UHGV virus genome: UHGV-1461890 | Reading direction: 5' to 3' (one strand) | Length of the DNA stretch: 41,432 nucleotides | DNA from: a virus | Program-made: the position numbers and the translations under genes | The notes under the pieces: generated by a model | What the model was told of the DNA's origin: nothing | The model's input: the letters and a program-made list of their open reading frames with translations, nothing else | The model's database searches: none | In this document: piece by piece, positions 1 through 41,432 of the stretch | Layout of the letters: every line of letters begins with the position of its first letter | Numbering within the stretch: position 1 is the stretch's first letter

Positions 1-47
1 CTGGCGATGGCTCTGGCTCTGGCGATGGCTCTGGCTCTGGCGATGGC
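1..47 (+). repeat. 18-bp coding tandem repeat (GGCGATGGCTCTGGCTCT)n at window start, encoding GDGSGS units
   Basis: About 2.5 exact copies of an 18-bp unit sit in frame with the downstream ORF. The same unit family occurs at the window end (41376-41432), and the last 18 nt of the window equal nt 1-18. Confidence 0.8.
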
Positions 48-518
48 ATAAAAGCCATAAATGGCGATACTATCTATCAAATAGACGGCATTGCAACAAT
101 TATAAAACAGGTTAGAAATAACATAGCAAAAGGTTATATTTTCAACGATGATTTATCCTTAACACCTTGCTACATAGTAAAAGGACATAACAAATTTGCT
201 CACGGCGAAACAATCAAAAAGGCTATGGAAGATTTAGAGAATAAAATCTTTGAAGATATGGACACCGATGAAGCGATAGAAATGTTCTTGAAAGAGTTTT
301 CTGACCTTGATAAAAAATATCCAGCTAAAGCATTTTATGTTTGGCACAACCGATTAACAGGCTCCTGTGAAATGGGAAGAAACTTATTCGTAAGGAATGG
401 CGGTTATGACCTTGAAAACGATACCTTCACCGTCAGGGAGTTCATTGAAATAACCAAAAATTCCTTCGGTGCCGACGTCATTAGGCAGTTGGCAGAGAGG
501 ATAGGTGATACCGAATGA
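3..518 (+). CDS. C-terminal portion of a protein with a Gly-Ser-Asp-Tyr low-complexity linker; 5' end lies beyond the window start or across a circular junction
   Basis: The frame is open from nt 3 with no stop codon, through GDGSGS repeats into the 225..518 ORF listed in the track. The stop at 516-518 overlaps the next start (ATGA). Confidence 0.55.
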   Translation, partial: GDGSGSGDGSGSGDGIKAINGDTIYQIDGIATIIKQVRNNIAKGYIFNDDLSLTPCYIVKGHNKFAHGETIKKAMEDLENKIFEDMDTDEAIEMFLKEFSDLDKKYPAKAFYVWHNRLTGSCEMGRNLFVRNGGYDLENDTFTVREFIEITKNSFGADVIRQLAERIGDTE

Positions 519-805
519 ACGAGCAAATTGATATATTCGGTAACGAAATATCAGCAACCGAACTTGCAAAGCAATTTCAAGAAACAGAACAAAAACATCG
601 AAGAAGATATAAACCTATGCAAGAATTATACGGCTTAACGCAAGGTAAAACTTGCAAGACTTGTAAGCATTGTTTGAAAATTAACTACCATTGCAAAACC
701 TATTATAAATGCGACTTATGGTTTATTAGCAATAGTGAAGCAACGGATATAAGGCTTAAAAATAATGCTTGTGGAAAATACGAAAGTGAGAGTGATACCG
801 AATGA
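515..805 (+). CDS. small Cys-rich hypothetical protein with a zinc-finger-like C-x2-C...C-x2-C pattern
   Basis: 96-aa ORF with start/stop overlaps to both neighbours; contains a CKTCKHC...C..C cysteine cluster. Confidence 0.5.
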   Translation: MNEQIDIFGNEISATELAKQFQETEQKHRRRYKPMQELYGLTQGKTCKTCKHCLKINYHCKTYYKCDLWFISNSEATDIRLKNNACGKYESESDTE

Positions 806-1200
806 CCGATAGAGATAGGCTGATAGAGTTATTAGAAGATACATTACACGAATGGGAATGTGATGTACAAACTGAAACATTATCGCAAATTGCAGAACAC
901 CTTATTGCAAACGGGGTTATAGTACCGCCTTGTAAGGTGGGGGATACGGTGTATATCAAAAATAGACCGCTGATAATCTCGTTTTTACATATTGAAAATG
1001 AAGTGTATTATGTTGTTCAGTTTGATTGTGATGACTGTGGCGATTGTCCTTTTTATGAGGACGAAGTTTCTTTCGAGGGTGAACACGATTGTATAACTAA
1101 TGGATATATACAATTTACTGAAAAAGATATAGGCAAAACCGTATTCCTCACCAAAGAGGAAGCAGAAGAAAAGTTAAAGGAGTTGAAAAATAATGGCTGA
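802..1200 (+). CDS. hypothetical early protein (CDDCGDC cysteine cluster)
   Basis: 132-aa ORF whose start overlaps the upstream stop (ATGA); acidic, with a Cys cluster. Confidence 0.5.
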   Translation: MTDRDRLIELLEDTLHEWECDVQTETLSQIAEHLIANGVIVPPCKVGDTVYIKNRPLIISFLHIENEVYYVVQFDCDDCGDCPFYEDEVSFEGEHDCITNGYIQFTEKDIGKTVFLTKEEAEEKLKELKNNG

Positions 1201-1486
1201 ATACATAAAAAGAATGTCTGCAATGACAATTTGCGAAAGGTATAGCCAACATTGTTTTGAAACAAACGATAACAGAGGACAAGATATTGCCGACAGAATT
1301 TTTGATGAAATTACGGAAATTCCTACCGCAGATGTGGTTGAGGTTGTAAGGTGTAAGGATTGCAGGCATTGGGGCGATATTGCATACGGATTTATTTGTC
1401 GCAAATTTAGTGGAATTGATACAAAGATATGTATGGGTACAGACCAATTTTGCAGTTATGGTGAGTTAAAGGAGCGTGAGGGGTAA
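1193..1486 (+). CDS. hypothetical early protein (CKDCRHW...C cysteine motif)
   Basis: 97-aa ORF overlapping its neighbours, with RBS AAGGAG upstream. Confidence 0.5.
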   Translation: MAEYIKRMSAMTICERYSQHCFETNDNRGQDIADRIFDEITEIPTADVVEVVRCKDCRHWGDIAYGFICRKFSGIDTKICMGTDQFCSYGELKEREG

Positions 1487-1683
1487 TGAATTGTAAGCAT
1501 TGTGGTAGTGATGTAGGATTTTATACCAAAATAAAAGGTATTCAATATTATAACGAAAATGCGGAACCGCAAGGGTGCGATGTATCAACGGAAAATTATT
1601 CTGTATATTGTCAAGAGTGCAACAAAAGAGTTTGTAATATTACAGAGTTTTTCAAAAAAGGAAGTGAGCAAAATGCCCAATAA
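1486..1683 (+). CDS. small zinc-ribbon-like protein
   Basis: 65-aa ORF with two C-x2-C pairs (CKHCGS ... CQECNKRVC). Confidence 0.45.
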   Translation: MNCKHCGSDVGFYTKIKGIQYYNENAEPQGCDVSTENYSVYCQECNKRVCNITEFFKKGSEQNAQ

Positions 1684-2137
1684 ACTAACCGATAGCGAGA
1701 TTGTAAAGGCTATGGAGATATTTGTTAATAGCGTAGGTAAAGGTTTTGTTTTTGCTAATGTTGATATAAAAAAAGACGAAATAAACGAGTTTAAACATAT
1801 CGACTTGTCTTATGATGAAATTTTTGACCTAATCAACCGCCTACAAGCAAAGAACTCAAATTTGACTTCTGATTTAACTTCTTTACAAAACGATTTAACT
1901 TCTTTGCAAAATGATTTGACTTCTTTAAAGGCAGAGAATGAGAGGTTGAAAAAGTCAAATGAAATGTTTACCGATATCGGCAAAATGTATAGTGAAATCA
2001 AAGCCGAAGCATACAAAGATATATTAAACTTCTTGGAATGCAGGTTTGTTTGTAAAGGAAAATTAACTGCTTTTGGATATGAGTCAGCAATAATAGATAT
2101 TAAAAATCACTTAAAAGAATTGGTGGGTGAGGAGTAA
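1673..2137 (+). CDS. hypothetical coiled-coil protein with three DLTSLQN heptad repeats
   Basis: ATG at 1673 preceded by AAAAGGAAGTGAG. The track's longer 1559 start overlaps the upstream gene. The ORF contains a 21-bp tandem repeat. Confidence 0.5.
   Translation: MPNKLTDSEIVKAMEIFVNSVGKGFVFANVDIKKDEINEFKHIDLSYDEIFDLINRLQAKNSNLTSDLTSLQNDLTSLQNDLTSLKAENERLKKSNEMFTDIGKMYSEIKAEAYKDILNFLECRFVCKGKLTAFGYESAIIDIKNHLKELVGEE
1862..1930 (+). repeat. 21-bp tandem repeat x3 (GATTTAACTTCTTTRCAAAAY) inside the 1673..2137 CDS
   Basis: Three near-identical 21-bp units encode LTSLQND heptads. Confidence 0.8.
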
Positions 2138-2343
2138 TGCAATATTATGTGATAAAGGACAAAAACACAGGCTTATATTTTCGTGGTAAAGGTGTAAATC
2201 GTTGGGGGAAACATCTTAATCAAGCAAGTATATATCGTGTGAAAGGAATGGCAGAGCATACCCTTAAAGAACTATCTTGGCGAGGGGAACAAGGGGTTAT
2301 AGTGCATATAAAAGTCATAGAATTGGTGGGTGAGGATAAATGA
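2137..2343 (+). CDS. hypothetical protein
   Basis: 68-aa ORF with start overlapping the upstream stop (TAATG) and RBS GGTGGGTGAGGAG. Confidence 0.4.
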   Translation: MQYYVIKDKNTGLYFRGKGVNRWGKHLNQASIYRVKGMAEHTLKELSWRGEQGVIVHIKVIELVGEDK

Positions 2344-2660
2344 AAGCACACTACGCTAAAATTAACAAAACCGAGCCAAACGCAGCACAACGCAAAGTCT
2401 TACGGAATGAGGTGGTAAAAGAGTTTGATACCTTGCTTGAAAATTTTAACCACGATGTAATGGTGCAGATGTTATATTTGTTTCATTTTAAATATGGCTA
2501 CGGTCAAAAGAGATTGAAGCAGTTAAACAAGGATATTGCAGAAGCTCTTGACGGACTTAACGCAAGGTATGAATTATCAGTAAACGATACCGCTTGGTTA
2601 TGTGAGAAGAAACTCAAAGAAGATGGTATTGATGTAGACGAACTTTTTAAGGAGGTTTAA
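2340..2660 (+). CDS. hypothetical protein
   Basis: 106-aa ORF with ATGA overlap and RBS GGTGGGTGAGGA. Confidence 0.45.
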   Translation: MKAHYAKINKTEPNAAQRKVLRNEVVKEFDTLLENFNHDVMVQMLYLFHFKYGYGQKRLKQLNKDIAEALDGLNARYELSVNDTAWLCEKKLKEDGIDVDELFKEV

Positions 2661-2662
2661 AA

Positions 2663-2899
2663 ATGGCAAAGCACAATACTTCAGCTTATATCGAATGTCC
2701 TTTTCATCATTGGTACGATGGTTGCAAATTGTGCTGTGAAGGAGTAAAAAAAGACTCTGCCATACATTTAGCTTTTTCCTCTCCTGATGAAAGGCGGCAA
2801 TATATGAAAGATGTTTGTTATAAAAACTATAGGCGATGTATTATTGCTCAGGCTTTATATAATAAACATAATAATATAAATATAAATAATAAAGGGTAA
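2663..2899 (+). CDS. small Cys-rich hypothetical protein (CPFHHWYDGCKLCCEG)
   Basis: 78-aa ORF with RBS AAGGAGG 7 nt upstream. Confidence 0.45.
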   Translation: MAKHNTSAYIECPFHHWYDGCKLCCEGVKKDSAIHLAFSSPDERRQYMKDVCYKNYRRCIIAQALYNKHNNININNKG

Positions 2900-2905
2900 T
2901 ATGCT

Positions 2906-3289
2906 ATGTATTATTATAATAATAAAAATAAATATAATAACAGTAAGGTAACCTTTAACGGTGAGGCCTATGATAGTCGCAAAGAGGCCAAAAGACATCA
3001 GGAACTTTTATTGCTGCAAAGAGCAGGAGAAATTAAAGACCTTCAAAGACAGGTTAAGTTTGAACTTATTCCTACCCAGCGAGAGCCTGATACCATCGGT
3101 AAGCGAGGCGGTGTACATAAGGGTAAAGTGATAGAAAATAATGTTAATTATATTGCTGACTTTGTGTATACCGATTGTCGCTCAGGTGAAAAAGTGGTTG
3201 AGGATAGCAAAGGTATGAAAACTGAAAAATATATAATAAAGCGCAAACTTATGCTTTATATTCATGGCATCAGAATATTAGAAACATAG
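2906..3289 (+). CDS. DUF1064-like phage protein
   Basis: 127 aa. The pattern F.G..YDS..EA.R...L..L.....I..L..Q..F.L...........Y.ADF.Y......VVED.KG..T..Y..K.KL resembles the DUF1064 family common upstream of terminase genes. Recalled from memory, not searched. Confidence 0.45.
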   Translation: MYYYNNKNKYNNSKVTFNGEAYDSRKEAKRHQELLLLQRAGEIKDLQRQVKFELIPTQREPDTIGKRGGVHKGKVIENNVNYIADFVYTDCRSGEKVVEDSKGMKTEKYIIKRKLMLYIHGIRILET

Positions 3290-3293
3290 AGAT

Positions 3294-3320
3294 AGGAGGC
3301 TGAAAAGCCTTCTATTTTTT
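3294..3320 (+). terminator. rho-independent terminator-like hairpin after the early gene cluster
   Basis: AGGAGGCT-GAAA-AGCCTTCT stem-loop followed by ATTTTTTAT. Confidence 0.5.
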
Positions 3321-3397
3321 ATGCAGGTAGGGGGGGTTTAGGATTTCATAACCTGTGTATTAAAATATGCGTATAGCAAAGAAGGAAGGAGTTTTCT

Positions 3398-4021
3398 GTG
3401 GATTGGGATTGGAAAAAAGTAAAGTCAGAATATATCACATCAGAAAAGTCAAGCTACAGAAAGCTTGCAGAAAAATATGATATACCACTTGGCACTCTTC
3501 AAAAGAGAGCTAAAAAAGAAAATTGGCCCGACCTCAAAAAACAAAGTGGTGACAGAACGGTTGCAAAAACCATAACAGTCATTGAGAAAAAACAAGTCGA
3601 TAAATTCAAGAGAATTCAAGATATTGCCGACAAGTTGCTCGATAAAATTGAAAAGGCTGTTGATGAGCTTGATATTCATCTTGCAAAGAAAACAATAAAG
3701 ACAAAAGAGATTGAGTATCACAATTATGAAAGACCTGACAAGCCAACGAAGGAAACCATAAACGAAACCGAGGAAATAATTGACTATCACTCTATTATAG
3801 ACCGAAAAGGTGTACAGGAACTTGCTGCCGCAATTAAGAATCTCAAAGAGGTTCAAATGCTTAAATCAGAACTTGATGAAAAAGAGCAAGAGGCACGAAT
3901 TGCTAAGCTCCAAAGGGATGCTGAGATTAACAATAACGATGACAATAAACCTCATGGAGTGGTACTTATGCCTCCTATAATGGACGACTTAACGCCACCG
4001 AAGGAGGAGACAGATGAATAA
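3398..4021 (+). CDS. terS: terminase small subunit
   Basis: GTG start with RBS GAAGGAAGGAG. The N-terminal HTH-like SYRKLAEKYDIPLGTLQKRAKKENW is typical of small terminase subunits. It sits immediately upstream of, and overlaps, the large terminase gene. Confidence 0.7.
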   Translation: MDWDWKKVKSEYITSEKSSYRKLAEKYDIPLGTLQKRAKKENWPDLKKQSGDRTVAKTITVIEKKQVDKFKRIQDIADKLLDKIEKAVDELDIHLAKKTIKTKEIEYHNYERPDKPTKETINETEEIIDYHSIIDRKGVQELAAAIKNLKEVQMLKSELDEKEQEARIAKLQRDAEINNNDDNKPHGVVLMPPIMDDLTPPKEETDE

Positions 4022-5480
4022 CGTTATTTGGTCACCTCAGCCAAGGCAGTTAGAGTTTATGATGCGCCCTGAAAACGAAGCCTTATATGGTGGAGCTGCC
4101 GGTGGTGGTAAATCTGATGCTTTGGTGATTGAAGCCACAAGGCAAGTACACATACCTCATTACAAGGCATTGATACTTCGTAAGACATATCCTCAGTTGA
4201 CCGAACTGATTGAAAAGTCATTAAGATATTATCCATTGGCATTTCCAAAAGCACGATACAATGCATCTGAACACACATGGTACTTCCCAAGTGGCGCAAA
4301 GATAGTATTTGGCTCAATGCAGCATAGCAAGGATAAATTAAACTATCAAGGAAAAGCGTATGATTTCGTCGCATTTGACGAATTAACGCATTTTACCTAT
4401 GAGGAATATATATATCTTTCTTCTCGTAACAGAGCAAATGGGCCGGGGACAAGGGTGTATATGAGAGCAACCGCTAACCCCGGTGGTATCGGACATGGTT
4501 GGGTTAAGGAAAGATTTATAACTGCTGCCGAGCCTATGACTACCATTTGGGAATCAGTTAAGGTTGAACACGAAGGCAAAGTTGAAGAGAGACACCGTTC
4601 GAGAATATTTGTTCCCTCTTCTGTGTTTGATAACAAGATACTTCTTGAGAATGACCCTGATTATCTAACAAGACTTGCATCTATGCCCGAAGCTGAAAGA
4701 AAAGCCTTACTCTATGGTGATTGGGATAGTTACTCAGGACAGTATTTTGCCGAATGGAGAGATAAACCCGAACATTATGACGATAGACAATGGACTCATG
4801 TTATCAATCCATTTAAGATACCTGACCATTGGAAGATATATCGCTCATTTGACTGGGGTTATAACAAACCATTCTCATGTGGTTGGTGGGCCATAGATAC
4901 AGATGGTGTTGCCTACCGTATCCTTGAGTTATATGGATGTACTCAGACCGCTAACGAAGGTCTTAAATGGACAGCAAAGCAGGTATTTGAAGAGATACAT
5001 CGTATAGAGACCGAACACGAATGGCTTAAAGGCAAACGCATTAACGGAGTAGCCGACCCTGCTATATTCTCTGCCGATGGTGGTGAATCAATAGCAGAAT
5101 CAGCTCAAAAGTGCAGAGTTTACTTTACACCGGGTGACCATCAGCGAATACCGGGATGGATGCAGATGCATTATAGGTTAGCATTTGATGAGAATGGATA
5201 CCCGATGATGTATATATTCAAAAACTGCAAAGCATTTATAAGAACGGTACCTACATTGATATACGATGACCACAAGGTAGAGGACCTCAATACAGAGGGT
5301 GAGGACCATATTGCTGACGAAACAAGGTACTTCTGTATGAGTAGACCAATTAAACCGAGGAATGCAAACAAGCCTGATGATTATACAGGCAAGAATCCTC
5401 TCAACATATTCCTTGATATACCTAAAGAGGATATTAAAACAGTTTCTCGTAGACCAACAATAATAATTAACGGAGGATAG
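4014..5480 (+). CDS. terL: terminase large subunit
   Basis: 488 aa with Walker A LYGGAAGGGKSDA near the N-terminus and a C-terminal nuclease-like region with acidic residues. Position between TerS and portal fits the call. Confidence 0.9.
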   Translation: MNNVIWSPQPRQLEFMMRPENEALYGGAAGGGKSDALVIEATRQVHIPHYKALILRKTYPQLTELIEKSLRYYPLAFPKARYNASEHTWYFPSGAKIVFGSMQHSKDKLNYQGKAYDFVAFDELTHFTYEEYIYLSSRNRANGPGTRVYMRATANPGGIGHGWVKERFITAAEPMTTIWESVKVEHEGKVEERHRSRIFVPSSVFDNKILLENDPDYLTRLASMPEAERKALLYGDWDSYSGQYFAEWRDKPEHYDDRQWTHVINPFKIPDHWKIYRSFDWGYNKPFSCGWWAIDTDGVAYRILELYGCTQTANEGLKWTAKQVFEEIHRIETEHEWLKGKRINGVADPAIFSADGGESIAESAQKCRVYFTPGDHQRIPGWMQMHYRLAFDENGYPMMYIFKNCKAFIRTVPTLIYDDHKVEDLNTEGEDHIADETRYFCMSRPIKPRNANKPDDYTGKNPLNIFLDIPKEDIKTVSRRPTIIINGG

Positions 5481-5481
5481 T

Positions 5482-7485
5482 ATGGCTTTATTTAATCGTA
5501 AAAATAAAGGCGAAGAGGCACAGAAGCAGCCTACCAATGAAGAGCAAATGCTCCTGAGACAGTCTGCACCTCAGCCTACTGCCGAAGAAGAGGCTATGAG
5601 GCTAAGGCAAGGCAAGGCTCCTGATGGGAGTATAGATGGCCTTAAAGCACTTGCTCAGGTGATTGGTAGGGAACAGGTACAAAAGGCATATCAGACTCTT
5701 CTCAAGTACAAGGAAGGCAAAGCCAACCTAGAAAAGAGAATAGTTGAGAATGAACAATGGTACAAGCTCAGGCATTGGGAGTGTATGAGAAAGCAAGAGA
5801 GTGAGGTACAGCCTGTATCAGCTTGGTTATTTAACAGTATAGCCAACAAACACGCTGATGCTATGGATAACTTCCCATCACCTAATGTGCTTCCTCGTGA
5901 AGAAGGAGACAAGGCTGAAGCTGAAATGCTTACCTCTATCCTTCCTGTAGTTCTCGACCAGAACGAGTTTGAGCAGACCTATAGTGATGTATGGGATTAC
6001 AAGCTCAAGACAGGTACAGGCGTATATGGTGTCTTTTGGGATAGTTCTAAGCTTAATGGTCTTGGTGATATAGCAATCAAGAAGATTGACCTTATAAATC
6101 TATTCTGGGAGTCAGGCATTACTGATATCCAAAGGTCACGAAACATATTCCATGTAGAACTTGCAGACAATGACATTCTTGTTCAGACATATCCCCAACT
6201 TGCAGGTAAACTTGGAACATCAACCTTAGACCTTAGCAAGTATGTATATGACGATACCGTTGATACCACCGACAAATCGGCTGTTATAGATTGGTACTAC
6301 AAAAAGAATCAGAATGGTAAAAATGTTCTTCATTATTGCAAGTTCGTAAACGATGAGGTACTATTCGCTACCGAAAACGAGCCAAACTTCACCGAAAGAG
6401 GCTGGTATGACCATGGCGAGTATCCGTTTGTATTTGACGTGTTGTTCTCGGTTGCAGGTACTCCTGCCGGATTTGGTTATATAGACGTTGGCAAGGATGC
6501 TCAAGCATACATAGACCGAGGTAGTCAGGCAATTATGAAAAATATGTTAGCCAATGCAGCACCTCGTCACTTTGTCCGTCAGGATGGTGGTGTAAATGAG
6601 GACGAATACACCGACCTCAGCAAAGATTTAGTTCATGTAGATGGCAACCTTGGTCAAGACAGCATTATGGCTATTCAGGGTAAGCCTCTCAGCAATATCT
6701 ATTTGCAGATATTGCATGACAAGATAGATGAACTGAAGGAAACCACAGGAAACCGAGATGTATCTAACGGTGGTACAACATCAGGTGCTACTGCCGCTTC
6801 TGCCATAGCAGCTATGCAAGAGGCAGGCTCTAAGTTATCTAGAGATGCTAATAAATCTGCATATCGTTCATTCAGGAAGCTTTGCCTATTGTCTATTGAG
6901 CTTATCAGACAGTTCTATGACCTACCAAGATGCTTCAGAATCATGGGTGAGAATGGCACAGCAAGATATGTTCAGTATAGCAATGCAGGGATAGCTCCTC
7001 AATCTCAGGGCACAGAGTTTGGTACTGATATGGGATTCAGGATTCCCCTGTTTGATATAGAGGTTACTGCTCAAAAGCAATCACCTTACTCAAAGATGTC
7101 GCAAAATGAACTTGCTTTGCAGTTCTTCGGAGCAGGCTTTTTTAATCCTCAGATAGCAGACCAAGCACTCGCCTGTCTTGACATGATGGACTTTGACAGA
7201 AAAGAGTTCATTATGCAAAAGATTGCTCAAAATGGCGGTATGTATCAGCAGATGATGGCTATGCAGCAACAGATGATAATGTTAGCAAAAATGGTAGACC
7301 AAGCAAGAGGAAGCAATATAGCCGAACAGTTAATGGCTCAATTCTCAGGACAGGCACCTGTACAAGCTATTGATGGTAATGCTCCTAATGTATCGGATAA
7401 AGAGGCATTGGGTGGTGATGGTGGAGAAGCCTCCACAACCAAGAAGGCAAGACAGCGAGTGGTTGAGTCTACTGACCCGACATAG
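5482..7485 (+). CDS. portal protein
   Basis: 667-aa ORF directly after terL with RBS GGAGGA. Call rests on size, position and a Gln/Met-rich C-terminal tail; similarity is not verified. Confidence 0.7.
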   Translation: MALFNRKNKGEEAQKQPTNEEQMLLRQSAPQPTAEEEAMRLRQGKAPDGSIDGLKALAQVIGREQVQKAYQTLLKYKEGKANLEKRIVENEQWYKLRHWECMRKQESEVQPVSAWLFNSIANKHADAMDNFPSPNVLPREEGDKAEAEMLTSILPVVLDQNEFEQTYSDVWDYKLKTGTGVYGVFWDSSKLNGLGDIAIKKIDLINLFWESGITDIQRSRNIFHVELADNDILVQTYPQLAGKLGTSTLDLSKYVYDDTVDTTDKSAVIDWYYKKNQNGKNVLHYCKFVNDEVLFATENEPNFTERGWYDHGEYPFVFDVLFSVAGTPAGFGYIDVGKDAQAYIDRGSQAIMKNMLANAAPRHFVRQDGGVNEDEYTDLSKDLVHVDGNLGQDSIMAIQGKPLSNIYLQILHDKIDELKETTGNRDVSNGGTTSGATAASAIAAMQEAGSKLSRDANKSAYRSFRKLCLLSIELIRQFYDLPRCFRIMGENGTARYVQYSNAGIAPQSQGTEFGTDMGFRIPLFDIEVTAQKQSPYSKMSQNELALQFFGAGFFNPQIADQALACLDMMDFDRKEFIMQKIAQNGGMYQQMMAMQQQMIMLAKMVDQARGSNIAEQLMAQFSGQAPVQAIDGNAPNVSDKEALGGDGGEASTTKKARQRVVESTDPT

Positions 7486-7497
7486 TGAGGTGACTAT

Positions 7498-7842
7498 ATG
7501 ATAAAAGTACAGTTTGAACATCGAAAGGATATAAACACTATCGTTATGAAGGTAGAAGGCCATGCAGGACAAGCCACAAAAGGCAATGATGTTATATGCT
7601 CTGCTGCATCTATCCTCGTATATACGGTAGCACAGTACCTCAACTTTATTTATAAACGAGGAGGCCTTCAGAAGAAGCCTCGTATCCTGCTAAATGACGG
7701 AGATGCGCTGATAGTAGCCAAGCCTAAGAGTGAATTTGAGGGCGAAGTGCTAAACACGTTTTTCGTTGCTGAGGTGGGATACTCGCTACTCGCACACAAT
7801 TACCCACAGTATGTGAAACTTAAAATGTTTGGTGAGGCTTAA
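7498..7842 (+). CDS. prp: Prp-family cysteine protease (ribosomal-processing protease homologue, DUF464)
   Basis: 114 aa with GHAGQATKGNDVICSAAS, placing His22 and Cys34 at the positions of the catalytic dyad of Staphylococcus aureus Prp. Located between portal and scaffold genes. Confidence 0.75.
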   Translation: MIKVQFEHRKDINTIVMKVEGHAGQATKGNDVICSAASILVYTVAQYLNFIYKRGGLQKKPRILLNDGDALIVAKPKSEFEGEVLNTFFVAEVGYSLLAHNYPQYVKLKMFGEA

Positions 7843-7897
7843 AGCCTTAAATATATACCAAAAGTCTCGCTCACTTACGAGCAGAAAGGAAAAATAT

Positions 7898-8863
7898 ATG
7901 ATTCATTTTATCAAACCTATGCACCTAAATCTTCAGCTTTTCGGTGAAGGCACCGGAACAGGTGGAGATGGTGGCACAGGTGCAGAAGGAAGTCAGGGCG
8001 TAACCGAGGTAGCCGCCATACCTCAAATCAAAAGCCGAAAAAGTAATCCTCTTGCTGATACCAAGTATGGTATCCAAGACGATGCAGCACAAGTCGCTGA
8101 TGTGCAAACCAAAGTAACCGATGCAGATGGTGTTACAACTGAAACTGTTGACCGTAATGCTGAATTTGAAAAGCTCATCAAGGGTGAATACAAGGACCTT
8201 TACGATGCCAAAGTTCAGGACACCATTCAAAAAAGGCTTAAAAGCTCAAAGGAAACCGTTGAGAAGTATAACGCTCTCTCCCCTACTCTCGAAATGCTGA
8301 GTAAAAAGTACGGTGTAGATGCTTCTGATATTGATGCCTTAAACAAGGCTATTCAAGAAGACGACTCTTATTATGAGGAAGAGGCCATGGAAAAGGGCAT
8401 CTCCGTACAGCAGTTAAAAGAGATTCGCAGAATGGAAAGAGAAAATGCTGACCTGAAGAGACAAATGCAGGAGCAATCCGTAAAGGAAAATGCTTCAAAA
8501 CTCTACGCTTCGTGGATGAATCAGGCAGAACAGCTTAAAGCGGTTTATCCATCTTTTGACCTTGAAACTGAGATGAGAAATCCAAAATTTGTAGACTTAC
8601 TCCGAGTGCCGAGTATTGATGTAAGAACTGCTTATGAGGTCTTACATAAGGATGAAATAATCCCGGCAGCCATGCAGTTTACTGCTCAGACAGTCGAGCG
8701 TAAACTTGCTAATAAGATAATGGCAAATGGAGCAAGGCCCTCAGAGAATGGTATGAACTCTCAGAGTGCAGCGGTAGTTAAGAGCGATGTGTCACAGCTC
8801 TCCAAAGCCGACCGTCAGGAAATTGCAAGACGTGTCGCACGAGGAGAAAAGATACGATTCTAA
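7898..8863 (+). CDS. scaffolding protein with L27-like N-terminal leader (MIHFIKPMHLNLQLF|GEG)
   Basis: ATG at 7898 with RBS AAAGGA. The N-terminus carries the NLQLF motif resembling the Prp cleavage site. The rest is acidic and coiled-coil-rich and sits upstream of the capsid gene. Confidence 0.65.
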   Translation: MIHFIKPMHLNLQLFGEGTGTGGDGGTGAEGSQGVTEVAAIPQIKSRKSNPLADTKYGIQDDAAQVADVQTKVTDADGVTTETVDRNAEFEKLIKGEYKDLYDAKVQDTIQKRLKSSKETVEKYNALSPTLEMLSKKYGVDASDIDALNKAIQEDDSYYEEEAMEKGISVQQLKEIRRMERENADLKRQMQEQSVKENASKLYASWMNQAEQLKAVYPSFDLETEMRNPKFVDLLRVPSIDVRTAYEVLHKDEIIPAAMQFTAQTVERKLANKIMANGARPSENGMNSQSAAVVKSDVSQLSKADRQEIARRVARGEKIRF

Positions 8864-8926
8864 CTACATCTATCTAATCTCCTTGTAAATACACACAAAT
8901 TACAAAATACAAAGGAGATTAAAACC

Positions 8927-9949
8927 ATGAAAAACATTTTTAAAATCAACCTTCAGCTCTTCGCTGAAATGAACACTCAGGTAACCACACAGTCTTCTCT
9001 CACACCTGAGATGAAGACCTACTATGACATGACCCTCATTGACGAGGCAAGTGCAAAGCTTGTACATGACCAGTTCGGTCAGAAGAAGCCTATTCCAAAG
9101 GGCAGCGGTAAAACCATCGAGTTCCGTAAGTTCTCACCTCTTGGTAAGGCTACCACACCTCTTACTGAAGGTGTTACTCCTAACGGTAACAGCCTGACTG
9201 TAACTGCTATCACCGCTACTGTTGCTCAGTATGGTGACTACATCGTACAGTCTGATGTGCTTGAACTCACCTCTCTCGATAACACAATTATCGAGGCTAC
9301 CAAGCTCTTAGGTAATCAGGCAGGTCTCACTCTTGATACCATCACTCGTAACATTCTTCAGGCAGGTACTAACGTATCATATTGTCCTAAGATTGCTGCT
9401 GACGGTACTGAGACAGAGGTTACATCTCGTGCTACACTCGATGCTACTTGTCAGCTTACTGTTGATATGGTACAGAGAGCAGTAACTAAGCTCAGAGCGC
9501 AGAACGCTCCTACCATTGATGGTGACTATGTTGCTATTATCCATCCTTATGTTGCTTATGACCTCATGAGAGACAAGGAATGGATTGAGGCTCACAAGTA
9601 TGCTACTCCCGAAAACATCTATGCAGGTGAAATCGGCAAGATAGCAGGTTGCCGCTTCGTACAGTCCACCGAGGCTAAAATTTATAAGGGTGATGGTTGT
9701 CCTACAGGCCTTGCTGTATTCGGTACTCTCTTCTTAGGCTCAGGTGCTTATGGTGTAACTGAGATTACAGGCGGTGGTTTGCAGACTATCGTTAAGCAGA
9801 AGGGTTCTGCCGGTACTGCTGACCCACTTGACCAGAGAAGCTCTGTAGGTTGGAAGGCTATTAAGACTGCTGAAAGACTTGTAGAAAACTACATGGTTCG
9901 TGTAGAGTCTTGCTCTAAGAGATACTCTGCAACAGCAGTAGCTAACTAA
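8927..9949 (+). CDS. major capsid protein with L27-like N-terminal leader (MKNIFKINLQLF|AE)
   Basis: 340 aa with RBS AAAGGAGA. It follows the scaffold gene, has the Prp-type leader motif, and is followed by a strong hairpin terminator. Confidence 0.75.
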   Translation: MKNIFKINLQLFAEMNTQVTTQSSLTPEMKTYYDMTLIDEASAKLVHDQFGQKKPIPKGSGKTIEFRKFSPLGKATTPLTEGVTPNGNSLTVTAITATVAQYGDYIVQSDVLELTSLDNTIIEATKLLGNQAGLTLDTITRNILQAGTNVSYCPKIAADGTETEVTSRATLDATCQLTVDMVQRAVTKLRAQNAPTIDGDYVAIIHPYVAYDLMRDKEWIEAHKYATPENIYAGEIGKIAGCRFVQSTEAKIYKGDGCPTGLAVFGTLFLGSGAYGVTEITGGGLQTIVKQKGSAGTADPLDQRSSVGWKAIKTAERLVENYMVRVESCSKRYSATAVAN

Positions 9950-9957
9950 TTAAACTT

Positions 9958-9991
9958 GGGGGAGGGATAACTCCCTTCCCCTTCTCATTTT
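9958..9991 (+). terminator. rho-independent terminator after the capsid gene
   Basis: GGGGGAGGGAT-AA-CTCCCTTCCCC hairpin followed by TTCTCATTTT. Confidence 0.6.
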
Positions 9992-10005
9992 AAGGAGTGA
10001 AATAT

Positions 10006-10254
10006 ATGGCAAATAACACAGCCGCAAATAAACCCGAAGTGGTTAAAGAAAAGATAGTAAAAATCATTGTTCCTAAAACAAGGGAATTGCAAGATGATGT
10101 TTTTGTATCGGTGAATGACCGTACATGGCAGATTCAAAGAGGCGTTGAGGTAGAAGTTCCTGAATGTGTTGTTGAGGTATTAAAACACCAGACAGAAATG
10201 GAAAACATAGCTCTCGCATACGAAGCACAGGCCTCAAGTCCTAAAAATCATTAA
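10006..10254 (+). CDS. small virion-associated hypothetical protein
   Basis: ATG at 10006 with RBS AAGGAGTG. The track's 9997 start lies inside the RBS. Confidence 0.5.
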   Translation: MANNTAANKPEVVKEKIVKIIVPKTRELQDDVFVSVNDRTWQIQRGVEVEVPECVVEVLKHQTEMENIALAYEAQASSPKNH

Positions 10255-10265
10255 GTAAAAAATTT

Positions 10266-10290
10266 GGGGAGTTCTGAAACTCCCCTTTTA
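10266..10290 (+). terminator. hairpin terminator/attenuator inside the late operon
   Basis: GGGGAGTT-CTGA-AACTCCCC followed by TTTTA. Confidence 0.55.
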
Positions 10291-10311
10291 TCAAATTTGG
10301 AGGTAGACACA

Positions 10312-10680
10312 ATGAAGATTATTGAAGCAATACAACAGGTGGATGCTCTCAAGCCTAATAACTATAGTCAGGAAGACAAGATAAAATGGCTGTCTACCCT
10401 TGACGGAATCATTAAAAAGGAAATCATAGATACTCACGAGGGCGGCAACGAAATCGTATTTAACGGATATGATAGTTCTTCACTTGAGACAGAACTGCTT
10501 GTACCGGCACCTTATGATGATATCTATATCAAATGGCTTGAGGCACAGATTGATTATAACAATAGTGAAATAGGAAAATACAACAACAGTATGACTATGT
10601 ATAACTCGGCTTATAGCACCTTTGAAAGATATTACAACAGAACTCACATGCCGATAGGAAAGAAATTTAAATACTTTTAA
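10312..10680 (+). CDS. hypothetical head/connector-region protein
   Basis: ATG at 10312 with RBS GGAGGTAGACACA. The longer track ORF would read through the upstream hairpin. Confidence 0.5.
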   Translation: MKIIEAIQQVDALKPNNYSQEDKIKWLSTLDGIIKKEIIDTHEGGNEIVFNGYDSSSLETELLVPAPYDDIYIKWLEAQIDYNNSEIGKYNNSMTMYNSAYSTFERYYNRTHMPIGKKFKYF

Positions 10681-10691
10681 GGAGGAATATT

Positions 10692-12413
10692 ATGAGACTT
10701 TCAGGACTAACCGAACTTGCTACATCTCGTGATGTGGTAGAGGTGTTTGGTGGATACAATCATAACCTCCGCATAGCCAATTCTGAGTTTTACGATATGA
10801 AAAACCTGACCTCTGATGAATACCCGGTGCTATCTACAAGAAATAAAAGAGGCGTGGTTAAACAATTAGACTCATGCAAAGGAATAACAGCAAAAGGAAA
10901 ACTTGCCTATGTTGAAGGAAAAAAGCTTATATATGGCGATTATGTGCATGAAATTCCTGAACTTACCGATGGAGATAAGCAGCTTGTTTCGTTTGGCGCT
11001 TATTTAATCATCTTCCCTGATGGAATACAATACAATACCCAAACTGATGAGTGGGAACACCTTGAGGCTCATTACAAATCATCAGGTGAGGTTAAGTTTG
11101 AAATGTGCAACATAGAAAGCTCAGCCTATGAATATACATCAGGCCCGACAGCACCGGCAGAAGAAAACGGAAAGTATTGGCTTGACACATCGTCTAGTCC
11201 ACATAGCTTAAAGGTGTACTCTTCTACATCACAAATGTGGAGTACAGTACCAACCTGTTATGTAAAAATATCAGCACTTGGTATAGATGAGCATTTTGAA
11301 CTATATGACGGTATTGAAATAAGTGGTTGCACAGCGCCCGGCACATCTGACCTTAACAGCACGATGGTTATATGGGGAAAAGGCGAAGGATATATCACCG
11401 TTATTGGTGTGTTAGACCACATGGTTACTCAAGAGGATGTTATATCGGTGGATAGAAGCATACCTACTATGGACTTTATAACTGAAAGCGAAAACAGATT
11501 ATGGGGATGCCATTACGGAATTATAGATGGCAAACCTGTAAATGAAATATATGCCTGTAAATTAGGAGATGCAAAGAATTGGAACTGTTTTATGGGAATA
11601 TCCTCGGACAGTTATGCAGTATCTCTCGGTAGTGATGGCGTGTTTACAGGTGCAATAACCCACTTAGGACACCCATTATTCTTCAAAGAAAACTGTATAC
11701 ATAAGATATATGGCAATCTGCCTTCCAATTATCAGGTGAGTACAACCAACTGTAGAGGTGTTCAGCGAGGAAGCGAAAAGAGCCTTGCTATAGTAAACGA
11801 GGTCATTTTATACAAATCTGCTGTGGATGTGTGTGCCTATGATGGCAGCCTTCCTACTTCAGTATCAGATAATCTTGGCTCTGTGAGATATTTTGAAGCT
11901 GTAGCAGGAAGCATCGACGGAAAATATTACATCAGTATGAGAGATGCTGCAAATGAGTGGAACTTATTCGTATTCGATACCATTAAAAATATGTGGCACA
12001 AGGAAGATAATACCCATATAAAAGGCTTTTGTACACTCGGCACAGACCTTTATTTAGTAACCGATGATAACGCCCTGATGACTACAACAGGCACAGGAGA
12101 GACCAAAGAATCGAAGATTAAGTGGTTTGCAGAGACAGGTAGCATAGGTTATAGCTATCCAGATAACAAATATCTGTCAAAACTTAATGTCAGAATGACT
12201 CTTAATGTTGATAGCTCGGTGGCATTGTACATACAGTACGATTCGTTTGGAGAGTGGGAGCGTAAGTGGAGTATGAATGGTGTAGGCACAAGGTCCTTTA
12301 CCATACCTATTATCCCTAAGAGATGCGACCATTTTAAGATAAGATTTGAAGGTGAAGGAGATTGCAGAATATTCTCCATTGCTAAAATGCTTGAGATGGG
12401 AAGTGATGTGTAA
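10692..12413 (+). CDS. virion structural protein (putative tail/hub component)
   Basis: 573 aa with RBS AAGGAGG in the late operon. No recognisable motif; function inferred from position only. Confidence 0.45.
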   Translation: MRLSGLTELATSRDVVEVFGGYNHNLRIANSEFYDMKNLTSDEYPVLSTRNKRGVVKQLDSCKGITAKGKLAYVEGKKLIYGDYVHEIPELTDGDKQLVSFGAYLIIFPDGIQYNTQTDEWEHLEAHYKSSGEVKFEMCNIESSAYEYTSGPTAPAEENGKYWLDTSSSPHSLKVYSSTSQMWSTVPTCYVKISALGIDEHFELYDGIEISGCTAPGTSDLNSTMVIWGKGEGYITVIGVLDHMVTQEDVISVDRSIPTMDFITESENRLWGCHYGIIDGKPVNEIYACKLGDAKNWNCFMGISSDSYAVSLGSDGVFTGAITHLGHPLFFKENCIHKIYGNLPSNYQVSTTNCRGVQRGSEKSLAIVNEVILYKSAVDVCAYDGSLPTSVSDNLGSVRYFEAVAGSIDGKYYISMRDAANEWNLFVFDTIKNMWHKEDNTHIKGFCTLGTDLYLVTDDNALMTTTGTGETKESKIKWFAETGSIGYSYPDNKYLSKLNVRMTLNVDSSVALYIQYDSFGEWERKWSMNGVGTRSFTIPIIPKRCDHFKIRFEGEGDCRIFSIAKMLEMGSDV

Positions 12414-13129
12414 TGGCATTTACATTTACTCCTCCCAATATTACAGGAGCCACGCCTGAGGCTCAGCTTAAATCAATGCAATCATGGTTGTTTCAGTTTG
12501 GAGAACAGCTCCAATATGCAATAAACAACCTTGACACCTCTAATTTTAGTCAGGGTGGCCTTGAGGAAATATCAGGTGCAAAGGCTACATTACAAGCTAA
12601 AGGTGGTAACCTCGAAGAGTTTGATGCCCTTAAATCCCTTATTATAAAAACCTCTGATACAGTTCATTCATATTTTGAAGAGGTAACCGAGACACTTAAT
12701 AGTGATTACCTTGCTATTTCTGATTTTGGTGAGTATAGCGAAAGTAACAAGGCAGAGATAGTTAAAAATGCTTTAGGAGTTACTCAAAACTATTCAAGAA
12801 TAGAAGAGGCTTTTAAGAAATTAGACTCGGTAGAGACATCGTTTAATGCCTATGTAATAAAAACTAACGCCTACATCCGCACAGGTTACCTAGAGCAGCT
12901 TGACACCTATGGCGTTGCAATAGGCGAAGAAAAAACAGAAACGATTGATGGTGTAGAGGCTGTAACATTTAATCAATTTGCTACATTGACATCCGAAGAA
13001 CTCGCCTTTTGGCAGAATGGTGTTAAACTAGGATATTTTAAGGGTGATAGTTTGTTTGTCAACGGTGCTATCCGTATAGGAAGATGGGCCATAGATATAT
13101 CCGGTGGCTTTAGTATTAAATACGTTTAA
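12413..13129 (+). CDS. virion structural protein (putative)
   Basis: 238 aa with start overlapping the upstream stop (TAATG). Confidence 0.45.
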   Translation: MAFTFTPPNITGATPEAQLKSMQSWLFQFGEQLQYAINNLDTSNFSQGGLEEISGAKATLQAKGGNLEEFDALKSLIIKTSDTVHSYFEEVTETLNSDYLAISDFGEYSESNKAEIVKNALGVTQNYSRIEEAFKKLDSVETSFNAYVIKTNAYIRTGYLEQLDTYGVAIGEEKTETIDGVEAVTFNQFATLTSEELAFWQNGVKLGYFKGDSLFVNGAIRIGRWAIDISGGFSIKYV

Positions 13130-13141
13130 AGGAGGGATTGT

Positions 13142-14698
13142 ATGGGTTCAACATATCAAGCACACATAAGCAAATTTACTCCATCCATTGTGGTAAATGG
13201 CACAAATAAAATAGATGTCACCGTAGCATTTACTAATGTACAAACAGGAGAACTTGGATACGAAAATGATTTATATATTAAATTTGGTGACAGGTATTTA
13301 TATAAATACCTTGACACAACATCCTCATCACCTCAAACTTTTTCTTTTACCATTCCTGTTGATTGGTTAAATGAAATCCCTGATAAATCTGTGGCAACAG
13401 GCACAATAGAGTTAACGTGTCTAGATGTATATGCTTTTGAAGTTGCATATAAAGAAACTAAACCCTTCACAATATATGTTCCCGAAGAGTATAAGCCTAC
13501 AGTATCTAATTTGTCGGTAAGCTTCGGTGATATACGAAGTATGCTTGTTGATTATGCACTTTATGGATTGACAACTCCTCGTGCAAGAGCATTTGTACAA
13601 CCTCATTCTACTTCGCCTATAAAAAAATGGTACATTGCAGGCGGTGGCGTTATTGCTTCAGGGGAAGACCCTGATATATCAGACAATAATGACTATAACT
13701 TTTCGGAACGAGGAGAACTCATTAAAGCATTGAGCCACACAACATTCACCTTGACGGTGGAAGATGCACGAGGCAGAACCGCTTCCATAGAATCGGAGCA
13801 GTTTTATGTTCAATCATATCACCGACCTATAGTTAAGAGCCTATCTGCTTATCGCACAGATAAGGATGGTATTGCCAAAGCAGACGGAGACTACATCAAG
13901 GTTACTGTTGAAGGAGCAAAGTCTTCAATAAAGGATAGCGAGGATAATGAGTGCAATAGTCTGGCGTGTTATGTGGATTGGAAAGAGGCTAATGGCTCAT
14001 ATAGTAATTTTGCTGATATAACCAATAACGAACCTTTTATCTTTGAGGCTAAAAAAGATACGAACTTTGAAATAAAGTGTACGCTCCGGGATAAATATAT
14101 GGAAACTGTAGCTTATGCCAACGTAATAGGTGATAACAAAGATTTTAATATTGCTGATGGTGGCGGTGGTGCTGCTATAGGCATGAAGGCTACTAAGGAT
14201 TACTTTGATGTATTACATAAAACCCGTTTACAAAAGAACCTAAGTGCTAAAGGTACTATTTCATCAGAAAAAGGCTTAGTTAGTACAGGTACAGGCAGTA
14301 AAGGAGACTTCCTTTCGTTTGGTAAGGCAGAAAGAATATTTACAGACTATCACCAAACCGCTGAAGGAAATTGGGTTGTTAATATTTGGGGTGATTTTAA
14401 TGATTGCACATCATTAGGCTTATATGGAGTTTACAATAACAACGATGTGTCATCTTCCAATTATTACAAGGTAGCAAATGCTCCTTGTGAAAAGGCAGGT
14501 ACATTAAGAGTGTATTGCGCCAATGGTGATATGGATGAATCCTCAACCTACCGATACATAATGCAAGAATATGTGGTATATGACGGTAGTGCAGTATACC
14601 GAAGGTGTTTATCTAAAACTCGTGACAATTCAGATGTAGAATGGCCTGCAAATTGGACATTTGGCAGCTGGTATCGTTACTCAGGAACAAAAGTTTAA
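13142..14698 (+). CDS. virion structural protein (putative)
   Basis: 518 aa with RBS AAAGGAGGG. Confidence 0.45.
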   Translation: MGSTYQAHISKFTPSIVVNGTNKIDVTVAFTNVQTGELGYENDLYIKFGDRYLYKYLDTTSSSPQTFSFTIPVDWLNEIPDKSVATGTIELTCLDVYAFEVAYKETKPFTIYVPEEYKPTVSNLSVSFGDIRSMLVDYALYGLTTPRARAFVQPHSTSPIKKWYIAGGGVIASGEDPDISDNNDYNFSERGELIKALSHTTFTLTVEDARGRTASIESEQFYVQSYHRPIVKSLSAYRTDKDGIAKADGDYIKVTVEGAKSSIKDSEDNECNSLACYVDWKEANGSYSNFADITNNEPFIFEAKKDTNFEIKCTLRDKYMETVAYANVIGDNKDFNIADGGGGAAIGMKATKDYFDVLHKTRLQKNLSAKGTISSEKGLVSTGTGSKGDFLSFGKAERIFTDYHQTAEGNWVVNIWGDFNDCTSLGLYGVYNNNDVSSSNYYKVANAPCEKAGTLRVYCANGDMDESSTYRYIMQEYVVYDGSAVYRRCLSKTRDNSDVEWPANWTFGSWYRYSGTKV

Positions 14699-14719
14699 AA
14701 TCTATAGGAGGAATGGTAA

Positions 14720-15901
14720 ATGGGAGATTTTAAGTATAAAGAATTTAAGTATGATGATTGGAAATATGATGACTATGTTGAGAGTGAGCAGGTCAACAAA
14801 TACAAGTACAATCTAGACAATCACAACTCATCAAAACCGGGCGAATATCAATCAAAGTATCAGGCTGTGGCTGATGAGGTCCTAAACAACTATATGAATA
14901 GAGATAAGTTCTCTTATGATATTAACGGAGATGCACTCTATCAGCAGTACAAGGATAAATTTATGACACAGGGCAAGTTAGCATCTCAGGATGTAATGGC
15001 TCAGGCTGCTGCTATGACAGGTGGCTATGGTAACTCTTATGCCGCAACAGTAGGCAATCAGGCATATCAAGCCTCGTTGCAGAATCTTAATGATGTTGTT
15101 CCTGAACTATACCAAATGGCATATAACCAATATCAGCAAGAAGGTCAGGATATGCTCAATAAATATAGCATCTATGCGGATAGAGAAAATACCGAGTATG
15201 GTAGATATAGAGATTCTGTGGCTGATTGGCAGAGCGAAAGAGAATACCTTACCAACCTTTACAATACTGAGAGGTCTTGGGATTATAGCAAATACTCCGA
15301 TAATCGCAACTTTGATTATGGTGTATATTCCGATGATAGAAACCTCGCCTATACTCAGTATGATAGCGACAGGAACCTTGCTTACACCGACTATAGAAAT
15401 GATATAGCAGACCAACAATGGCAGGCAACATTTGATGAAGGTGTAAGACAGTATAACCAAAATTATGAATATCAGGTAGGTCGAGATAAAGTTGCAGACC
15501 AACAATGGCAGGATACCTTTAACCAAGCTCTTGCTGAATTTGGTTATCAGAAAGAGAGAGACACAATCGCAGACCAACAATGGCAGGATAGCTATGATTT
15601 ACAGGCAGAACAAATTCGTAATAATGAAAAGGCTGCTGCTTATGATGCTATTGTTAAGTCTGAAGAAAATGTTAAAAATGCGAAGAGCAAGATATTGTCT
15701 ATACACGATTTCCTAAACAATGCTACAAAAAATGTAATTACTCGTGGAAATAGAGGAAATACAGGTAATGGTGGCACAACATATACTTACAACAAAAAGA
15801 CCTACAACACATATACCGACTATGTTTTTGATGTTCTTGATGGCTTGAATTTAACAGATGATGAAATGGCAACCGTACTCAAGGATTTAGGCCTTGCATA
15901 A
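14720..15901 (+). CDS. Tyr/Gln/Asp-rich repeat protein (putative internal/ejection protein)
   Basis: 393 aa with RBS ATAGGAGGAA. Contains three copies of an IADQQWQ(D/A)(T/S)(F/Y) peptide repeat and NLAYT(Q/D)Y repeats. Confidence 0.45.
   Translation: MGDFKYKEFKYDDWKYDDYVESEQVNKYKYNLDNHNSSKPGEYQSKYQAVADEVLNNYMNRDKFSYDINGDALYQQYKDKFMTQGKLASQDVMAQAAAMTGGYGNSYAATVGNQAYQASLQNLNDVVPELYQMAYNQYQQEGQDMLNKYSIYADRENTEYGRYRDSVADWQSEREYLTNLYNTERSWDYSKYSDNRNFDYGVYSDDRNLAYTQYDSDRNLAYTDYRNDIADQQWQATFDEGVRQYNQNYEYQVGRDKVADQQWQDTFNQALAEFGYQKERDTIADQQWQDSYDLQAEQIRNNEKAAAYDAIVKSEENVKNAKSKILSIHDFLNNATKNVITRGNRGNTGNGGTTYTYNKKTYNTYTDYVFDVLDGLNLTDDEMATVLKDLGLA
15407..15587 (+). repeat. three exact copies of GCAGACCAACAATGGCAGG (spacing 87 and 75 nt) inside the 14720..15901 CDS
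   Basis: 19-mer at 15407, 15494 and 15569 encodes ADQQWQ. Confidence 0.8.
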
Positions 15902-15916
15902 TAAGGAGGGCAAATT

Positions 15917-18900
15917 ATGGGAGCTAAAGATGTATATGAGCAGTTAAAACGAGAAAAACAACAAGGCAATTCTAAAGCCAAAAAAGTCTACGCTCAAATG
16001 ATGCAATCTAAAATAATAGATGAATTCAATTCTCTTATAAAGCATAATTCGGACTTTTACAATAAAACCAAGTCTCGTTTTTATGACGAAGATGACAACT
16101 TTATAGACATCTATCGTTCTGATTCAGAAGATTGGAAAAACACAGCGGTTTCCATGTCAAGTTCTGCTAGAGAAAAGTCTACAAATATAAGAAGTTTGCT
16201 GGATGAATATGGTTCGTATTATGATGCGGATACTGTATCGAGTATGTTAAAAACCCTTGATGAGCATGAAAAATTCTCTACTGACATTGTAAAACAAGCG
16301 GTAGAACAACATGACTATTTTTCCGAGTATAAAGACGAGAATGACTACAACCAAAAGGTTGTTATACCTAAAAATCAAAATGAAGAGTGGGCCTCAGCCA
16401 ATACTGAGGCTCTGAAAACTGAGATTGGCAACCTTGAAACATCTTATAAGGCATATTCAGAACTTAAATCAAAGAGAAATTTAAGAAGTTCTCAGCTTAT
16501 ATCCAACTATATAAAGTCAGGTTATACGAGAGATGAGGCAGTAAAATTAGCCGCTAAAGACAAGGATATTATCGAATACGATAAAAAGTTATCTGTTTAT
16601 GGAGATATGAGTAATGCTGAAAAATCTCTCTCCGAAAAGAAGCAGTTTTACAACAATGCCACTCGTGTTCAGGAAGGCTTATCTTTAAGCGGAATAACTG
16701 ACCCTTCATCCAAGCACTATGACCCAAATTATCTCAAGTATTCAGCAAAAGGTGAGGCTATGGGTGATGAGAAAAACGGTGGTTTTTTTACACCTGATAC
16801 TCAGCGCAAAAACCAAGTGGCTTACCTCCGTAACAATCCCGATATGTTGGAACTGTATGAAGAAACTGCCAACGATGCTAATGGCGCATCATGGGGAACT
16901 TCCGAAAGAATATTACTAGACCAAATTGAATATAAAGCCGCTAAGTATATGACAGATGAAGAGTTTTTAATTTACAATGCCTACTTAGGCAAGGGAGACA
17001 AAGAATCGGCTGATAAATATTTGGAGAGTATAGAGGAGACTTTAACCTCTCGTCAGGGTGCGGCGATTTCTGAACAGCAAGATACTTGGCTTAAAAAACA
17101 ATTATTTAGCGTTTATGCAGGACTCGACCAATGGGAACAAGGCATTATCAGTTTAGGTAACACCGAAGGAAAATATGACTCCCCTACAGGCGTACAGTTT
17201 GCCTCAGGCACAATAAGAGAAGACTTGGGTGCAATCGGTCAAGGTGCTTATGACTTAGGCGTTACTACAGGAAACATGCTCCCATCCATTTTGGTTTCAT
17301 ATCTCACAAGTGGTGTTGGTGGTGCAGTAGGTTTAGGCGCAAAGGCAGCAGGAACACTAGGCAAAGTAGCCGGTGCCGCAACCTTGGGAAGCTCGGCAGC
17401 AGGTAATGGTTATCAGGAAATGCTCAACCTTGGCTATGATAAGAGTCAGGCACAGGCTTATGGCACTCTTGTAGGCCTTTCCGAAGCAGGTCTTGAGTAT
17501 GTATTGGGTGGTATTTCATCCCTTGGTGGTACGGTTTCAGGTGGCATAACTGACAAGGTCGTTACTAAGTTAGTTTCTAACATGGATAAGGCTATCGCTA
17601 AGGTAGCCATTGGCGCAGGTGGTAAACTTGTAGGTAGTATGGTATCTGAATTTGGAGAAGAATACCTGCAAGAAGTATTAGACCCGGTATTTAAAAACAT
17701 AACGCTTAACACCGATGAGGATATAAGGTTATTCTCCTCCGAGGCTCTTTATGCAGGTATACTAGGTGCATTGTCAGCAGGTTTGCTTGAGGGTGGTTCG
17801 AGTATATCAGGTGAGGTTGCAACCTATAAAGCAGGTAAGGATGTTAAGAACACAGGTCAGTTAAGTAACCTTAAAAAGTTCGGCACATCATTTTCTGCTG
17901 ATACCGTTGCATATAAGATTGCAAGTCAGGTTGATGAGAACACCGATGCTTATACCATAGGTCAGCTGCTACATGAAGTGGGCGCAGATAGTTTATCTGA
18001 AGCAAATATAGCTGACATAGTAAAATCTCTTGAGAGGAAAAACATATCTCCCGAACACGCTCAAACCATTGCTGAGTGGTTAAACGCTTCTGTTCAAGGT
18101 GAGGTATTTAATCCTCTTCAGCGATTAGCTTTAAAAAATCCTGATATAGCACAAACCTTTAAGGATGTTATTATAAACCAGAACTCTACAGTAAATCAAA
18201 GGATGCAGAGTTATACCGACATCCTTCAAAATATCGCCAATGAAAAGGAAATTATAAAGGCTAACAAAAGCAAAGCAAAGGCTGAGAAGAAAGCTAATAA
18301 AACCAAAACAACCGAAGAAACAAAAACTACACCTTTTGTTCCTTTGTCTAATGAAGCAATTACTGCTTCTAAGATAGAATCACTAGCAAAAGAACTTGAA
18401 AGCGAAGGTGTATCACCTGAATTGGCTCAGGTTATGGCTCAGAGGAAGGTTTCTGAATCTTCAGAGGGTAAATCTGTTGCCGATACTGAAAATGCTATAG
18501 AGAACAAATTTGAAACCAATTTAGATGGACAAACACTCAACACAAAAACAGGTGATAGTGTTAATGTGTCTGAAATAGCCTCTATAAAAGATGGCAAAAT
18601 GACCTTAAAACTTGACAATGGTGAAACTGTAGATGCAGACGATATTAGTTTTGGTACTGAAGATGAGGGTTTAATCTATTCGACAGTATTAGACATGGGT
18701 GTTAATGCCGCTGTAGCAAACTCTCTTGTAAAAAATTACAGTCCATCGGACAAGCTCTCAGCAAGACAATATGCTCTTGGCATTAAAGAGGCATATAAGT
18801 ATGGCTCTTATGGTATGCCTATAAACGAAATATCTAAAAACGGTTTTGCCGCTGATTTAAGTGAGGCTCAGAGGACTCATGCCTATAACCTTGGCAAATC

Positions 18901-27337: not shown

Positions 27338-29203
27338 ATGAATTATGCAGTATATAATATTGCTCTTGACATACATAAGACAGGCTCTCAGGTAGCCTTG
27401 CCTATGATAAGAGGCGAGAACAAAAGAAAAATAGTTATCTCTCTTACCGAAAATGGTAGGCCATATAAAATAGCAAGTGGCTGCACAGCAAAGTTTGCAG
27501 CCTTTAAGCCTGACGGAAAACCTATTTATAACGATTGTGTTGTAGATATAGAAAACAATCTCATAATTTACACCATTACTTCTCAGACAACAGCAGTTAT
27601 GGGTGAAGTAAAGTGCCAAATTGAACTTATTGGAACTGATGACGGTTTACTCTTCTCCCCTACATTCAGCCTTATAGTTGCAGATAAATTATATAACCAA
27701 GAGCCTATATTAGCCTCATCCGAGGAGTTTAATGCTCTTACTGCCTATGTTGCTGACCTTCAGAAAAAACTTGATAATGGCGAGTTTAAAGGTGATAAGG
27801 GTGACAAGGGAGATAGGGGAGACCGAGGACCTCAAGGTGTTCAGGGTGATACAGGTCCTGCCGGTAAAGATGCAGACTCCTCTTCCCTATCTCCATCTAT
27901 TATATGTACCGAAAAGGGAACTGCAATTACTATTTCGGATAGTTCTGAGTCGGGATTTGAGGCTTTTAGCATATATGGAAGGTCCACTCAGAATGGAACA
28001 CCGACACCTTCGGCACCTGTAAACATTGCCTCGGTTGGTGATGATGGAAAGATTATTGCCGGTGTACAAGACAAAACTAATATATTTGATACTGTGTTCA
28101 CAAGCGGTGGCATTACTCAAGATACAGGAAAAGAATTCGTTGATACTACATTACAACGAACGGATTATATTTCCGTTAAGGAAGGGTCTATCTATAAAAT
28201 ATCAGGGTTAGGTGGCCCGGTCAGAATATTCTGTTACAATGCAAACAAAGTGTTTTTGTCCTCAATTTATGGAACGACAGGCGAATGGTTTGTTGTTCCA
28301 ACATCATGTGCTTTTATTAGATTTCATATAGTAATAGCTAATTACAACAAAGACTTGAAGGTAAATCGAATTAATGCAATAACCTTAGAAAATCGTGTGT
28401 TAAGAGCCATCCCTGTCACCGACTCAAGCCTCGCTACATACACCGATACTAACGGTCAAATGTGGTGCGCTGATGAGATAGACTTTGAGAGAGGAGTTTA
28501 TATTCAAAGATGCTATACTGAAACTATATCAATGACGTATGAAGAAGCAAATAACCGATATATAGGGGAAATAAGTAAAAATGCCAACTCGAAAATATCA
28601 AATAGCATTGGGATAATTGTTCTTACCGATAAATTGCCTTATAACGAGAATGCAGGAAAGATAGACGAAGCAGTGAATGGTGTGCGTGTATCTTACGGAA
28701 ACAAAAAAGCGGTAATTGCTTACTTTAATGACGAGGTCATATCTTCGCTCAATATTCTCTATCCGTTAGAGATATCAATCGAAACACCTTTAACCTCAGA
28801 ACAAATTGCAGCATACAAGGCCCTGAAGACAAATTACCCATCTACAACCATATTAAATGATGAAAATGCATTTATGAAGGTGGGATATAGAGCTGATACT
28901 AAGAAGTTTATAGAGAAAATGTCAGGCTCGACTACTCAGATTTCTTCCGTTACTCTTGCTGCTTCAAAATGGGTAGGCACAGCAAGTCCATATTCTCAGG
29001 TTGTGACAGTTCCGGGTGCTACTAAAAACAGCAAGATAGACCTTAACCCTTCCGTTGCTCAGCTTGGTATCTTCCATAATAAAGATATTTCCTTTGTGGT
29101 TGAAAATGATGACGGAGTAATAACGGTATATTGCATAGGTCAGAAACCTACAAACGATTACACAATACAAGCCACAATTACGGAGGTGTATGTAAATGGC
29201 TAA
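27338..29203 (+). CDS. tail fibre / receptor-binding protein with BppU-like N-terminus and short collagen-like G-X-Y repeat
   Basis: ATG at 27338 with RBS GGAGGG at 7-nt spacing. GDKGDKGDRGDRGPQGVQGDTGPAG lies at nt ~27791-27868, followed by a beta-rich C-terminal region. Confidence 0.65.
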   Translation: MNYAVYNIALDIHKTGSQVALPMIRGENKRKIVISLTENGRPYKIASGCTAKFAAFKPDGKPIYNDCVVDIENNLIIYTITSQTTAVMGEVKCQIELIGTDDGLLFSPTFSLIVADKLYNQEPILASSEEFNALTAYVADLQKKLDNGEFKGDKGDKGDRGDRGPQGVQGDTGPAGKDADSSSLSPSIICTEKGTAITISDSSESGFEAFSIYGRSTQNGTPTPSAPVNIASVGDDGKIIAGVQDKTNIFDTVFTSGGITQDTGKEFVDTTLQRTDYISVKEGSIYKISGLGGPVRIFCYNANKVFLSSIYGTTGEWFVVPTSCAFIRFHIVIANYNKDLKVNRINAITLENRVLRAIPVTDSSLATYTDTNGQMWCADEIDFERGVYIQRCYTETISMTYEEANNRYIGEISKNANSKISNSIGIIVLTDKLPYNENAGKIDEAVNGVRVSYGNKKAVIAYFNDEVISSLNILYPLEISIETPLTSEQIAAYKALKTNYPSTTILNDENAFMKVGYRADTKKFIEKMSGSTTQISSVTLAASKWVGTASPYSQVVTVPGATKNSKIDLNPSVAQLGIFHNKDISFVVENDDGVITVYCIGQKPTNDYTIQATITEVYVNG

Positions 29204-30290
29204 AATTTATGGTGGTACAATCACAACACCAATCAATCCGGAAATGTTTGGTGGTAATGCCAACACTATAAAGAACAGTGTAAGCGGTAGCATAGTAACC
29301 ATACCTGACATTTCACCTATTGAACATAATCTAGATATTAAGTTGACAGGAGAGGTTGGAGTTGAGGTATTTGATATTTCTCAAATATCGAGCAATGATA
29401 CCATTCAGGTAAATGTGGAAAATGGCACAATAACAACAGGCGACGCTAAAGGCTATACAACTGAAAGCTTTGGAGCATTATATCCTGAAATTAAAGATGG
29501 TGACAAAGTAACAATTAGTTATAAATCAAATGGCAAAATATATGTTGGTGAGGGGTTGTTTGACGAAAGCGAAGAAAACGGCATTATATATTTGCGTTTT
29601 ATTGCAAGTGAAAATTACCATTTAACAAGCTCGATTGCTTTTAGTTCAGAAACAACCTATACCAATATAAGCATTAAAGTCGCCCGACCAATAGTCGATT
29701 TTTCTGATGTCGAGGTTATCAGTAGCGGTAAAAATCTGTTTAATGTTGATGTATTTGTATCTAATGAAAAAGGAATTACAAACAATGGCGACGGAACATT
29801 AACCGTTACACAATATCCTTCGTATACAGACCGCACATTAGCAGATTTATTCCCTGCTTTAAGAGTGGGCGACACTATTATATTTAACGTAGATACTAAT
29901 TATACAGATTATTACCATAAGATGATTTATTTAAGTAGCACTACACATAAAATTAGAATTGGTACACCATACACCATAAAAAAGGGTGACTTGTCTGATA
30001 AAGTGTGTCTATATTGCTATAGAGCAGATGGCGTAAACTACCCAACTACTTTTTCTAATATGCAAATAGAATTGGGAACTGTAAAAACAGAATATGAGCC
30101 TTACCGAGAACCACAAATTGTCAGGGCAAATGCCGACGGTGCGGTTAAAGGACTTAAAAGTATTTATCCCACAACTGTTTTAAAGGCAGATACAGAGGGT
30201 GTAATAATCAACACTACCTACAATGTTGATACCAAAACATATATAGACCGAAAATTTGCCGAGCTTTCACAGGCACTACTTAATTTATAG
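29196..30290 (+). CDS. putative second fibre / distal tail protein
   Basis: 364 aa with start overlapping the upstream stop (ATGTAAATGG); Thr/Ser/Gly/Asn-rich beta-type composition. Confidence 0.45.
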   Translation: MAKIYGGTITTPINPEMFGGNANTIKNSVSGSIVTIPDISPIEHNLDIKLTGEVGVEVFDISQISSNDTIQVNVENGTITTGDAKGYTTESFGALYPEIKDGDKVTISYKSNGKIYVGEGLFDESEENGIIYLRFIASENYHLTSSIAFSSETTYTNISIKVARPIVDFSDVEVISSGKNLFNVDVFVSNEKGITNNGDGTLTVTQYPSYTDRTLADLFPALRVGDTIIFNVDTNYTDYYHKMIYLSSTTHKIRIGTPYTIKKGDLSDKVCLYCYRADGVNYPTTFSNMQIELGTVKTEYEPYREPQIVRANADGAVKGLKSIYPTTVLKADTEGVIINTTYNVDTKTYIDRKFAELSQALLNL

Positions 30291-30302
30291 GAGGAATTTT
30301 AA

Positions 30303-30692
30303 ATGTTTAATACAGTAAAAAATGTTTTATCACAGGGCGGTTATGACCTAAAGGACATACTTAATAAAATTGAGGTGCTTTGGGTAAAAGGTAAGCTCAC
30401 AGACGAGGAACACGAAGAACTTATTACTCTTGCAAGAGATGGTGCTAAACCTGAAAATAGCCTTGATGTTTTTGCAAAACTTGATGAATTTGAAAAGCGT
30501 ATAAGAGCGTTAAAGGACAACACCGACAAACCTGATGCAGAAACCTATATAGAGTTTGAAAATGGTAAATGGTATTACAACGGTGACAAGATACTATTTG
30601 AGGGCGAAAACTATGTGTGTATAGCGCCTGAGGGTACCGTGTGCGTATGGTCGCCAAAAGACTACCCTACTTATTGGGAAAAGGCGGTGTAA
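30303..30692 (+). CDS. hypothetical protein (XkdX-like position downstream of fibres)
   Basis: 129 aa with RBS TAGGAGGAA. Confidence 0.4.
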   Translation: MFNTVKNVLSQGGYDLKDILNKIEVLWVKGKLTDEEHEELITLARDGAKPENSLDVFAKLDEFEKRIRALKDNTDKPDAETYIEFENGKWYYNGDKILFEGENYVCIAPEGTVCVWSPKDYPTYWEKAV

Positions 30693-30695
30693 CCG

Positions 30696-30974
30696 TTGGC
30701 GACAGAATACATCGAGTTTGTGAAGTTAATTGTTTCAGAACTTACAATAATGGCACCTGTGATAATTGCGATATTTTTAATTATACAGGGTATTAAATGT
30801 TTGTTGAGGAGCGAGATGCTTCGAACATATTACCACAATAAAGACCGTGAAAAGATAAGACAGTTTGAGCTTGAAAATTTTATAGCCTTATACAAAGCAT
30901 ACAAAGCACTTAGAGGCAACAGCTTCATTGATAAAATATATAAAGAGGTTATGTCTTGGGAAGTAATAAGTTAA
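30696..30974 (+). CDS. holin-like single-TM protein
   Basis: TTG start with RBS AAGGCGGTG. One transmembrane segment (IMAPVIIAIFLIIQGI) is followed by a charged C-terminus. Lies upstream of the holin/endolysin pair. Confidence 0.4.
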   Translation: MATEYIEFVKLIVSELTIMAPVIIAIFLIIQGIKCLLRSEMLRTYYHNKDREKIRQFELENFIALYKAYKALRGNSFIDKIYKEVMSWEVIS

Positions 30975-30986
30975 AGGAGAATTGTT

Positions 30987-31181
30987 ATGGAAAAGTTTAA
31001 GAAAATAGCAAAGTATGTATTAAACAGTTTAACTATCGTAAATGCCTTGCTAATAGGCTTAGACCCTATATGGAATATTCCGTATGCGGATAAAACCATA
31101 GCAACTATATCGGTGGTTATGGCGGTAATATCTACATACTTGTTAGGCAACAAAGCCGTAAGCAAAGCAAAGGGGGAATAA
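30987..31181 (+). CDS. holin (two transmembrane helices)
   Basis: 64 aa with RBS AAGGAGAA. Two hydrophobic helices and a C-terminal KAVSKAKGE tail; sits immediately upstream of, and overlaps, the amidase gene. Confidence 0.6.
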   Translation: MEKFKKIAKYVLNSLTIVNALLIGLDPIWNIPYADKTIATISVVMAVISTYLLGNKAVSKAKGE

Positions 31182-31182
31182 T

Positions 31183-31893
31183 ATGTTCAAACTCGCATTG
31201 AATTCAGGACATTATAAAGAAACGGCAGGTAAACGATGCCTTAAAAAACTTGATAAGAACGAGACAAGAGAATGGGTGCTGAATGACCGAATCTGTGATA
31301 AGATTGAACAAAAGTTAAAAGACTATGAAGGATATCAACTTTTGAGAATTGACGATACAACCGGAAGCACCGATGTATCCCTTGCCAATAGAGTGACTAA
31401 AGCAAACTCTTGGGGTGCTGACTTCTATCTTTCTATTCACCATAACGCAGGTATCAATGGTGGCACAGGCGGTGGTGTAATGGCATATACATATACCAAA
31501 GTTGATGAAATTACAAAGGCTTGGCAGAAGGAACTGTATAATGCAATCATCAAGAACACAGGATTAAAGGGTAATCGTTCTACTCCCCTTGCTTCTGCAA
31601 ATCTTTACGAATGCAGAAAGACAAGTATGCCATGTGTACTCCTTGAATGTGGCTTTATGGACTCCGCAACAGATGTTCCGGTCATCCTTACCGATGACTT
31701 TGCGGACAAGGTTGCATCCGCTTGTGTCTCTGTAATTGTCTCTAAGGGCGGTTTAACTAAAAAGAAGGTAGAAGAGCCTACCACATCAAAAGTCCTTTAC
31801 AGAGTGCAAACAGGAGCATTTTTTGATAAGGCTAACGCAGTTGAGCTTGTAAACAAGTTAAAGAAAGACGGTTACGATGCAATAATCGTATAA
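31183..31893 (+). CDS. endolysin: N-acetylmuramoyl-L-alanine amidase (Amidase_3 type) with C-terminal SPOR domain
   Basis: LSIHHNAG and VLLECGFMDSATD fit MurNAc-LAA motifs. C-terminal YRVQTGAFFDKANAVELVNKLKKDGYDAIIV matches the SPOR repeat consensus. Confidence 0.8.
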   Translation: MFKLALNSGHYKETAGKRCLKKLDKNETREWVLNDRICDKIEQKLKDYEGYQLLRIDDTTGSTDVSLANRVTKANSWGADFYLSIHHNAGINGGTGGGVMAYTYTKVDEITKAWQKELYNAIIKNTGLKGNRSTPLASANLYECRKTSMPCVLLECGFMDSATDVPVILTDDFADKVASACVSVIVSKGGLTKKKVEEPTTSKVLYRVQTGAFFDKANAVELVNKLKKDGYDAIIV

Positions 31894-31897
31894 AAAA

Positions 31898-31928
31898 ATA
31901 GAGTCTCCTTTGCGGAGGCTCTATTTTA
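31898..31928 (+). terminator. rho-independent terminator after the lysis cassette
   Basis: ATAGAGTCTCC-TTTGC-GGAGGCTCTAT followed by TTTT. Confidence 0.65.
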
Positions 31929-31945
31929 CTTATGTATTGATATAG

Positions 31946-31974
31946 TTGACAAATAAAGGAAAATGTGTTAAACT
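31946..31974 (+). promoter_or_regulatory. near-consensus sigma-A type promoter (TTGACA-17 nt-TAAACT, with TGT upstream of the -10)
   Basis: Read directly from the sequence. No protein-coding gene follows; only a ~75-nt region that ends at the terminator at 32018. Confidence 0.45.
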
Positions 31975-32017
31975 AACTACACAACAAATGAGATGTTTTA
32001 ACACATCTTCCAAGAAA

Positions 32018-32056
32018 AATCTTATGATTTACGGCAATAAATCATAAGATTTTTTA
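32018..32056. terminator. bidirectional hairpin terminator with a perfect 13-bp stem (AATCTTATGATTT / AAATCATAAGATT)
   Basis: T-run on the + strand (TTTTTTATTT) and A-run upstream, i.e. a T-run on the minus strand. Likely terminates int transcription and any transcript from the 31946 promoter. Confidence 0.65.
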
Positions 32057-32064
32057 TTTAATTA

Positions 32065-32110
32065 TTATCATAAAAAACAATTAGGTGGACCTTATTGAAT
32101 TTTATGATAA
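32065..32110. other. candidate attP core for the serine integrase: 46-bp imperfect palindrome with perfect 11-bp arms
   Basis: TTATCATAAAA-N24-TTTTATGATAA. The 24-bp centre AACAATTAGGTG|GACCTTATTGAA is itself 8/12 symmetric. The right arm ends exactly at the int stop codon. Confidence 0.45.
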
Positions 32111-33607
32111 CTAAATATCGTGAAAATAAATAGCTAAATTGCCTTTAGCCTTTTCAAATACAACCTTTTCAATTATTGTGCGTAACGCTTCATTCTTAGC
32201 CCGAGGTGTTACATCTTCCCTTTTTATGAACTCAAGTATGCCTACAACCTTTTCAGAGAAGGCATCTATGTCAATATCCTTAACTATGACCTTATCCCTA
32301 TCCTGCTTTAATTTCTCAATCTTAGTGGTTATTTCAGCCTTATTATTACCATACTGTTCAATGGTATCAATTTCGGCAAGGTAAGCCTCCTTTGCTCTTT
32401 CAAGCCTTCTTTCCTCTAAGGCTATGAGCTTATCATAGTCTATGGTAGGCTTTTCAGTTTGCTTAGGTGCTTTGGGTGTGATGTTAAATTGTTGGCTTCC
32501 TATGGCCTGTTCTAAACCTTTAATAAAGGCGCTTTCTAATTTAATCATACTGATAGAGTGAGATGTGTGACAAGAGCCTCTTGAATAGTTGCAACATTGT
32601 AAGGAGTGTGTTTTTTTCTTTGCAGCAAGATTCCTTGTTCCGTTATAAGCAAGTGTCGCTCCACAAGCACTACATCTAACAAGCCCTTTAAGGATATAAT
32701 CAATAGGTTGCTGCCTCCGAGCATGTTTAGAATACAACAATTTCATAGTTTGCAATCTTTCCTGAACCTTATCCCACAGTTCCATTGATATAAGTGGTTG
32801 CCAATTACCATCAATAATTTGGATGTTTTCATTGAGATAATCCCTTTTACTTACTACCTTTGAACCATCAGGTGTCCATCTGATTTTACCTATATAAGCA
32901 GGATTCCATAAAATATACTCTATCCACCTATTATCAGGTATATTACCTCTTTTGGTACGAACTCCTCTCTGCCCGAGCGAAATTGTAATTTCTCTCATAC
33001 CTTCACCATCAGCAAACCTTTGAAATATTTCTTTGATAACATCGGCAGCACCGCTTTCTACATCGGGAAGATAGGTTTTATCACCATTTATGTATCCAAA
33101 AGGAGCAAATACAGCAGGCTCTCCTCTGCTTACCTTTTCTTCCATGCCTCTTGATACTTCAGCGCCGAGGTTGATAAGGTAAAATTCATCCATCCATTCT
33201 ATAATTCTCTCCATGAGGCTTCCAAAAGGACCTTCAGGTATAGGCTCTGATACAGATTTAACCGATATGCCTATCTTTTGAAGCAAGTTTTTATATACTA
33301 TACTTTGCTCTTGGTTTCTTGCAAAACGAGATAACTTCCACACATATATAATATCAAAGGGATGATTTTTCTCCTTTGCCATGGCTATCATCAAGTTAAA
33401 GTTATCTCTTTTCTTTACGCTCTTTCCTGAGATACCATCATCATAAAATACATACTCATCAGGGATTAAATAACCTTCCCTTGCTGCAAATTCTCTGATT
33501 TTTTTGAGCTGAGAATCAGGACTGTATTCATCTTGCCTTTCATCCGATACACGAACATAGGCAGCTCCTATTTTTAATAATTCGTTTTCCACTTTATCAC
33601 TCCTCAT
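32111..33607 (-). CDS. int: large serine recombinase (integrase)
   Basis: 498 aa. The N-terminal resolvase catalytic domain carries the YVRVSDERQ serine motif. A recombinase domain, a zinc-ribbon C-x2-C...C motif and a C-terminal coiled coil follow. Confidence 0.9.
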   Translation of the reverse strand: MRSDKVENELLKIGAAYVRVSDERQDEYSPDSQLKKIREFAAREGYLIPDEYVFYDDGISGKSVKKRDNFNLMIAMAKEKNHPFDIIYVWKLSRFARNQEQSIVYKNLLQKIGISVKSVSEPIPEGPFGSLMERIIEWMDEFYLINLGAEVSRGMEEKVSRGEPAVFAPFGYINGDKTYLPDVESGAADVIKEIFQRFADGEGMREITISLGQRGVRTKRGNIPDNRWIEYILWNPAYIGKIRWTPDGSKVVSKRDYLNENIQIIDGNWQPLISMELWDKVQERLQTMKLLYSKHARRQQPIDYILKGLVRCSACGATLAYNGTRNLAAKKKTHSLQCCNYSRGSCHTSHSISMIKLESAFIKGLEQAIGSQQFNITPKAPKQTEKPTIDYDKLIALEERRLERAKEAYLAEIDTIEQYGNNKAEITTKIEKLKQDRDKVIVKDIDIDAFSEKVVGILEFIKREDVTPRAKNEALRTIIEKVVFEKAKGNLAIYFHDI

Positions 33608-33839
33608 CTATTTCATCTTCAAAATCTTCAGCACAATATTCACATACTGTTCTACCATCTTTTAAGTGAAAAAACTCAACATAGTCATAAGACCAATACT
33701 CGTTACATTCCTCGCATAAAAAATAGTTTTCATCTAAGCATTTCTTACACAGGTGATTTTTCTCGTCAGCAATAACCAAATCACAGTTTTCAGTTCCACA
33801 CTCAGTACAAGTGCCGGTATATTCTCTTGAAGTGTTCAT
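33597..33839 (-). CDS. small acidic zinc-ribbon protein co-transcribed with int
   Basis: 80 aa with four C-x2-C pairs and a DEIDEE tail; its stop overlaps the int start. Confidence 0.5.
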   Translation of the reverse strand: MNTSREYTGTCTECGTENCDLVIADEKNHLCKKCLDENYFLCEECNEYWSYDYVEFFHLKDGRTVCEYCAEDFEDEIDEE

Positions 33840-33854
33840 AGTTCACCTGCTTTC

Positions 33855-34430
33855 TTAATCGTCTTTTATAAAGTGATTAAAAACTAAGTAAAAAAATAAT
33901 ATTACTATTCCTACTAAAAAGAAAATTTTTGTTAATATTCCTGAGTAAGAATCCATAACGATATTTCCTATTACATCAATCCACAATAACAACAAAAAAT
34001 ATCCAACAACTTTTAATAAATCTTTATTTTGCAATATTTTTTTTAAAACACTTGTTATTTTATCTTTTATACAAAAATTTGTAATCTTACTTTCGCCATA
34101 TAACACTCGGCGGTGAATCTTTTGAAAAAGCTTAGATTGCTCCATTTCTTCTAATTTTACTTCTAACTGTTTAATCTCTTTATCTAAAGCAGAATCTAAA
34201 GCAACTCTACTTTTTACAATATCAATTGTTTTTTGAGAATGTTGTGTATAGCTAATATTGCGAAAAAGACCAGTATATTCTCTTTTTTTATACTCTGCAT
34301 TTAAAAGTTCGTGATATACATCCTGATATTTTTTATAAGCAGCCTTTTCGTTATCATTTTTTAAATAGTCTTCAACATTAGTAAAACGAAAAAATTCTTG
34401 TATATCATCGATGTCAATTCTTTCACTCAT
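33855..34430 (-). CDS. membrane protein (C-terminal double TM), candidate superinfection-exclusion / abortive-infection factor
   Basis: 191 aa with a soluble N-terminal domain and two C-terminal hydrophobic helices; encoded in the lysogeny operon. Confidence 0.5.
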   Translation of the reverse strand: MSERIDIDDIQEFFRFTNVEDYLKNDNEKAAYKKYQDVYHELLNAEYKKREYTGLFRNISYTQHSQKTIDIVKSRVALDSALDKEIKQLEVKLEEMEQSKLFQKIHRRVLYGESKITNFCIKDKITSVLKKILQNKDLLKVVGYFLLLLWIDVIGNIVMDSYSGILTKIFFLVGIVILFFYLVFNHFIKDD

Positions 34431-34440
34431 AATAATTCCC

Positions 34441-34866
34441 CTAATCGTTTTTCTTCATGTAATAGTTATGCAAAGATATAATCTCTTCTTTATGGTCGAG
34501 TTTTAACCGTAATATGTCATTTTCGGATGTTAGCACTCCAACTTTGTCCTTAAGCATGACATTCTCAGCGGTTAAAAGTACAAGTTCGCTGCTGAGCCTT
34601 TCAACTTCAGCAGTAAGTTTGTCAACTTCTTCGTGCAGCATAGTGTAATTTTTACTGCCGATAACCACATTACTCTCGGCAAATAATTCGCCCATAGATA
34701 TGCCAAGAACGTCTGCAATTCGGTGAAGAGTAATAGCTTGTGGAGAGGGCGTTTCACCTGAAAAGATACGAGATACGGTCCTTTCGGGGAATTTTGACTC
34801 TTGAGCGATATATTTATAAGTATAACCAAGTTCTTTTCGTCTTTCTCTTATAATGTCAAGCCACAT
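34441..34866 (-). CDS. XRE-family HTH regulator with C-terminal leucine-zipper-like coiled coil
   Basis: 141 aa with an N-terminal HTH (YIAQESKFPERTVSRIFSG...ITLHRIADVLGISMGELF) and a C-terminal LxxLxxL heptad region. Confidence 0.65.
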   Translation of the reverse strand: MWLDIIRERRKELGYTYKYIAQESKFPERTVSRIFSGETPSPQAITLHRIADVLGISMGELFAESNVVIGSKNYTMLHEEVDKLTAEVERLSSELVLLTAENVMLKDKVGVLTSENDILRLKLDHKEEIISLHNYYMKKND

Positions 34867-34882
34867 ATTGATGTCCTTTCAG

Positions 34883-34916
34883 TAGTCAAATTTGGGTATG
34901 GATTAGTCAAAAATGG
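34883..34916. promoter_or_regulatory. direct repeat TAGTCAAAWWTGG x2 upstream of the HTH-coiled-coil gene
   Basis: Copies at 34883-34895 and 34904-34916. On the minus strand each contains a TTGACT -35-like hexamer. Confidence 0.35.
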
Positions 34917-34977
34917 ACATTGAAAATCAGCTTAAAATATTTTACAATTTGCCCAACAAAAAACCAATCAGAATAAA

Positions 34978-35007
34978 TTGACAATTTCGACAAATAAATG
35001 TTAAAAT
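34978..35007 (+). promoter_or_regulatory. plus-strand promoter-like element TTGACAATTTCGACAAATAAATG-TTAAAAT
   Basis: TTGACA at 34978-83, 17-nt spacer, then -10 TTAAAA/TAAAAT. The -35/spacer string closely resembles the cro promoter at 35736 (TTGACATTTCGACAAAAA). Confidence 0.4.
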
Positions 35008-35203
35008 AAATTAAGAACATTTGTTCGAAAAGTCCGTTTTTTTGTACATTGATTTTTGTATTATTAAATTATAACCGAAATATTCACCTTATTTATATGT
35101 TTTTCGGAAGGGGTATCATCAATGTCAAACAATCTTATAGAACTTCTAAGTATTATTCTTGAAAGCGGTAACCCGGAACAAGCAGTTCATACCGTAGCCA
35201 ATG

Positions 35204-35620
35204 TTATTTTTGGTCATTCATCTCAGCACGAATCGCACCGAGAAGAAATCTCTGTGTGTCAGGAGACATTTTGTCAAACGAAAGTGCCACCTCGATAAGA
35301 AGTTTTTTCGCATCGTCAGAAAGTAGACGGTATAATTCTAACCATTTCCTCTCACCCTCGGTAAGCTCCTGCTTGTCGGGGGATTGTGTTTCTTTCTCCA
35401 TTGGAACATCATATCCCATTAACCATGCCTCGCTGACATCTAAGGCGTTTGCAATAAGAAATATCCTGTCCTGCTTAGGCTCAAACGCACCACTTATATA
35501 TTGACTTATAGCGCTTTTAGGTATTCCTGTAAGAGTACAAAGGTCAGATTGTTTCATATTTCTTATGGATAATGCCCTTGATATTCTTTTAGCACAGGTC
35601 TCTTTTCCGTTACTCATCAT
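35204..35620 (-). CDS. CI-like XRE-family repressor
   Basis: N-terminal HTH (KRISRALSIRNMKQSDLCTLTGIPKSAISQYISG). Transcribed divergently from the cro-like gene. RBS GAGGTG with ATG at 35620/35617. Confidence 0.65.
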   Translation of the reverse strand: MMSNGKETCAKRISRALSIRNMKQSDLCTLTGIPKSAISQYISGAFEPKQDRIFLIANALDVSEAWLMGYDVPMEKETQSPDKQELTEGERKWLELYRLLSDDAKKLLIEVALSFDKMSPDTQRFLLGAIRAEMNDQK

Positions 35621-35646
35621 TTTCACCTCTTCAATATATTACCATA

Positions 35647-35783
35647 TAAGTTCAGAAAAATCAATACAAAGTTTAGAAAATTGGGGTTTTCAACCGAGAC
35701 AAAATAAAAAAGTTCAGAAAAATTGAAAAAAATACTTGACATTTCGACAAAAAACCGTTAAGATAAGTTCAGAAAATCTGAAC
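35647..35783. promoter_or_regulatory. genetic-switch region with three GTTCAGAAAA(A)T operator repeats, one a perfect palindrome GTTCAG-AAAAT-CTGAAC
   Basis: Copies at 35649-35666, 35712-35728 and 35767-35783, the last palindromic. A related GTTTAGAAAAT sits at 35670. The palindromic copy lies just downstream of the -10 of the rightward promoter. Confidence 0.6.
35736..35764 (+). promoter_or_regulatory. rightward early promoter (TTGACA-17 nt-TAAGAT) for the cro-like gene
   Basis: Read directly from the sequence; the operator palindrome is immediately downstream. Confidence 0.55.
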
Positions 35784-35799
35784 GAGGGAGGTGAAAATA

Positions 35800-36045
35800 A
35801 TGAAAATGAGCGATACAAACGTTAAATTTGATTACTCCAAACTTCTTGGAAAAATCAAAGAAAAAGGCTATATACAAAGTGATATTGCTAAGAAAGTTGG
35901 CATAGGTAAGACAACTTTTAACGAGGTCCTTTCGGGCAAAACTTTTTTAAGGCAGCCAACAATTATTAAGATTTGTGATGTGTTGGAAATAGCATATAAG
36001 GATATACCCTTATATTTTTTTACCCAAAGGGTTCAGGAAAACTAA
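35800..36045 (+). CDS. Cro-like XRE-family HTH protein
   Basis: ATG at 35800 after GGGAGGTG. HTH region YIQSDIAKKVGIGKTTFNEVLSG. Confidence 0.65.
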   Translation: MKMSDTNVKFDYSKLLGKIKEKGYIQSDIAKKVGIGKTTFNEVLSGKTFLRQPTIIKICDVLEIAYKDIPLYFFTQRVQEN

Positions 36046-36105
36046 ACTTTTAAAAACCTAAATGGGTACAAGCTACTCAATCATATTGTATAGAGAGGTG
36101 ATTAT

Positions 36106-36318
36106 ATGCAACGTCAGGAAATCAAAATGGAAGAGGTTAAGGTACATACACCTGACCTTGCAAAAGATAAAAAGAATGAATTAACCGTAACGCTTTTTAT
36201 CGGTGGTCAGCAGGTAGATAGCCTGACTTCCGAACAGAGTGAGCGTATGGCGAAGAGGTTAGGTAAAACAATGAGTCTATTTTACACAGCTCATTCAGAT
36301 GAATATGAAAAAATTTAA
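36106..36318 (+). CDS. hypothetical early protein
   Basis: 70 aa with RBS AGAGAGGTGA. Confidence 0.4.
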   Translation: MQRQEIKMEEVKVHTPDLAKDKKNELTVTLFIGGQQVDSLTSEQSERMAKRLGKTMSLFYTAHSDEYEKI

Positions 36319-36330
36319 GGAGAAAAAACT

Positions 36331-36561
36331 ATGATTATTGAATCTTGGATAGCAGCAATCATTATGATTGCCCTTGCACTTATAGGAATTGTAGCTCTTT
36401 TTATGTCAATAGTAGAAGGCCAAAGGCTCGAAGACGCCAACCACCAGATTAAAAGACTTGAACACGAAAATGGCGAACTGAAGCGCTATATAGCAGTGCA
36501 AAGGACAAAGAACATCATAGGTGTGGCAAATGATTTTAATAACGAAGGGAAGAAAAAGTAA
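36331..36561 (+). CDS. small membrane/coiled-coil protein
   Basis: 76 aa with RBS AAGGAGAAAA; an N-terminal TM helix is followed by a coiled coil. Confidence 0.4.
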   Translation: MIIESWIAAIIMIALALIGIVALFMSIVEGQRLEDANHQIKRLEHENGELKRYIAVQRTKNIIGVANDFNNEGKKK

Positions 36562-37496
36562 TGTACAAGAATCTTACCAAAATCTCTACTGTGGGTATGC
36601 CTCACGAAGTGTGGTTGGAGCATAGGCAAAAATCAATCGGTGGCTCGGATGCCTCAGCAATACTCGGTATGAATACATATTGCTCACCTTATACAGTATG
36701 GGCGGACAAGCTCGGTAAACTTCCTCCGAAGGAAGATAACGAGGCTATGAGGCTCGGAAGAGACCTTGAAGACTATGTTGCTAAACGCTTTACCGAAGAG
36801 ACCGGGAAAAAGGTTAGACGAGAAAACAATATCATTATCAATCCCCTGCTCCCCTTTGCTCATGCCAATGTCGATAGGATGGTAGTTGGTGAGGATGCAG
36901 GTCTCGAATGTAAGACCACATCGGTTATGAATCTTAAAAGATTTAAAAACGGAGAGTATCCTGAAAACTACTATGTGCAATGTGTCCACTACCTCATGGT
37001 AACAGGTGCTAAAAGATGGTACTTAGGTGTTCTAATCCTCGGTGTAGGATTTAAGTGGTTTGTAATTGAGCGAGACGAGGATGAGATTAAAGCTCTTGCT
37101 AAGTCTGAGGAAGCCTTTTGGGAACATATTAAGAACAACACTCCTCCCGAAACTGATGGCTCCGAGTCAACCTGTGAAACACTTACCACTATTTACCCTG
37201 AATCAAATGGTAACACAGTAAATCTCTTTGCTTATGAGGATAGCCTAAAACAATATATTGCCATCGGTAAGCAGATTGACGAGCTTAAAAAACTCAGGGA
37301 TGAGATGGCAAACAATGTTAAGGCATTTATGGGTGAAGCAGGTAAAGGTGAATCAAACCACTTTAAAGTATCTTGGAGTTCTTCACTCCGAAGCACTTTT
37401 GACCATAAAAAATTTGCATCAGATAATCCAAATCTTGATTTAACTCAGTATTACAAATCGTCAACCACTCGTACTTTTCGAGTAATAGAAATATAA
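36561..37496 (+). CDS. YqaJ-like recombination exonuclease (PD-(D/E)XK)
   Basis: 311 aa. The N-terminal GGSDASAILG motif is typical of the YqaJ viral recombinase exonuclease domain. It is directly upstream of recT. Confidence 0.7.
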   Translation: MYKNLTKISTVGMPHEVWLEHRQKSIGGSDASAILGMNTYCSPYTVWADKLGKLPPKEDNEAMRLGRDLEDYVAKRFTEETGKKVRRENNIIINPLLPFAHANVDRMVVGEDAGLECKTTSVMNLKRFKNGEYPENYYVQCVHYLMVTGAKRWYLGVLILGVGFKWFVIERDEDEIKALAKSEEAFWEHIKNNTPPETDGSESTCETLTTIYPESNGNTVNLFAYEDSLKQYIAIGKQIDELKKLRDEMANNVKAFMGEAGKGESNHFKVSWSSSLRSTFDHKKFASDNPNLDLTQYYKSSTTRTFRVIEI

Positions 37497-37510
37497 AGGA
37501 GAAATTTAAT

Positions 37511-38353
37511 ATGGCTAATAAAATTCAGAATCAGGTAGCAACCACCACAGGTAATGGTGAAAAGAAAACCATGCAGCAATACATCAAGGCGATGGAAAGT
37601 GAAATTAAAAAGGCTCTTCCTTCGGTTATAACTCCCGAAAGATTCACTCGCATGGTACTTTCAGCAATATCCACAAATCCTAAACTCGCCTCTTGCACAA
37701 AGGCATCATTTCTCGGAGCTATGATGAATGCTGCTCAGCTTGGTCTTGAGCCAAACACTCCTCTTGGACAAGCCTACATATTGCCTTATCAGAATAAGGG
37801 TGTGCTTGAGGCTCAATTTCAGTTGGGGTATAAGGGCCTTATAGACCTTGCATATAGAAGCGGTGAGGTTGAGGTAGTACAAGCTCACATAGTTTATGAA
37901 AACGATAAATTTGAGTGTAGTTATGGTCTTGAACCTAAGCTCACACATACTCCTGCTGATAAGAATAGAGGCGAACCTGTAAAGGTTTATGCAGTATTCA
38001 AAACTAAGTCAGGTGGCTATGGTTTTGAGGTTATGAGTATGGAAGATGTTCGCACTCATGCATCAAAATACAGCAAGTCTTATGGCACAAGCTTTTCACC
38101 TTGGAAAACAAACTTCGAAGAAATGGCTAAGAAAACTGTTCTTAAAAAGGTCCTTAAATATGCGCCTTTAAAAAGTGATTTTGTAAGAGGCATTACTCAG
38201 GATGAAACAATCAAATCTGATATGTCAGATGATATGTACTCCGTACCTAATGAGGTTGTATACGAAGTTGATGATTATACCGTTATTGATACCGATACAG
38301 GAGAGGTGACAAATGATGGAGCAAACAGTTCAGAAGAAACTGTCACAGTATGA
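37511..38353 (+). CDS. recT: RecT-family single-strand annealing protein
   Basis: 280 aa with RecT-like conserved blocks (FLGAMMNAAQLGLEP...GQAYILPY...GYKGLIDLA); sits next to the exonuclease and SSB genes. Confidence 0.75.
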   Translation: MANKIQNQVATTTGNGEKKTMQQYIKAMESEIKKALPSVITPERFTRMVLSAISTNPKLASCTKASFLGAMMNAAQLGLEPNTPLGQAYILPYQNKGVLEAQFQLGYKGLIDLAYRSGEVEVVQAHIVYENDKFECSYGLEPKLTHTPADKNRGEPVKVYAVFKTKSGGYGFEVMSMEDVRTHASKYSKSYGTSFSPWKTNFEEMAKKTVLKKVLKYAPLKSDFVRGITQDETIKSDMSDDMYSVPNEVVYEVDDYTVIDTDTGEVTNDGANSSEETVTV

Positions 38354-38702
38354 TATTGTCCTTAACCACTTAAAAAGTGGTAAGGAAATAACTCAGTTAG
38401 AGGCTACTCAAAAATATCGCATATTAAGGCTTGGAGCCATCATCTTTAACCTTCGCAAAGATGGTTATATCATTTCAACACGAATTGAGCATAAGCCTAA
38501 TCAATATGGAAACATCTCAAATTATGCAGTATATAAACTCTTGCTTAAAAAATACCTCATCGAATGGGAGACCTGCTATAACGAGGATTTTCCCGAACAA
38601 AGAGGCGAGATGATTGTTGAAGCCATAAACGAAGAAGAGGCTGCTAAACAGTTTGATGTGTTCCATGCAGTAATAATAGGAATAAGTGAGGTTAAAGGAT
38701 AA
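38313..38702 (+). CDS. hypothetical protein with N-terminal winged-helix-like region
   Basis: 129 aa overlapping the recT 3' end by ~40 nt; RBS GAGGTGA. Confidence 0.4.
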   Translation: MMEQTVQKKLSQYDIVLNHLKSGKEITQLEATQKYRILRLGAIIFNLRKDGYIISTRIEHKPNQYGNISNYAVYKLLLKKYLIEWETCYNEDFPEQRGEMIVEAINEEEAAKQFDVFHAVIIGISEVKG

Positions 38703-39043
38703 TGTTTAATTCAAATACGGAAGGACACCTTGTGGTTTTTGCACAACATGATAATTGCTCAAAAGAGTTTCTATTTGCAGTACCTTGGTATTTAGAGGTT
38801 CACAAAGGAGATGTTCTTTTGGTAGAGACAATGTATGGAGATGCTATTGCAACCGCCACAAGCGAAATGTTTGAAGGAAAAGATATAGATGAGGTTGCGA
38901 CAAAATTTGGTGCATATCTTCCCCTTAAAAAAGTAAAGGAAGTGGCAGGTATCAAAATTAGAGCAAACTTGAGGCAAAAACTCTTCGAAGAACTGAAAAC
39001 AAAATTATTGAGAACAGTTTTGGAGGTAGTGAGTCATGTTTAA
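38702..39043 (+). CDS. hypothetical protein
   Basis: 113 aa with start overlapping the upstream stop (TAATG). Confidence 0.4.
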   Translation: MFNSNTEGHLVVFAQHDNCSKEFLFAVPWYLEVHKGDVLLVETMYGDAIATATSEMFEGKDIDEVATKFGAYLPLKKVKEVAGIKIRANLRQKLFEELKTKLLRTVLEVVSHV

Positions 39044-39470
39044 TTTAGTAGTTTTGTCAGGCCGCTTAACCGCCGACCCGGAACTTAAAACCACTCCCAA
39101 CGGGGTATCCGTTTGCTCCTTCACCATAGCAGTAGATAAAAGGCACAGACAGGGCGAAGAGAGACAGGCTGATTTTATCAATATAGTGGCTTGGAGAGGT
39201 ACTGCTGAGTTTATAAGCAAACACTTCCACAAAGGCTCTATGATAGGCATTGAGGGCGCTGTTCAGACTCGTAAATACCAAGATAAGAATGGCAACAACC
39301 GTACTGCTTTTGAAATCGTTGTGAATAATGTGCAGTTTATTGAGTCTAAGAGGTCTCAAGATAATAGCGAAGGTAGTTCTTCACCTACACCTGAAAACGA
39401 CCCTCTGCCTCAATTTGCTGAGCATTTAGCAGGGGTTGAAGATATATCCGATGAGGATTGTCCGTTCTGA
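39036..39470 (+). CDS. ssb: single-stranded DNA-binding protein
   Basis: OB-fold block (LTADPELKTTPNGVSVCSFTIAV...ADFINIVAWRGTAEF) and an acidic C-terminal tail ending DEDCPF, which matches the SSB tail consensus DDDIPF. Confidence 0.85.
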   Translation: MFNLVVLSGRLTADPELKTTPNGVSVCSFTIAVDKRHRQGEERQADFINIVAWRGTAEFISKHFHKGSMIGIEGAVQTRKYQDKNGNNRTAFEIVVNNVQFIESKRSQDNSEGSSSPTPENDPLPQFAEHLAGVEDISDEDCPF

Positions 39471-39485
39471 TGGGAGGTATAGTCA

Positions 39486-40199
39486 ATGAGTGATACCATG
39501 AGTCTCTTTGACCTCCTCCCTGAAGAAGAGGCACAGTATTTTAAAAAGCAAAAGTCAACCGATTGGAAATGGACCATGGCAAATGACTATCCAAAAGAGA
39601 AAAATGGTCTCAAAGTGTTTAGTTGTTTTGCTTGTGGTGGTGGCTCTACTATGGGATATAAGTTAGCTGGTTGTGAGGTTTTAGGGTGTGTAGAAATAGA
39701 CCCTAAAATGAACGAGGTCTACATAAAAAACCATAATCCTAAGCATAACTTTCTTATGGATATAAGAAAATTTAACAAAATTCCTAATGAGAAACTGCCT
39801 GAAGAATTATTTAACCTTGATATACTCGATGGCTCTCCCCCCTGCACTACTTTCTCTATGGCTGGTGAACGAGAGGAAAGTTGGGGCAAGAAAAAGAAAT
39901 TTAGAGAAGGACAGGCTGAACAAACTCTTGATGATTTATCCTTTGTATTCATTGAAACGGTTGCAAAGTTAAGACCTAAAGTAATGATTATGGAGAATGT
40001 TGAAGGTCTTATAAAAGGTGAGGCGTGGAGCTATGTGCAGAGGATATATCAGCAATTAAATGATATAGGCTATCAAGTTAAGCATTGGTTATGTAAAGCT
40101 CATCTTATGGGTGTTCCACAACGAAGAAATCGAGTATTTTTTATAGCTTTGAGAGAAGACGTTGATTACGATTTGTGGGATTTAGATATCCCAAGATAA
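39486..40199 (+). CDS. truncated DNA (cytosine-5) methyltransferase (motifs I, IV, VI, VIII only)
   Basis: FSCFACGGGSTMG (motif I), GSPPCTTFS (motif IV), ENV (motif VI) and QRRNRVFFIA (motif VIII) are present. The ORF ends at aa 237 with no target-recognition domain or motifs IX/X, and no downstream frame continues it. Confidence 0.65.
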   Translation: MSDTMSLFDLLPEEEAQYFKKQKSTDWKWTMANDYPKEKNGLKVFSCFACGGGSTMGYKLAGCEVLGCVEIDPKMNEVYIKNHNPKHNFLMDIRKFNKIPNEKLPEELFNLDILDGSPPCTTFSMAGEREESWGKKKKFREGQAEQTLDDLSFVFIETVAKLRPKVMIMENVEGLIKGEAWSYVQRIYQQLNDIGYQVKHWLCKAHLMGVPQRRNRVFFIALREDVDYDLWDLDIPR

Positions 40200-40267
40200 A
40201 TACTTTAGGTGGGAAATGTTAGATAAACCACTTCAATATAAAATTATGTTTTAAAGGAGGCTGAGTG

Positions 40268-41014
40268 ATGGCAAACAAAAGAATGTTTTCAATGGACATA
40301 GCAGATAGTGATGCTTTTTTAGAGATGCCGCTATCTTCTCAGGCTTTATATTTTCATCTTTCGATGAGAGCAGATGACGATGGGTTTGTAAAGAATCCAA
40401 AGAAAACACAAAGGATAATAGGCGCTTCCGATGATGATTTAAAGATACTTATAGCGAAGAGATTTATTCTTCCTTTTGATTCAGGAATCGTAGTTATAAA
40501 GCATTGGAAAATCAATAATACCATTCGTTCTGACCGATACAAACCAACCACATATATTGAAGAAAAATCAATGCTGGTTGTTAAAGAAAACGGTGCCTAT
40601 ACGGAGGCTAAAAATCTTGGTATACCAAGTGGTATACCAAATGACAACCAAGTGGGTGACAGTTGGTTACCACAGTATAGTATAGGTAAGAGTAGTATAG
40701 ATTTAGGTAAGTATAGTTGTAGTTGTAGTAGCGAAAATGACAACCACAACAACAGCGACTTTCCCACAAAAAATGATGAGTTTTCCACCGACTTATCCAC
40801 CAATAGCCAATTTGAACTGCAAAACGGAAGTCTCGGAAGAGGTGTTGTTCTTCTCACACCTGAGCAGGATGAGGCTCTACTAGATAAGTTAGGCTTCGAT
40901 GGATACAACCACTATGTATCTAAACTTGCTGACTTCATTATTGAGAAGGAAGCAAAGGTAGGTAACCATTATGCAACCATACTCAAGTGGGCAAGAGAGG
41001 ATTCTAAACTTTAA
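40268..41014 (+). CDS. phage replisome organizer (Phage_rep_org_N-like N-terminal domain)
   Basis: ATG at 40268 after AGGAGG. The N-terminal block MFSMDIADSDAFLEMPLSSQALYFHLSMRADDDGFVKNPKK...IVVIKHWKINN matches the replisome-organizer N-domain pattern. A low-complexity linker carries DNA repeats. Confidence 0.7.
   Translation: MANKRMFSMDIADSDAFLEMPLSSQALYFHLSMRADDDGFVKNPKKTQRIIGASDDDLKILIAKRFILPFDSGIVVIKHWKINNTIRSDRYKPTTYIEEKSMLVVKENGAYTEAKNLGIPSGIPNDNQVGDSWLPQYSIGKSSIDLGKYSCSCSSENDNHNNSDFPTKNDEFSTDLSTNSQFELQNGSLGRGVVLLTPEQDEALLDKLGFDGYNHYVSKLADFIIEKEAKVGNHYATILKWAREDSKL
40621..40735. repeat. cluster of short direct repeats (CCAAGTGG x2, TAGGTAAG x2, AGTATAG x3, TTGTAG x2) inside the replisome-organizer gene; candidate origin iterons
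   Basis: Repeats seen in the sequence. They coincide with the low-complexity protein linker, as is typical for an ori embedded in a rep gene. Confidence 0.45.
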
Positions 41015-41064
41015 ATAATGCTGAGGCATTAAAAAATAAAAATTAAAACTAAGGAGAAAAAATT

Positions 41065-41352
41065 ATGTTAAACAAGAAAGTAATTATCAGAGCAGACAGA
41101 GCAGGAGTTTTCTTTGGAACACTCAAAAAGAAAAACGGCACAGAAGTAACCCTTAGCGATTGTCGCAGATTATGGTATTGGGATGGTGCTGCAAGTTTAT
41201 CACAGTTAGCGGTTGATGGAACTAATAACCCAAGAGAGTGTAAATTCACCGTAACTGTACCCGAAATAATCATAACAGGTGTGATTGAAATTATCCCTTG
41301 CACAGATAAGGCGATTGAATCTATTGAGGGTGTAAAGGAATGGAAAAGATAA
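41065..41352 (+). CDS. hypothetical protein
   Basis: 95 aa with RBS AAGGAGAAAA. Confidence 0.45.
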   Translation: MLNKKVIIRADRAGVFFGTLKKKNGTEVTLSDCRRLWYWDGAASLSQLAVDGTNNPRECKFTVTVPEIIITGVIEIIPCTDKAIESIEGVKEWKR

Positions 41353-41432
41353 AAGAATTTTTAAAAATTGAACTTGGCTCTGGCTCTGGCTATGGCTCTG
41401 GCTCTGGCGATGGCTCTGGCTATGGCTATGGC
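41340..41432 (+). CDS. N-terminal part of a Gly-Ser-Tyr/Asp repeat protein (MEKIKEFLKIELGSGSGYGSGSGDG...), open to the window end
   Basis: ATG at 41340 overlaps the upstream stop (ATGGAAAAGATAA). The frame stays open through 18-bp repeat units to the last base and is in frame with the ORF at the window start once the 18-nt terminal overlap is applied. Confidence 0.5.
   Translation, partial: MEKIKEFLKIELGSGSGYGSGSGDGSGYGYG
41376..41432 (+). repeat. 18-bp coding tandem repeat variants (GGCTCTGGCTCTGGCKAT / GGCTCTGGCTAT) at the window end
   Basis: Same repeat family as nt 1-47; nt 41404-41421 are identical to nt 1-18. Confidence 0.8.

Follow-up and report, generated by a model that had tools for sequence, protein, structure and literature searches.

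The stretch of DNA analysed here (the window, 41,432 nucleotides; UHGV-1461890) belongs to a podovirus-like phage that is temperate and has gut Clostridia as hosts (Oscillospiraceae and relatives). The gene order of its head module is terS (3398..4021), terL (4014..5480), portal, prp, scaffold and major capsid protein. The portal gene (5482..7485, + strand) is P22-like and matches PF16510 (E=1e-31) and PHROG 156. No classical prohead protease was matched in Pfam or PHROG among the window ORFs scanned, head module included. A megablast search of GenBank phages with the head module gave no match, and tblastn with the prp product found one unannotated faecal contig only.

A Prp-family gene behind the portal

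The prp gene (7498..7842, + strand) encodes a putative cysteine protease of 114 amino acids. The distance from the portal stop codon to its ATG start is 13 nt, and a ribosome-binding site, GAGGTG, lies 8 nt 5' of the ATG at 7498. The product contains VEGHAGQATKGNDVICSAAS. It matches PF04327 (Peptidase_Prp) over profile positions 1-90 with E=1.2e-13 and 51.6 bits, against a Pfam gathering score of 27, and also matches PHROG 4478, labelled 'peptidase'. The presumed catalytic residues are His22, encoded by CAT at 7561..7563 (+ strand) within GHAG, and Cys34, encoded by TGC at 7597..7599 (+ strand) within DVICSAAS. A phmmer search with the protein matched the solved Prp structures 2idl, 2g0i and 4peo, and His22 and Cys34 align with the catalytic residues of 2idl and 2g0i. 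Both residues are invariant in 67 of 67 full-length aligned sequences (66 relatives and the window) and are kept in 143 of 144 when the window is aligned with 143 cluster representatives.

A single-chain AF2 model of the protein has a pLDDT of 92.6 and a pTM of 0.86; its low-confidence loop, residues 21-30, is at the position of the Prp flexible loop. The best 14 PDB matches found by Foldseek are all Prp chains (2g0i, 2idl, 7kld, 7jvs, 1s12 and 4peo), with TM scores of 0.58-0.73 and a probability of 1.00. Matches at E<1e-3 were to Prp structures only, and the next match had E=0.05. The preliminary description had read this ORF as a phage-borne Prp with a His22/Cys34 dyad and had proposed alignment with known Prps. 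Profile, dyad and predicted fold agree with that reading, and the gene does lie within the head module. Sequence, catalytic dyad and modelled fold thus all make the ORF a Prp-family protease, with predicted activity.

Against 12 NCBIfam PRK14553 equivalog models the window protein scores 17-39 bits, where the cut-offs are 122-225 bits; its best score, 39.4 bits, falls below a cut-off of 171. On the NCBIfam Prp equivalog models the 143 nearest cluster representatives all failed to reach E=1e-30. These scores, so far below the cut-offs, place the phage Prp in a large separate clade. The C-terminal tail ...LKMFGEA is present in only 33 of the 144 aligned sequences (window and 143 cluster representatives); a pseudo-substrate, or the relic of a fusion junction, is a conceivable reading of it.

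Scaffold and capsid leaders

After prp, and ahead of the capsid gene, comes a gene (7898..8863, + strand) for a protein of 321 amino acids that matches PHROG 13908 (E=2e-90). The longest ORF begins with TTG at 7829, but the ATG at 7898 is preferred, as it has an AAAGGA ribosome-binding site and agrees with the N-termini of homologues. The first ~85 residues are glycine-rich and predicted to be disordered, and the remainder is all-helical in a low-confidence, single-sequence AF2 prediction. From its position and this predicted architecture and helicity, we infer that the protein acts as a scaffold. The major capsid protein gene follows (8927..9949, + strand; ATG at 8927, ribosome-binding site AAGGAG). 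Its product of 340 amino acids belongs to the N4-gp56 family: TIGR04387 matches with E=3.9e-87 over residues 20-329, downstream of the leader, PHROG 1357 matches with E=3.6e-92, and Pfam Phage_capsid_3 and Phage_capsid_4 also match.

Both proteins begin with a short leader. That of the scaffold, M1-F15 (7898..7942, + strand; motif match 7925..7942), is MIHFIKPMHLNLQLF, followed by GEGTG, with a predicted cut between F15 and G16 (nucleotides 7942 and 7943). That of the capsid protein, M1-F12 (8927..8962, + strand; motif match 8945..8962), is MKNIFKINLQLF, followed by AEMNT, with a predicted cut between F12 and A13 (nucleotides 8962 and 8963). Ribosomal protein L27 carries the leader motif MLxx(D/N)LQ(F/L)F'A, the apostrophe marking the cleavage site, known or predicted, here and below (PMC9405229). 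In staphylococcal phage 80alpha the host Prp processes both capsid protein (gp47) and scaffold (gp46) (PMC5744158; PMC9405229), the leaders being ...LKLNLQHF'ASNN and ...LKFNLQFF'ADQS, respectively (PMC9405229). Both window leaders fit the L27 motif and the 80alpha capsid and scaffold leaders (PMC9405229, PMC5744158). Thus the proposals that the two genes after prp are scaffold and capsid genes, and that their leaders mimic the L27 N-terminus, stand; protease ORF and both leaders can be read directly from the DNA, at the positions given above.

The motif is short, and it could be argued that the leaders are ordinary hydrophobic N-termini, or that the protease gene is an artefact of annotation. 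When all six reading frames of the 41.4-kb window are translated, [LIVMF]N[LIVM]Q[LFYMIV]F matches at exactly two places, each among the first 15 residues encoded by one of the neighbouring scaffold and capsid genes. The expected number is about 0.15 (0.18 from residue frequencies, 0.13 from 200 DNA shuffles, none of which had two or more matches). With the confident fold prediction, and an arrangement that recurs in more than 120 loci (see below), such a coincidence is so improbable as to be negligible.

Prp and leaders in related loci

The comparison set comprised 160 related loci; 135 of these and the window, 136 in all, in which Prp status was known and the capsid N-terminus readable, were used for the profile. 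More than 120 loci keep the order portal-prp-scaffold-capsid, with leaders, and nearly all Prp-carrying relatives have an equivalent scaffold leader. Prp and a capsid leader occur together in 124 of the 136, neither occurs in nine, a leader without Prp in three, and Prp without a leader in none. The association gives a Fisher p of 7e-12, or 4e-11 after dereplication; neither value is corrected for kinship, and since prp, scaffold and capsid genes are adjacent, shared ancestry inflates this statistic and the co-variation statistic given below. In four leader-bearing loci Prp was missed by blastp but seen by HMM search.

In the capsid family, joint loss of Prp and leader is found in several separate places: in L092, L085 and L121 on the capsid tree, and also in a group with an insertion (L150, L154-L157 and L159), to which L144 and L147 are the relatives that carry Prp. 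The capsid of L092, which has neither Prp nor leader, is 90.5% identical to that of L137, which has both. In Bacillus phage Page, with a capsid 38% identical, Prp and leaders are likewise absent. The leaderless capsids begin 13-22 residues before a conserved EMK motif; A13 of the window protein is at -15. These patterns support gain, loss and change of the Prp gene and the leaders together, as one unit.

The three loci with a capsid leader and no detectable phage Prp are L053, L120 and L140. The regions upstream in L053 and L140 look odd or degraded. In L120 both proteins have xLQFF'A leaders, and L155-L157 keep the scaffold leader in the absence of Prp, as would be expected if, just as in 80alpha, cutting were the work of host Prp. 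In that case the phage Prp would be superfluous or have another use, for instance boosting activity late in infection or acting on host L27 and on the maturation of ribosomes. The hosts are Clostridia/Oscillospiraceae and thus Bacillota, which reportedly have a Prp of their own; Firmicutes carry prp together with a long L27 (PMC12324487), so host Prp could do some or all of the cutting. Moreover, the leaders in the window are matched by ordinary L27 leaders of Clostridia, for example NLQLF'ATKK (PMC9405229). On the other hand, Prp is always found within the head module, in the portal-scaffold interval, and leader loss tracks Prp loss in the separate capsid-family places described above. With the leader variants and fusions described next, these points make cleavage by host Prp in the manner of 80alpha distinctly unlikely.

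Scaffold and capsid protein of one phage have rare leader variants in common, among them NLQLL, FDIQLF, FIQLF, FIQIF, FDIQRF, LNLRLF'D, LQLM and HLHLF'D. Scaffold and capsid leaders agree at 442 of 528 positions, compared with 364 +/- 5 in 10,000 permutations, a difference inflated by shared ancestry as noted. The most divergent leaders accompany the most divergent Prps (L143, L145, L146); in L143 and L145 the protease is very divergent but GH...C is retained. HLHLF'D, PNLF'G and LNLRLF'D are unlike any listed L27 leader and accompany divergent phage Prps, which argues against cutting by the host enzyme. Leaders of the xIQxF type go partly with a 'DPVC' variant of the active site, an association that common descent confounds.

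A single in-frame ORF encodes both Prp and scaffold in 25 loci, with xDLQLF'AEGG where the two join, and two of these fusions have two motifs; in the window the two genes are separate. The gpO protein of P2 and C/Nu3 of lambda are protease-scaffold fusion proteins, and the fused loci (L054-L080) resemble them in having protease and scaffold in one polypeptide with a cleavage site between. gpO and C are serine proteases with a fold unrelated to that of Prp, a cysteine protease. The Prp fusions bind the enzyme to its presumed scaffold substrate, again contrary to a host-only activity.

Alternatively, Prp may be a tag-binding assembly chaperone, the leaders staying on the mature proteins. In 80alpha the intact scaffold leader is needed for assembly, and its cleavage is dispensable for viability (PMC5744158), so the essential role of the leader may not be cleavage. 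Several observations weigh against a purely non-proteolytic role. The invariance of His and Cys in 67 sequences, nearly kept up in 144 divergent ones, argues for selection on catalysis, the capsids of leaderless homologues have the 'mature' length, and the Prp-scaffold fusions would need cleavage to release the scaffold. A chaperone without proteolysis is accordingly very hard to credit.

Maturation by the phage enzyme and its relation to known systems

The comparative evidence from these sequences makes it probable that the phage Prp matures scaffold and capsid protein by cutting their L27-like leaders. The late head operon would supply its own dedicated cysteine protease of the Prp family, with the dyad His22/Cys34, and the two substrates of this enzyme, scaffold and major capsid protein, each made with a short N-terminal leader that ends in NLQLF and appears to copy the sequence by which Prp recognises L27. 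Most likely the phage enzyme binds residues P6-P1 of each leader and would cut after the Phe, giving a mature scaffold beginning at G16 and a mature capsid protein beginning at A13. The cut would fall around the time of procapsid assembly. Phage Prp and leaders would replace the classical prohead protease, and enzyme and tags would be one portable, co-evolving module. Gene identities, dyad, fold, the motif and its non-random placement, co-occurrence, co-variation and fusions are direct results of the analysis. Cleavage itself, the exact bond, its timing, and the greater share of the phage enzyme relative to host Prp are what we infer from the comparisons.

Among the closest known systems is that of 80alpha. 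In both, the capsid and scaffold leaders have 12-15 residues, end in (N/D)LQxF before A or G and mimic L27, and no classical prohead protease is involved. In 80alpha, however, the enzyme is the ribosomal Prp of the host, whereas the window has a divergent Prp gene inside the phage head operon; capsid family and virion type also differ, the window phage having an N4-gp56 type capsid and a P22-like portal and being podovirus-like. A kinship with 80alpha-type maturation, with the enzyme encoded by the phage, had been suggested in the preliminary description, and co-occurrence, co-variation, fusions and leaderless starts agree with it.

Cellular Prp (MEROPS C108; S. aureus 4PEO/7KLD, S. pneumoniae 2IDL, S. 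mutans 2G0I) is the enzyme that trims L27. It shares with the window protein the Pfam family, the His22/Cys34 numbering, the predicted fold and the type of recognition sequence. The window gene differs in lying outside an rplU-prp-rpmA operon, its neighbours being the portal and scaffold genes and not rplU (L21) or rpmA (L27), and its product would act on virion proteins. The fetched loci, bacterial flanks included, showed no L27-like ORF.

The protease of phage Cp-1 is reportedly orf13, in work of Martin et al. from 1998. It resembles the window enzyme as a phage-encoded, Prp-like protease that retains GH...C and trims an N-terminal extension of the major head protein. It differs in that its match to PF04327 is weak (E=0.0024, below threshold), and that the Cp-1 capsid N-terminus has no L27-like motif and loses ~40 residues, in contrast to the 12-residue, L27-like leader of the window. 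The window system is thus not of the Cp-1 type. The Cp-1 protease is described as the only other MEROPS clan CR enzyme in a paper that calls the phage staphylococcal (PMC9405229); its GenBank record is named Streptococcus phage Cp-1.

The same triad was found in cultured phages: Lactococcus TP712 and PLgT-1, Oenococcus phi9805 and Dorea DO134P1, which surfaced only with S. pneumoniae Prp as query. As in the window, a Prp ORF follows the portal gene, and scaffold and head protein begin with xNLQ(L/R)F'A/S or xLQVF'T; in three of the four an extra minor-head gene separates Prp from scaffold. The proteins of phi9805 and PLgT-1 exceed the Pfam Prp threshold. The scaffolds of PLgT-1 and the window have no significant similarity outside the leader. 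That the triad sits on apparently non-homologous scaffolds in these four phages counts in favour of maturation by the phage enzyme. The arrangement is widespread, cultured phages included, and not unique to the window phage.

A full-text literature search, with Wall et al. (2015, 2017) outside its scope, found no phage-encoded Prp paired with L27-like leaders; the matches comprised 80alpha work, Prp reviews and pneumococcal preprints from 2025-2026. As no paper describing the triad was found, phage Prp with its leaders is regarded as a new form of the 80alpha host-Prp system. A wider reading, unlikely in our estimate, is that Prp and the L27-like tag form a mobile combination of protease and address label, which phages swap, adjust and lose as a whole. 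Unrelated scaffolds and capsids, co-evolving specificity variants and some apparently self-cleaving Prp-scaffold polyproteins are cited for it. If this reading were true, host L27 may be a further substrate of the phage enzyme, which would thereby affect ribosome maturation during infection, and the ribosomal Prp/L27-extension pair of Bacillota and the phage head-maturation pair may be linked by past transfers between phages and cells, in either direction. The purpose of the removable L27 extension in Bacillota, and of its copying by staphylococcal phages, has been described as unclear (10.64898/2026.08.10.744006).

These phages form a natural data set of more than 100 Prp variants, each with two substrates in cis, together with natural double deletions of enzyme and tag and natural enzyme-substrate fusions, with which both the specificity of Prp and the leader's role become directly testable. 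Gut Clostridia and lactic acid bacteria have prophages with additional Prp-family genes that might stand in for the host enzyme, a point that bears on proposals of Prp as an antibiotic target. In the cultured phages the genes of the triad are labelled 'peptidase', 'ribosomal protein' or 'unknown', or are unannotated. In many Bacillota phages the portal gene is followed by a short gene labelled 'peptidase' or hypothetical, which may now be read as a candidate head-maturation protease, and the mature N-termini of the capsid proteins can be predicted from their leaders.

A Prp-like protease gene in the head operon

The region of interest lies in a head-morphogenesis operon on the plus strand. The genes for TerS (3398..4021), TerL (4014..5480) and a P22-like portal (5482..7485) are followed by an ORF of 114 aa (7498..7842), one of 321 aa (best start ATG 7898, end 8863) and the major capsid protein gene, 340 aa (8927..9949); good ribosome-binding sites precede each of the last three. 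The preliminary description read the 114-aa ORF as Prp, the cysteine protease that trims ribosomal protein L27, with a His22/Cys34 dyad, and this reading held. The ORF scores 51.6 bits on Pfam Peptidase_Prp (PF04327), whose cut-off is 27, and also matches PHROG 4478, 'peptidase'. It was aligned end to end by phmmer with the solved Prps 2IDL (S. pneumoniae) and 2G0I (S. mutans), whose catalytic residues coincide with GH22AG and C34. An AlphaFold2 model with 34 homologues as input had a pLDDT of 92.6; the sole weak stretch, residues 21-30, corresponds to the flexible loop described for Prp (PMC9405229). All 14 Foldseek matches in the PDB with E<1e-3 were Prp chains (S. mutans, S. pneumoniae, S. 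aureus, T. maritima), and the next in rank had E=0.05.

The twelve NCBIfam equivalog models for 'ribosomal-processing cysteine protease Prp' gave only 17-39 bits against cut-offs of 122-225. This is not the cellular ribosomal enzyme. An exhaustive HMMER search returned 1,263 clusters at E<=1e-3. None of the 143 nearest cluster representatives reached E=1e-30 on any equivalog model, and the His and Cys were kept in 143 of 144 aligned sequences (these and the window), so the window Prp belongs to a large and divergent clade in which the catalytic dyad is preserved.

The C-terminus of the protease, ...VKLKMF-GEA (7816..7839, residues 107-114), extends past the Pfam domain, and its F-G recalls P1 and P1' at the scaffold site (LQLF'GEG; here and below ' within a sequence marks a predicted or published cut, or the equivalent place in a look-alike). 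Of the 144 aligned sequences, 33 have such an F-G tail, as do many loci (e.g. TMFGQA, HSFGEAE, KPFGKA); the tail may act as a pseudo-substrate, mark a place of self-trimming or be a coincidence.

L27-like leaders on scaffold and capsid

The next two proteins had been said to carry L27-like leaders. They begin MIHFIKPMHLNLQLF'GEGTG (scaffold) and MKNIFKINLQLF'AEMNT (capsid), and these leaders are the only two matches to [LIVMF]N[LIVM]Q[LFYMIV]F when the window is translated in all six frames. Residue frequencies predict 0.18 matches and shuffling 0.13; two were never reached in 200 shuffles. Alignment with Prp and L27, proposed earlier as a check, bears this out for the leaders as for the dyad: they fit the published L27 motif, MLxx(D/N)LQ(F/L)F'A(S/H)KK (PMC9405229), and the leaders of staphylococcal phage 80alpha, ...FNLQFF'ADQS and ...LNLQHF'ASNN (PMC9405229; PMC5744158). 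The capsid protein is assigned by sequence to the N4-gp56 family, whose model begins at residue 20, past the leader. We infer that the 321-aa ORF is the scaffold from its position, a match to PHROG 13908 and its layout, in which about 85 Gly-rich residues, predicted to be disordered, precede long helices (low-confidence single-sequence model).

The portal has an internal ELALQFF'GAGFF at residues ~546-550 (7117..7131) that resembles a Prp site; a related locus, L095, has ELALQFYGAGFF at the equivalent place. The stretch is probably structural and not a site that is cut.

The observation itself is confirmed, and strong comparative evidence supports its interpretation as a Prp-leader system. The phage most likely supplies its own Prp along with scaffold and capsid precursors that bear the leaders; the enzyme would recognize about six residues preceding Phe and cut F15'G16 in the scaffold and F12'A13 in the capsid. 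That the leaders are cut, at what stage, and how much of the cutting falls to host Prp are inferences. In 80alpha cleavage is dispensable, but an intact scaffold leader is required for assembly (PMC5744158), and by analogy the leader may have a folding or assembly role prior to removal. A phage might carry the enzyme into a Prp-containing host to secure its supply, to control its timing, or to let the leaders diverge from the L27 of the host; the last of these fits the exotic leader variants described below.

Linkage of enzyme and leader among relatives

Searching by capsid yielded 80 viral contigs and 80 loci in bacterial genomes. The latter are nearly all from gut MAGs, animal and human, of Oscillospiraceae, Faecousia and other Clostridia; Gallibacter intestinalis DSM 108706 and Clostridium sp. 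AF37-5 are the two isolates among the sources. Some host contigs reach 260 kb, so these loci are prophages of Bacillota, for which an own prp and a long L27 have been reported (PMC12324487). The hosts' own L27 genes were not found in the bacterial flanks. The MAGs of three loci (L107, L115, L141) bear the names Candidatus Methanarcanum, which is an archaeon, Candidatus Treponema caballi and Thermoguttaceae; since every other host is Clostridia, these three probably reflect contamination at binning and not true hosts.

By HMM search, 122 loci have a Prp ORF between portal and scaffold, with His and Cys in all full-length copies among the first 80. A phage-encoded enzyme, unlike in 80alpha, is present in these relatives as in the window, and the arrangement is widespread rather than peculiar to the window. 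Among 136 cases (the window and 135 loci in which Prp could be scored and the capsid N-terminus read), 124 had Prp and a capsid leader, none Prp without leader, nine neither and three a leader alone (Fisher p=7e-12, or 4e-11 with duplicates removed, shared ancestry being ignored). Joint loss is scattered over several separate places in the capsid family: L092, with neither, and L137, with both, have capsids 90.5% identical, and Bacillus phage Page, the nearest cultured capsid relative, lacks Prp and leaders. Leaderless capsids in Prp-less loci (L085, L092, L121, L150, L154-L157, L159) are 66-76% identical to that of the window; L095 and L158, for which the sequence upstream is lacking, were grouped with them. 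In close homologues of this kind the capsid starts at the predicted mature N-terminus, 13-22 residues ahead of a conserved EMK motif; the predicted mature A13 of the window lies at -15. L155-L157 retain a leader, DSIQLF'AA, on the scaffold alone. One prophage, L120 (nt 4923-6981), lacks the Prp gene between portal and scaffold and has leaders on both proteins, VFLSLQFF'AEG and RIGYQFF'ANP, in the xQFF form that is usual in many host L27s. Within the same phage family, L120 is a candidate for dependence on host Prp of the 80alpha kind.

Rare leader variants are common to scaffold and capsid of one phage (NLQLL, FDIQLF, FIQLF, FIQIF, FDIQRF, LNLRLF'D, xLQLM, and HLHLF'D with HLHMF'D). The two leaders agree at 442 of 528 positions, compared to 364 +/- 5 in permutations, and the most divergent occur with the most divergent Prps. 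Leaders of the form xIQxF (Ile at P4) often accompany an active-site stretch D-P-V-C in place of D-I/L-V-C (L008, L011, L017, L029, L086, L103, L105, L137 and L144 compared with the rest); DPVC was found in none of the xLQLF phages of the set. Asp at P1' (LF'D) is often seen with a GHAxxxPGND loop one residue shorter. Both features are possible specificity determinants, in a pattern confounded by ancestry.

Prp and scaffold form a single ORF in 25 loci within L054-L080 (e.g. L054, nt 3593-4888), with ...xDLQLF'AEGG right behind the Prp domain; two of these (L057, L066) have a tandem pair, the second copy, AVDLQLF'AATAT, lying 45 residues upstream. This is a gene-fusion ('Rosetta-stone') link of enzyme to scaffold substrate, and the junction motif implies self-processing protease-scaffold polyproteins in these phages.

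Known systems and genome setting

The closest described system is that of 80alpha, in which leader cleavage is the work of host Prp; the window differs in that the enzyme is relocated from host to phage. Streptococcus phage Cp-1 orf13, which we take to be its capsid protease, matches the Prp profile weakly, and the Cp-1 capsid lacks an L27-like leader, whereas that of the window has one. The Cp-1 capsid protease is the only other clan CR enzyme named in a review of Prp (PMC9405229). The cultured phages TP712, PLgT-1, phi9805 and DO134P1 share the triad of Prp, tagged scaffold and tagged capsid, with the Prp gene recorded as 'peptidase', 'ribosomal protein' or 'unknown', or unannotated. In Dorea phage DO134P1 (OP172779.1), the Prp-like ORF (nt ~3950-4290; …ISGHANYAACGQDIICAGVT…), unannotated in GenBank, is directly upstream of scaffold MANLQLF'AEGDG and capsid MHDIRKLGLQVF'TAPDG. 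The leader excepted, the scaffolds of PLgT-1 and the window showed no significant similarity. The literature searched, which did not cover the founding Prp papers, held no description of phage Prp with L27-like leaders; recent papers from the same groups place the leader only in 'some staphylococcal bacteriophages' (PMC12324487; 10.64898/2026.08.10.744006). A specialist would not be astonished, and the natural deletions, fusions and co-varying pairs offer a good experimental entry point.

The window is an entire metagenome contig of 41,432 bp. The phage is temperate, with a serine integrase (32111..33607, minus strand), two repressor-like genes and an amidase endolysin; further genes include RecE/RecT, SSB, a methyltransferase and a DnaD-like loader. 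Both ends (1..50 and 41375..41432) carry the same GGCTCTGGC(G/T)ATGGC-type tandem repeat encoding Gly-Ser-Gly runs, and the assembler probably opened a circular or permuted genome within a repeat-containing gene starting at ~41065. One ORF of 3,782 aa (15917..27265, plus strand) matches PHROG 22978 (unknown function, E=1e-184), and its residues 2188-2354 match the ART-PolyVal ADP-ribosyltransferase domain (PF18760, E=1.8e-21); the product has the look of a giant 'polyvalent' protein, presumably carried in the virion of this 41-kb temperate phage.

Follow-up and report, generated by a model that had tools for sequence, protein, structure and literature searches.

The window analysed here, the 41,432-nucleotide virus genome UHGV-1461890, raises the question of what kind of tail is built by a phage in which no tail-tube, tape-measure or sheath gene lies between the capsid gene and a giant ORF. 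The first-pass annotation had argued, from the missing genes alone, for a short-tailed virion, with the giant ORF and a 393-aa protein as its ejection proteins.

Head genes and the tail module

The proposed layout, in which the capsid gene is followed by ORFs of 82, 122, 573, 238, 518 and 393 aa and then by the giant ORF and the fibre genes, was recovered by an independent gene call on the contig, which was concordant with the ORF list (Table 1). The portal belongs to the P22 type, scoring 110.6 bits on PF16510, whose cutoff is 26.1. The Prp-type cysteine protease is the probable maturation protease for the scaffold and capsid proteins; both proteins encoded downstream of it carry the motif NLQLF↓G/A at the N-terminus, and the scaffold-like gene sits between the protease and capsid genes.

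Table 1. Features of the structural and lysis region (positions in the 41,432-nucleotide window)
Feature	Position	Strand	Evidence
Portal, P22 type, 667 aa	5482..7485	+	PF16510 P22_portal E=1e-31; phrog_156 E=1.6e-83
Prp-type cysteine protease, 114 aa	7498..7842	+	PF04327 Peptidase_Prp E=1.2e-13
Scaffold-like protein, 321 aa from MIHFIKPMHLNLQLF	7898..8863	+	phrog_13908 E=2.5e-90, function unnamed; Prp motif
Major capsid protein, 340 aa, N-terminal Prp cleavage motif	8927..9949	+	phrog_1357 E=3.6e-92; Phage_capsid_3, Phage_capsid_4
Conserved 82-aa protein, P22 orf69 slot	10006..10254	+	phrog_15239, function unknown; homologues in 49 related loci
Head-to-tail adaptor, 122 aa, P22 gp4 / T7 gp11 class	10312..10680	+	Predicted fold
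Tail nozzle / hub, 573 aa, P22 gp10 / Sf6 gp8 / T7 gp12 class	10692..12413	+	Predicted fold
Short needle or fibre (probable), 238 aa, P22 gp26 slot	12413..13129	+	Conserved N-terminal anchor
Variable tail protein, 518 aa, candidate receptor-binding	13142..14698	+	phrog_372 'tail protein' E=2.4e-18; DUF859 E=2.8e-07
Tyr/Asp/Gln-rich conserved protein, 393 aa, candidate ejected or tail-tip, wall-engaging	14720..15901	+	Homologues in 57 loci
Giant polyvalent protein, 3,782 aa, 27% of genome, candidate packaged and injected effector	15917..27265	+	PF18760 ART-PolyVal E=1.8e-21; phrog_22978 E=1.2e-184
Gly/Ala/Ser-rich, moderately hydrophobic region, aa 431-660 of giant protein	17207..17896	+	Read from sequence
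HELTH zincin-type metallopeptidase motif, aa 1108-1112 of giant protein	19238..19252	+	HExxH in 31/31 aligned relatives
ADP-ribosyltransferase domain, aa 2188-2354 of giant protein	22478..22978	+	PF18760 ART-PolyVal, 77.8 bits vs cutoff 31.2
Tail fibre, 628 aa, BppU-type N-terminal anchor and collagen repeat	27317..29203	+	PF10651 BppU_N E=3.3e-15; Collagen; phrog_10972 tail fiber E=3e-24
Probable distal fibre or receptor-binding component, 364 aa	29196..30290	+	Position
129-aa protein, weak carbohydrate-binding module match	30303..30692	+	CBM_5_12 E=3e-4, below Pfam cutoff
Lysis cassette: two small holin-like membrane proteins and Amidase_3 + SPOR endolysin (31183-31893)	30696..31893	+

Structural modelling pointed to a podovirus-type connector. 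The 122-aa protein was predicted to adopt the helical-bundle fold of P22 gp4 and T7 gp11, and its gene adjoins that of the nozzle. A mechanical start at TTG gives this ORF 138 aa; the homologues listed, from 2,784 found, are ~122-145 aa long and nearly all 122-123 aa, indicating that the ATG start is the right one. The 82-aa ORF upstream has 82 aa when read from its ATG and 85 aa from an upstream GTG. The 573-aa protein was modelled with the beta-propeller fold of the gp10 / gp12 class of nozzles and hubs, and a Foldseek search placed P22 gp10, Sf6 gp8 and T7 gp12 within its top seven matches. The two AF2 models reach moderate confidence (pLDDT 68 and 72), and that of the nozzle is unreliable at residues 1-49 and 302-396. 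The PHROG label of the nozzle family, 'internal virion protein', counts against the nozzle assignment.

The 238-aa protein is probably a short, trimeric needle or fibre. Its N-terminal ~100 aa are kept in 56 loci, and its relatives bear variable C-termini of fibre or spike type, the longer syntenic ones containing Peptidase_S74, collagen, CBM_4_9, coiled-coil and tail-fibre PHROG matches. Homologues of the 518-aa protein were found in only 6 of 80 loci; in two of the related loci, L042 and L072, a protein like it is the sole large product encoded from the 393-like gene to the lysis genes. For the 364-aa protein, family scans returned no match and the related loci no homologue. The lysis cassette marks the 3′ boundary of the structural module; its 92-aa and 64-aa ORFs show transmembrane-like segments, and its endolysin matches Amidase_3 (E=2.6e-26) and phrog_435 (endolysin).

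The 393-aa protein and the giant ORF

The 393-aa family is a core, conserved component of these phages, with its conserved part at residues ~55-160. Tyr and Asp each make up 10.9% of the protein and Gln 8.7%; the Y/Q/D repeats described in the first-pass annotation hold at the protein level, but no tandem array underlies them in the DNA. PG_binding_1 was detected in 9 of 38 syntenic relatives and CW_7 in one, and most of the best 120 database homologues contain PG_binding_1/3 or LysM. In many relatives the peptidoglycan-binding domain is N-terminal, suggesting that the 393-aa protein is active at the cell wall. Such wall-binding relatives fit an ejected wall-engaging protein and an external tail-tip protein equally.

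It is quite possible, if not the favoured reading, that the 393-aa protein is an external tail-tip or collar part that binds the Gram-positive wall at adsorption and is not ejected: an exposed virion protein could use N-terminal PG_binding_1, LysM or CW_7 domains before ejection, and known ejection proteins show no similarity to it. Against this, the gene occupies the slot of the P22 ejection proteins, directly 5′ of the giant cargo gene, and in one relative (L075) the 393-like protein carries an N-terminal Prp cleavage motif, as do the two procapsid-processed proteins. T7 gp16, which is ejected and acts on peptidoglycan, also offers a precedent.

Judged by its sequence, the giant ORF belongs to the polyvalent proteins as Iyer et al. 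2017 define them, with effector domains swapped among relatives. It combines several domains in one large polypeptide, a curated model supporting one of them (ART-PolyVal), and its gene stands with the virion genes of a portal-terminase phage, the set of domains shifting from one related element to another: relatives of 3,507-3,945 aa carry PBECR5 plus ART, a DNA_methylase, or no Pfam match. A conserved N-terminal block (~aa 300-1300) is followed by a variable middle; towards the C-terminus, a further block (~aa 2600-3300) recurs in the smaller number of loci that extend that far. The region around the HExxH motif gave no Pfam MPTase model match at E<0.01. The segment at aa 431-660, which falls within the N-terminal block that 25-30 of 40 relatives share, is possibly membrane-active from its composition; it is below the Kyte-Doolittle transmembrane threshold.

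The giant ORF is missing from L042 and L072, two loci that seem intact in both the tail and the lysis module, indicating that it is accessory cargo and not core tail machinery or an essential DNA conduit. The proposal that it and the 393-aa protein are ejection proteins stays plausible in outline, but Pfam, PHROG, NCBIfam and PDB-sequence searches matched neither of them to P22 gp7/gp20/gp16 or T7 gp14-16. Iyer et al. defined polyvalent proteins and predicted their packaging and injection; the case that has been tested is the N4 virion RNA polymerase, a packaged and injected protein of comparable size (PMC5512222).

That the giant ORF stays unpackaged, acting as a late cytoplasmic anti-defence or host-takeover protein or forming a very large external tail appendage, is unlikely. 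Its absence from two loci shows that there is no structural necessity for it, and no MuF or portal-binding domain was detected in it by family scans. Its gene, however, is placed mid-way in the late structural operon, flanked by the 393-aa gene and the fibre genes, and an effector made late would be of little use unless carried into the next cell. In addition, ART-PolyVal, PBECR and methylase modules mark the polyvalent class predicted to be injected, with the N4 polymerase as precedent (PMC5512222), and a conserved N-terminal block of 1,300 aa beside swappable modules fits a delivery module.

Tail type and completeness of the genome

Tube, tape-measure, assembly-chaperone, terminator and sheath families were absent from all module ORFs in Pfam, PHROGs and NCBIfam scans, and from the larger ORFs elsewhere in PHROGs scans; the first-pass claim on the missing genes was thereby borne out, and profile searches identified no tube or tape-measure gene among these ORFs. 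A very divergent tail protein could escape family scans, by which alone a divergent tube or tape-measure fold was excluded for the 82-, 238-, 518- and 393-aa proteins. Family scans likewise detected no siphovirus core (tube, tape measure, frameshifted chaperone pair, distal-tail / tail-associated-lysin baseplate), and the overlap with siphoviruses is limited to the BppU_N and DUF859 families of receptor-binding modules. The short tail, first argued from absence, is supported in its own right by the P22-type portal, the podovirus adaptor fold and the P22 gp10 / T7 gp12 nozzle fold.

A long-tailed phage with the giant ORF as a very long tape measure with fused enzymes is highly improbable. In many siphovirus genomes the tape-measure gene is the longest and may bear lytic domains, the giant ORF has a Gly-rich region and coiled-coil stretches, and BppU_N and DUF859 were described from siphoviruses; but the scans came up empty for tube, terminator, chaperone-pair, distal-tail and tail-associated-lysin families, the predicted adaptor and nozzle folds are of podovirus type, 3,782 aa at ~1.5 A per residue would measure out a tail of ~570 nm, some relatives manage altogether without the giant ORF, and its domains are ART, peptidase, RNase and methylase modules and not those of tape measures.

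The contig looks like an essentially complete genome of 41.4 kb, circular or permuted, since a single gene spans both contig ends, within a GSG(D/Y)-coding hexamer repeat; tail genes beyond the ends are therefore unlikely. The same gene order recurs in ~40 related loci of Clostridia genomes, with no additional ORFs in the capsid-to-nozzle interval, which indicates that the absence of tube and tape measure is a property of the lineage and not an accident of assembly. Family scans identified a serine recombinase and repressors, and relatives are embedded in Clostridia contigs of 130-394 kb, together indicating a temperate lifestyle and a Clostridia host. A defective prophage, or a satellite that forms capsids but borrows its tails from a helper phage, would account for the absent long-tail genes and for the truncation of some relatives (L070 passes directly into host spoIVA), but is hardly credible for a 41-kb genome that has all its long ORFs intact, has genes of its own for an adaptor, a nozzle, fibres, a lysis cassette, a recombinase, repressors and replication, and is matched by many near-identical free-standing contigs of 41-45 kb.

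Relation to known phages and a model of the particle

With P22 and Sf6 the phage shares the portal family, the predicted adaptor and hub folds, a temperate lifestyle and a genome of ~41 kb, and with P22 the order of coat, small ORF, gp4 adaptor, gp10 hub, short trimeric protein in the gp26 slot, and ejection slot. The comparison with P22 and T7 tail proteins called for in the first-pass annotation gave matching hub and nozzle folds by structure but an hhalign probability below 1% against P22 gp10; the same held for gp4, gp26 and gp20, with no sequence-level similarity to any of the four, so that class membership rests on fold and synteny. Narrow P22-like (Lederbergvirus-type) membership was rejected, with no gp4, gp10, gp26 or ejection-protein homology and no tailspike family found. 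The resemblance to P22 is architectural, not familial. Unlike P22 and Sf6, the phage has BppU-type anchor and collagen-repeat fibres in place of a gp9-type tailspike, probably processes capsid and scaffold proteins with a Prp protease, infects a Gram-positive host with no outer membrane or periplasm to cross, and has the 393-aa wall-associated and 3,782-aa polyvalent proteins where P22 has three mid-sized proteins in the ejection slot.

With T7 are shared the adaptor (gp11) and nozzle (gp12) architecture and the concept of head-packaged proteins that leave via the tail, one of them peptidoglycan-acting. The adaptor here, however, is a 122-aa helical core without the domain to which fibres dock in T7-type adaptors of ~200 aa, gp14-16 homologues are absent, and T7 is virulent whereas this phage is temperate.

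For the giant ORF, the N4 virion RNA polymerase (gp50) is the closest tested analogue. Like gp50 and polyvalent proteins, it is a protein in the ~3,500-3,800-aa range encoded among late podovirus virion genes, with a zincin-type HExxH motif, an ART domain in some members, and a module make-up that shifts between related phages. It differs from gp50 in that no RNA polymerase module was detected, and in belonging to a temperate phage with a small genome, where it takes up 27% of the coding capacity and its packaging and injection are predicted.

A similar published case is that of prophages phi1 and phi4 of Clostridium clostridioforme LM41, which are ~41 kb long, lack tape-measure and sheath genes, contain an 8-kb ORF with polyvalent-protein similarity, and released podovirus-like particles that TEM showed in the supernatant of cultures (PMC11318856). 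By that description they resemble the present phage in being ~41-kb prophages of gut Clostridia with a polyvalent-like ORF and no tape measure or sheath. They differ in the size of the giant ORF (~8 kb vs 11.3 kb here), and no adaptor or nozzle was identified in that report.

In the particle proposed from these comparisons, a P22-type portal dodecamer would join a ring of the 122-aa adaptor, which would in turn bear a nozzle ring of the 573-aa beta-propeller protein. The 238-aa protein may plug or extend the nozzle through its conserved N-terminal anchor, and the 518-aa, 628-aa and 364-aa proteins would serve as exchangeable receptor-binding fibres. Such a tail would be short and non-contractile, of the P22/T7 architectural class, and would need no tube, tape measure or sheath. 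At infection, the 393-aa protein would work on peptidoglycan, either ejected before the DNA or located at the tail tip. A few copies of the giant protein probably lie inside the head, to be threaded through the tail alongside the DNA and perhaps cleaved by the HExxH peptidase that it carries; the delivered ADP-ribosyltransferase and other modules would blunt host defences. As a whole, the genome very probably represents a complete temperate podovirus of gut Clostridia (order Oscillospirales and relatives), with a short tail, a 393-aa wall-acting protein and a giant, probably injected cargo protein.

Portal, adaptor, and nozzle of a probable short tail

In architecture and fold, the tail that the window encodes is of the P22/T7 podovirus class. 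Three proteins define the core of such a tail: portal, adaptor, and nozzle. Structure prediction covered the nozzle and the adaptor. The portal was found to be of the P22 type (PF16510, 1e-31), the 122-aa protein is an adaptor of podovirus type, and the 573-aa protein was recognized as the nozzle by its fold. An AlphaFold2 model, built from an alignment of the 573-aa family with its database homologues, was all-beta (pLDDT 68), with a confidently predicted propeller at residues 50-300, and the best seven Foldseek matches to this model were P22 gp10 (three entries), Sf6 gp8, Kp7, Pa223, and T7 gp12, with E values from 1e-9 to 8e-7. The label that PHROGs gives this family (phrog_511), “internal virion protein” (head-and-packaging category), was set aside for “nozzle” on the basis of two independent fold searches; because these point to a tail nozzle, the PHROGs name is probably a misannotation that is being propagated. 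The first-pass annotation had read 10006-15901 as a podovirus-like structural module, and this interpretation, now supported by positive evidence from all three components, is very likely to be correct.

Searches against PDB chains, by sequence and by profile, returned nothing significant for the 573-aa, 518-aa, 628-aa, and giant (3,782-aa) proteins, or for the family profiles A1, A2, A3, A5, and A6. Alignment of the family profiles with single P22 gp4, gp10, gp26, and gp20 sequences (hhalign) gave no match, a result that excludes close homology only, because single-sequence templates are weak. The window differs from P22-like phages in the narrow sense in that sequence homology to these four proteins was not found here, in the lack of a tailspike, in probable head maturation by the Prp protease, and in its Gram-positive host.

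When every ORF of the module was compared with Pfam, PHROGs, and NCBIfam, none matched a family of tube, tape-measure, chaperone, terminator, or sheath proteins, and PHROGs scans of the larger ORFs outside the module likewise gave no match to these families. The earlier claim that tube, tape-measure, and sheath genes are missing was thereby borne out, and the profile searches revealed no tube or tape-measure gene, whose discovery had been named as evidence against a short tail. Nothing further was gained from NCBIfam and PADLOC scans. Each of the two contig ends (1-60; 41300-41432) is made up of hexamer repeats (GGCTCT/GGCGAT/GGCTAT) that encode GSG(D/Y), and a single gene (MEKIKEFLKIELGSGSGYGSG...GDGIKAINGDTIYQIDG...) spans the joined ends. 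The repeat at both ends and the gene across the junction therefore indicate that the genome is circular or permuted and essentially complete, and truncation thus cannot account for the missing tail genes; the assembly broke within the coding microsatellite.

The ORF positions first proposed downstream of the capsid gene agreed with the ORF list and with genes called independently on this public contig. For the 122-aa protein, the mechanical ORF has a TTG start and 138 aa. Its homologues (2,784 found) are nearly all 122-123 aa among the matches listed, and the size given in the first-pass annotation is therefore correct. Gene order is conserved in ~40 related loci: the terminase, portal, Prp protease, and scaffold genes precede the capsid gene, which is followed by ORFs of ~85, ~124, ~585, and ~240 aa, one for a variable protein, one of ~330-450 aa, and then the giant ORF. 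An NLQxF motif starts both the scaffold and capsid proteins, and the two N-termini keep it in almost every related locus (L001-L086). Prp cleaves NLQxF in ribosomal protein L27 and in the head proteins of staphylococcal phage 80alpha.

Coordinates of structural, lysogeny, and replication features in the window
Feature	Position	Strand	Remarks
Prp-type cysteine protease gene	7498-7842		between portal and scaffold genes
Scaffold N-terminal motif	7925-7969		MIHFIKPMHLNLQLF/GE
Major capsid gene	8927-9949		phrog_1357, 3.6e-92
Capsid N-terminal motif	8945-8980		MKNIFKINLQLF/AE
82-aa ORF	10006-10254		conserved
122-aa ORF	10312-10680
573-aa ORF	10692-12413
238-aa ORF	12413-13129
518-aa ORF	13142-14698
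393-aa ORF	14720-15901
3,782-aa ORF	15917-27265		fibre-like genes, then lysis cassette, downstream
Lysogeny and replication module	32111-41014		also RecE-like exonuclease, RecT, single-strand DNA-binding protein, DNA methyltransferase, DnaD-like helicase loader
Serine recombinase	32111-33607	minus
HTH repressor-like gene	34441-34866	minus
HTH repressor-like gene	35204-35626	minus

Fibre candidates and the 393-aa protein

The 238-aa gene occupies the slot of P22 gp26. The N-terminal ~100 residues of its family are conserved (consensus IRxPNI...SYLYQLVxQLNxAL), and the C-terminus is variable; in syntenic relatives of 449-1,166 aa, the C-termini carry the Peptidase_S74 intramolecular chaperone, collagen repeats, CBM_4_9, and long coiled coils, and these relatives are also matched by tail-fibre and tail-spike PHROGs. 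The 238-aa protein is read as a candidate trimeric needle or fibre, anchored in the nozzle as either a central plug or a side fibre. The 518-aa protein matches phrog_372 (“tail protein”) and, weakly, DUF859. Homologues were present in only 6 of 80 loci, a patchy occurrence typical of receptor-binding proteins, for which it is a candidate. The 628-aa protein combines a BppU-type N-terminal anchor with a collagen repeat.

The gene for the 393-aa protein belongs to the core set, and 57 loci have a homologue. Its Y/Q/D-rich composition, remarked on at first pass, was confirmed (Tyr 10.9%, Asp 10.9%, Gln 8.7%), and its family shows a conserved block at residues ~55-160, followed by variable aromatic/Asp/Gln repeats. 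An N-terminal PG_binding_1 domain was found in 9 of 38 syntenic relatives and CW_7 in one of the 38, and PG_binding_1/3 or LysM is present in most of the best 120 database homologues; the window's own copy has no peptidoglycan-binding domain. Given the wall-binding domains of the relatives, contact with peptidoglycan is the predicted working site of the family. No similarity to known ejection proteins was found for the 393-aa protein. In one case, a homologue from an Acetatifactor locus (L075:4098-5402), the N-terminus reads MLKMNLQLF/A, which is the Prp cleavage motif of the head proteins and weakly hints at possible processing of family members within the procapsid. An ejected, wall-engaging protein, for which the chances appear about even, is favored over an external tail-tip protein, which is possible and on the doubtful side.

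The giant polyvalent protein

The giant protein contains an ART-PolyVal domain (residues 2188-2354; Pfam, 1.8e-21) and an HELTH sequence at residue 1108, with HExxH conserved in 31 of 31 aligned relatives. The Pfam MPTase model did not match this region, so the assignment as a candidate peptidase stands on motif and conservation. Orthologous giants of 3,507, 3,791, and 3,945 aa carry PBECR5 with ART-PolyVal, DNA_methylase, and no hit, respectively. Residues ~300-1300 are common to 20-31 of 40 relatives, residues 1300-2500 to 2-10, and residues ~2600-3300 again to about 9-12, counted where the loci extend that far. Within the conserved N-terminal block lies a long Gly/Ala/Ser-rich stretch with GxxxG-like spacing (aa 431-660; window 17207-17896), whose hydrophobicity is below the score for a transmembrane helix, and which presumably resembles the glycine-zipper regions of membrane-active phage proteins.

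This architecture, as judged from sequence, places the giant protein among the polyvalent proteins, a known class set out by Iyer et al. 2017 (PMC5512222), who predicted that phage-borne members are packaged and injected, pointed to the N4 virion RNA polymerase and P1 DdrB as cases already tested, and proposed self-processing by zincin domains. A role as tape measure was rejected: neither a tube nor a chaperone was detected, adaptor and nozzle belong to the podovirus type, the domains are those of enzymatic effectors, and a tail of ~570 nm, as its length would imply, is absurd. In two related loci (L042:10001-17648 and L072:9758-16227), the nozzle gene is followed by 238-like, 393-like, and 518-like genes, then endolysin and holin, and the giant ORF is absent, which rules out an essential DNA conduit and argues that the giant protein is accessory cargo, outside the essential DNA-delivery machine. 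A third locus (L070:14290-17359) also lacks the giant ORF, but its 393-like gene runs into host spoIVA; it was regarded as a truncated prophage and left out of the count. The first-pass annotation had proposed both the 393-aa and the giant proteins as ejection proteins, an assignment that remains an inference and that we adjust to a core wall-associated protein and an accessory polyvalent cargo.

One speculative and rather unlikely model is a Gram-positive ejectosome, formed by the wall-binding 393-aa family and the first ~1,300 residues of the giant protein, a conserved stretch with the Gly-rich amphipathic region and the HExxH peptidase. Such a membrane- and wall-engaging delivery module would carry interchangeable effector cassettes (ART, PBECR RNase, DNA methylase) via a P22-like tail. 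If true, a single polypeptide would combine the work of P22/T7 ejection proteins with injected anti-defence cargo of the N4 or P1 type, in a phage whose capsid has room for only ~41 kb of DNA. By the packaging prediction, a multi-effector protein of 425 kDa would travel in the head of a ~41-kb podovirus.

Lysogeny, distribution, and meaning for the lineage

The serine recombinase and repressor genes, together with integrated relatives, identify the window as a temperate phage, as far as gene content tells. With each prokaryotic species represented by one genome, a scan recovered 362 nozzle-gene relatives, almost all of them in Clostridia MAGs (Oscillospiraceae, Faecousia, Flemingiibacterium, Acutalibacteraceae, and some Lachnospiraceae); some sit within contigs of 130-394 kb and are therefore integrated prophages. 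Genomes with relatives include those of Agathobacter, Acetatifactor, Faecousia, and Enterocloster type. Three relatives (L065, L008, and L045) occur in MAGs assigned to Methanarcanum (an archaeon), Bacteroidaceae, and Alistipes, assignments that most likely reflect binning errors from free ~43-kb phage contigs rather than real hosts. In gut metagenomes the lineage is very common; nozzle homologues number >7,000 at 90% clustering. GenBank phages, searched at both the nucleotide and the protein level, yielded only unannotated “Bacteriophage sp.” faecal contigs and the distant Bacillus phage PK1, with no cultured, imaged relative among them. Phages phi1 and phi4 of Clostridium clostridioforme LM41, described in 2024, are ~41-kb prophages that lack tape-measure and sheath genes and have a polyvalent-like ORF of 8 kb, and TEM showed podovirus-like particles (PMC11318856); the likeness is drawn from their published description.

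The architecture and the protein class were both described earlier and are known in principle; the gain lies in the annotation of an abundant, uncultured prophage lineage, whose tail genes are left unannotated or misnamed by current resources. The adaptor, nozzle, and fibre-anchor assignments provide usable annotation for thousands of prophages in uncultured Oscillospirales, and the short-tailed status of the lineage bears on host range and transduction. Because the giant protein fills a quarter of a small temperate genome, the lineage also offers a tractable test of the long-standing prediction that multi-effector anti-defence proteins are packaged and injected.

Follow-up and report, generated by a model that had tools for sequence, protein, structure and literature searches.

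A giant polyvalent protein encoded in the virion module of a temperate, podovirus-like phage

Introduction

In T7 (gp14, gp15 and gp16) and P22 (gp7, gp20 and gp16), the ejection-protein genes are flanked by tail genes on one side and the fibre or tailspike gene on the other. Size and synteny are the usual grounds for assigning a protein to this group, and its members have regions that insert into membranes. Many podoviruses that infect Gram-negative bacteria encode them, and the phi29-like phages of Gram-positive bacteria lack them (PMC8954989). The polyvalent proteins of Iyer et al. (PMC5512222) combine unrelated enzymatic domains in one huge late-gene polypeptide, with zincin metallopeptidase (MPTase), H-Y-D ADP-ribosyltransferase (ART) and MuF_C/PBECR domains as hubs, and are described as highly mosaic. 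Self-processing by the MPTase and an Alt-like role for the ART are hypotheses of those authors; the word 'linker' is absent from the main text of their paper, and 'cleavage site' occurs only in a reference title. P1 DdrB, which carries an MPTase, is proteolytically processed, and the N4 virion RNA polymerase (vRNAP) is packaged unprocessed (PMC5512222).

Two further systems are close to the protein described here. The 2,811-aa polyvalent protein gp47 of phi24B (LPD5/LPD1/LPD38/MuF-C) is abundant in virions by mass spectrometry, absent from the cryo-EM density, and has been put forward as a packaged ejection protein (bioRxiv 10.64898/2026.04.10.717836). In C. (Enterocloster) clostridioforme LM41, the prophages phi1 and phi4 contain polyvalent-like 8-kb ORFs that take up about 20% of a genome of about 41 kb, and particles are released spontaneously; that study gave no domain dissection of the giants (PMC11318856).

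Here, we analyse a 3,782-aa protein encoded by UHGV-1461890, a 41,432-nucleotide stretch of viral DNA referred to below as the window. Proteins of this polyvalent kind are already known (Iyer et al. 2017, PMC5512222); the family to which the present giant belongs has not been dissected.

Results

The open reading frame and its genomic setting

The giant ORF starts with ATG and runs for 3,782 codons without an internal stop, occupying 27.4% of the window (Table 1), in line with the initial annotation; the consensus ribosome-binding site noted there is also present, directly after the stop codon of the preceding gene. Because a GC content of about 38% gives about 6–7% stops among random codons, an open frame of this length does not arise by chance. 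A 31-kb ENA contig that shares 25,151 of 25,152 bases with the window encodes the same 3,782-aa protein, and the homologue P0111 (3,860 aa) is collinear with the giant end to end at 66–71% identity.

The ORF shares its strand with the terminase, portal and capsid genes and is part of a tightly spaced virion operon. As first described, it is placed between structural genes (a DUF859-type tail protein and a 393-aa ORF, positional counterparts of which carry PG_binding_1 in relatives) and the fibre gene; relatives have their giant gene in the corresponding slot. The phage carries a P22-type portal, a serine recombinase and CI-type repressors, and no tape-measure, tube, sheath or chaperone genes were found among the virion-module ORFs scanned. 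The earlier view of a temperate phage without a tape-measure gene thus holds, and a podovirus-like phage with the giant in its virion module is supported. The giant itself as tape-measure protein was rejected, given the P22-type portal and the lack of tube, sheath, chaperone and tape-measure families in the scanned virion-module ORFs.

Table 1. Features of the giant ORF and its neighbours (nucleotide positions in the window)
Feature	Position	Strand	Remark
Upstream neighbours: DUF859/phrog_372 tail protein and 393-aa ORF	13142..15901	+	Define the slot
Ribosome-binding site AAGGAGG	15903..15909	+	7 nt 5' of ATG; sequence reading
Giant ORF, 3,782 aa and stop codon	15917..27265	+	Identical protein on independent ENA contig; collinear homologue P0111
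N-terminal charged region, aa 1-339	15917..16933	+	Poorly conserved
Gly/Ala-rich, low-charge hydrophobic glycine-zipper block, aa 430-660	17204..17896	+	Candidate membrane-inserting segment
HExxH module, aa 1014-1267; HELTH at nt 19238-19252	18956..19717	+	Very probably a divergent MPTase-PolyVal-type zincin-like metallopeptidase
Linker motif 1, KLQARE, aa 1268-1273	19718..19735	+	In segment of pLDDT <50 (model residues 276-291)
MuF_C-like (PBECR RNase-fold) accessory module, aa 1284-1459	19766..20293	+	Probable; sub-threshold in window copy
Linker motif 2, KLSGRE, aa 1495-1500	20399..20416	+	In low-pLDDT segment (model residues 500-524)
Central domain, aa 1543-2121, Cys-containing, enzyme-like	20543..22279	+	Family signature
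Linker motif 3, KLSDRD, aa 2162-2167	22400..22417	+	
ART-PolyVal domain (predicted ADP-ribosyltransferase), aa 2188-2354; H2198, Y2223, D2317	22478..22978	+	PF18760
Linker motif 4, RYSERD, aa 2360-2365	22994..23011	+	
Helical accessory module (m2510), aa 2506-2644	23432..23848	+	24 homologues in first sets; 18/148 representatives
Linker motif 5, KFQDRD, aa 2512-2517	23450..23467	+	
C-terminal core module, aa 2811-3741, mostly alpha-helical, unmodelled family	24347..27139	+	Conserved SRRxQGxxHLLGGG
Most hydrophobic helix of the giant, aa 3529-3554	26501..26578	+	Candidate membrane segment
Downstream neighbour: BppU_N and collagen-repeat fibre or receptor-binding protein	27317..29203	+	

Core modules

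The N-terminal charged region is covered by only 1–7 homologous sequences, has a BLAST match in 38 of the 148 family representatives, and gave no match past threshold in a Pfam search. The glycine-zipper block that follows, noted in the initial annotation, proves to be conserved across the family: a block with a G+A fraction of at least 0.30 is found near residue 420 in 114/148 representatives. In the giant, the G+A fraction is 0.35 in aa 401–500, only 8 of the 106 residues in aa 440–545 are charged, and hydrophobic 19-mers occur at aa 455–476 and 605–625. The block contains 7 GxxxG and 20 [GAS]xxx[GAS]xxx[GAS] patterns, GxxxG being 9 times as dense as elsewhere in the protein. A coiled coil of about 600 aa could not be substantiated: a crude heptad scan picks out nine short segments that total 344 residues, compared with about 106 residues in shuffled sequences.

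The HELTH motif at aa 1108–1112 is present as first read and is the sole HExxH of the giant, in a module conserved in about 69 relatives. The downstream Glu of FEQYG, proposed earlier as zinc ligand, is not conserved among homologues. A better candidate for the third ligand is the conserved helix AYEEVVADSME at about aa 1164–1174, some 55 aa past HELTH, in which one of the Glu residues would bind the metal. In the predicted model, HELTH lies on a helix (model residues 118–133) after strands at 68–107, and AYEE..ADSME on a helix at 176–193, with pLDDT of about 75–94; this is the MPTase layout of an HExxH helix after a three-stranded sheet, followed by a Glu-bearing helix. The window copy matches no zincin-family profile, PF18818 included, at E<=10. 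Among 30 aligned members, MPTase-PolyVal (PF18818) is matched by 7 (best 6.1e-5), Peptidase_M78 by 5, DUF6782 by 4 and eCIS_core by 3, most of these matches being below curated cut-offs, and fold similarity to solved zincins is marginal. Judged through its homologues, the module is very probably a polyvalent-type zincin, and the earlier metallopeptidase assignment stands at that strength.

The central domain has 39 invariant columns, including D-S-C-KR, CxxCYVE..R, G-R-S-SD, YTK, TG..N.S and IP.H, and shows no Pfam match above noise and no match to PDB sequences. Like the C-terminal module, it matches no Pfam, NCBIfam or PDB entry; the suggestion that the domain set may be undescribed is partly right.

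In the C-terminal module, the most hydrophobic helix (Kyte-Doolittle 19-mer maximum 1.74) is next to an acidic patch, RDDDDEE, which is conserved across the family as RDDD(D/E)E. The stretch RRDQGKQHLLGGG, at about aa 3106–3118, is present as quoted in the initial annotation, where it was taken as MuF-like; it belongs to an RRDQG..HLLGGG motif conserved within the unmodelled C-terminal family. A MuF-like C-terminus (about aa 2860–3782) is unsupported, as 11 family members give no Phage_Mu_F (PF04233) signal in this region at E<=10, and no structural match was found to any solved phage virion protein structure. Nor does the module resemble known ejection, portal-associated or MuF proteins.

Accessory modules

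The only MuF-related signal in the giant is instead located at aa 1284–1459. Pfam MuF_C (PF18819) scores 13.5 and 12.1 bits on the window copy (E 0.078 and 0.22, aa 1351–1442), below the cut-off of 27.6, while P0026 (29.2 bits) and P0032 (28.9 bits) match at about 1e-6 in the same aligned region. The module is therefore named MuF_C-like, and not a member. MuF_C is matched by 9 of 30 alignment members, and the segment is predicted by AF2 to form an alpha/beta domain (pLDDT about 73–94), so that a MuF_C-like PBECR fold is probable. It is rare in the family (6/148).

The ART domain is an ART-PolyVal member, assigned by profile: PF18760 matches the whole protein with 77.8 bits (E 1.8e-21) and the segment alone with 84.9 bits (E 1.1e-23), both above the cut-off of 31.2, and profile positions 1–139 of 140 are covered. 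The initial annotation had recognised the fold from YHGTS (aa 2197–2201) and GTGSYFTD (aa 2219–2226), but placed it in the H-Y-E class. The intact triad consists of H2198 in YHGT, Y2223 in GSYF and D2317 in GYDG, and the class is accordingly H-Y-D; in 23 aligned sequences, D2317 (gYDG) is conserved at >=90%, and H2198 and Y2223 at >=60%. An active-site H in strand 1, Y in strand 2 and D in strand 5 define the Tox-ART-HYD2 clade (PMC5512222), to which the predicted ADP-ribosyltransferase of the giant belongs.

A recurrent motif at module boundaries

The peptide [KR][YFL][SQ]x-R-[DE] occurs five times in the giant, where 0.09 copies are expected and none of 2,000 shuffles reaches five. All five copies are at module boundaries and use different codons, which indicates selection on the peptide. 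Among homologues, 53 copies are found against 3.1 expected. In the representatives, 92 of 93 copies are outside the module envelopes, which make up 48% of residues. The usual distance from the edge of an ART or m2510 envelope is 6–13 residues. The motif is commoner in proteins with accessory modules (p = 0.002) and absent from minimal 2.7-kaa relatives. These copies are candidate processing sites. The strict motif is near 28 of 62 ART modules in representatives and absent in many family members; cleavage there would therefore not be the general processing mode of the family. The phage Prp protease was excluded as processor, since its own LNLQLF-type sites occur in the capsid and scaffold proteins but not in the giant.

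The family of giants

An exhaustive HMMER search with the central domain gave 2,513 protein clusters at E<1e-3, of which 2,016 pass E<1e-30, most of the top matches being proteins of 3,000–4,700 aa on 41–47-kb contigs. The giant thus belongs to a family of comparable proteins that is very large and has hardly been studied, and its size is not the exception it had been taken for; the 8-kb ORFs of the C. clostridioforme LM41 prophages (PMC11318856) also speak against rarity.

The core of the giant has the order glycine-zipper N-terminal region, zincin-type HExxH module, Cys-containing central domain and a helical C-terminal module of about 930 aa with its hydrophobic helix; the MuF_C-like, ART and small helical modules are accessory inserts. 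The module order mpt, central, (art), (m2510), cterm is fixed in all 148 representatives, whose median length is 3,456 aa. The cargo slot spans 118–1,704 aa and may hold an ART (47/148) or a Dcm methylase. Relatives also carry the polyvalent domains MuF_C, LPD3, PBECR3/5 and ADPrib_exo_Tox, and the minimal relatives have the HExxH and C-terminal modules only.

Discussion

Comparison with known systems

The giant combines an ART-PolyVal domain, a zincin-type HExxH module, a MuF_C-like module and two unmodelled conserved modules in one polypeptide, encoded among virion genes in a slot conserved in relatives. This is the architecture of the polyvalent proteins, as the initial annotation proposed, and the hub domains (an H-Y-D ART, a very probable zincin MPTase and a probable MuF_C/PBECR-like module) are shared, as are the LPD3, PBECR3/5 and DNA methylase domains of the giant's relatives (PMC5512222). 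The two differ in that polyvalent proteins are described as highly mosaic (PMC5512222), whereas the giant family has a fixed HExxH–central–C-terminal core and a single main cargo slot. Unlike the polyvalent hubs, the central and C-terminal modules fall outside the Pfam LPD, PBECR and MuF models.

The best functional analogue is phi24B gp47, since both are giant polyvalent proteins of temperate podoviruses. phi24B differs in its Gram-negative host, in the LPD set, and in that no ART is reported for gp47; BLAST-level homology was not found either, since no Stx phage was among the tblastn matches when all three parts of the giant were searched in 50,697 phage records. The LM41 prophages resemble the giant's phage in being temperate and podovirus-like, in residing in gut Clostridia and in having one giant ORF, but their giants are shorter (about 2.7 kaa). 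A 2,674-aa protein of Enterocloster lavalensis has a C-terminal module 32% identical to that of the giant, and lacks the central domain, ART, MuF_C module and linker motif. The LM41 giants probably belong to the same family as this protein.

N4 gp50 and other Schitoviridae vRNAPs are also giants (about 3,500 aa). They contain a zincin MPTase, are carried inside a podovirus capsid and leave it along with the DNA (PMC5512222, PMC13434306, PMC11445570), and some relatives have an ART as well (PMC5512222). N4 is lytic, with a genome of about 70 kb, as opposed to the temperate 41-kb phage studied here, and no T7-like RNA polymerase module was detected in the giant by Pfam or PDB match. With the T7 and P22 ejection proteins, the giant shares the gene slot, alpha-helical character and hydrophobic regions, which in the giant are candidate membrane-inserting segments, but in T7 and P22 there are three proteins in place of a single polypeptide, and no sequence or fold similarity to them (T7 gp14–16, P22 gp7/20/16) was found.

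The cultured temperate podovirus F116 of Pseudomonas has two adjacent giant late genes, p59 (2,129 aa, 'methyltransferase') and p60 (1,649 aa). The latter matches the ART of the giant (30.6% identity by tblastn, module HMM E 1e-21) and has two HExxH motifs, and the linker motif is absent. F116 differs from the giant's phage in its two genes, the lack of central and C-terminal modules, and the Gram-negative host. For action right after injection, the packaged ART T4 Alt and the packaged DNA methylase P1 DarB provide a functional model for the proposed cargo; these, like P1 DdrB, are injected enzymes that modify the host or counter restriction (PMC5512222), although Alt is an R-S-E ART outside polyvalent proteins, as opposed to the H-Y-D ART within one seen here.

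Proposed role

On balance, and with moderate confidence, we favour the reading that the giant is one polyvalent polyprotein of a temperate podovirus of gut Clostridia, which is packaged, ejected and cleaved at the motif, and has an ART acting on a target in the infected cell. The giants probably travel inside the virus particle and enter the host alongside the DNA. The protein would be made late and packaged in the capsid, in the slot of the P22/T7 ejection or internal-core proteins, and at infection would leave through the portal and tail, before or with the DNA. Its hydrophobic segments may help to form or anchor a conduit across the single membrane of the Gram-positive host. The zincin would then cut the polyprotein at the [KR][YFL][SQ]x-R-[DE] sites flanking the accessory modules, which would free the ART, or a C5 DNA methylase in relatives, into the cytoplasm, where the enzyme could modify host targets or shield the incoming DNA ahead of phage gene expression.

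The motif can also be read differently, as a boundary element of mobile domain cassettes (a cap, a packaging docking peptide or a recombination junction), in which case the zincin would target host proteins, or nothing. Pre-toxin boundary motifs of polymorphic toxin systems have such roles. The motif moves together with the accessory modules. The family is mosaic, P0118 being 75% identical to the giant in the central domain and 64% in the C-terminal module, but only 26% in the N-terminal region, and many HExxH-bearing members lack the motif altogether. Recombination junctions are disfavoured by the lack of DNA-level similarity between the five copies, and the copy at aa 1268 follows the core HExxH module, so that the motif is not confined to cargo modules. 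The copies that can be checked are moreover in predicted disordered linkers, like protease sites. We regard a boundary element as possible, if rather doubtful.

Somewhat less likely, in our estimate, is that the giant is mainly a structural protein for genome delivery (an ejectosome or tape-measure substitute) that stays uncleaved, its enzymes serving envelope penetration and not counter-defence; the metallopeptidase could, for example, cut peptidoglycan cross-links. The invariant core in 148/148 sampled relatives, as opposed to the optional ART (47/148), the reduction of minimal 2.7-kaa relatives to the HExxH and C-terminal modules, the conserved glycine-zipper block and hydrophobic C-terminal helix, and the ejection-protein slot of the gene all agree with such a role. 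The phi24B authors have proposed envelope penetration for the gp47 metallopeptidase (bioRxiv 10.64898/2026.04.10.717836), and N4 vRNAP provides a precedent for packaging without processing (PMC5512222). An ART-PolyVal domain with intact triad, or the Dcm methylase of relatives, has however no obvious role in wall penetration, for which the 393-aa ORF (PG_binding_1 in counterparts) is the likelier wall-binding or wall-hydrolysing virion protein. The peptide-level motif around the cargo modules would require a separate explanation, and the fold does not resemble that of T7 gp15 or gp16.

It is improbable that the giant remains unpackaged and acts in the producer cell or lysogen, for instance to attack competitors or exclude superinfecting phages in the manner of a MuF-type or polymorphic toxin-like ART. 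Although P0004 joins ADPrib_exo_Tox and PBECR3 domains, the giant gene is surrounded by closely packed, co-directional genes of the virion operon and occupies a conserved slot between tail and fibre genes. No immunity-like gene was seen adjacent to it, the fibre gene being next, reading the sequence by eye brought up neither a signal peptide at the N-terminus nor a secretion domain, and the comparable phi24B protein is packaged.

A chimeric assembly, or a set of genes joined by sequencing errors, is hardly conceivable as the source of the ORF: the slot is split into 1,796-aa and 1,148-aa genes beside an A7 run in relative L004, a sign that the gene exists both whole and divided in the family, or that sequencing errors affect it, but the independent contig gives the identical protein with 1 difference in 25,152 bases, P0111 is collinear over the full length, and more than 100 representatives of 3–4.7 kaa have the same module order.

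Implications

The polyvalent-protein reading with ART and zincin, first made by eye, can hold, with corrections to the ART clade, the zinc ligand, the location of the MuF-related signal and the supposed rarity. The giant offers a way into an abundant, unannotated family in phages of human-gut and other Clostridia, each member taking about a quarter of the genome that encodes it. More speculatively, the family (at least 2,500 clusters, typically 3–4.7 kaa, in 41–47-kb genomes) might be the ejection apparatus of podoviruses with P22-type portals that infect Gram-positive gut Clostridia, in the form of a single self-processing polyprotein with glycine zipper, zincin, a new Cys-rich enzyme domain, a helical conduit or anchor, and a swappable cargo slot (ART, Dcm methylase, others) bounded by the cleavage motif [KR][YFL][SQ]x-R-[DE]. 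Cultivable lysogens exist in Enterocloster lavalensis KCTC 15153 and C. clostridioforme LM41 (phi1/phi4), which makes the predictions testable. If true, the model would define a protease and site pair together with a new enzyme domain, and explain how short-tailed phages of Gram-positive hosts deliver their DNA and how they inject enzymes for counter-defence or host takeover.

Integrity of the giant reading frame

The giant gene is a single unbroken frame that occupies 27.4% of the window (coordinates of all features are collected in the table). Because about one in 15 random codons would be a stop at the window GC content of ~38%, an open frame of this length is not due to chance. An AAGGAGG sequence is found 7 nt 5' of the start codon, immediately 3' of the stop codon that ends the preceding ORF. 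An ENA contig of 31 kb has a single mismatch to the window in 25,152 bases and encodes a protein identical to the giant, and the homologous protein P0111 (3,860 aa) is collinear with it end to end at 66–71% identity; a mis-assembly is very unlikely. All sequence strings quoted in the initial annotation (HELTH, YHGTS, GTGSYFTD and RRDQGKQHLLGGG) are present. The Gly/Ala-rich glycine-zipper block that it described is also real, with a G+A fraction of 0.35 in residues 401–500, only eight charged residues in 440–545, and a GxxxG density nine times that elsewhere in the protein. The proposed coiled coil of ~600 residues is unconfirmed: in a crude heptad scan, 344 residues are marked, compared with ~106 in shuffled sequences.

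Coordinates of features in the window, in the giant protein and in related loci
Feature	Sequence	Position	Remarks
Tandem repeat	Window (nt)	1–47	~2.5 copies of an 18-nt unit (CTGGCGATGGCTCTGGCT)
Prp-type cysteine protease	Window (nt)	7498–7842	PF04327
Scaffold candidate	Window (nt)	7829–8863	Listed start TTG
HK97-type capsid protein	Window (nt)	8927–9949	
phrog_511 ORF	Window (nt)	10692–12413	573 aa
ORF directly upstream of giant	Window (nt)	14720–15901	393 aa; no family match
AAGGAGG	Window (nt)	15903–15909	
Giant ORF	Window (nt)	15917–27265	+ strand; ATG start; 3,782 codons
C5 cytosine DNA methylase ORF	Window (nt)	39486–40199	Stand-alone; Pfam profile 2–167/324
ORF after methylase	Window (nt)	40265–41014	
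HExxH module	Giant (aa)	1014–1267	
HELTH	Giant (aa)	1108–1112	
MuF_C-like module	Giant (aa)	1284–1459	
Central domain	Giant (aa)	1543–2121	
ART module	Giant (aa)	2188–2354	PF18760
YHGTS and GTGSYFTD	Giant (aa)	2197–2226	
Helical module	Giant (aa)	2506–2644	
C-terminal module	Giant (aa)	2811–3741	
RRDQGKQHLLGGG	Giant (aa)	near 3106	
Hydrophobic helix	Giant (aa)	3529–3554	
Linker motif, five copies	Giant (aa)	1268, 1495, 2162, 2360, 2512	
Two HExxH modules	P0004 (aa)	504–752, 1019–1265	
PG_binding_1 ORF	L002 (nt)	8842–9990	
PG_binding_1 ORF	L004 (nt)	3065–4456	
ToxN/RHH_1	L002 (nt)	16979–17758	
Split giant slot	L004 (nt)	4470–13447	Junction near 9850–10000
p59 and p60	Phage F116, L010 (nt)	47838–59199	

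Modules of the giant protein

HELTH is the only HExxH motif in the giant, and the module that contains it is the most widely shared, being covered by up to 69 homologues. In an alignment of 57 sequences, HELxH is at least 90% conserved, as are several positions of an AYEExxADSME helix ~55 residues downstream; the downstream Glu (FEQYG) named in the initial annotation is not conserved among homologues. An AlphaFold2 model based on a 30-sequence alignment has a confident core (pLDDT ~75–94), with helix, sheet, HExxH helix and acidic helix in the order expected for a zincin. A Foldseek search against the PDB gave no informative match. Pfam matches among the 30 aligned members are to MPTase-PolyVal (seven, best 6e-5), Peptidase_M78 (five), DUF6782 (four) and eCIS_core (three). 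Because every recurrent family apart from MuF_C is a zincin, we consider the module probably a divergent MPTase-PolyVal-type zincin, the support coming via the homologues and not from a profile match of the window copy itself. A metagenomic protein of 1,696 residues (P0004) has two HExxH modules interleaved with ADPrib_exo_Tox, PBECR3 and LPD3, and exemplifies the multi-MPTase architectures described by Iyer et al.

ART-PolyVal is the sole above-threshold Pfam match on the whole giant (E 1.8e-21 for the whole protein, 1.1e-23 for the segment), and supports the earlier assignment of an ADP-ribosyltransferase domain. The proposed H-Y-E class does not hold, since the triad, which is intact, is H-Y-D: in an alignment of 23 relatives, Asp2317 (GYDG) is conserved in at least 90%, and His2198 (YHGT) and Tyr2223 (GSYF) in at least 60%. 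H-Y-D is the configuration given by Iyer et al. for the ARTs of polyvalent proteins (PMC5512222), and those defining features of ART-PolyVal that can be read from sequence are all present. A MuF-like C-terminus, as originally suggested, is rejected, there being no Phage_Mu_F homology. In the AlphaFold2 model the MuF_C-like module is a confident alpha/beta domain. Its match to MuF_C stays below threshold (E 0.078 and 0.22), and in two homologous proteins, P0026 and P0032, the region aligned to the module exceeds the MuF_C cut-off. MuF_C is the PBECR RNase-fold domain (PMC5512222).

Among sequences with 26–37% identity, 39 columns of the central domain are invariant, an enzyme-like pattern that includes the motifs D-S-C-KR, CxxCYVE..R, G-R-S-SD, YTK, TG..N.S and IP.H. 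No Pfam match above noise and no PDB sequence match was obtained for this domain. A two-barrel RNA polymerase, considered on account of an LDFDG sequence, was discarded as the motif is partly conserved, lacks a third Asp and is accompanied by no RNA polymerase match. Sequence and profile searches of the PDB with the whole giant and with HExxH, central and C-terminal profiles returned nothing meaningful, and NCBIfam gave no match for the giant or five neighbouring ORFs. No likeness of the C-terminal module to any known ejection protein was found, and the giant as a whole showed no homology to tape-measure or ejection proteins.

A widespread mosaic family

Database homologues were gathered by segment and profile searches. 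Among GenBank phages, megablast with the giant ORF gave no match, and tblastn with the giant in three parts identified only F116 and vB_PaeM_USP_25, both in the ART region, and two unannotated faecal fragments. Run exhaustively with HMMER, the profile of the central domain retrieved 2,513 clusters (50% identity), of which 2,016 have E<1e-30. The best 150 of these are nearly all 3,000–4,700 residues long, with the central domain near residues 1,200–1,900, and 148 of them were scored with HMMs of the giant's modules. The central domain is present in all 148 representatives, the HExxH module in 136, the C-terminal module in 127, the ART module in 47 and the small helical module in 18; a Gly/Ala-rich block near residue 420 is found in 114. 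The order HExxH, central, (ART), (helical), C-terminal is fixed in 147/148. It follows from the cluster number, lengths and shared order that the giant's size is typical of a very common, unannotated family; the initial annotation had regarded a protein this large as unusual. The longest copies of the contigs of ten representatives measure 41–47 kb in eight cases.

The family is mosaic. A variable cargo slot of 118 to 1,704 residues separates the central domain from the C-terminal module, and in two homologues (P0119 and P0130) a full Dcm-type C5 DNA methylase resides inside the giant in place of the ART. The core is conserved, with the ART and MuF_C-like modules inserted into it as accessories, and relatives of 2.7 kaa consist of the HExxH and C-terminal modules only. 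Divergence is also uneven along the protein, homologue P0118 being 75% identical to the giant in the central domain, 64% in the C-terminal module and 26% in the N-terminal part. In one related locus, L004, two genes of 1,796 and 1,148 aa occupy the giant's slot. The first of their frames stops directly after an A7 run (GACATGAAAAAAACGTAG), and another frame is open across the junction; a programmed frameshift, a genuine division into two genes or an error in sequencing could be the cause.

Gene context in the phage

The virion genes are, in order, the large terminase, a P22-type portal, a Prp cysteine protease, a scaffold candidate, an HK97-type capsid protein, a phrog_511 'internal virion protein', a DUF859 tail protein, a 393-aa ORF, the giant and a BppU_N/collagen fibre. 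An Amidase_3-SPOR endolysin, a large serine recombinase, CI-type repressors and RecT/YqaJ are encoded elsewhere in the window. Judged by the ORFs scanned, the phage was correctly described as temperate, short-tailed and lacking a tape measure. Relatives were found in an Oscillospiraceae MAG, a Eubacteriales MAG and the cultured Enterocloster lavalensis KCTC 15153.

Canonical Prp cleavage motifs are located N-terminally on the major capsid protein (MKNIFKINLQLF/AEMN) and the scaffold candidate (MIHFIKPMHLNLQLF/GEG), the latter suggesting that the true start of the scaffold candidate is an internal ATG ~23 codons downstream of the listed TTG. The phrog_511 match (E 3e-68) covers the C-terminal 317 residues of its ORF, a second candidate for a packaged or ejected protein in the virion module. 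Positional counterparts of the ORF directly upstream of the giant contain PG_binding_1 in two relatives, pointing to a protein of the virion that binds or hydrolyses the cell wall. In the relative with P0075 (locus L002), a ToxN (PF13958) and a faint RHH_1 gene lie directly downstream of the giant, before the fibre genes, and resemble a moron of the abortive-infection or toxin-antitoxin type located among the virion genes. Of the Pfam profile, the methylase ORF of the window spans just the N-terminal half, and the ORF that follows is not the missing half. No terminal overlap was found between the window ends.

A linker motif at module boundaries

The giant contains five copies of the motif [KR][LYFIV][SQ]x-R-[DE], against 0.09 expected; none of 2,000 shuffles reached five. 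The five sites match module boundaries found independently from homologue coverage: copies flank the MuF_C-like and ART modules, and one precedes the helical module. Both sites covered by the first AlphaFold2 model have pLDDT <50. The first 85 homologues contain 53 copies against 3.1 expected, and in the representatives 92/93 copies fall outside module envelopes, though these envelopes account for 48% of residues. The extended consensus is approximately N-P-T-S-D-P-D-[IV]-[KR]-[YFL]-S-[DE]-R-D. Proteins with accessory modules have 0.93 copies each compared with 0.41 for those without (p = 0.002), and the motif is usually 6–13 residues from accessory-module edges. It is nearby in only 28/62 ART modules, many family members do not have it, and none was found in the minimal 2.7-kaa relatives or in the ART-bearing F116 p60.

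We infer that the motif is a candidate for the site recognised by the zincin of the giant itself. Iyer et al. proposed that polyvalent proteins yield functional units through MPTase cleavage and described no site (PMC5512222); the word 'linker' is absent from the main text of that paper, and a literature search with the motif peptides gave no relevant match. A recombination scar or recent duplication is disfavoured, because the five copies use different codons, showing that it is the peptide that is conserved. A motif general to ART-PolyVal cassettes is rejected by its absence from F116 p60, and Prp as the responsible protease is rejected since the giant has none of the Prp-type LNLQLF sites carried by the capsid and scaffold proteins.

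Proposed mechanism and relation to known systems

The gene slot of the giant, between tail and fibre genes, is conserved, and in P22 and T7 this is the place of ejection or internal-core genes. Because of this match, together with packaged precedents, the giant may be packaged in the capsid. Ejection proteins are commonly assigned by size and synteny (PMC8954989). Mass spectrometry of phi24B, a temperate podovirus, showed its polyvalent protein gp47 (2,811 aa) to be abundant in virions, and the protein is invisible in cryo-EM maps (bioRxiv 10.64898/2026.04.10.717836), and N4 vRNAP, T4 Alt and the P1 Dar proteins are classical packaged and injected cases (PMC5512222). The giant would exit through the tail at infection, where the glycine-zipper block and the hydrophobic C-terminal helix may help to build or anchor a channel in the host membrane. 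The zincin could then free the cargo modules at the linker motif, and the ART would modify host targets, or the methylase of relatives protect DNA, ahead of phage gene expression. Two observations weigh against this model: the C-terminal module is unlike known ejection proteins, and the motif is missing from many members of the family. A tentative reading, which we regard as possible rather than probable, is that phages of Gram-positive hosts have here one ejection polyprotein that processes itself and offers a swappable cargo slot.

Assignment to the polyvalent-protein class, as first proposed, agrees with all defining features accessible from the sequence. The giant is not the first of its kind, because such proteins are already on record. 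Giant ORFs were noted in LM41 phi1/phi4, ~41-kb podovirus-like prophages of gut Clostridia, with a length of 8 kb, about 20% of the genome, and faint LPD3 similarity, and the hypothesis of Iyer et al. was invoked (PMC11318856). The cultured podovirus F116 differs from the window phage in having two adjacent giant late genes, one of them ART-bearing, instead of one gene. In F116, p59 (2,129 aa) is annotated as a methyltransferase, and p60 (1,649 aa) has two HExxH motifs and tandem matches to the ART module; combined they amount to 3,778 aa, upstream of the lysis cassette. The giant is thus a further example of an already known kind of protein. The suggestion that its domain set may be undescribed holds in part, for the unmodelled central and C-terminal modules. 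The literature compared gives no description of these two modules, nor of the core architecture with its fixed order, the family's size or the boundary motif.

Follow-up and report, generated by a model that had tools for sequence, protein, structure and literature searches.

Three genes between repressor and integrase in a gut Clostridia phage: probably parts of a mosaic lysogeny operon rather than one system

Do the three small genes that lie between the CI-like repressor and the integrase of virus genome UHGV-1461890 form one functional system, or do they merely share a location? We examined the window (the whole analyzed stretch of DNA, 41,432 nucleotides), for which the original prediction had described an HTH-leucine-zipper regulator, a double-transmembrane (TM) protein, and an acidic zinc-ribbon protein, all on the integrase strand between the repressor and int. 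It had proposed that together they may be a novel prophage-encoded defense or exclusion module. The open reading frame (ORF) list bore out the layout, with all three ORFs on the minus strand, as is the integrase gene (Table 1). Conserved homologues and a Shine-Dalgarno sequence before each ORF indicate that these are real genes. Taken as a whole, the region is probably a mosaic lysogeny operon composed of uncharacterized families and not a three-gene system.

The genes are tightly packed, with 10 nt between the regulator and membrane genes and 15 nt between the membrane and zinc genes. A stop/start overlap into int had also been described, and here the tight packing held up but the overlap (11 nt) exists only if the integrase begins at ATG 33607. 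A GTG at 33592, 4 nt past the stop of the zinc gene, has GAGGAG in front of it at ideal spacing, fits the MENELL start of relatives (alignment A3), and is the more likely start. The integrase itself has Resolvase, Recombinase, and Zn_ribbon_recom domains (Pfam) and a PHROG integrase match (E = 5e-99). Given the short gaps and a terminator scan that found no terminator-like site on the minus strand from 34866 to 32111, the predicted operon, running from the regulator gene through the cargo genes and ending in int, is plausible.

Table 1. Features of the repressor-integrase region, with positions in the window
Feature	Position	Strand	Basis or remark
Large serine integrase	32111..33607	-	Pfam and PHROG; start probably GTG 33592
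Cargo gene 2, acidic zinc protein	33597..33839	-	80 aa; Cys alignments, AF2
Cargo gene 1, membrane-hairpin protein	33855..34430	-	191 aa; AF2 model
XRE-HTH and leucine-zipper regulator	34441..34866	-	141 aa; HTH_3, zipper heptads
Tandem direct repeat, 21-bp register (TTTCAATGTCCATTTTTGACTA / AATCCATACCCAAATTTGACTA)	34883..34925	-	Repeat family D4; putative operator for the regulator
Putative operon promoter (HTH-zipper gene, cargo genes, int), TTGGTT-17 nt-TAAAAT	34939..34967	-	Read from sequence
Strong promoter-like site, TTGACA-18-TAAAAT, TG-extended	34978..35007	+	11/12 match; back to back with the operon promoter
LexA (Cheo) box, AGAACATTTGTTCG	35014..35027	.	At predicted transcription start of the 34978..35007 promoter
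Conserved small ORF	35122..35298	+	58 aa here, 51 aa in relatives; core ELIxxIRENDNPEQAL; RBS GGAAGGGG
CI-like repressor	35204..35626	-	HTH_3 / Phage_CI_repr; without peptidase domain
Cro-like DUF739 HTH protein	35791..36045	+	Promoter 35736-35764

Searches of all the proteins against Pfam, PHROGs, NCBIfam, and PADLOC returned nothing beyond HTH and integrase matches. The statement that none of the three genes has a recognizable family signature is correct in these collections for the membrane and zinc proteins but not for the regulator, which matches HTH_3 in Pfam (E = 2e-10). PADLOC-DB 2.0 contained no system component corresponding to any of the three proteins, the matches being generic HTH hits and a spurious 16.8-bit SspC hit. 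No match was found among 50,697 phage records, either by megablast of 32000-36100 or by tblastn of the membrane and zinc proteins, and an Rfam scan of 31500-36500 yielded no RNA family.

We compared ~100 related loci, whose hosts are represented by uncultured Oscillospiraceae, Acutalibacteraceae, and Eubacteriales MAGs. The order CI, regulator, cargo (if any), integrase was the same in all related loci looked at. The full arrangement is fixed: cro pointing away from CI, CI with a small antisense ORF, the HTH-zipper gene, a variable slot of 0 to 1.2 kb, and an integrase that may be of the serine or the tyrosine type. Homologues of the regulator fall into more than 655 clusters and are 60 to 78% identical over their full length; it is a core gene of the lysogeny module in a large clade of uncultured gut Clostridia phages. 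As a core gene in a fixed position, the second XRE regulator does appear to be a genuine control element in addition to CI and Cro, as originally proposed. The accompanying integrase may belong to one of several serine integrase clades or may be a tyrosine integrase; because of the tyrosine cases, we rejected the idea that the zipper of the regulator contacts the coiled coil of the serine integrase.

Six heptads span residues 78 to 126 of the regulator. Each d position is occupied by Leu (L84/91/98/105/112/119) and two of the a positions by Asn (N102 and N116), and the C-terminal part reads as a classical parallel-dimer leucine zipper. The SinR-like architecture that had been suggested applies to the HTH domain only. 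SinR is the best PDB match to this domain (E = 1.4e-5), with the match stopping at residue 64. Both proteins are small and combine an XRE HTH with a C-terminal oligomerization region, but the helical hook of SinR and SinI is absent from the regulator, which has the zipper instead. Against the NCBIfam SlrR model, the regulator scored 17.5 bits (cutoff, 250). Nothing resembling a SinI partner was identified: comparison of the small ORF with solved structures and with CI showed no similarity, and a SinI/SinR-type relationship is therefore unsupported. The ImmR structure 7t8i was among the weak HTH matches. The immR-immA-int operon of ICEBs1 has an XRE regulator at its head and the integrase gene at its end, and the phage region shares this layout, presumably likewise under autoregulation. 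They differ in that the phage region has no ImmA-type protease, has a separate CI/Cro pair, and has exchangeable cargo between the regulator and int. A literature search for XRE-leucine-zipper regulators in prophage lysogeny modules returned nothing relevant.

Almost every copy of the HTH-zipper gene has a conserved tandem 21-bp repeat, CAATACCCAAnTTTGAC, upstream of it. The motif ATACCCAAnTTT was present in 28 of 29 related loci, at most 150 nt upstream of the regulator gene and on the same strand. This corresponds to a 47-fold enrichment, and zero-mismatch copies in the 29 loci were all confined to this region. Across the 41-kb window, the repeat in Table 1 is the sole good match to the motif. 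The most divergent regulator homologue (locus L044) has a different recognition helix and lacks the repeat motif. Based on this co-conservation, the tandem repeat is probably the operator of the HTH-zipper protein itself. Operator variants do show a pattern with respect to HTH residues (L019, L023, and L024 share both), but this covariation is confounded by relatedness, and we dropped it as evidence for binding. Also rejected was a role of the repeats as Xis-like arm sites, as they lie ~2.8 kb away from the likely attP region.

The repeats are located 3' of the regulator's own promoter and 5' of its ribosome-binding site. Relatives have an AAATT(A/G)TA -10-like box upstream of the repeats at a conserved distance. 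The promoter assignment in the window is tentative because the site, weak relative to consensus, falls under the threshold of the promoter scan. With this arrangement, the HTH-zipper protein would be a third regulator besides CI and Cro; it would dimerize via its zipper and probably bind the tandem repeats. Binding there would autoregulate, and most likely repress, the transcript that passes through the cargo genes into int, and int and cargo would thereby be held at a low level independently of CI.

The strong plus-strand promoter stands back to back with the operon promoter, their -35 boxes 11 bp apart. A 45-nt repeat (D1; 34984-35028 versus 35741-35785, 78% identity) suggests that this promoter is a paralogue of the cro promoter. 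The exact sequence GAAC-N4-GTTC, following the LexA Cheo-box consensus (PMC4234289), occurs only once in the window, at this promoter. Among exact LexA boxes in 29 related loci, 9 of 10 were in the same region, and 15 of the 29 loci have one if a single mismatch is allowed. The small ORF behind the promoter is convergent with the CI-like gene, overlaps its 3' end in antisense, and is called as a gene in relatives; it had no family match in Pfam, PHROGs, NCBIfam, or PADLOC and no structure match.

Tum of coliphage 186 and the antirepressors of Gifsy prophages are LexA controlled. The small ORF resembles them in being a small protein gene behind a LexA-box promoter, with the LexA operator overlapping that promoter, and the CI-like repressor in the window has no self-cleavage domain. 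It differs from them in that there is no homology, in its convergent and antisense placement relative to the repressor gene, and in the Clostridia host. The HTH-zipper protein might also be viewed as a second immunity repressor like Mnt (P22 immI), which would act chiefly on the divergent LexA-box promoter and the small ORF, a candidate antirepressor, rather than on its own operon. The back-to-back promoters, the presence of the regulator and the small ORF together in most loci, and the placement of this ORF antisense to CI under a LexA box are consistent with such a role. However, the repeats lie downstream of the regulator's own promoter and 55 to 95 bp upstream of the -35 of the plus-strand promoter, with no overlap. 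Further, the small ORF, its promoter, and the LexA box are also found in L005 and L007, phages without the canonical regulator. We consider a Mnt-like repressor unlikely. A broader interpretation draws a loose analogy with P22 immI: the regulator and its tandem operator, together with the LexA-box promoter standing back to back and the 51-aa ORF that runs antisense to cI, would make up an undescribed second genetic switch found clade-wide in gut Clostridia phages. SOS derepression would fire the small ORF, acting as antirepressor and through antisense transcription into cI; integrase and cargo expression would be gated by the zipper protein. We regard this switch as a tentative possibility.

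Next to int lies the 80-aa zinc protein, which had been proposed as a recombination directionality factor (RDF). It has four CxxC motifs, a pI of 4.09, and 23 acidic versus 6 basic residues, arranged as two CxxC...CxxC units and an acidic tail, with the Cys residues invariant in alignments A1 and A5 (the latter, broader alignment was too diverse for locus scanning). Its AF2 model (mean pLDDT, 85) consists of two tandem zinc-ribbon-like units. Foldseek comparison of the model to PDB gave only nonsignificant matches (E ≥ 0.1) to LIM, PHD, and RING zinc fingers, and a sequence profile search of PDB gave nothing below 0.01. In contrast to its 11 close homologues, the wider module has 424 representatives. 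The profile matches 4 to 7 repeats in proteins of 400 to 750 aa, several of which have Amidoligase_2 (PF12224), and such phage repeat proteins are also its best BFVD fold matches (probability, ~1; TM score, 0.5 to 0.67). A C-terminal array of this kind is present in L048. Thus, the acidic double zinc ribbon would be a free-standing copy of the module that is common in phage and mobile-element proteins as tandem zinc-ribbon arrays, but here with two units, an acidic tail, and no enzymatic domain.

If the protein were an RDF or another cofactor of the integrase, translationally coupled to int, its small size and its location would be as expected. The gene is directly upstream of a serine integrase in the window and in L005/6, L007-10, and L049, and directly upstream of a tyrosine integrase in L047, L054, and L061; in L077 it is just 3' of int. 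Integrase adjacency was seen in about half of its contexts, so a functional link with integration is conceivable. Known RDFs of large serine integrases are structurally unrelated to each other (PMC12286644, PMC11795197), and the missing homology is therefore not an argument against this role. Several observations do argue against it. The cargo slot borders directly on int, so that position by itself would produce adjacency. Among 17 distinct phages with an integrase at least 57% identical, ~5 have the zinc gene and ~12 do not, and it is unlikely that one family would serve integrases of both the serine and the tyrosine type. Relatives that are 50 to 54% identical occur with no integrase nearby, in a Type III Mod-Res operon in one setting and next to a PD-T4-3 defense gene in another, and others adjoin a PIF1 helicase or a DUF4379/REase protein. 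Moreover, if an RDF were made together with int from the lysogeny-side operon, it would work against integration. Compared with phiC31 gp3, SPbeta SprB, and Bxb1 gp47, the zinc protein is likewise small and encoded near a serine integrase, but its association with the integrase clade is patchy and extends to tyrosine integrases and defense loci, and it belongs to the lysogeny-side operon. We therefore find the RDF proposal improbable; a role as a protein-binding accessory or as a conflict factor is more probable than one in excision.

Between the regulator and the integrase, related loci have a gap of 0 to 1214 nt, and where the slot is occupied, one or more predicted membrane proteins or lipoproteins are encoded in ~14 of 16 cases. 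The HTH-zipper, membrane, and zinc genes assort independently among relatives. The regulator is present without either cargo gene in L013, L015, L020, L034, and L069-76. In L001-4 the membrane gene accompanies a tyrosine integrase and the zinc gene is missing, whereas L005/6 have the membrane gene but lack the HTH-zipper gene. L007-10, L049, and L047 have the zinc gene but not the membrane gene; in L050 the order is swapped, and in L077 the zinc gene follows int. The sizes of the three families differ ~60-fold. It is this assortment that speaks against the three-gene module of the original prediction, in which a regulator of its own, an effector in the membrane, and a zinc-ribbon partner would work together. 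Adjacency on one strand, tight packing with no terminator between the genes, and a position typical of exclusion genes would suit such a module, but the genes' separate distribution, unequal family sizes, and lack of a PADLOC match make it very unlikely. An XRE HTH gene right before a gene for a small membrane protein is also a common toxin-antitoxin layout, here with a gap of 10 nt, but a toxin-antitoxin or abortive-infection pair (XRE antitoxin and membrane toxin) was rejected as hardly credible, since co-occurrence is not obligate: hundreds of phages have the regulator without this membrane protein, and L005/6 have the membrane protein without the regulator.

In the mosaic operon that we favor, the hypervariable slot would hold two unrelated genes in this phage, both apparently acquired horizontally. 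The zinc gene has a mildly low GC content (34.6%, versus 38.5% for the genome). The composition of the membrane gene is strongly foreign (24.8% GC; GC3, 17.7%), and this gene shows both marks of a moron, namely, variable presence among related phages and atypical base composition. Only 9 homologues of its product were found among 5.8 billion proteins, and no match turned up when viral contigs were scanned with this family. The AF2 model is all helical and bears out the predicted 191-aa protein with a C-terminal TM hairpin, formed by hydrophobic helices 136-160 and 165-188. In its TM region the protein is related to others from the slot, and the helical N-terminal domain of ~135 aa is predicted to be cytoplasmic. 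The protein model had no fold match in BFVD (Foldseek), and no known superinfection exclusion (Sie), abortive infection (Abi), or defense family or fold was matched in Pfam, PHROGs, NCBIfam, PADLOC, the tblastn search of phage records, or BFVD.

In lactococcal phages, genes between integrase and repressor can give superinfection exclusion, and their proteins are commonly membrane associated; genes in that same position without a phenotype have also been reported (PMC7693887). The slot in our window resembles the Sie2009-type genes and TP901-1 orf2/orf3 of lactococcal and streptococcal temperate phages (PMC7693887) in its repressor-integrase location, its lysogeny strand, its variation from phage to phage, and its mostly membrane-associated products. 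There is, however, no sequence or fold similarity to these Sie proteins, the membrane protein has a C-terminal hairpin anchor and a large helical domain, and the host group differs, the related loci coming from Clostridia MAGs. The position had been called classic for a superinfection-exclusion or abortive-infection factor, and this is borne out by the membrane proteins and lipoproteins that fill most related slots and by the low GC content of the membrane gene. The slot contents fit superinfection exclusion, short of proof. Because slot occupants are mostly membrane proteins or lipoproteins, and by analogy with Sie proteins in location and predicted membrane association, the 191-aa protein would most likely act at the envelope against incoming phages, through superinfection exclusion or abortive infection, with its hairpin in the membrane and its helical domain in the cytoplasm.

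For the trio, the practical message is negative: the three genes are better treated separately than as a system, and as a candidate excision factor for this integrase the zinc-ribbon gene holds little promise. The temperate phages that infect uncultured Clostridia of the rumen and gut have hardly been studied, and their lysogeny module is now mapped concretely: the CI/Cro pair is constant, a third regulator with a recognizable putative operator is conserved, a promoter with an SOS box points toward the repressor gene, and cargo is exchanged in a defined slot. The slot is a practical source for mining candidate exclusion and defense genes, and the regulator and its putative operator provide a sequence signature for detecting these prophages in metagenomes. 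If the second switch is true, the actual discovery would lie in the extra control layer, with the two downstream genes as passengers.

The window is a temperate siphophage-like genome (∼41 kb; GC, 38.5%) with its lysogeny genes on the minus strand and a Cro-like DUF739 gene divergent from the CI-like repressor gene. The gene anatomy in the original prediction was correct. The 141-amino-acid (aa) regulator has an XRE helix-turn-helix (HTH_3; E = 2e-10) followed by six heptads with Leu at all d positions and Asn at two a positions; the 191-aa membrane protein is modeled as entirely helical, residues 136 to 188 forming a hydrophobic C-terminal hairpin; and the 80-aa zinc protein (pI 4.1) has four CxxC motifs, modeled as two tandem zinc-ribbon-like units (pLDDT, 85). 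The three open reading frames (ORFs) are separated by gaps of 10 and 15 nt, and nothing resembling a terminator was found between them or before the end of the integrase gene (int). The overlap of the zinc gene with int is probably an artefact of choosing the longest ORF. Based on a GAGGAG ribosome-binding site and an N terminus, MENELL, as in relatives, int probably starts at GTG 33592 rather than ATG 33607, which leaves no overlap. A symmetrical 14-bp stem-loop (31895-31927) that has an A-run on one side and a T-run on the other separates the lysin gene from the end of int and is probably a bidirectional terminator, and attP probably lies within 31928-32110.

Features of the lysogeny region and contexts of zinc-ribbon genes in related loci (L numbers) and in large phage proteins (P numbers)
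Feature	Source	Position	Strand	Remarks
CI-like HTH protein	window	35204-35626	-	first in lysogeny gene order
Gap, CI to 141-aa ORF	window			337 nt
141-aa ORF (regulator)	window	34441-34866	-	
191-aa ORF (membrane gene)	window	33855-34430	-	
80-aa ORF (zinc gene)	window	33597-33839	-	
Large serine integrase	window	32111-33607	-	
Promoter-like site	window	34978-35007	+	TTGACA-18-TAAAAT, strong; in CI-regulator gap
LexA/Cheo box	window	35014-35027		GAAC-N4-GTTC; at predicted start site of + promoter; sole exact box in window
Conserved small ORF, 51-58 aa	window	35122-35298	+	convergent with, antisense to, and overlapping CI 3' end
Zinc gene	window, L005, L007, L049			directly upstream of serine integrase
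Zinc gene	L047, L054, L061			directly upstream of tyrosine integrase (Pfam-confirmed)
Zinc gene	L050			one gene from int
Zinc gene	L077	4958-6306		just downstream of serine integrase (coordinates of the whole region)
Zinc gene	L017	3876-7794		inside HTH-Zn-Mod-Res Type III restriction operon (coordinates of the whole region)
Zinc gene	L018	597-3867		between DUF7662 protein and PD-T4-3 defence gene; mad3/AriA-like ATPase adjoining (coordinates of the whole region)
Zinc gene				beside PIF1 helicase or DUF4379/REase protein
Large phage protein, tandem zinc-ribbon units	L048	3546-5267		
Large phage protein, tandem zinc-ribbon units	L063	2756-4444		
Large phage proteins, tandem zinc-ribbon units	P0155-P0193			

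The three genes had been proposed to form a single module, but they are not one unit. Homologue numbers were very unequal (membrane protein, 9 proteins; zinc protein, 11; regulator, >655 clusters), and the genomic contexts were decisive, since the genes assort separately. Loci L001-4 carry CI, a membrane-anchored HTH variant, a membrane-protein homologue, and a tyrosine integrase, with the zinc gene absent. L005/6 have CI, the membrane and zinc genes, and a serine integrase, with the regulator absent, and in L007-10 an unrelated 249-aa C-terminally anchored protein stands between CI and the zinc gene and serine integrase. Four loci (L013, L015, L020, and L034) have CI, the regulator, and an integrase with nothing in the slot, the variable DNA between regulator and int, and in L011 the regulator is followed by two other genes. 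The region is a mosaic lysogeny operon in which a conserved regulator is joined to two independent cargo genes, all three being uncharacterised.

The regulator belongs to the core gene set and is accompanied by a cis element of its own. When one genome per species was scanned, it turned up in 28 contigs, 27 of them from uncultured Clostridia MAGs (Oscillospiraceae, Acutalibacteraceae, Eubacteriales, and Christensenellaceae) and the remaining one binned as an uncultured Bacteroidales MAG. Across these loci and metagenomic and viral contigs, the gene order is fixed: cro (leftward), CI (rightward), a small ORF antisense to the CI 3' end, regulator (rightward), slot, and integrase. The slot ranges from 0 to 1.2 kb, and the integrase is either a serine recombinase of several clades (22 to 84% identical) or a tyrosine recombinase. 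Nearly all regulator copies are preceded by a tandem direct repeat in a 21-bp register (consensus, CAATACCCAAnTTTGACC ... ATACCCAAnTTTATCAC), with a -10-like AAATTATA box on one side and the ribosome-binding site on the other. In 28 of 29 loci, the 150 nt upstream of the regulator gene contained one or more same-strand copies with no more than two mismatches (47-fold enrichment); perfect copies were confined to that zone, and the sole good match in the window is at 34883-34925. The regulator HTH (PERTVSRIFSGET) is nearly invariant while the CI proteins of the same phages diverge (20 to 63% identity), and the motif is absent at the sole homologue with a different recognition helix. From this co-conservation and position, the most economical interpretation is that the regulator, dimerised through its zipper, would bind the 21-bp repeats and autoregulate a transcript running through the slot into int. 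The original interpretation is supported in part, and the extra regulator beyond CI and Cro is among the points that hold up. In L001 (5298-5816), L049 (1818-2306), and L051 (24-491), the regulator is replaced by a 155- to 172-aa protein that combines a homologous HTH with a coiled coil and has a transmembrane helix at its C terminus, a membrane-tethered version of the regulator; a degenerate operator-motif copy lies upstream of it in L001.

In composition (GC, 24.8%; GC3, 17.7%; genome, 38.5%), the membrane gene has the classic look of acquired cargo and gives a strong signal of foreign DNA. Of 16 occupied slots inspected, about 14 code for one or more predicted membrane proteins or lipoproteins; a lipoprotein is present in the L047 slot as well. 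The transmembrane region of the window protein is related to larger slot proteins of other phages. In lactococcal phages, genes in the integrase-repressor interval can confer superinfection exclusion and are usually membrane-associated, and others located there show no detectable phenotype (PMC7693887). The slot contents and this precedent agree with the exclusion-gene position first assigned to the membrane protein, which matched no known Sie, Abi, or defence family or fold. Because the precedent includes both kinds of gene, we tentatively regard envelope-level exclusion or an abortive function as its most likely, not its established, role. Unrelated first slot genes start with MSER or MSDR (window, 34428-34430; L007, 5237; L011, 5794; L025, 5914), which suggests that recombination at a conserved junction where the slot begins may swap modules. 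Another small, very acidic soluble slot protein (113 aa; pI 4.05; tail, EFEDMLVEEE) occurs in L011 (5441-5782) and L037 (1999-2430); its likeness to the zinc protein is limited to charge and acidic tail.

The zinc protein consists of two zinc-ribbon units standing on their own; the same unit is common in proteins of phages and mobile elements. A profile search gave 424 representatives of the unit, including 400- to 750-aa proteins with 4 to 7 tandem copies, some fused to Amidoligase_2, and such multi-copy proteins were the best viral fold matches. Its genomic contexts are varied, and the homologues in the L017 and L018 defence contexts are 50 to 54% identical to it. In L077, after the zinc gene come ORFs of 58 aa, 137 aa (small and resolvase-like), and 91 aa and then the lysin gene; this stretch forms a second region of cargo close to the likely attP. 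The zinc protein had also been suggested as a recombination directionality factor (RDF). As the cognate RDF or a cofactor of the integrase it would be expected to accompany the enzyme, but among 17 distinct phages whose integrases share at least 57% identity with that of the window, only ∼5 carry the gene, and we consider this role improbable. Known RDFs are structurally diverse, so the lack of homology to them does not count against the role.

Outside the three genes, the gap between CI and the regulator contains a strong plus-strand promoter-like site, back-to-back with the putative operon promoter, that would drive the small ORF. This site and the cro promoter are paralogues over 45 nt (34984-35028 versus 35741-35785; 78% identical). 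The common segment carries TTTCGACAA in the spacer that separates the -35 and -10 boxes, and the heptamer TTCGACA recurs at both promoter positions in many relatives, including phages without the zipper regulator; this suggests that the two promoters may share an operator for CI or Cro. Four AAGTTCAGAAAAT-like copies in the cro-CI intergenic region (35648-35785) are probably CI/Cro operators, and one of them makes up the perfect palindrome GTTCAGA-AAA-TCTGAAC just past the -10 box of the cro promoter. The LexA/Cheo box follows the published consensus (PMC4234289); its position is kept in about half of related loci, and 9 of the 10 exact boxes in 29 related loci are in the same place. No peptidase domain was found in the CI-like protein. 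Together, promoter, box, and small ORF may constitute an SOS-controlled antirepressor or antisense switch, and they probably belong to the extra control layer. What makes the region valuable is mostly the conserved regulator with its putative operator, together with the small ORF behind the LexA box, rather than the trio itself.

What the first reader, a model, noticed from the sequence alone, without database searches (positions are those of the whole stretch)
39486..40199. C5-cytosine methyltransferase gene ending after motif VIII (no TRD, no motifs IX/X)
Motifs I (FACGGGSTMG), IV (SPPCTTFS), VI (ENV) and VIII (QRRNRVFFIA) are intact, but the ORF stops at 237 aa and no other frame continues it. 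One possibility is a decayed methyltransferase. Another is the alpha half of a split enzyme, as in M.AquI, whose beta half lies elsewhere, since none is visible nearby. A third is a catalytically dead fragment kept for another role, such as a DNA-binding decoy or anti-restriction factor.
Basis: partly seen in the sequence, partly recalled or inferred. Interest (0 to 1): 0.5.

Follow-up and report, generated by a model that had tools for sequence, protein, structure and literature searches.

The report
Truncated phage cytosine methyltransferase gene remnant
A temperate phage genome keeps only the front 63% of a DNA cytosine methyltransferase gene, most likely the fresh leftover of a deletion and unable to modify DNA alone, although related phages naturally make this same front half as a separate subunit beside one or two partner subunits.

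Summary
ORF 39486..40199 (+) encodes 237 aa with C5-methyltransferase motifs I, IV, VI and VIII. It stops 14 residues after motif VIII. No TRD or motif IX/X coding sequence exists in any frame of the window, which is the whole contig and probably a near-complete phage genome.

The 119 closest homologues (80-91% identity) are all 348-381 aa. DNA homology to them ends at 40189, inside the codon for Met236. It resumes at 40253, at the ribosome-binding site of the next gene. The 63 bp in between are unmatched. Relative to the closest locus, about 1.3 kb is missing.

Six related phage loci do encode a naturally split enzyme: an alpha ORF of 229-234 aa overlapping one or two beta ORFs of about 140-150 aa. 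Their alphas end in a conserved tail that carries the beta ribosome-binding site. The window gene lacks that junction and has the fused-type linker, cut abruptly.

Best reading: a recent deletion remnant of a fused-type gene, inactive by itself (about 0.7). The remnant shows no decay (dN/dS 0.03-0.09, as in intact genes), so an orphan alpha subunit, another retained role or an assembly artefact are not excluded. The finding itself is ordinary. The split alpha/beta1/beta2 relatives are the more interesting by-product.

The parts
39486..40199 (+). Truncated C5-cytosine methyltransferase ORF (237 aa): motifs I-VIII only, no TRD, no motifs IX/X
39486..40189 (+). Segment homologous to the N-terminal (catalytic) half of fused 365-380-aa relatives. 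In blastn alignments starting at window 39501-39551 it is 81-90% identical in DNA to L001-L007. It is 96% identical in protein core to P0003
39627..39656 (+). Motif I FACGGGSTMG (cofactor-binding loop)
   Evidence: aligned with motif I of M.HaeIII and 8YF3
39834..39857 (+). Motif IV SPPCTTFS with the catalytic Cys120
   Evidence: Cys-98 of SpCmoX and Cys-81 of M.HhaI named in PMC12783734
39993..40001 (+). Motif VI ENV
40119..40148 (+). Motif VIII QRRNRVFFIA
40190..40252 (+). 63-bp filler of unknown origin. It supplies the last base of codon 235 (turning the ATG of relatives into ATC), then Pro-Arg-stop, then a short spacer. It replaces the 3' 40% of the methyltransferase gene and, relative to L006, a whole 298-aa gene
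40253..41014 (+). RBS (AGGAGG) and replication-organizer-like gene (249 aa from GTG 40265; the JGI call is 248 aa). Homology to relatives resumes exactly here, a usual mosaic module boundary
39036..39470 (+). SSB gene, the conserved upstream neighbour of the methyltransferase slot in nearly all related loci examined

Best explanation
The ORF is the 5' remnant of a fused-type (single-chain, ~370 aa) phage C5-cytosine DNA methyltransferase. The gene sits in the variable modification slot between the SSB gene and the replication-organizer gene of a temperate phage of gut or rumen Clostridia. An illegitimate recombination or deletion removed everything from codon 236 to just upstream of the next gene's ribosome-binding site. 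That codon lies at the start of the swappable C-terminal cassette (TRD plus motifs IX/X). Sixty-three bases of foreign or unrecognisable sequence were left, and they close the frame after two codons. The product keeps the cofactor loop, the catalytic cysteine and motifs VI and VIII. It lacks the DNA-recognition domain and motif X, which completes the cofactor pocket, so by itself it should not modify DNA. The event is evolutionarily recent, which is why the remnant still looks intact. Shown here: the truncation, its exact breakpoints, the absence of a partner in the contig and the uniqueness of the allele. Inferred: the deletion mechanism, the inactivity and the recency.
For: (1) All 119 closest homologues (80-91% identity) are 348-381 aa. 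The exact 237-aa protein is a one-member, one-contig cluster. (2) The protein alignment runs through ...DYDLWDLD and then reads I-P-R-stop where relatives read M-SFNYEP... plus ~135 further residues. (3) DNA homology to L004, L006 and L007 ends at 40189 and resumes at 40253. Relative to L006, 1289 bp are absent: 411 bp of the methyltransferase gene plus a 298-aa gene. (4) No C-terminal half was found in six frames by tblastn or by two HMMs, while the controls are strongly positive. (5) Both contig ends lie in the same GSG(D/Y)G-coding repeat in the same frame. The distance from the replication gene to the terminase gene is ~4.4 kb, as in relative L170. The genome is therefore essentially complete. 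(6) The gene has the fused-type linker, not the conserved split-type tail RND[VI]Y..W[RK].. with its embedded SD and ATG seen in six split loci. Its closest relative in the N-half tree is fused P0003, at 96%. (7) About 75 close loci from viral and genome collections include no other alpha-only case. They do include several frameshifted copies (L088, L115, L116, L145, L146, L161, L163), so decay is common in this slot. (8) The slot is variable: the closest relatives by replication gene carry an unrelated, circularly permuted 513-648-aa C5 methyltransferase there. (9) N-terminal fragments of C5 methyltransferases are inactive alone (M.SssI, M.BspRI, M.HhaI; PMC3404938). Motif X supplies a cofactor-contacting residue: Asn-304 in M.HhaI and Arg-350 in SpCmoX (PMC12783734).
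Against: The remnant shows no decay. It has 0 private substitutions at columns conserved in at least 98% of homologues, and 1 at 95%, which is the junction residue itself. Pairwise dN/dS is 0.03-0.09, the same as among intact genes at 0.014-0.13. It keeps its start codon and SD. It ends only 14 residues beyond where natural alpha subunits diverge, inside the zone where split C5 methyltransferases still assemble. So it could be a working alpha-like polypeptide. The source of the 63-bp filler was not found, so the ancestral state is inferred from relatives that are at most 90% identical in DNA. The allele is a singleton from a metagenome assembly and read support could not be checked.
Confidence: 0.72

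Rival explanations
1. Orphan alpha subunit. The 237-aa product is functional as the catalytic half of a split enzyme and assembles with beta subunits (TRD plus motifs IX/X) supplied in trans by a co-resident split-type prophage, a co-infecting phage or the host.
For: Natural alpha/beta splitting exists in this very family, in six loci and 48 stand-alone beta clusters. Split and fused N-halves are 83-96% identical and interchange. The M.SssI fragments [1-239] and [240-386] complement without overlap when the break lies in the proximal variable region. The remnant is undecayed.
Against: No beta is present in the window. In 6 of 6 split loci the beta overlaps its own alpha, so any beta donor brings its own alpha and the orphan adds nothing selectable. 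The window gene lacks the conserved split junction. The allele is a singleton.
Confidence: 0.08
2. Assembly artefact. The contig is a chimera or mis-join at the boundary between the highly conserved N-half and the variable cassette, and the real phage has an intact (fused or split) gene.
For: The contig is a metagenome assembly. The break sits exactly where sequence shared among co-occurring phages ends. The allele and the filler were seen nowhere else. The contig also broke at a repeat.
Against: A graph mis-join needs a shared k-mer followed by real sequence, so some genome must still carry N-half followed by filler. The filler joins cleanly to the normal RBS of the next gene. Synteny and spacing on both sides are normal.
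Confidence: 0.08
3. The fragment is kept for another role. The alpha-only protein is retained as a cofactor-binding or DNA-binding protein, for example an anti-restriction decoy, a SAM sink or a regulator.
For: There is only the lack of decay and the retained translation signals. Most cofactor-contacting residues described for SpCmoX lie in the N-half.
Against: No recurrent alpha-only lineage was found among ~190 close homologues and loci. There is no new domain or motif. All sequence-specific DNA contacts of C5 methyltransferases are in the missing small domain (PMC3404938).
Confidence: 0.07
4. The partner lies in unsampled DNA. The contig is not closed, and a beta gene sits in the gap inside the GSG-repeat region.
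For: The contig ends have no exact overlap. The join across the repeat was not confirmed by an intact homologue.
Against: Both ends are in the same repeat, frame and orientation. The replication-to-terminase distance equals that of relative L170. In all split relatives the beta is directly downstream of its alpha, not elsewhere.
Confidence: 0.03

Closest known systems
Fused ~370-aa C5-cytosine methyltransferases of related Clostridia phages and prophages (P0002-P0120; loci L001-L007, L088-L165)
   Same: 80-91% protein identity over residues 1-235. Same position directly after the SSB gene. Same motifs I-VIII and the same linker ...DV.YDL.DLD.
   Different: They continue with a variable TRD and the conserved C-end ...YICGMSVPPIMIKRIVTRLIESGVF (motifs IX/X). 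The window gene stops at codon 237 and has none of this.
Naturally split alpha/beta1(/beta2) relatives found here (L131, L173, L174, L175, L178, L180)
   Same: The alpha length of 229-234 aa is almost the same as 237 aa. N-half identity to the window is 84-87%. The genomic slot is the same.
   Different: Their alphas end in a conserved tail (RNDVYKGWRE...) that overlaps an SD and the ATG of a beta ORF beginning MLQNELDM.FNYEP. One or two betas always follow. The window has the fused linker, no such junction and no beta.
M.AquI (alpha: motifs I-VIII plus part of the variable region; beta: rest of the variable region plus IX-X) and M.EcoHK31I
   Same: A polypeptide carrying motifs I-VIII that ends in the proximal variable region (PMC3404938).
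   Different: M.AquI has its beta gene alongside and needs it for activity. No partner is present here. No close sequence relationship was tested.
[quoted passage not shown]
   Same: The break lies between motif VIII and the TRD, the position that gave the best complementation for M.SssI ([1-239] + [240-386]).
   Different: Those fragments are laboratory constructs. They are inactive alone and active only with a co-expressed C-terminal fragment.
SpCmoX, the DNA cytosine C5-carboxymethyltransferase of Synechococcus phage S-B43 (PDB 8YF3)
   Same: It is the best solved-structure match by far, at E 3e-33 against 1e-11 for M.HaeIII. It shares the SPPC motif and the long insertion between motifs IV and VI.
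   Different: CmoX is defined by Arg-350 in motif X, which binds the carboxyl of Cx-SAM. The window protein lacks that region. Its fused relatives have Met there (GMSVPP against GRMVPP). No CmoA-like gene was seen in the window ORFs scanned.

Membership tests
C5-cytosine DNA methyltransferase (Pfam PF00145, NCBIfam TIGR00675) | Motif I (F-x-G-x-G cofactor loop) | tested here: met
   FACGGGSTMG, aa 48-57, aligned to motif I of M.HaeIII, M.HhaI and 8YF3
C5-cytosine DNA methyltransferase (Pfam PF00145, NCBIfam TIGR00675) | Motif IV Pro-Cys with the catalytic cysteine | tested here: met
   GSPPCTTFS with Cys120, aligned to PPC of M.HaeIII and SPPC of 8YF3. It is invariant in A1
C5-cytosine DNA methyltransferase (Pfam PF00145, NCBIfam TIGR00675) | Motifs VI (ENV) and VIII (Q-x-R-x-R) | tested here: met
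   ENVEG at aa 170-174 and QRRNR at aa 212-216
C5-cytosine DNA methyltransferase (Pfam PF00145, NCBIfam TIGR00675) | Target recognition domain (variable region) | tested here: not met
   The ORF ends 14 residues after motif VIII. The Pfam match covers only 2-167 of 324. See alignment A1
C5-cytosine DNA methyltransferase (Pfam PF00145, NCBIfam TIGR00675) | Motifs IX and X (small-domain core; completion of the cofactor pocket) | tested here: not met
   Absent from the ORF and from all six frames of the window. The controls were positive
C5-cytosine DNA methyltransferase (Pfam PF00145, NCBIfam TIGR00675) | Transfer of a methyl group to cytosine C5 in DNA | not testable with these tools
   Needs bisulfite, nanopore, LC-MS or restriction-protection assays
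Naturally split alpha/beta C5 methyltransferase (M.AquI type; split relatives L131, L173-L175, L178, L180) | Alpha polypeptide with motifs I-VIII ending in the proximal variable region | tested here: met
   237 aa against 229-234 aa in natural alphas
Naturally split alpha/beta C5 methyltransferase (M.AquI type; split relatives L131, L173-L175, L178, L180) | Beta gene (TRD plus IX/X) adjacent to or overlapping the alpha gene | tested here: not met
   The next gene, 40265..41014, is a replication-organizer-like gene. No beta exists in any frame
Naturally split alpha/beta C5 methyltransferase (M.AquI type; split relatives L131, L173-L175, L178, L180) | Conserved split junction: alpha tail RND[VI]Y..W[RK].. 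overlapping the SD and ATG of the beta (MLQNELDM...) | tested here: not met
   The window reads REDVDYDLWDLDIPR*, the fused-type linker cut short
CmoX (DNA cytosine C5-carboxymethyltransferase, PMC12783734) | SPPC motif | tested here: met
   S117-P118-P119-C120
CmoX (DNA cytosine C5-carboxymethyltransferase, PMC12783734) | Arg-350 in motif X contacting the carboxymethyl group of Cx-SAM | tested here: not met
   The region is missing in the window protein. In fused relative P0002 the aligned residue is Met (cgMsvpp against vgRmvpp)
CmoX (DNA cytosine C5-carboxymethyltransferase, PMC12783734) | Phage-encoded CmoA (Cx-SAM synthase) in the neighbourhood | tested here: inconclusive
   No methyltransferase-fold or CmoA-like Pfam hit in the ~45 window ORFs scanned. 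Small ORFs were not all scanned

The most novel reading that the evidence does not exclude
The truncated product is a working orphan alpha subunit. Because this phage family naturally runs a modular enzyme (one catalytic alpha plus exchangeable beta specificity subunits), an alpha-only phage could borrow beta subunits from co-resident or co-infecting relatives. Alternatively, the alpha alone may have been co-opted as a cofactor-binding or DNA-binding anti-defence factor.
Probability: 0.08. Interest if true: 0.6.

Novelty: new member of a known kind. Interest (0 to 1): 0.25.

Why it matters
For this window it matters little. A phage that has just lost the specificity half of its protective methyltransferase is an ordinary snapshot of gene turnover in a variable anti-restriction slot. 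It should be annotated as a truncated, probably inactive gene rather than as a methyltransferase.

The wider context is more useful. The family is the closest sequence relative of the recently described carboxymethyltransferase CmoX, but it has Met at the cofactor-discriminating position. It exists in fused form and in a recurrent one-alpha/two-beta split form. If that split form is active, it would be a modular way for phages to obtain two methylation specificities from one catalytic subunit. It would also be a natural counterpart of engineered split methyltransferases.

Tried and rejected
- Megablast of 38700-41432 against 50,697 phage records found no match.
- An exact search for the junction (GATATCCCAAGATAAATACTTTAGG) in IMG/VR gave 0 hits. 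A 24-mer from the filler in the metagenome collection also gave 0 hits. The window itself is evidently not in those collections, and the look-up of its exact protein found nothing.
- blastn-short and word-7 blastn of the 63-bp filler against the loci held at the time (87, 167, and the five loci L168-L172), and tblastn of its two open peptide frames, gave only chance-level hits. The origin of the filler remains unknown.
- A promoter/terminator scan of 39300-40500 found nothing above the shuffle expectation on the + strand.
- L161 and L163 at first looked like further split genes at the same boundary. They are single-base frameshifts in A or T runs without an SD or ATG, so I treat them as errors or pseudogenes.
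- I considered that the long 513-648-aa methyltransferases in the same slot might be N-half plus tandem C-halves. They are an unrelated, circularly permuted multi-TRD type with no hit to the C-half HMM.
- A degenerate pattern for the split junction found only the L131 contig in IMG/VR. Split forms are therefore rare there and come mainly from ENA and Logan assemblies.
- The join of the two contig ends through the repeat gene could not be confirmed with an intact homologue. The only hits, L009 and L010, also start at that gene.
- Two literature searches for split or multi-beta phage C5 methyltransferases returned nothing specific.

Full report
**Observation**

The window has an ATG-started ORF at 39486..40199 on the + strand. 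It encodes 237 aa and ends in TAA. A GGGAGG sequence lies nine bases upstream.

The translation contains four methyltransferase motifs:
- motif I, FACGGGSTMG
- motif IV, SPPCTTFS, with the catalytic cysteine
- motif VI, ENV
- motif VIII, QRRNRVFFIA

Pfam PF00145 matches at E 8.7e-39 but only over profile positions 2-167 of 324. NCBIfam TIGR00675 matches positions 3-164 of 329. Alignments to solved structures stop at about residue 213 of a 372-aa chain (8YF3) and about residue 167 of M.HaeIII. The other two frames close within 11 and 22 codons after the stop. The next gene begins at 40265.

**Nature of the window**

The exact protein is on record once, on a contig of 41,432 bp, so the window is the whole contig. 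It encodes:
- small and large terminase subunits, a P22-like portal, a capsid protein and tail proteins
- a 3,782-aa protein with an ART-PolyVal domain
- an amidase endolysin
- a serine integrase and CI/Cro-like repressors
- YqaJ and RecT recombination proteins, an HTH_39 protein and SSB
- the truncated methyltransferase, a replication-organizer-like protein, DUF6948 and DUF1064

It is a temperate phage genome.

Both contig ends lie in the same GSG(D/Y)G-coding repeat, in the same frame and orientation. The distance from the replication gene to the terminase gene (~4.4 kb across the ends) equals that in relative L170. The genome is therefore probably complete apart from some repeat units, though this is not proven.

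Related sequences come from MAG contigs labelled Acutalibacteraceae, Christensenellaceae and other Clostridia, from gut and rumen-type samples.

**Is the rest of the enzyme anywhere?**

Three searches over all six frames of the window found no C-terminal half:

| Search | Best hit in window | Positive control |
|---|---|---|
| tblastn, 109 C-terminal halves of full-length homologues | E 0.057 | not run |
| HMM of those 109 halves | E 0.87 (6.4 bits) | 1e-60 on L006 |
| HMM of 50 stand-alone beta subunits | E 0.27 | none run for this HMM; the fused-C-half HMM scored E 1e-49 to 4e-68 on known beta ORFs |

No other methyltransferase-like Pfam domain was found in the roughly 45 ORFs scanned.

**What relatives look like**

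The 119 best homologues are 80-91% identical and 348-381 aa long. In alignment A1 the window protein matches through ...REDVDYDLWDLD and then reads I-P-R-stop. The relatives read M-SFNYEP..., then a variable TRD, then the conserved end ...YICGMSVPPIMIKRIVTRLIESGVF.

At the DNA level, homology to L004, L006 and L007 ends at 40189. The third base of the Met codon is changed, ATG to ATC. Homology resumes at 40253, at the AGGAGG of the next gene. Relative to L006, 1,289 bp are absent: the last 411 bp of the methyltransferase gene and a whole 298-aa gene.

The 63 bases in between match nothing in any fetched locus, in IMG/VR or in the metagenome collection.

The right-hand boundary is an ordinary mosaic boundary. 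In every relative of the replication gene, homology starts at its RBS or start codon and the upstream sequence differs.

The slot between SSB and the replication genes is variable. The closest relatives by replication gene (76-78% identity) carry an unrelated, circularly permuted, multi-TRD C5 methyltransferase of 513-648 aa there.

**The unexpected turn: natural split forms**

While classifying about 75 related loci, I found that L131 has an N-half ORF of 233 aa followed by two complete C-halves in other frames.

A search with the first of these returned 48 protein clusters. Nearly all are 138-175 aa long, so they are stand-alone C-halves. All five contexts fetched (L173, L174, L175, L178, L180) share the L131 layout:
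- an alpha ORF of 229-234 aa with a PF00145 match, following the SSB gene in four of them and an S-adenosylmethionine synthetase-like gene in L180
- a beta ORF of 140-153 aa that overlaps the alpha end by 14-17 nt

In five of the six loci a second beta with a different TRD follows. The C-half HMM scores these second betas at E 1e-52 to 1e-68.

The split junction is conserved:
- The alphas end ...RVFF[IV]A[IL]RND[VI]Y[KER][EGR]W[RK]...
- This tail is encoded by the Shine-Dalgarno sequence and start codon of the beta.
- The betas begin MLQNELDM.FNYEP or MALQHELDM.

This is therefore a real, recurrent alpha/beta1(/beta2) architecture, not a set of sequencing errors. By contrast, L161 and L163 are plain homopolymer frameshifts.

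In the N-half, split alphas are not monophyletic. Each is 91-96% identical to some fused form and only 83-89% identical to the other split alphas. The N-half therefore recombines between fused and split versions.

**Where the window gene belongs**

It is the sister of fused P0003, at 96% identity in the core. It has the fused-type linker DVDYDLWDLD, and it lacks the split-type tail, SD and beta start. It is therefore a fused-type gene cut at the first codon of the exchangeable cassette, not a split-type alpha that lost its neighbours.

Among the top 120 homologues and about 75 close loci it is the only alpha-only case. Several frameshifted copies occur (L088, L115, L116, L145, L146, L161, L163), so inactivation in this slot is not rare.

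**Age of the event**

The remnant shows no decay:
- It has no private substitution at columns conserved in at least 98% of 119 homologues. It has one at the 95% level, which is the junction residue itself.
- Nei-Gojobori dN/dS against relatives is 0.03-0.09, compared with 0.014-0.13 (mean 0.046) among intact genes.
- dS to the nearest sampled gene (L004) is 0.46 and dN is 0.026. From these I estimate that only a few percent of the window's branch could have been neutral.

So either the truncation is very recent or the fragment is still constrained. These data cannot tell the two apart.

**Function**

This part rests on established knowledge and on papers read here. In C5 methyltransferases all sequence-specific DNA contacts are made by the small domain, which comprises the TRD and motif IX. 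[quoted passage not shown] They can assemble with C-terminal fragments, best when the break lies between motif VIII and the TRD. M.AquI and M.EcoHK31I are natural two-polypeptide enzymes (PMC3404938). Motif X provides a cofactor-pocket residue: Asn-304 in M.HhaI and Arg-350 in SpCmoX (PMC12783734).

The window product should therefore be inactive alone, although it is structurally equivalent to a natural alpha subunit. Trans-complementation by a beta from a related split-type phage is biochemically conceivable. However, every beta seen sits directly behind its own alpha, so an orphan alpha would add nothing selectable.

**Family identity**

The best solved-structure match is 8YF3 (E 3e-33, against 1e-11 for M.HaeIII). 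8YF3 is SpCmoX, the DNA cytosine C5-carboxymethyltransferase of Synechococcus phage S-B43. The paper defines candidate CmoX enzymes by the SPPC motif plus Arg-350. The window protein has SPPC but lacks the region containing residue 350. Its fused relatives have Met at that position. The family is therefore CmoX-like in sequence, but it does not meet the published criterion. Its cofactor is presumed, not shown, to be SAM.

**Verdict**

The most likely explanation (about 0.7) is a recent deletion remnant of a fused-type phage C5 methyltransferase that is inactive on its own. The rivals are:
- an orphan alpha working with a trans-supplied beta (0.08)
- an assembly artefact (0.08)
- a fragment retained for another role (0.07)
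- a partner hidden in the repeat gap (0.03)

The finding itself is ordinary. The split alpha/beta1/beta2 relatives and the Met at the cofactor-discriminating position are the items that deserve follow-up.

Noticed in passing
L131:2998-4547; L173:3313-4859; L174:3316-4462; L175:3313-4865; L178:2313-3835; L180:2325-3847: A recurrent, naturally split form of this methyltransferase family. An alpha ORF (229-234 aa, motifs I-VIII) overlaps a beta ORF (140-153 aa, TRD plus IX/X) by 14-17 nt. In 5 of 6 loci a second beta with a different TRD follows. The junction is conserved, with the SD and ATG embedded in the alpha tail. 48 stand-alone beta clusters are in the protein database. This may be a one-catalytic-subunit, two-specificity enzyme. 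I found no description of it in two literature searches.
   Followed up: partly
P0002 residues ~345-351 (GMSVPP), and all fused relatives and betas in A1 and A3: At the motif X position that is Asn-304 in M.HhaI (SAM) and Arg-350 in SpCmoX (carboxy-SAM), this family has an invariant Met. The family is much closer in sequence to CmoX (E 2e-35) than to M.HaeIII or M.HhaI, so its cofactor and product are not certain.
   Followed up: partly
L168:3049-4995; L170:2950-4800; L171:3230-4771: The closest relatives by replication gene carry an unrelated C5 methyltransferase of 513-648 aa in the same SSB-to-replication slot. It is circularly permuted (motif IV near the N-end, motif I LFDGIGGF near the C-end) and has a long variable middle, probably several TRDs.
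   Followed up: partly
L174:4459-5349; L006:1988-2884; L001:7240-8136: A 296-298-aa gene with a CxxxCxxC motif (SRGCPRGCPFC; weak Pfam Radical_SAM hit) sits directly after the methyltransferase or beta gene in several relatives. It is absent from the window (tblastn found no hit). Function unknown.
   Followed up: partly
L180:1519-2307: A 262-aa protein with an S-adenosylmethionine synthetase N-terminal domain is encoded immediately upstream of the split alpha gene. It may supply cofactor for the modification enzyme.
   Followed up: no
window 15917-27265 (+): A single 3,782-aa ORF occupies 27% of the genome. The only Pfam hit is an ADP-ribosyltransferase domain of polyvalent proteins (ART-PolyVal, aa 2188-2354, E 1.8e-21).
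   Followed up: partly
window 41349-41432 and 1-~200 (+): Both contig ends lie in a gene with GSG(D/Y)G-coding tandem repeats, in the same frame. The assembly evidently broke there. Contigs L009 and L010 of relatives also start at this gene. This suggests a circular or permuted genome with a repeat-rich small protein.
   Followed up: partly
L161:3540-3700; L163:3500-3680; L088:3800-3940; L115, L116, L145, L146 N-halves: Several related methyltransferase genes are interrupted by single frameshifts, two of them in A or T runs just after motif VIII. These are either assembly errors or frequent pseudogenisation of this slot.
   Followed up: partly

Follow-up and report, generated by a model that had tools for sequence, protein, structure and literature searches.

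The Ser-Asp (R/SD) regions of the staphylococcal Clf/Sdr proteins are dipeptide repeats with periods of 6 and 18 nt, which evolve by slippage, are polymorphic in copy number and serve as an extended, length-tolerant spacer. Prion-like low-complexity domains of the FUS type consist of [G/S]Y[G/S] 'sticker-spacer' regions, and the (Gly-X)n repeats of the silk-fibroin type are built from GAGAGS and GAGAGY. Outside the coding sequences, the VIPR vrRNA arrays are pentanucleotide repeats of 9-16 units with an invariant GGY and a free NN, which end in a structured 3' tail and lie next to a RAMP-like vipr gene (bioRxiv 10.64898/2026.04.26.720920).

In this study I describe an in-frame coding tandem repeat (VNTR) of the hexanucleotide (GGC-KMY)n, located at both ends of the virus genome UHGV-1461890 (41,432 nucleotides; this whole stretch is referred to as the window), in which Gly alternates with a variable residue, X. 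With the Clf/Sdr regions it shares the dipeptide repeat, the 6/18-nt period and a copy number that varies between near-identical genomes. However, the phage protein is cytoplasmic and early and has neither a signal peptide nor an LPXTG anchor, a role as wall-spanning stalk is impossible, and its Gly alternates with Ser, aromatic or acidic residues between a 12-aa helix and a 156-aa domain. The likeness to the FUS-type domains lies in a G/S-rich, predicted-disordered array with spaced aromatics, of which the aromatic class (Y, F or W) is conserved and the sequence is not; in contrast to those domains, the array is not poor in charges but strongly acidic (Asp at about 22-24% of X positions), contains no Gln, Asn or Arg and has a strict two-residue periodicity. 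Silk fibroin likewise has Gly at strictly every second position, with small or aromatic residues such as Ser and Tyr in between, whereas the array is almost without Ala (5 of about 1,780 X positions), its abundant Asp would oppose the stacking of beta-sheets, and AF2 predicts disorder. Finally, VIPR vrRNAs resemble the array in that both are tandem repeats encoded by phages, keep GGY invariant while a dinucleotide changes, and are hypervariable between related elements; the unit described here, however, has six nucleotides, stands in frame and is limited to three dinucleotides, and selection acts on its amino acids.

I interpret the window as the complete genome of a gut phage that was linearised inside this coding hexanucleotide array, by which one early gene became split between the window ends, and I assign a probability of about 0.85 to this reading.

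One gene across the ends of a complete genome

The features of the locus are listed in Table 1. The sequence-only reading had an ORF open at 41340, enter the repeats and remain open at the last base, and placed the start of the window within the same repeat family, in frame with the ORF downstream; reading the frames confirms both. From the ATG at 41340, behind a Shine-Dalgarno-like GAGG (41326-41329) and overlapped over 13 nt by the end of the DUF6948 gene, as read from the sequence, the ORF runs through MEKIKEFLKIEL into GGC-TCT/TAT/GAT units from 41376 and stays open for 31 whole codons; base 41432 closes a codon, and the array thus leaves the window on a codon boundary. At the other end, frame 3 (from nt 3) is open through the array and a non-repetitive region up to the TGA at 516-518. 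Tandem Repeats Finder (TRF) detects arrays of period 6 and 18 at 1-47 and 41375-41432, and nucleotides 1-47 represent 2.6 perfect copies of an 18-nt unit (100% match, period 18). The layout that had been proposed for the protein, a short N-terminal helix, a linker and a C-terminal domain, stands, except that the domain measures about 156 aa (nt 48-515) and not about 170 aa. The small gene downstream shares its ATG with the TGA of the split gene (ATGA), which assigns it to the same early operon, and both its protein and the gene order are identical in an ENA contig (L005, see below).

Table 1. Coordinates of the split gene, its neighbours and the integrase in the window
Feature	Position	Strand	Basis or remark
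DUF6948 gene, 95 aa	41065..41352	+	Pfam PF22253, E 5.7e-29; conserved upstream partner of the split gene
Split gene, 5' end: ATG and 12 codons, MEKIKEFLKIEL	41340..41375	+	Conserved N-terminal amphipathic helix
Array, 5' part: 19 codons, GSGSGYGSGSGDGSGYGYG, Gly codons all GGC	41376..41432	+	TRF period 6/18; codon list
Array, 3' part: nt 1-2 are codon positions 2-3, then 15 codons, GDGSGSGDGSGSGDG	1..47	+	TRF, frame analysis, codon list
C-terminal domain, 156 aa and TGA stop	48..518	+	AF2 model; conservation
Downstream small gene, 96 aa	515..805	+	ATG overlaps the TGA of the split gene (ATGA)
Serine integrase	32111-33607	-	Internal to the window

In relatives the two pieces are found as one gene. 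A search of 5.8 billion proteins returned more than 3,600 homologues at E <= 1e-5, three-part single ORFs of 141-258 aa, in which the N-terminal helix is followed by a (G-S/Y/D)n array and then by the C-domain. Among the phages in GenBank, tblastn detected two human-gut phage contigs with a single-ORF homologue, carrying a G-S/Y/D array of 12-20 aa and located in both cases directly after a homologue of the DUF6948 gene of the window (41065-41352). For further comparison I used 68 loci of IMG/VR, GTDB genomes and GenBank at which the ORF is intact, with no contig end inside it. The reading frame is kept through the array in 68 of 68, and in at least 63 the array is preceded by an in-frame [ILVM][KRE]xF[LI] motif; the remaining five show close variants of it or a different N-terminus. 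In all 12 relatives checked, a DUF6948 gene lies directly upstream of the C-domain gene; as this pair is conserved, the last and the first gene of the window adjoin each other in the actual molecule. The closest genome relative (L103), with a C-domain 88% identical to that of the window, has the gene intact, with an array of 88 aa. The split gene is therefore a single gene across the window ends, with its 12-aa N-terminal helix and 19 array codons at 41340-41432 and the rest at 1-518.

The remainder of the window contains the full gene complement of a phage, with a gene order that is continuous across the ends. Packaging and virion functions are represented by a possible small terminase, a large terminase, a P22-type portal, the major head protein, an internal virion protein, tail proteins, a 3,782-aa polyvalent protein and a BppU-like baseplate protein, and lysis and lysogeny by an amidase, a serine integrase and a repressor. 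The early genes encode a RecE-like exonuclease, RecT, a winged-helix protein, SSB, a C5 methyltransferase, a DnaD-like loader and DUF6948, and further comprise the split gene, small ORFs and a DUF1064 resolvase. The module of integrase and repressor is internal (32.1-34.9 kb), and no bacterial-looking genes are observed at either window end. The window is a complete genome of about 41.4 kb from a temperate phage with a P22-type portal, and a full temperate-phage gene set without host flanks points to a circular or permuted genome that was linearised in the array. The types of portal and terminase suggest headful packaging with circular permutation. The closest relatives occur in metagenome-assembled genomes (MAGs) of Acutalibacteraceae, Ruminococcus and other Clostridia, from which Acutalibacteraceae/Ruminococcus (Clostridia) are the probable hosts.

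That the two repeat blocks stem from different genes, or that the window represents an integrated prophage flanked by unrelated DNA, had been named by the sequence-only reading itself as observations that would count against it. All that speaks for either is the linear form of the contig and the absence of an exact repeat at its ends. However, the homologues are single ORFs with conserved upstream synteny, which contradicts the first, and the absence of host genes at both ends, together with the internal position of integrase and repressor, contradicts the second, so that I regard both as barely credible. The interpretation of a circular or permuted phage genome linearised in a VNTR-like linker, which was already proposed from the letters of the window, is upheld by the single-ORF homologues, the synteny with DUF6948, the full gene set and the breakpoints observed in relatives.

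Outside the window, this genome is represented on record only by its structural half, in the ENA contig mentioned above. Megablast with 25 kb of window sequence as query gave no match among GenBank phages, an exact-match DNA search of IMG/VR with the N-terminal flank gave nothing, and exact-protein look-ups of DUF6948, SSB and RecT retrieved no contig able to bridge the junction.

The junction and the assembly breakpoint

The sequence-only reading had joined the ends by an 18-nt terminal overlap. Nucleotides 41404-41421 are indeed identical to 1-18, but this identity is neither terminal nor unique, nor does it exceed what is expected by chance. Behind it 11 bases remain (41422-41432, ATGGCTATGGC), with 2 mismatches to nt 19-29, and the longest exact suffix/prefix overlap of the window ends is 1 nt. 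The window ends thus do not carry the exact direct terminal repeat by which a circular or terminally redundant contig is recognised. The two end arrays have 20 pairs of 18-mers in common, and their longest shared stretch is 30 nt (41392-41421 = 7-36). In simulated random arrays of the same size, composed of the three unit types of this repeat family, at least one shared 18-mer was present in 79% of the trials. The 18-nt identity is accordingly no evidence for any particular join, and within the earlier interpretation it is only this join that is unjustified.

Plain head-to-tail abutment of the ends is out of frame, reading ...GYGYG-LAMALALAMA-stop and terminating after LAMALALAMALALAMA, which means that either 3n+1 bases are missing (at least 1 nt) or the ends overlap imperfectly by 3n+2. 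The shortest consistent repair of the junction is a single added T, which gives an array of 35 residues, whereas frame-preserving imperfect overlaps of 17, 29 or 47 nt each contain 2-3 mismatches. A true overlap of the ends (18 nt, or 29 or 47 nt if errors are allowed), with a genome slightly shorter than the window and an array of about 25 aa, is in agreement with the frame kept by the 17-, 29- and 47-nt overlaps, with arrays as short as 10-24 aa in some relatives, and with a similar near-overlap of 19 nt with 1 mismatch in the IMG/VR contig 3300045988_131586. I nevertheless consider such an overlap improbable, as no exact overlap exceeds 1 nt, every candidate is mismatched at the bases that define S, Y or D, shared 18-mers arise by chance in most simulations, the nearest relative has an array of 88 aa, and an array this short with unique flanks is normally assembled through.

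The linearisation inside the array is not confined to the window. Among the 80 best IMG/VR relatives, 25 (31%) have a contig end that truncates this locus, and in 22 of these 25 the contig starts directly with array sequence; I roughly estimate that chance would produce less than one such cut in contigs of about 35 kb. An independent MEGAHIT contig (ENA ERZ27229672:k119_288479, L005, 31,060 bp), which would span about 31 kb of the window, matches positions 9-6805 with zero mismatches (6,797 bases read) and ends 39 nt into the array. The IMG/VR contig 3300045988_131586 (41,146 bp) has the same configuration as the window, with the N-terminal helix and 118 nt of array at one end and array and C-domain at the other, and its ends show only the near-overlap described above. 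The same repeat therefore breaks about a third of the related phage assemblies, in which the assembler failed to traverse the array. In the window, the break would reflect either the length of the array or coexisting alleles, although low coverage may also account for it.

Turnover and composition of the array

Length polymorphism of the locus among related phages, a check that the sequence-only reading had suggested, is pronounced: the arrays of intact relatives range from 10 to 94 aa, with a median of 54 in the 55 IMG/VR loci that are not cut by a contig end. In ten groups with flanks 97-100% identical over 1.3 kb, all of them short-read assemblies, the array differs in seven, with lengths inside near-identical groups of 10/66/86 aa, 16/22/58/72 aa or 30/38/50/72 aa, and with differences in the order of the units as well. 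The arrays of L019 and L021, and those of L056 and L064, are separated by clean block indels.

The codons of the array are highly uniform. GGC, which makes up 26% of the Gly codons genome-wide, encodes all 18 array glycines of the window, and TCT, at 27% of the Ser codons genome-wide, all 9 array serines; across the family GGC accounts for 94% of the array Gly codons and TCY for 98% of the Ser codons. Within an array, Gly has a single codon and X a single third base, the latter being all T or all C independent of the GC content of the genome; lineages are of the type GGC-NNC, GGC-NNT or GGT-NNC. A universal constraint on GGC can be rejected, as the arrays of L014 and L016 use GGT throughout. 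Uniformity within arrays combined with differences between lineages argues for concerted evolution, by slippage or unequal exchange, and not for a constraint at the codon level. The array is thus a hypervariable coding VNTR that differs between near-identical phages and is homogenised within arrays, and slippage probably generates its variation. Slippage or unequal recombination in a 6-nt register would continually rebuild it, as suggested by the uniform codons within arrays, the differing codons between lineages and the block indels between near-identical phages. The arrangement of a diversity-generating retroelement was not found: GGY-NNN arrays are present in the window only at its two ends, and no RT domain was detected in the ORFs scanned, which include part of the small ORFs.

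Alternatively, the hypervariability may be largely an artefact of assembly, the arrays being long but stable and the paths taken by the assembler arbitrary or collapsed. All compared sequences are short-read metagenome assemblies, 31% of the contigs break at the locus, and contig 055717, which joins one N-terminus to a different C-domain allele, could be chimeric. However, identical arrays were recovered from independent samples (L014 = L015 = L113, L022 = L024 and L048 = L053), several differences are the clean block indels mentioned above, and the frame is kept in all 68 uncut ORFs. Impure repeats slip less. The L014-type array is the one degenerate array, with M, H, C, I and E among its X residues. 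The same sequence came out of independent assemblies in L014, L015 and L113, which indicates that assemblers can reproduce arrays faithfully, and its stability is what the biology of slippage predicts for an impure repeat. I therefore find a predominantly artefactual origin doubtful, even though part of the apparent hypervariability could be due to short-read misassembly of arrays longer than the reads.

While the DNA of the array changes rapidly, its composition in amino acid classes is conserved. Across the family it consists of 50% G, 19% S, 16% Y and 11% D, and X is S, Y or D at about 94% of the positions, whereas the residues reached by single mutations from the S, Y and D codons (A, F, C, N, H and others) each remain below 1% at X. 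The L033 array has S/F/D, the L114 array N/Y/H/D and the L039 array S/W/E (TCG/TGG/GAG); beside the W (TGG) of the latter it may be noted that a third-base G would make the Tyr-like codon a stop. As lineages with changed codons keep the Ser, aromatic and acidic classes, the composition is under selection, while length and order are not important. The comparison across lineages shows that selection on the protein holds the residue that alternates with Gly as Ser, aromatic or acidic.

These patterns also bear on a role at the nucleic-acid level, instead of or besides that of the protein, either as a guide-RNA array of the VIPR type or as origin iterons similar to those in lambda O. A constant GGY with a variable dinucleotide in a hypervariable, phage-borne array within a replication module would fit such a role, and the VIPR vrRNAs are phage-encoded GGY/NN tandem repeats (bioRxiv 10.64898/2026.04.26.720920). 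In contrast to these, the period here is 6/18 nt and not 5, neither strand of the window has a run of at least five YNNGG units, and the dinucleotide is TC, TA or GA in about 94% of the units, corresponding to Ser, Tyr and Asp codons, and not free NN. Furthermore, the array is not intergenic but part of a conserved ORF, always in frame, preceded by a conserved N-terminal motif and followed by the C-domain, a conserved protein-coding stretch that forms its 3' flank. Variant lineages conserve the amino acid class and not the bases (in S/W/E arrays, for instance, the third base is G), no RAMP/RRM-like structural match was obtained for the C-domain model, and DUF6948 and small ORFs are the neighbouring genes. 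A pentanucleotide VIPR guide-RNA array is accordingly rejected on period, reading frame, restricted dinucleotides and selection at the amino acid level. Iterons would be expected to be conserved in number and sequence within a lineage, whereas here both differ between near-identical phages; moreover, the array is GC-rich, and the AT-rich repeats at 40618-40729 are a better candidate for the origin. Altogether, a nucleic-acid role seems very improbable.

The protein and its possible role

The AF2 model of the C-domain (mean pLDDT 90) consists of a five-strand beta meander followed by six helices, and a Cys, the FAHG motif behind it and a TGSCxxGR motif are invariant. In a full-length homologue, the array has a pLDDT below 50 and is predicted to be disordered. 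The N-terminal block, with a helix predicted at residues 2-8, has a mean pLDDT of 80, a value compatible with docking of this helix onto the C-domain, and in the alignment of homologues M1, E2, K3, I4, F7 and L8 are at least 90% conserved. In more remote members, detected in a full HMMER scan (846 cluster representatives), the N-terminus is again of low complexity, Gly-rich and aromatic/acidic, and can reach about 370 aa.

No family for the C-domain was found in Pfam, PHROG, NCBIfam or PADLOC, where weak hits fell on the low-complexity part. Solved structures gave no match to it, and a PDB sequence search met only artificial GS linkers. BFVD holds uncharacterised phage homologues only, one of them named 'Lamprin', a label that presumably derives from the low-complexity repeat of that homologue. 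Literature searches for DUF6948 and for the repeat strings retrieved nothing relevant.

A homologous C-terminal domain (28% identity, E 7e-7) is present in the 'ribonuclease inhibitor' of the Riemerella phages CRP5 and CRP6 (WCS66356 / WIL01335), located in the same early replication/recombination neighbourhood, and the CRP5 gene also crosses the origin of its record. However, the N-terminal part of these proteins is a BspA-type leucine-rich repeat (LRR; PF13306) and not a Gly-X array, and a DUF6948 partner was not detected, as the two ORFs directly upstream had no Pfam match at E <= 0.01. The name 'ribonuclease inhibitor' probably reflects the LRR and says nothing on the shared domain.

With low certainty, the product of the split gene is most likely an early-expressed protein-protein interaction module, which would act in or near the replication/recombination programme together with its partner DUF6948, to which it is coupled in translation. 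The predicted disordered array would tether the amphipathic N-terminal helix (IKxFL) to the globular domain, and this acidic/aromatic, Gly-rich segment may serve either as a length-tolerant flexible tether or as a weak multivalent 'sticker-spacer' region. A further proposal, which is speculative and rather unlikely, is that the array represents a selected, self-renewing hypermutable 'contingency' module, in which slippage would make new lengths and aromatic/acidic patterns that tune a multivalent interaction in an arms race, with the N-terminal helix and the C-domain as fixed anchors. If so, examples of such an interaction would be the formation of condensates, or the capture or mimicry of a factor of the host or of a rival phage.

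For the assembly of related genomes, the consequence is that a coding repeat systematically truncates assemblies across a large group of phages of gut Clostridia. The locus deprives complete genomes of the exact terminal repeat that is used to call a contig circular or complete, the gene appears in such assemblies as two fragments, and chimeric joins may also be seeded there. Once the locus is known, such contigs can be closed and their completeness can be scored again.

As an assembly phenomenon this is ordinary; what is noteworthy is a widespread early gene with a fast-evolving coding repeat, the composition of which is under selection. With more than 3,600 matches in at least 846 clusters at 50% identity, its product is a very widespread, uncharacterised early phage protein, and its disordered segment, which combines a very fast turnover of the DNA with conserved amino acid classes, is unusual enough to justify experiments.

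Array variants among the relatives

In the array variants of three relatives (L039, L033 and L114), the codons are changed and yet the residue classes are kept. A degenerate array based on GGT, of about 68 aa, is observed at the loci L014, L015 and L113, where the residue X that alternates with Gly is S, M, H, C, I, E, Y or others. This degenerate array has the same sequence in the three independent assemblies, whereas the pure arrays of near-identical phages differ.

Coordinates of arrays, alleles, ORFs and repeats
Source	Position	Strand	Feature
L039	3764-4000		array variant S/W/E (TCG/TGG/GAG)
L033	1-100		array variant S/F/D
L114	743-1108		array variant N/Y/H/D (NAT codons)
L051, IMG/VR contig 3300045988_055717 (62 kb)	contig start		array, C-domain allele
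L099, same contig	4364-4930		intact gene
OQ268095.1 (L003)	46497..527		CRP5 homologue
Window	1559-2137		small early ORF
Window	1871-1927		21-nt tandem repeat
Window	15917-27265	+	tail/ejection ORF
Window	27317-29203	+	BppU-like baseplate protein
Window	40265-41014		DnaD-like helicase-loader gene
Window	40618-40729		AT-rich tandem repeats

Other repeats and a giant ORF in the phage genome

The BppU-like baseplate protein carries a weak collagen-like Gly-X-Y stretch (aa 159-184), a second Gly-periodic repeat of the genome, and the small early ORF contains 2.7 copies of a 21-nt unit, GATTTAACTTCTTTACAAAAC. Within the helicase-loader gene, AT-rich tandem repeats with periods of 12, 21 and 6 are clustered; they plausibly form an origin of replication that lies inside the gene of the initiator. 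The tail/ejection module includes a single ORF of 3,782 aa with an ART-PolyVal ADP-ribosyltransferase domain (aa 2188-2354, E 1.8e-21); the product of this ORF resembles a giant 'polyvalent' protein of the virion.

Homologues of unusual layout

A distant homologue, annotated as 'ribonuclease inhibitor', is found in Riemerella phage CRP5; its gene, like the split gene of the window, crosses the origin of the circular GenBank record, and the protein has a BspA-type LRR as its N-terminal part. In one family member, P0230 (206 aa), the G-S/Y/D array is C-terminal, behind the domain, reversing the array-before-domain order, which may stem from a gene call that wraps across the junction of a circular contig.

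One contig holds two alleles: it begins inside an array, followed by one C-domain allele, and about 43 kb further on I found an intact gene, with the N-terminus and array usual for its group, whose C-domain allele clearly differs from that at the contig start. The array in this contig may mark a chimeric assembly joint, or a recombination junction between phages.
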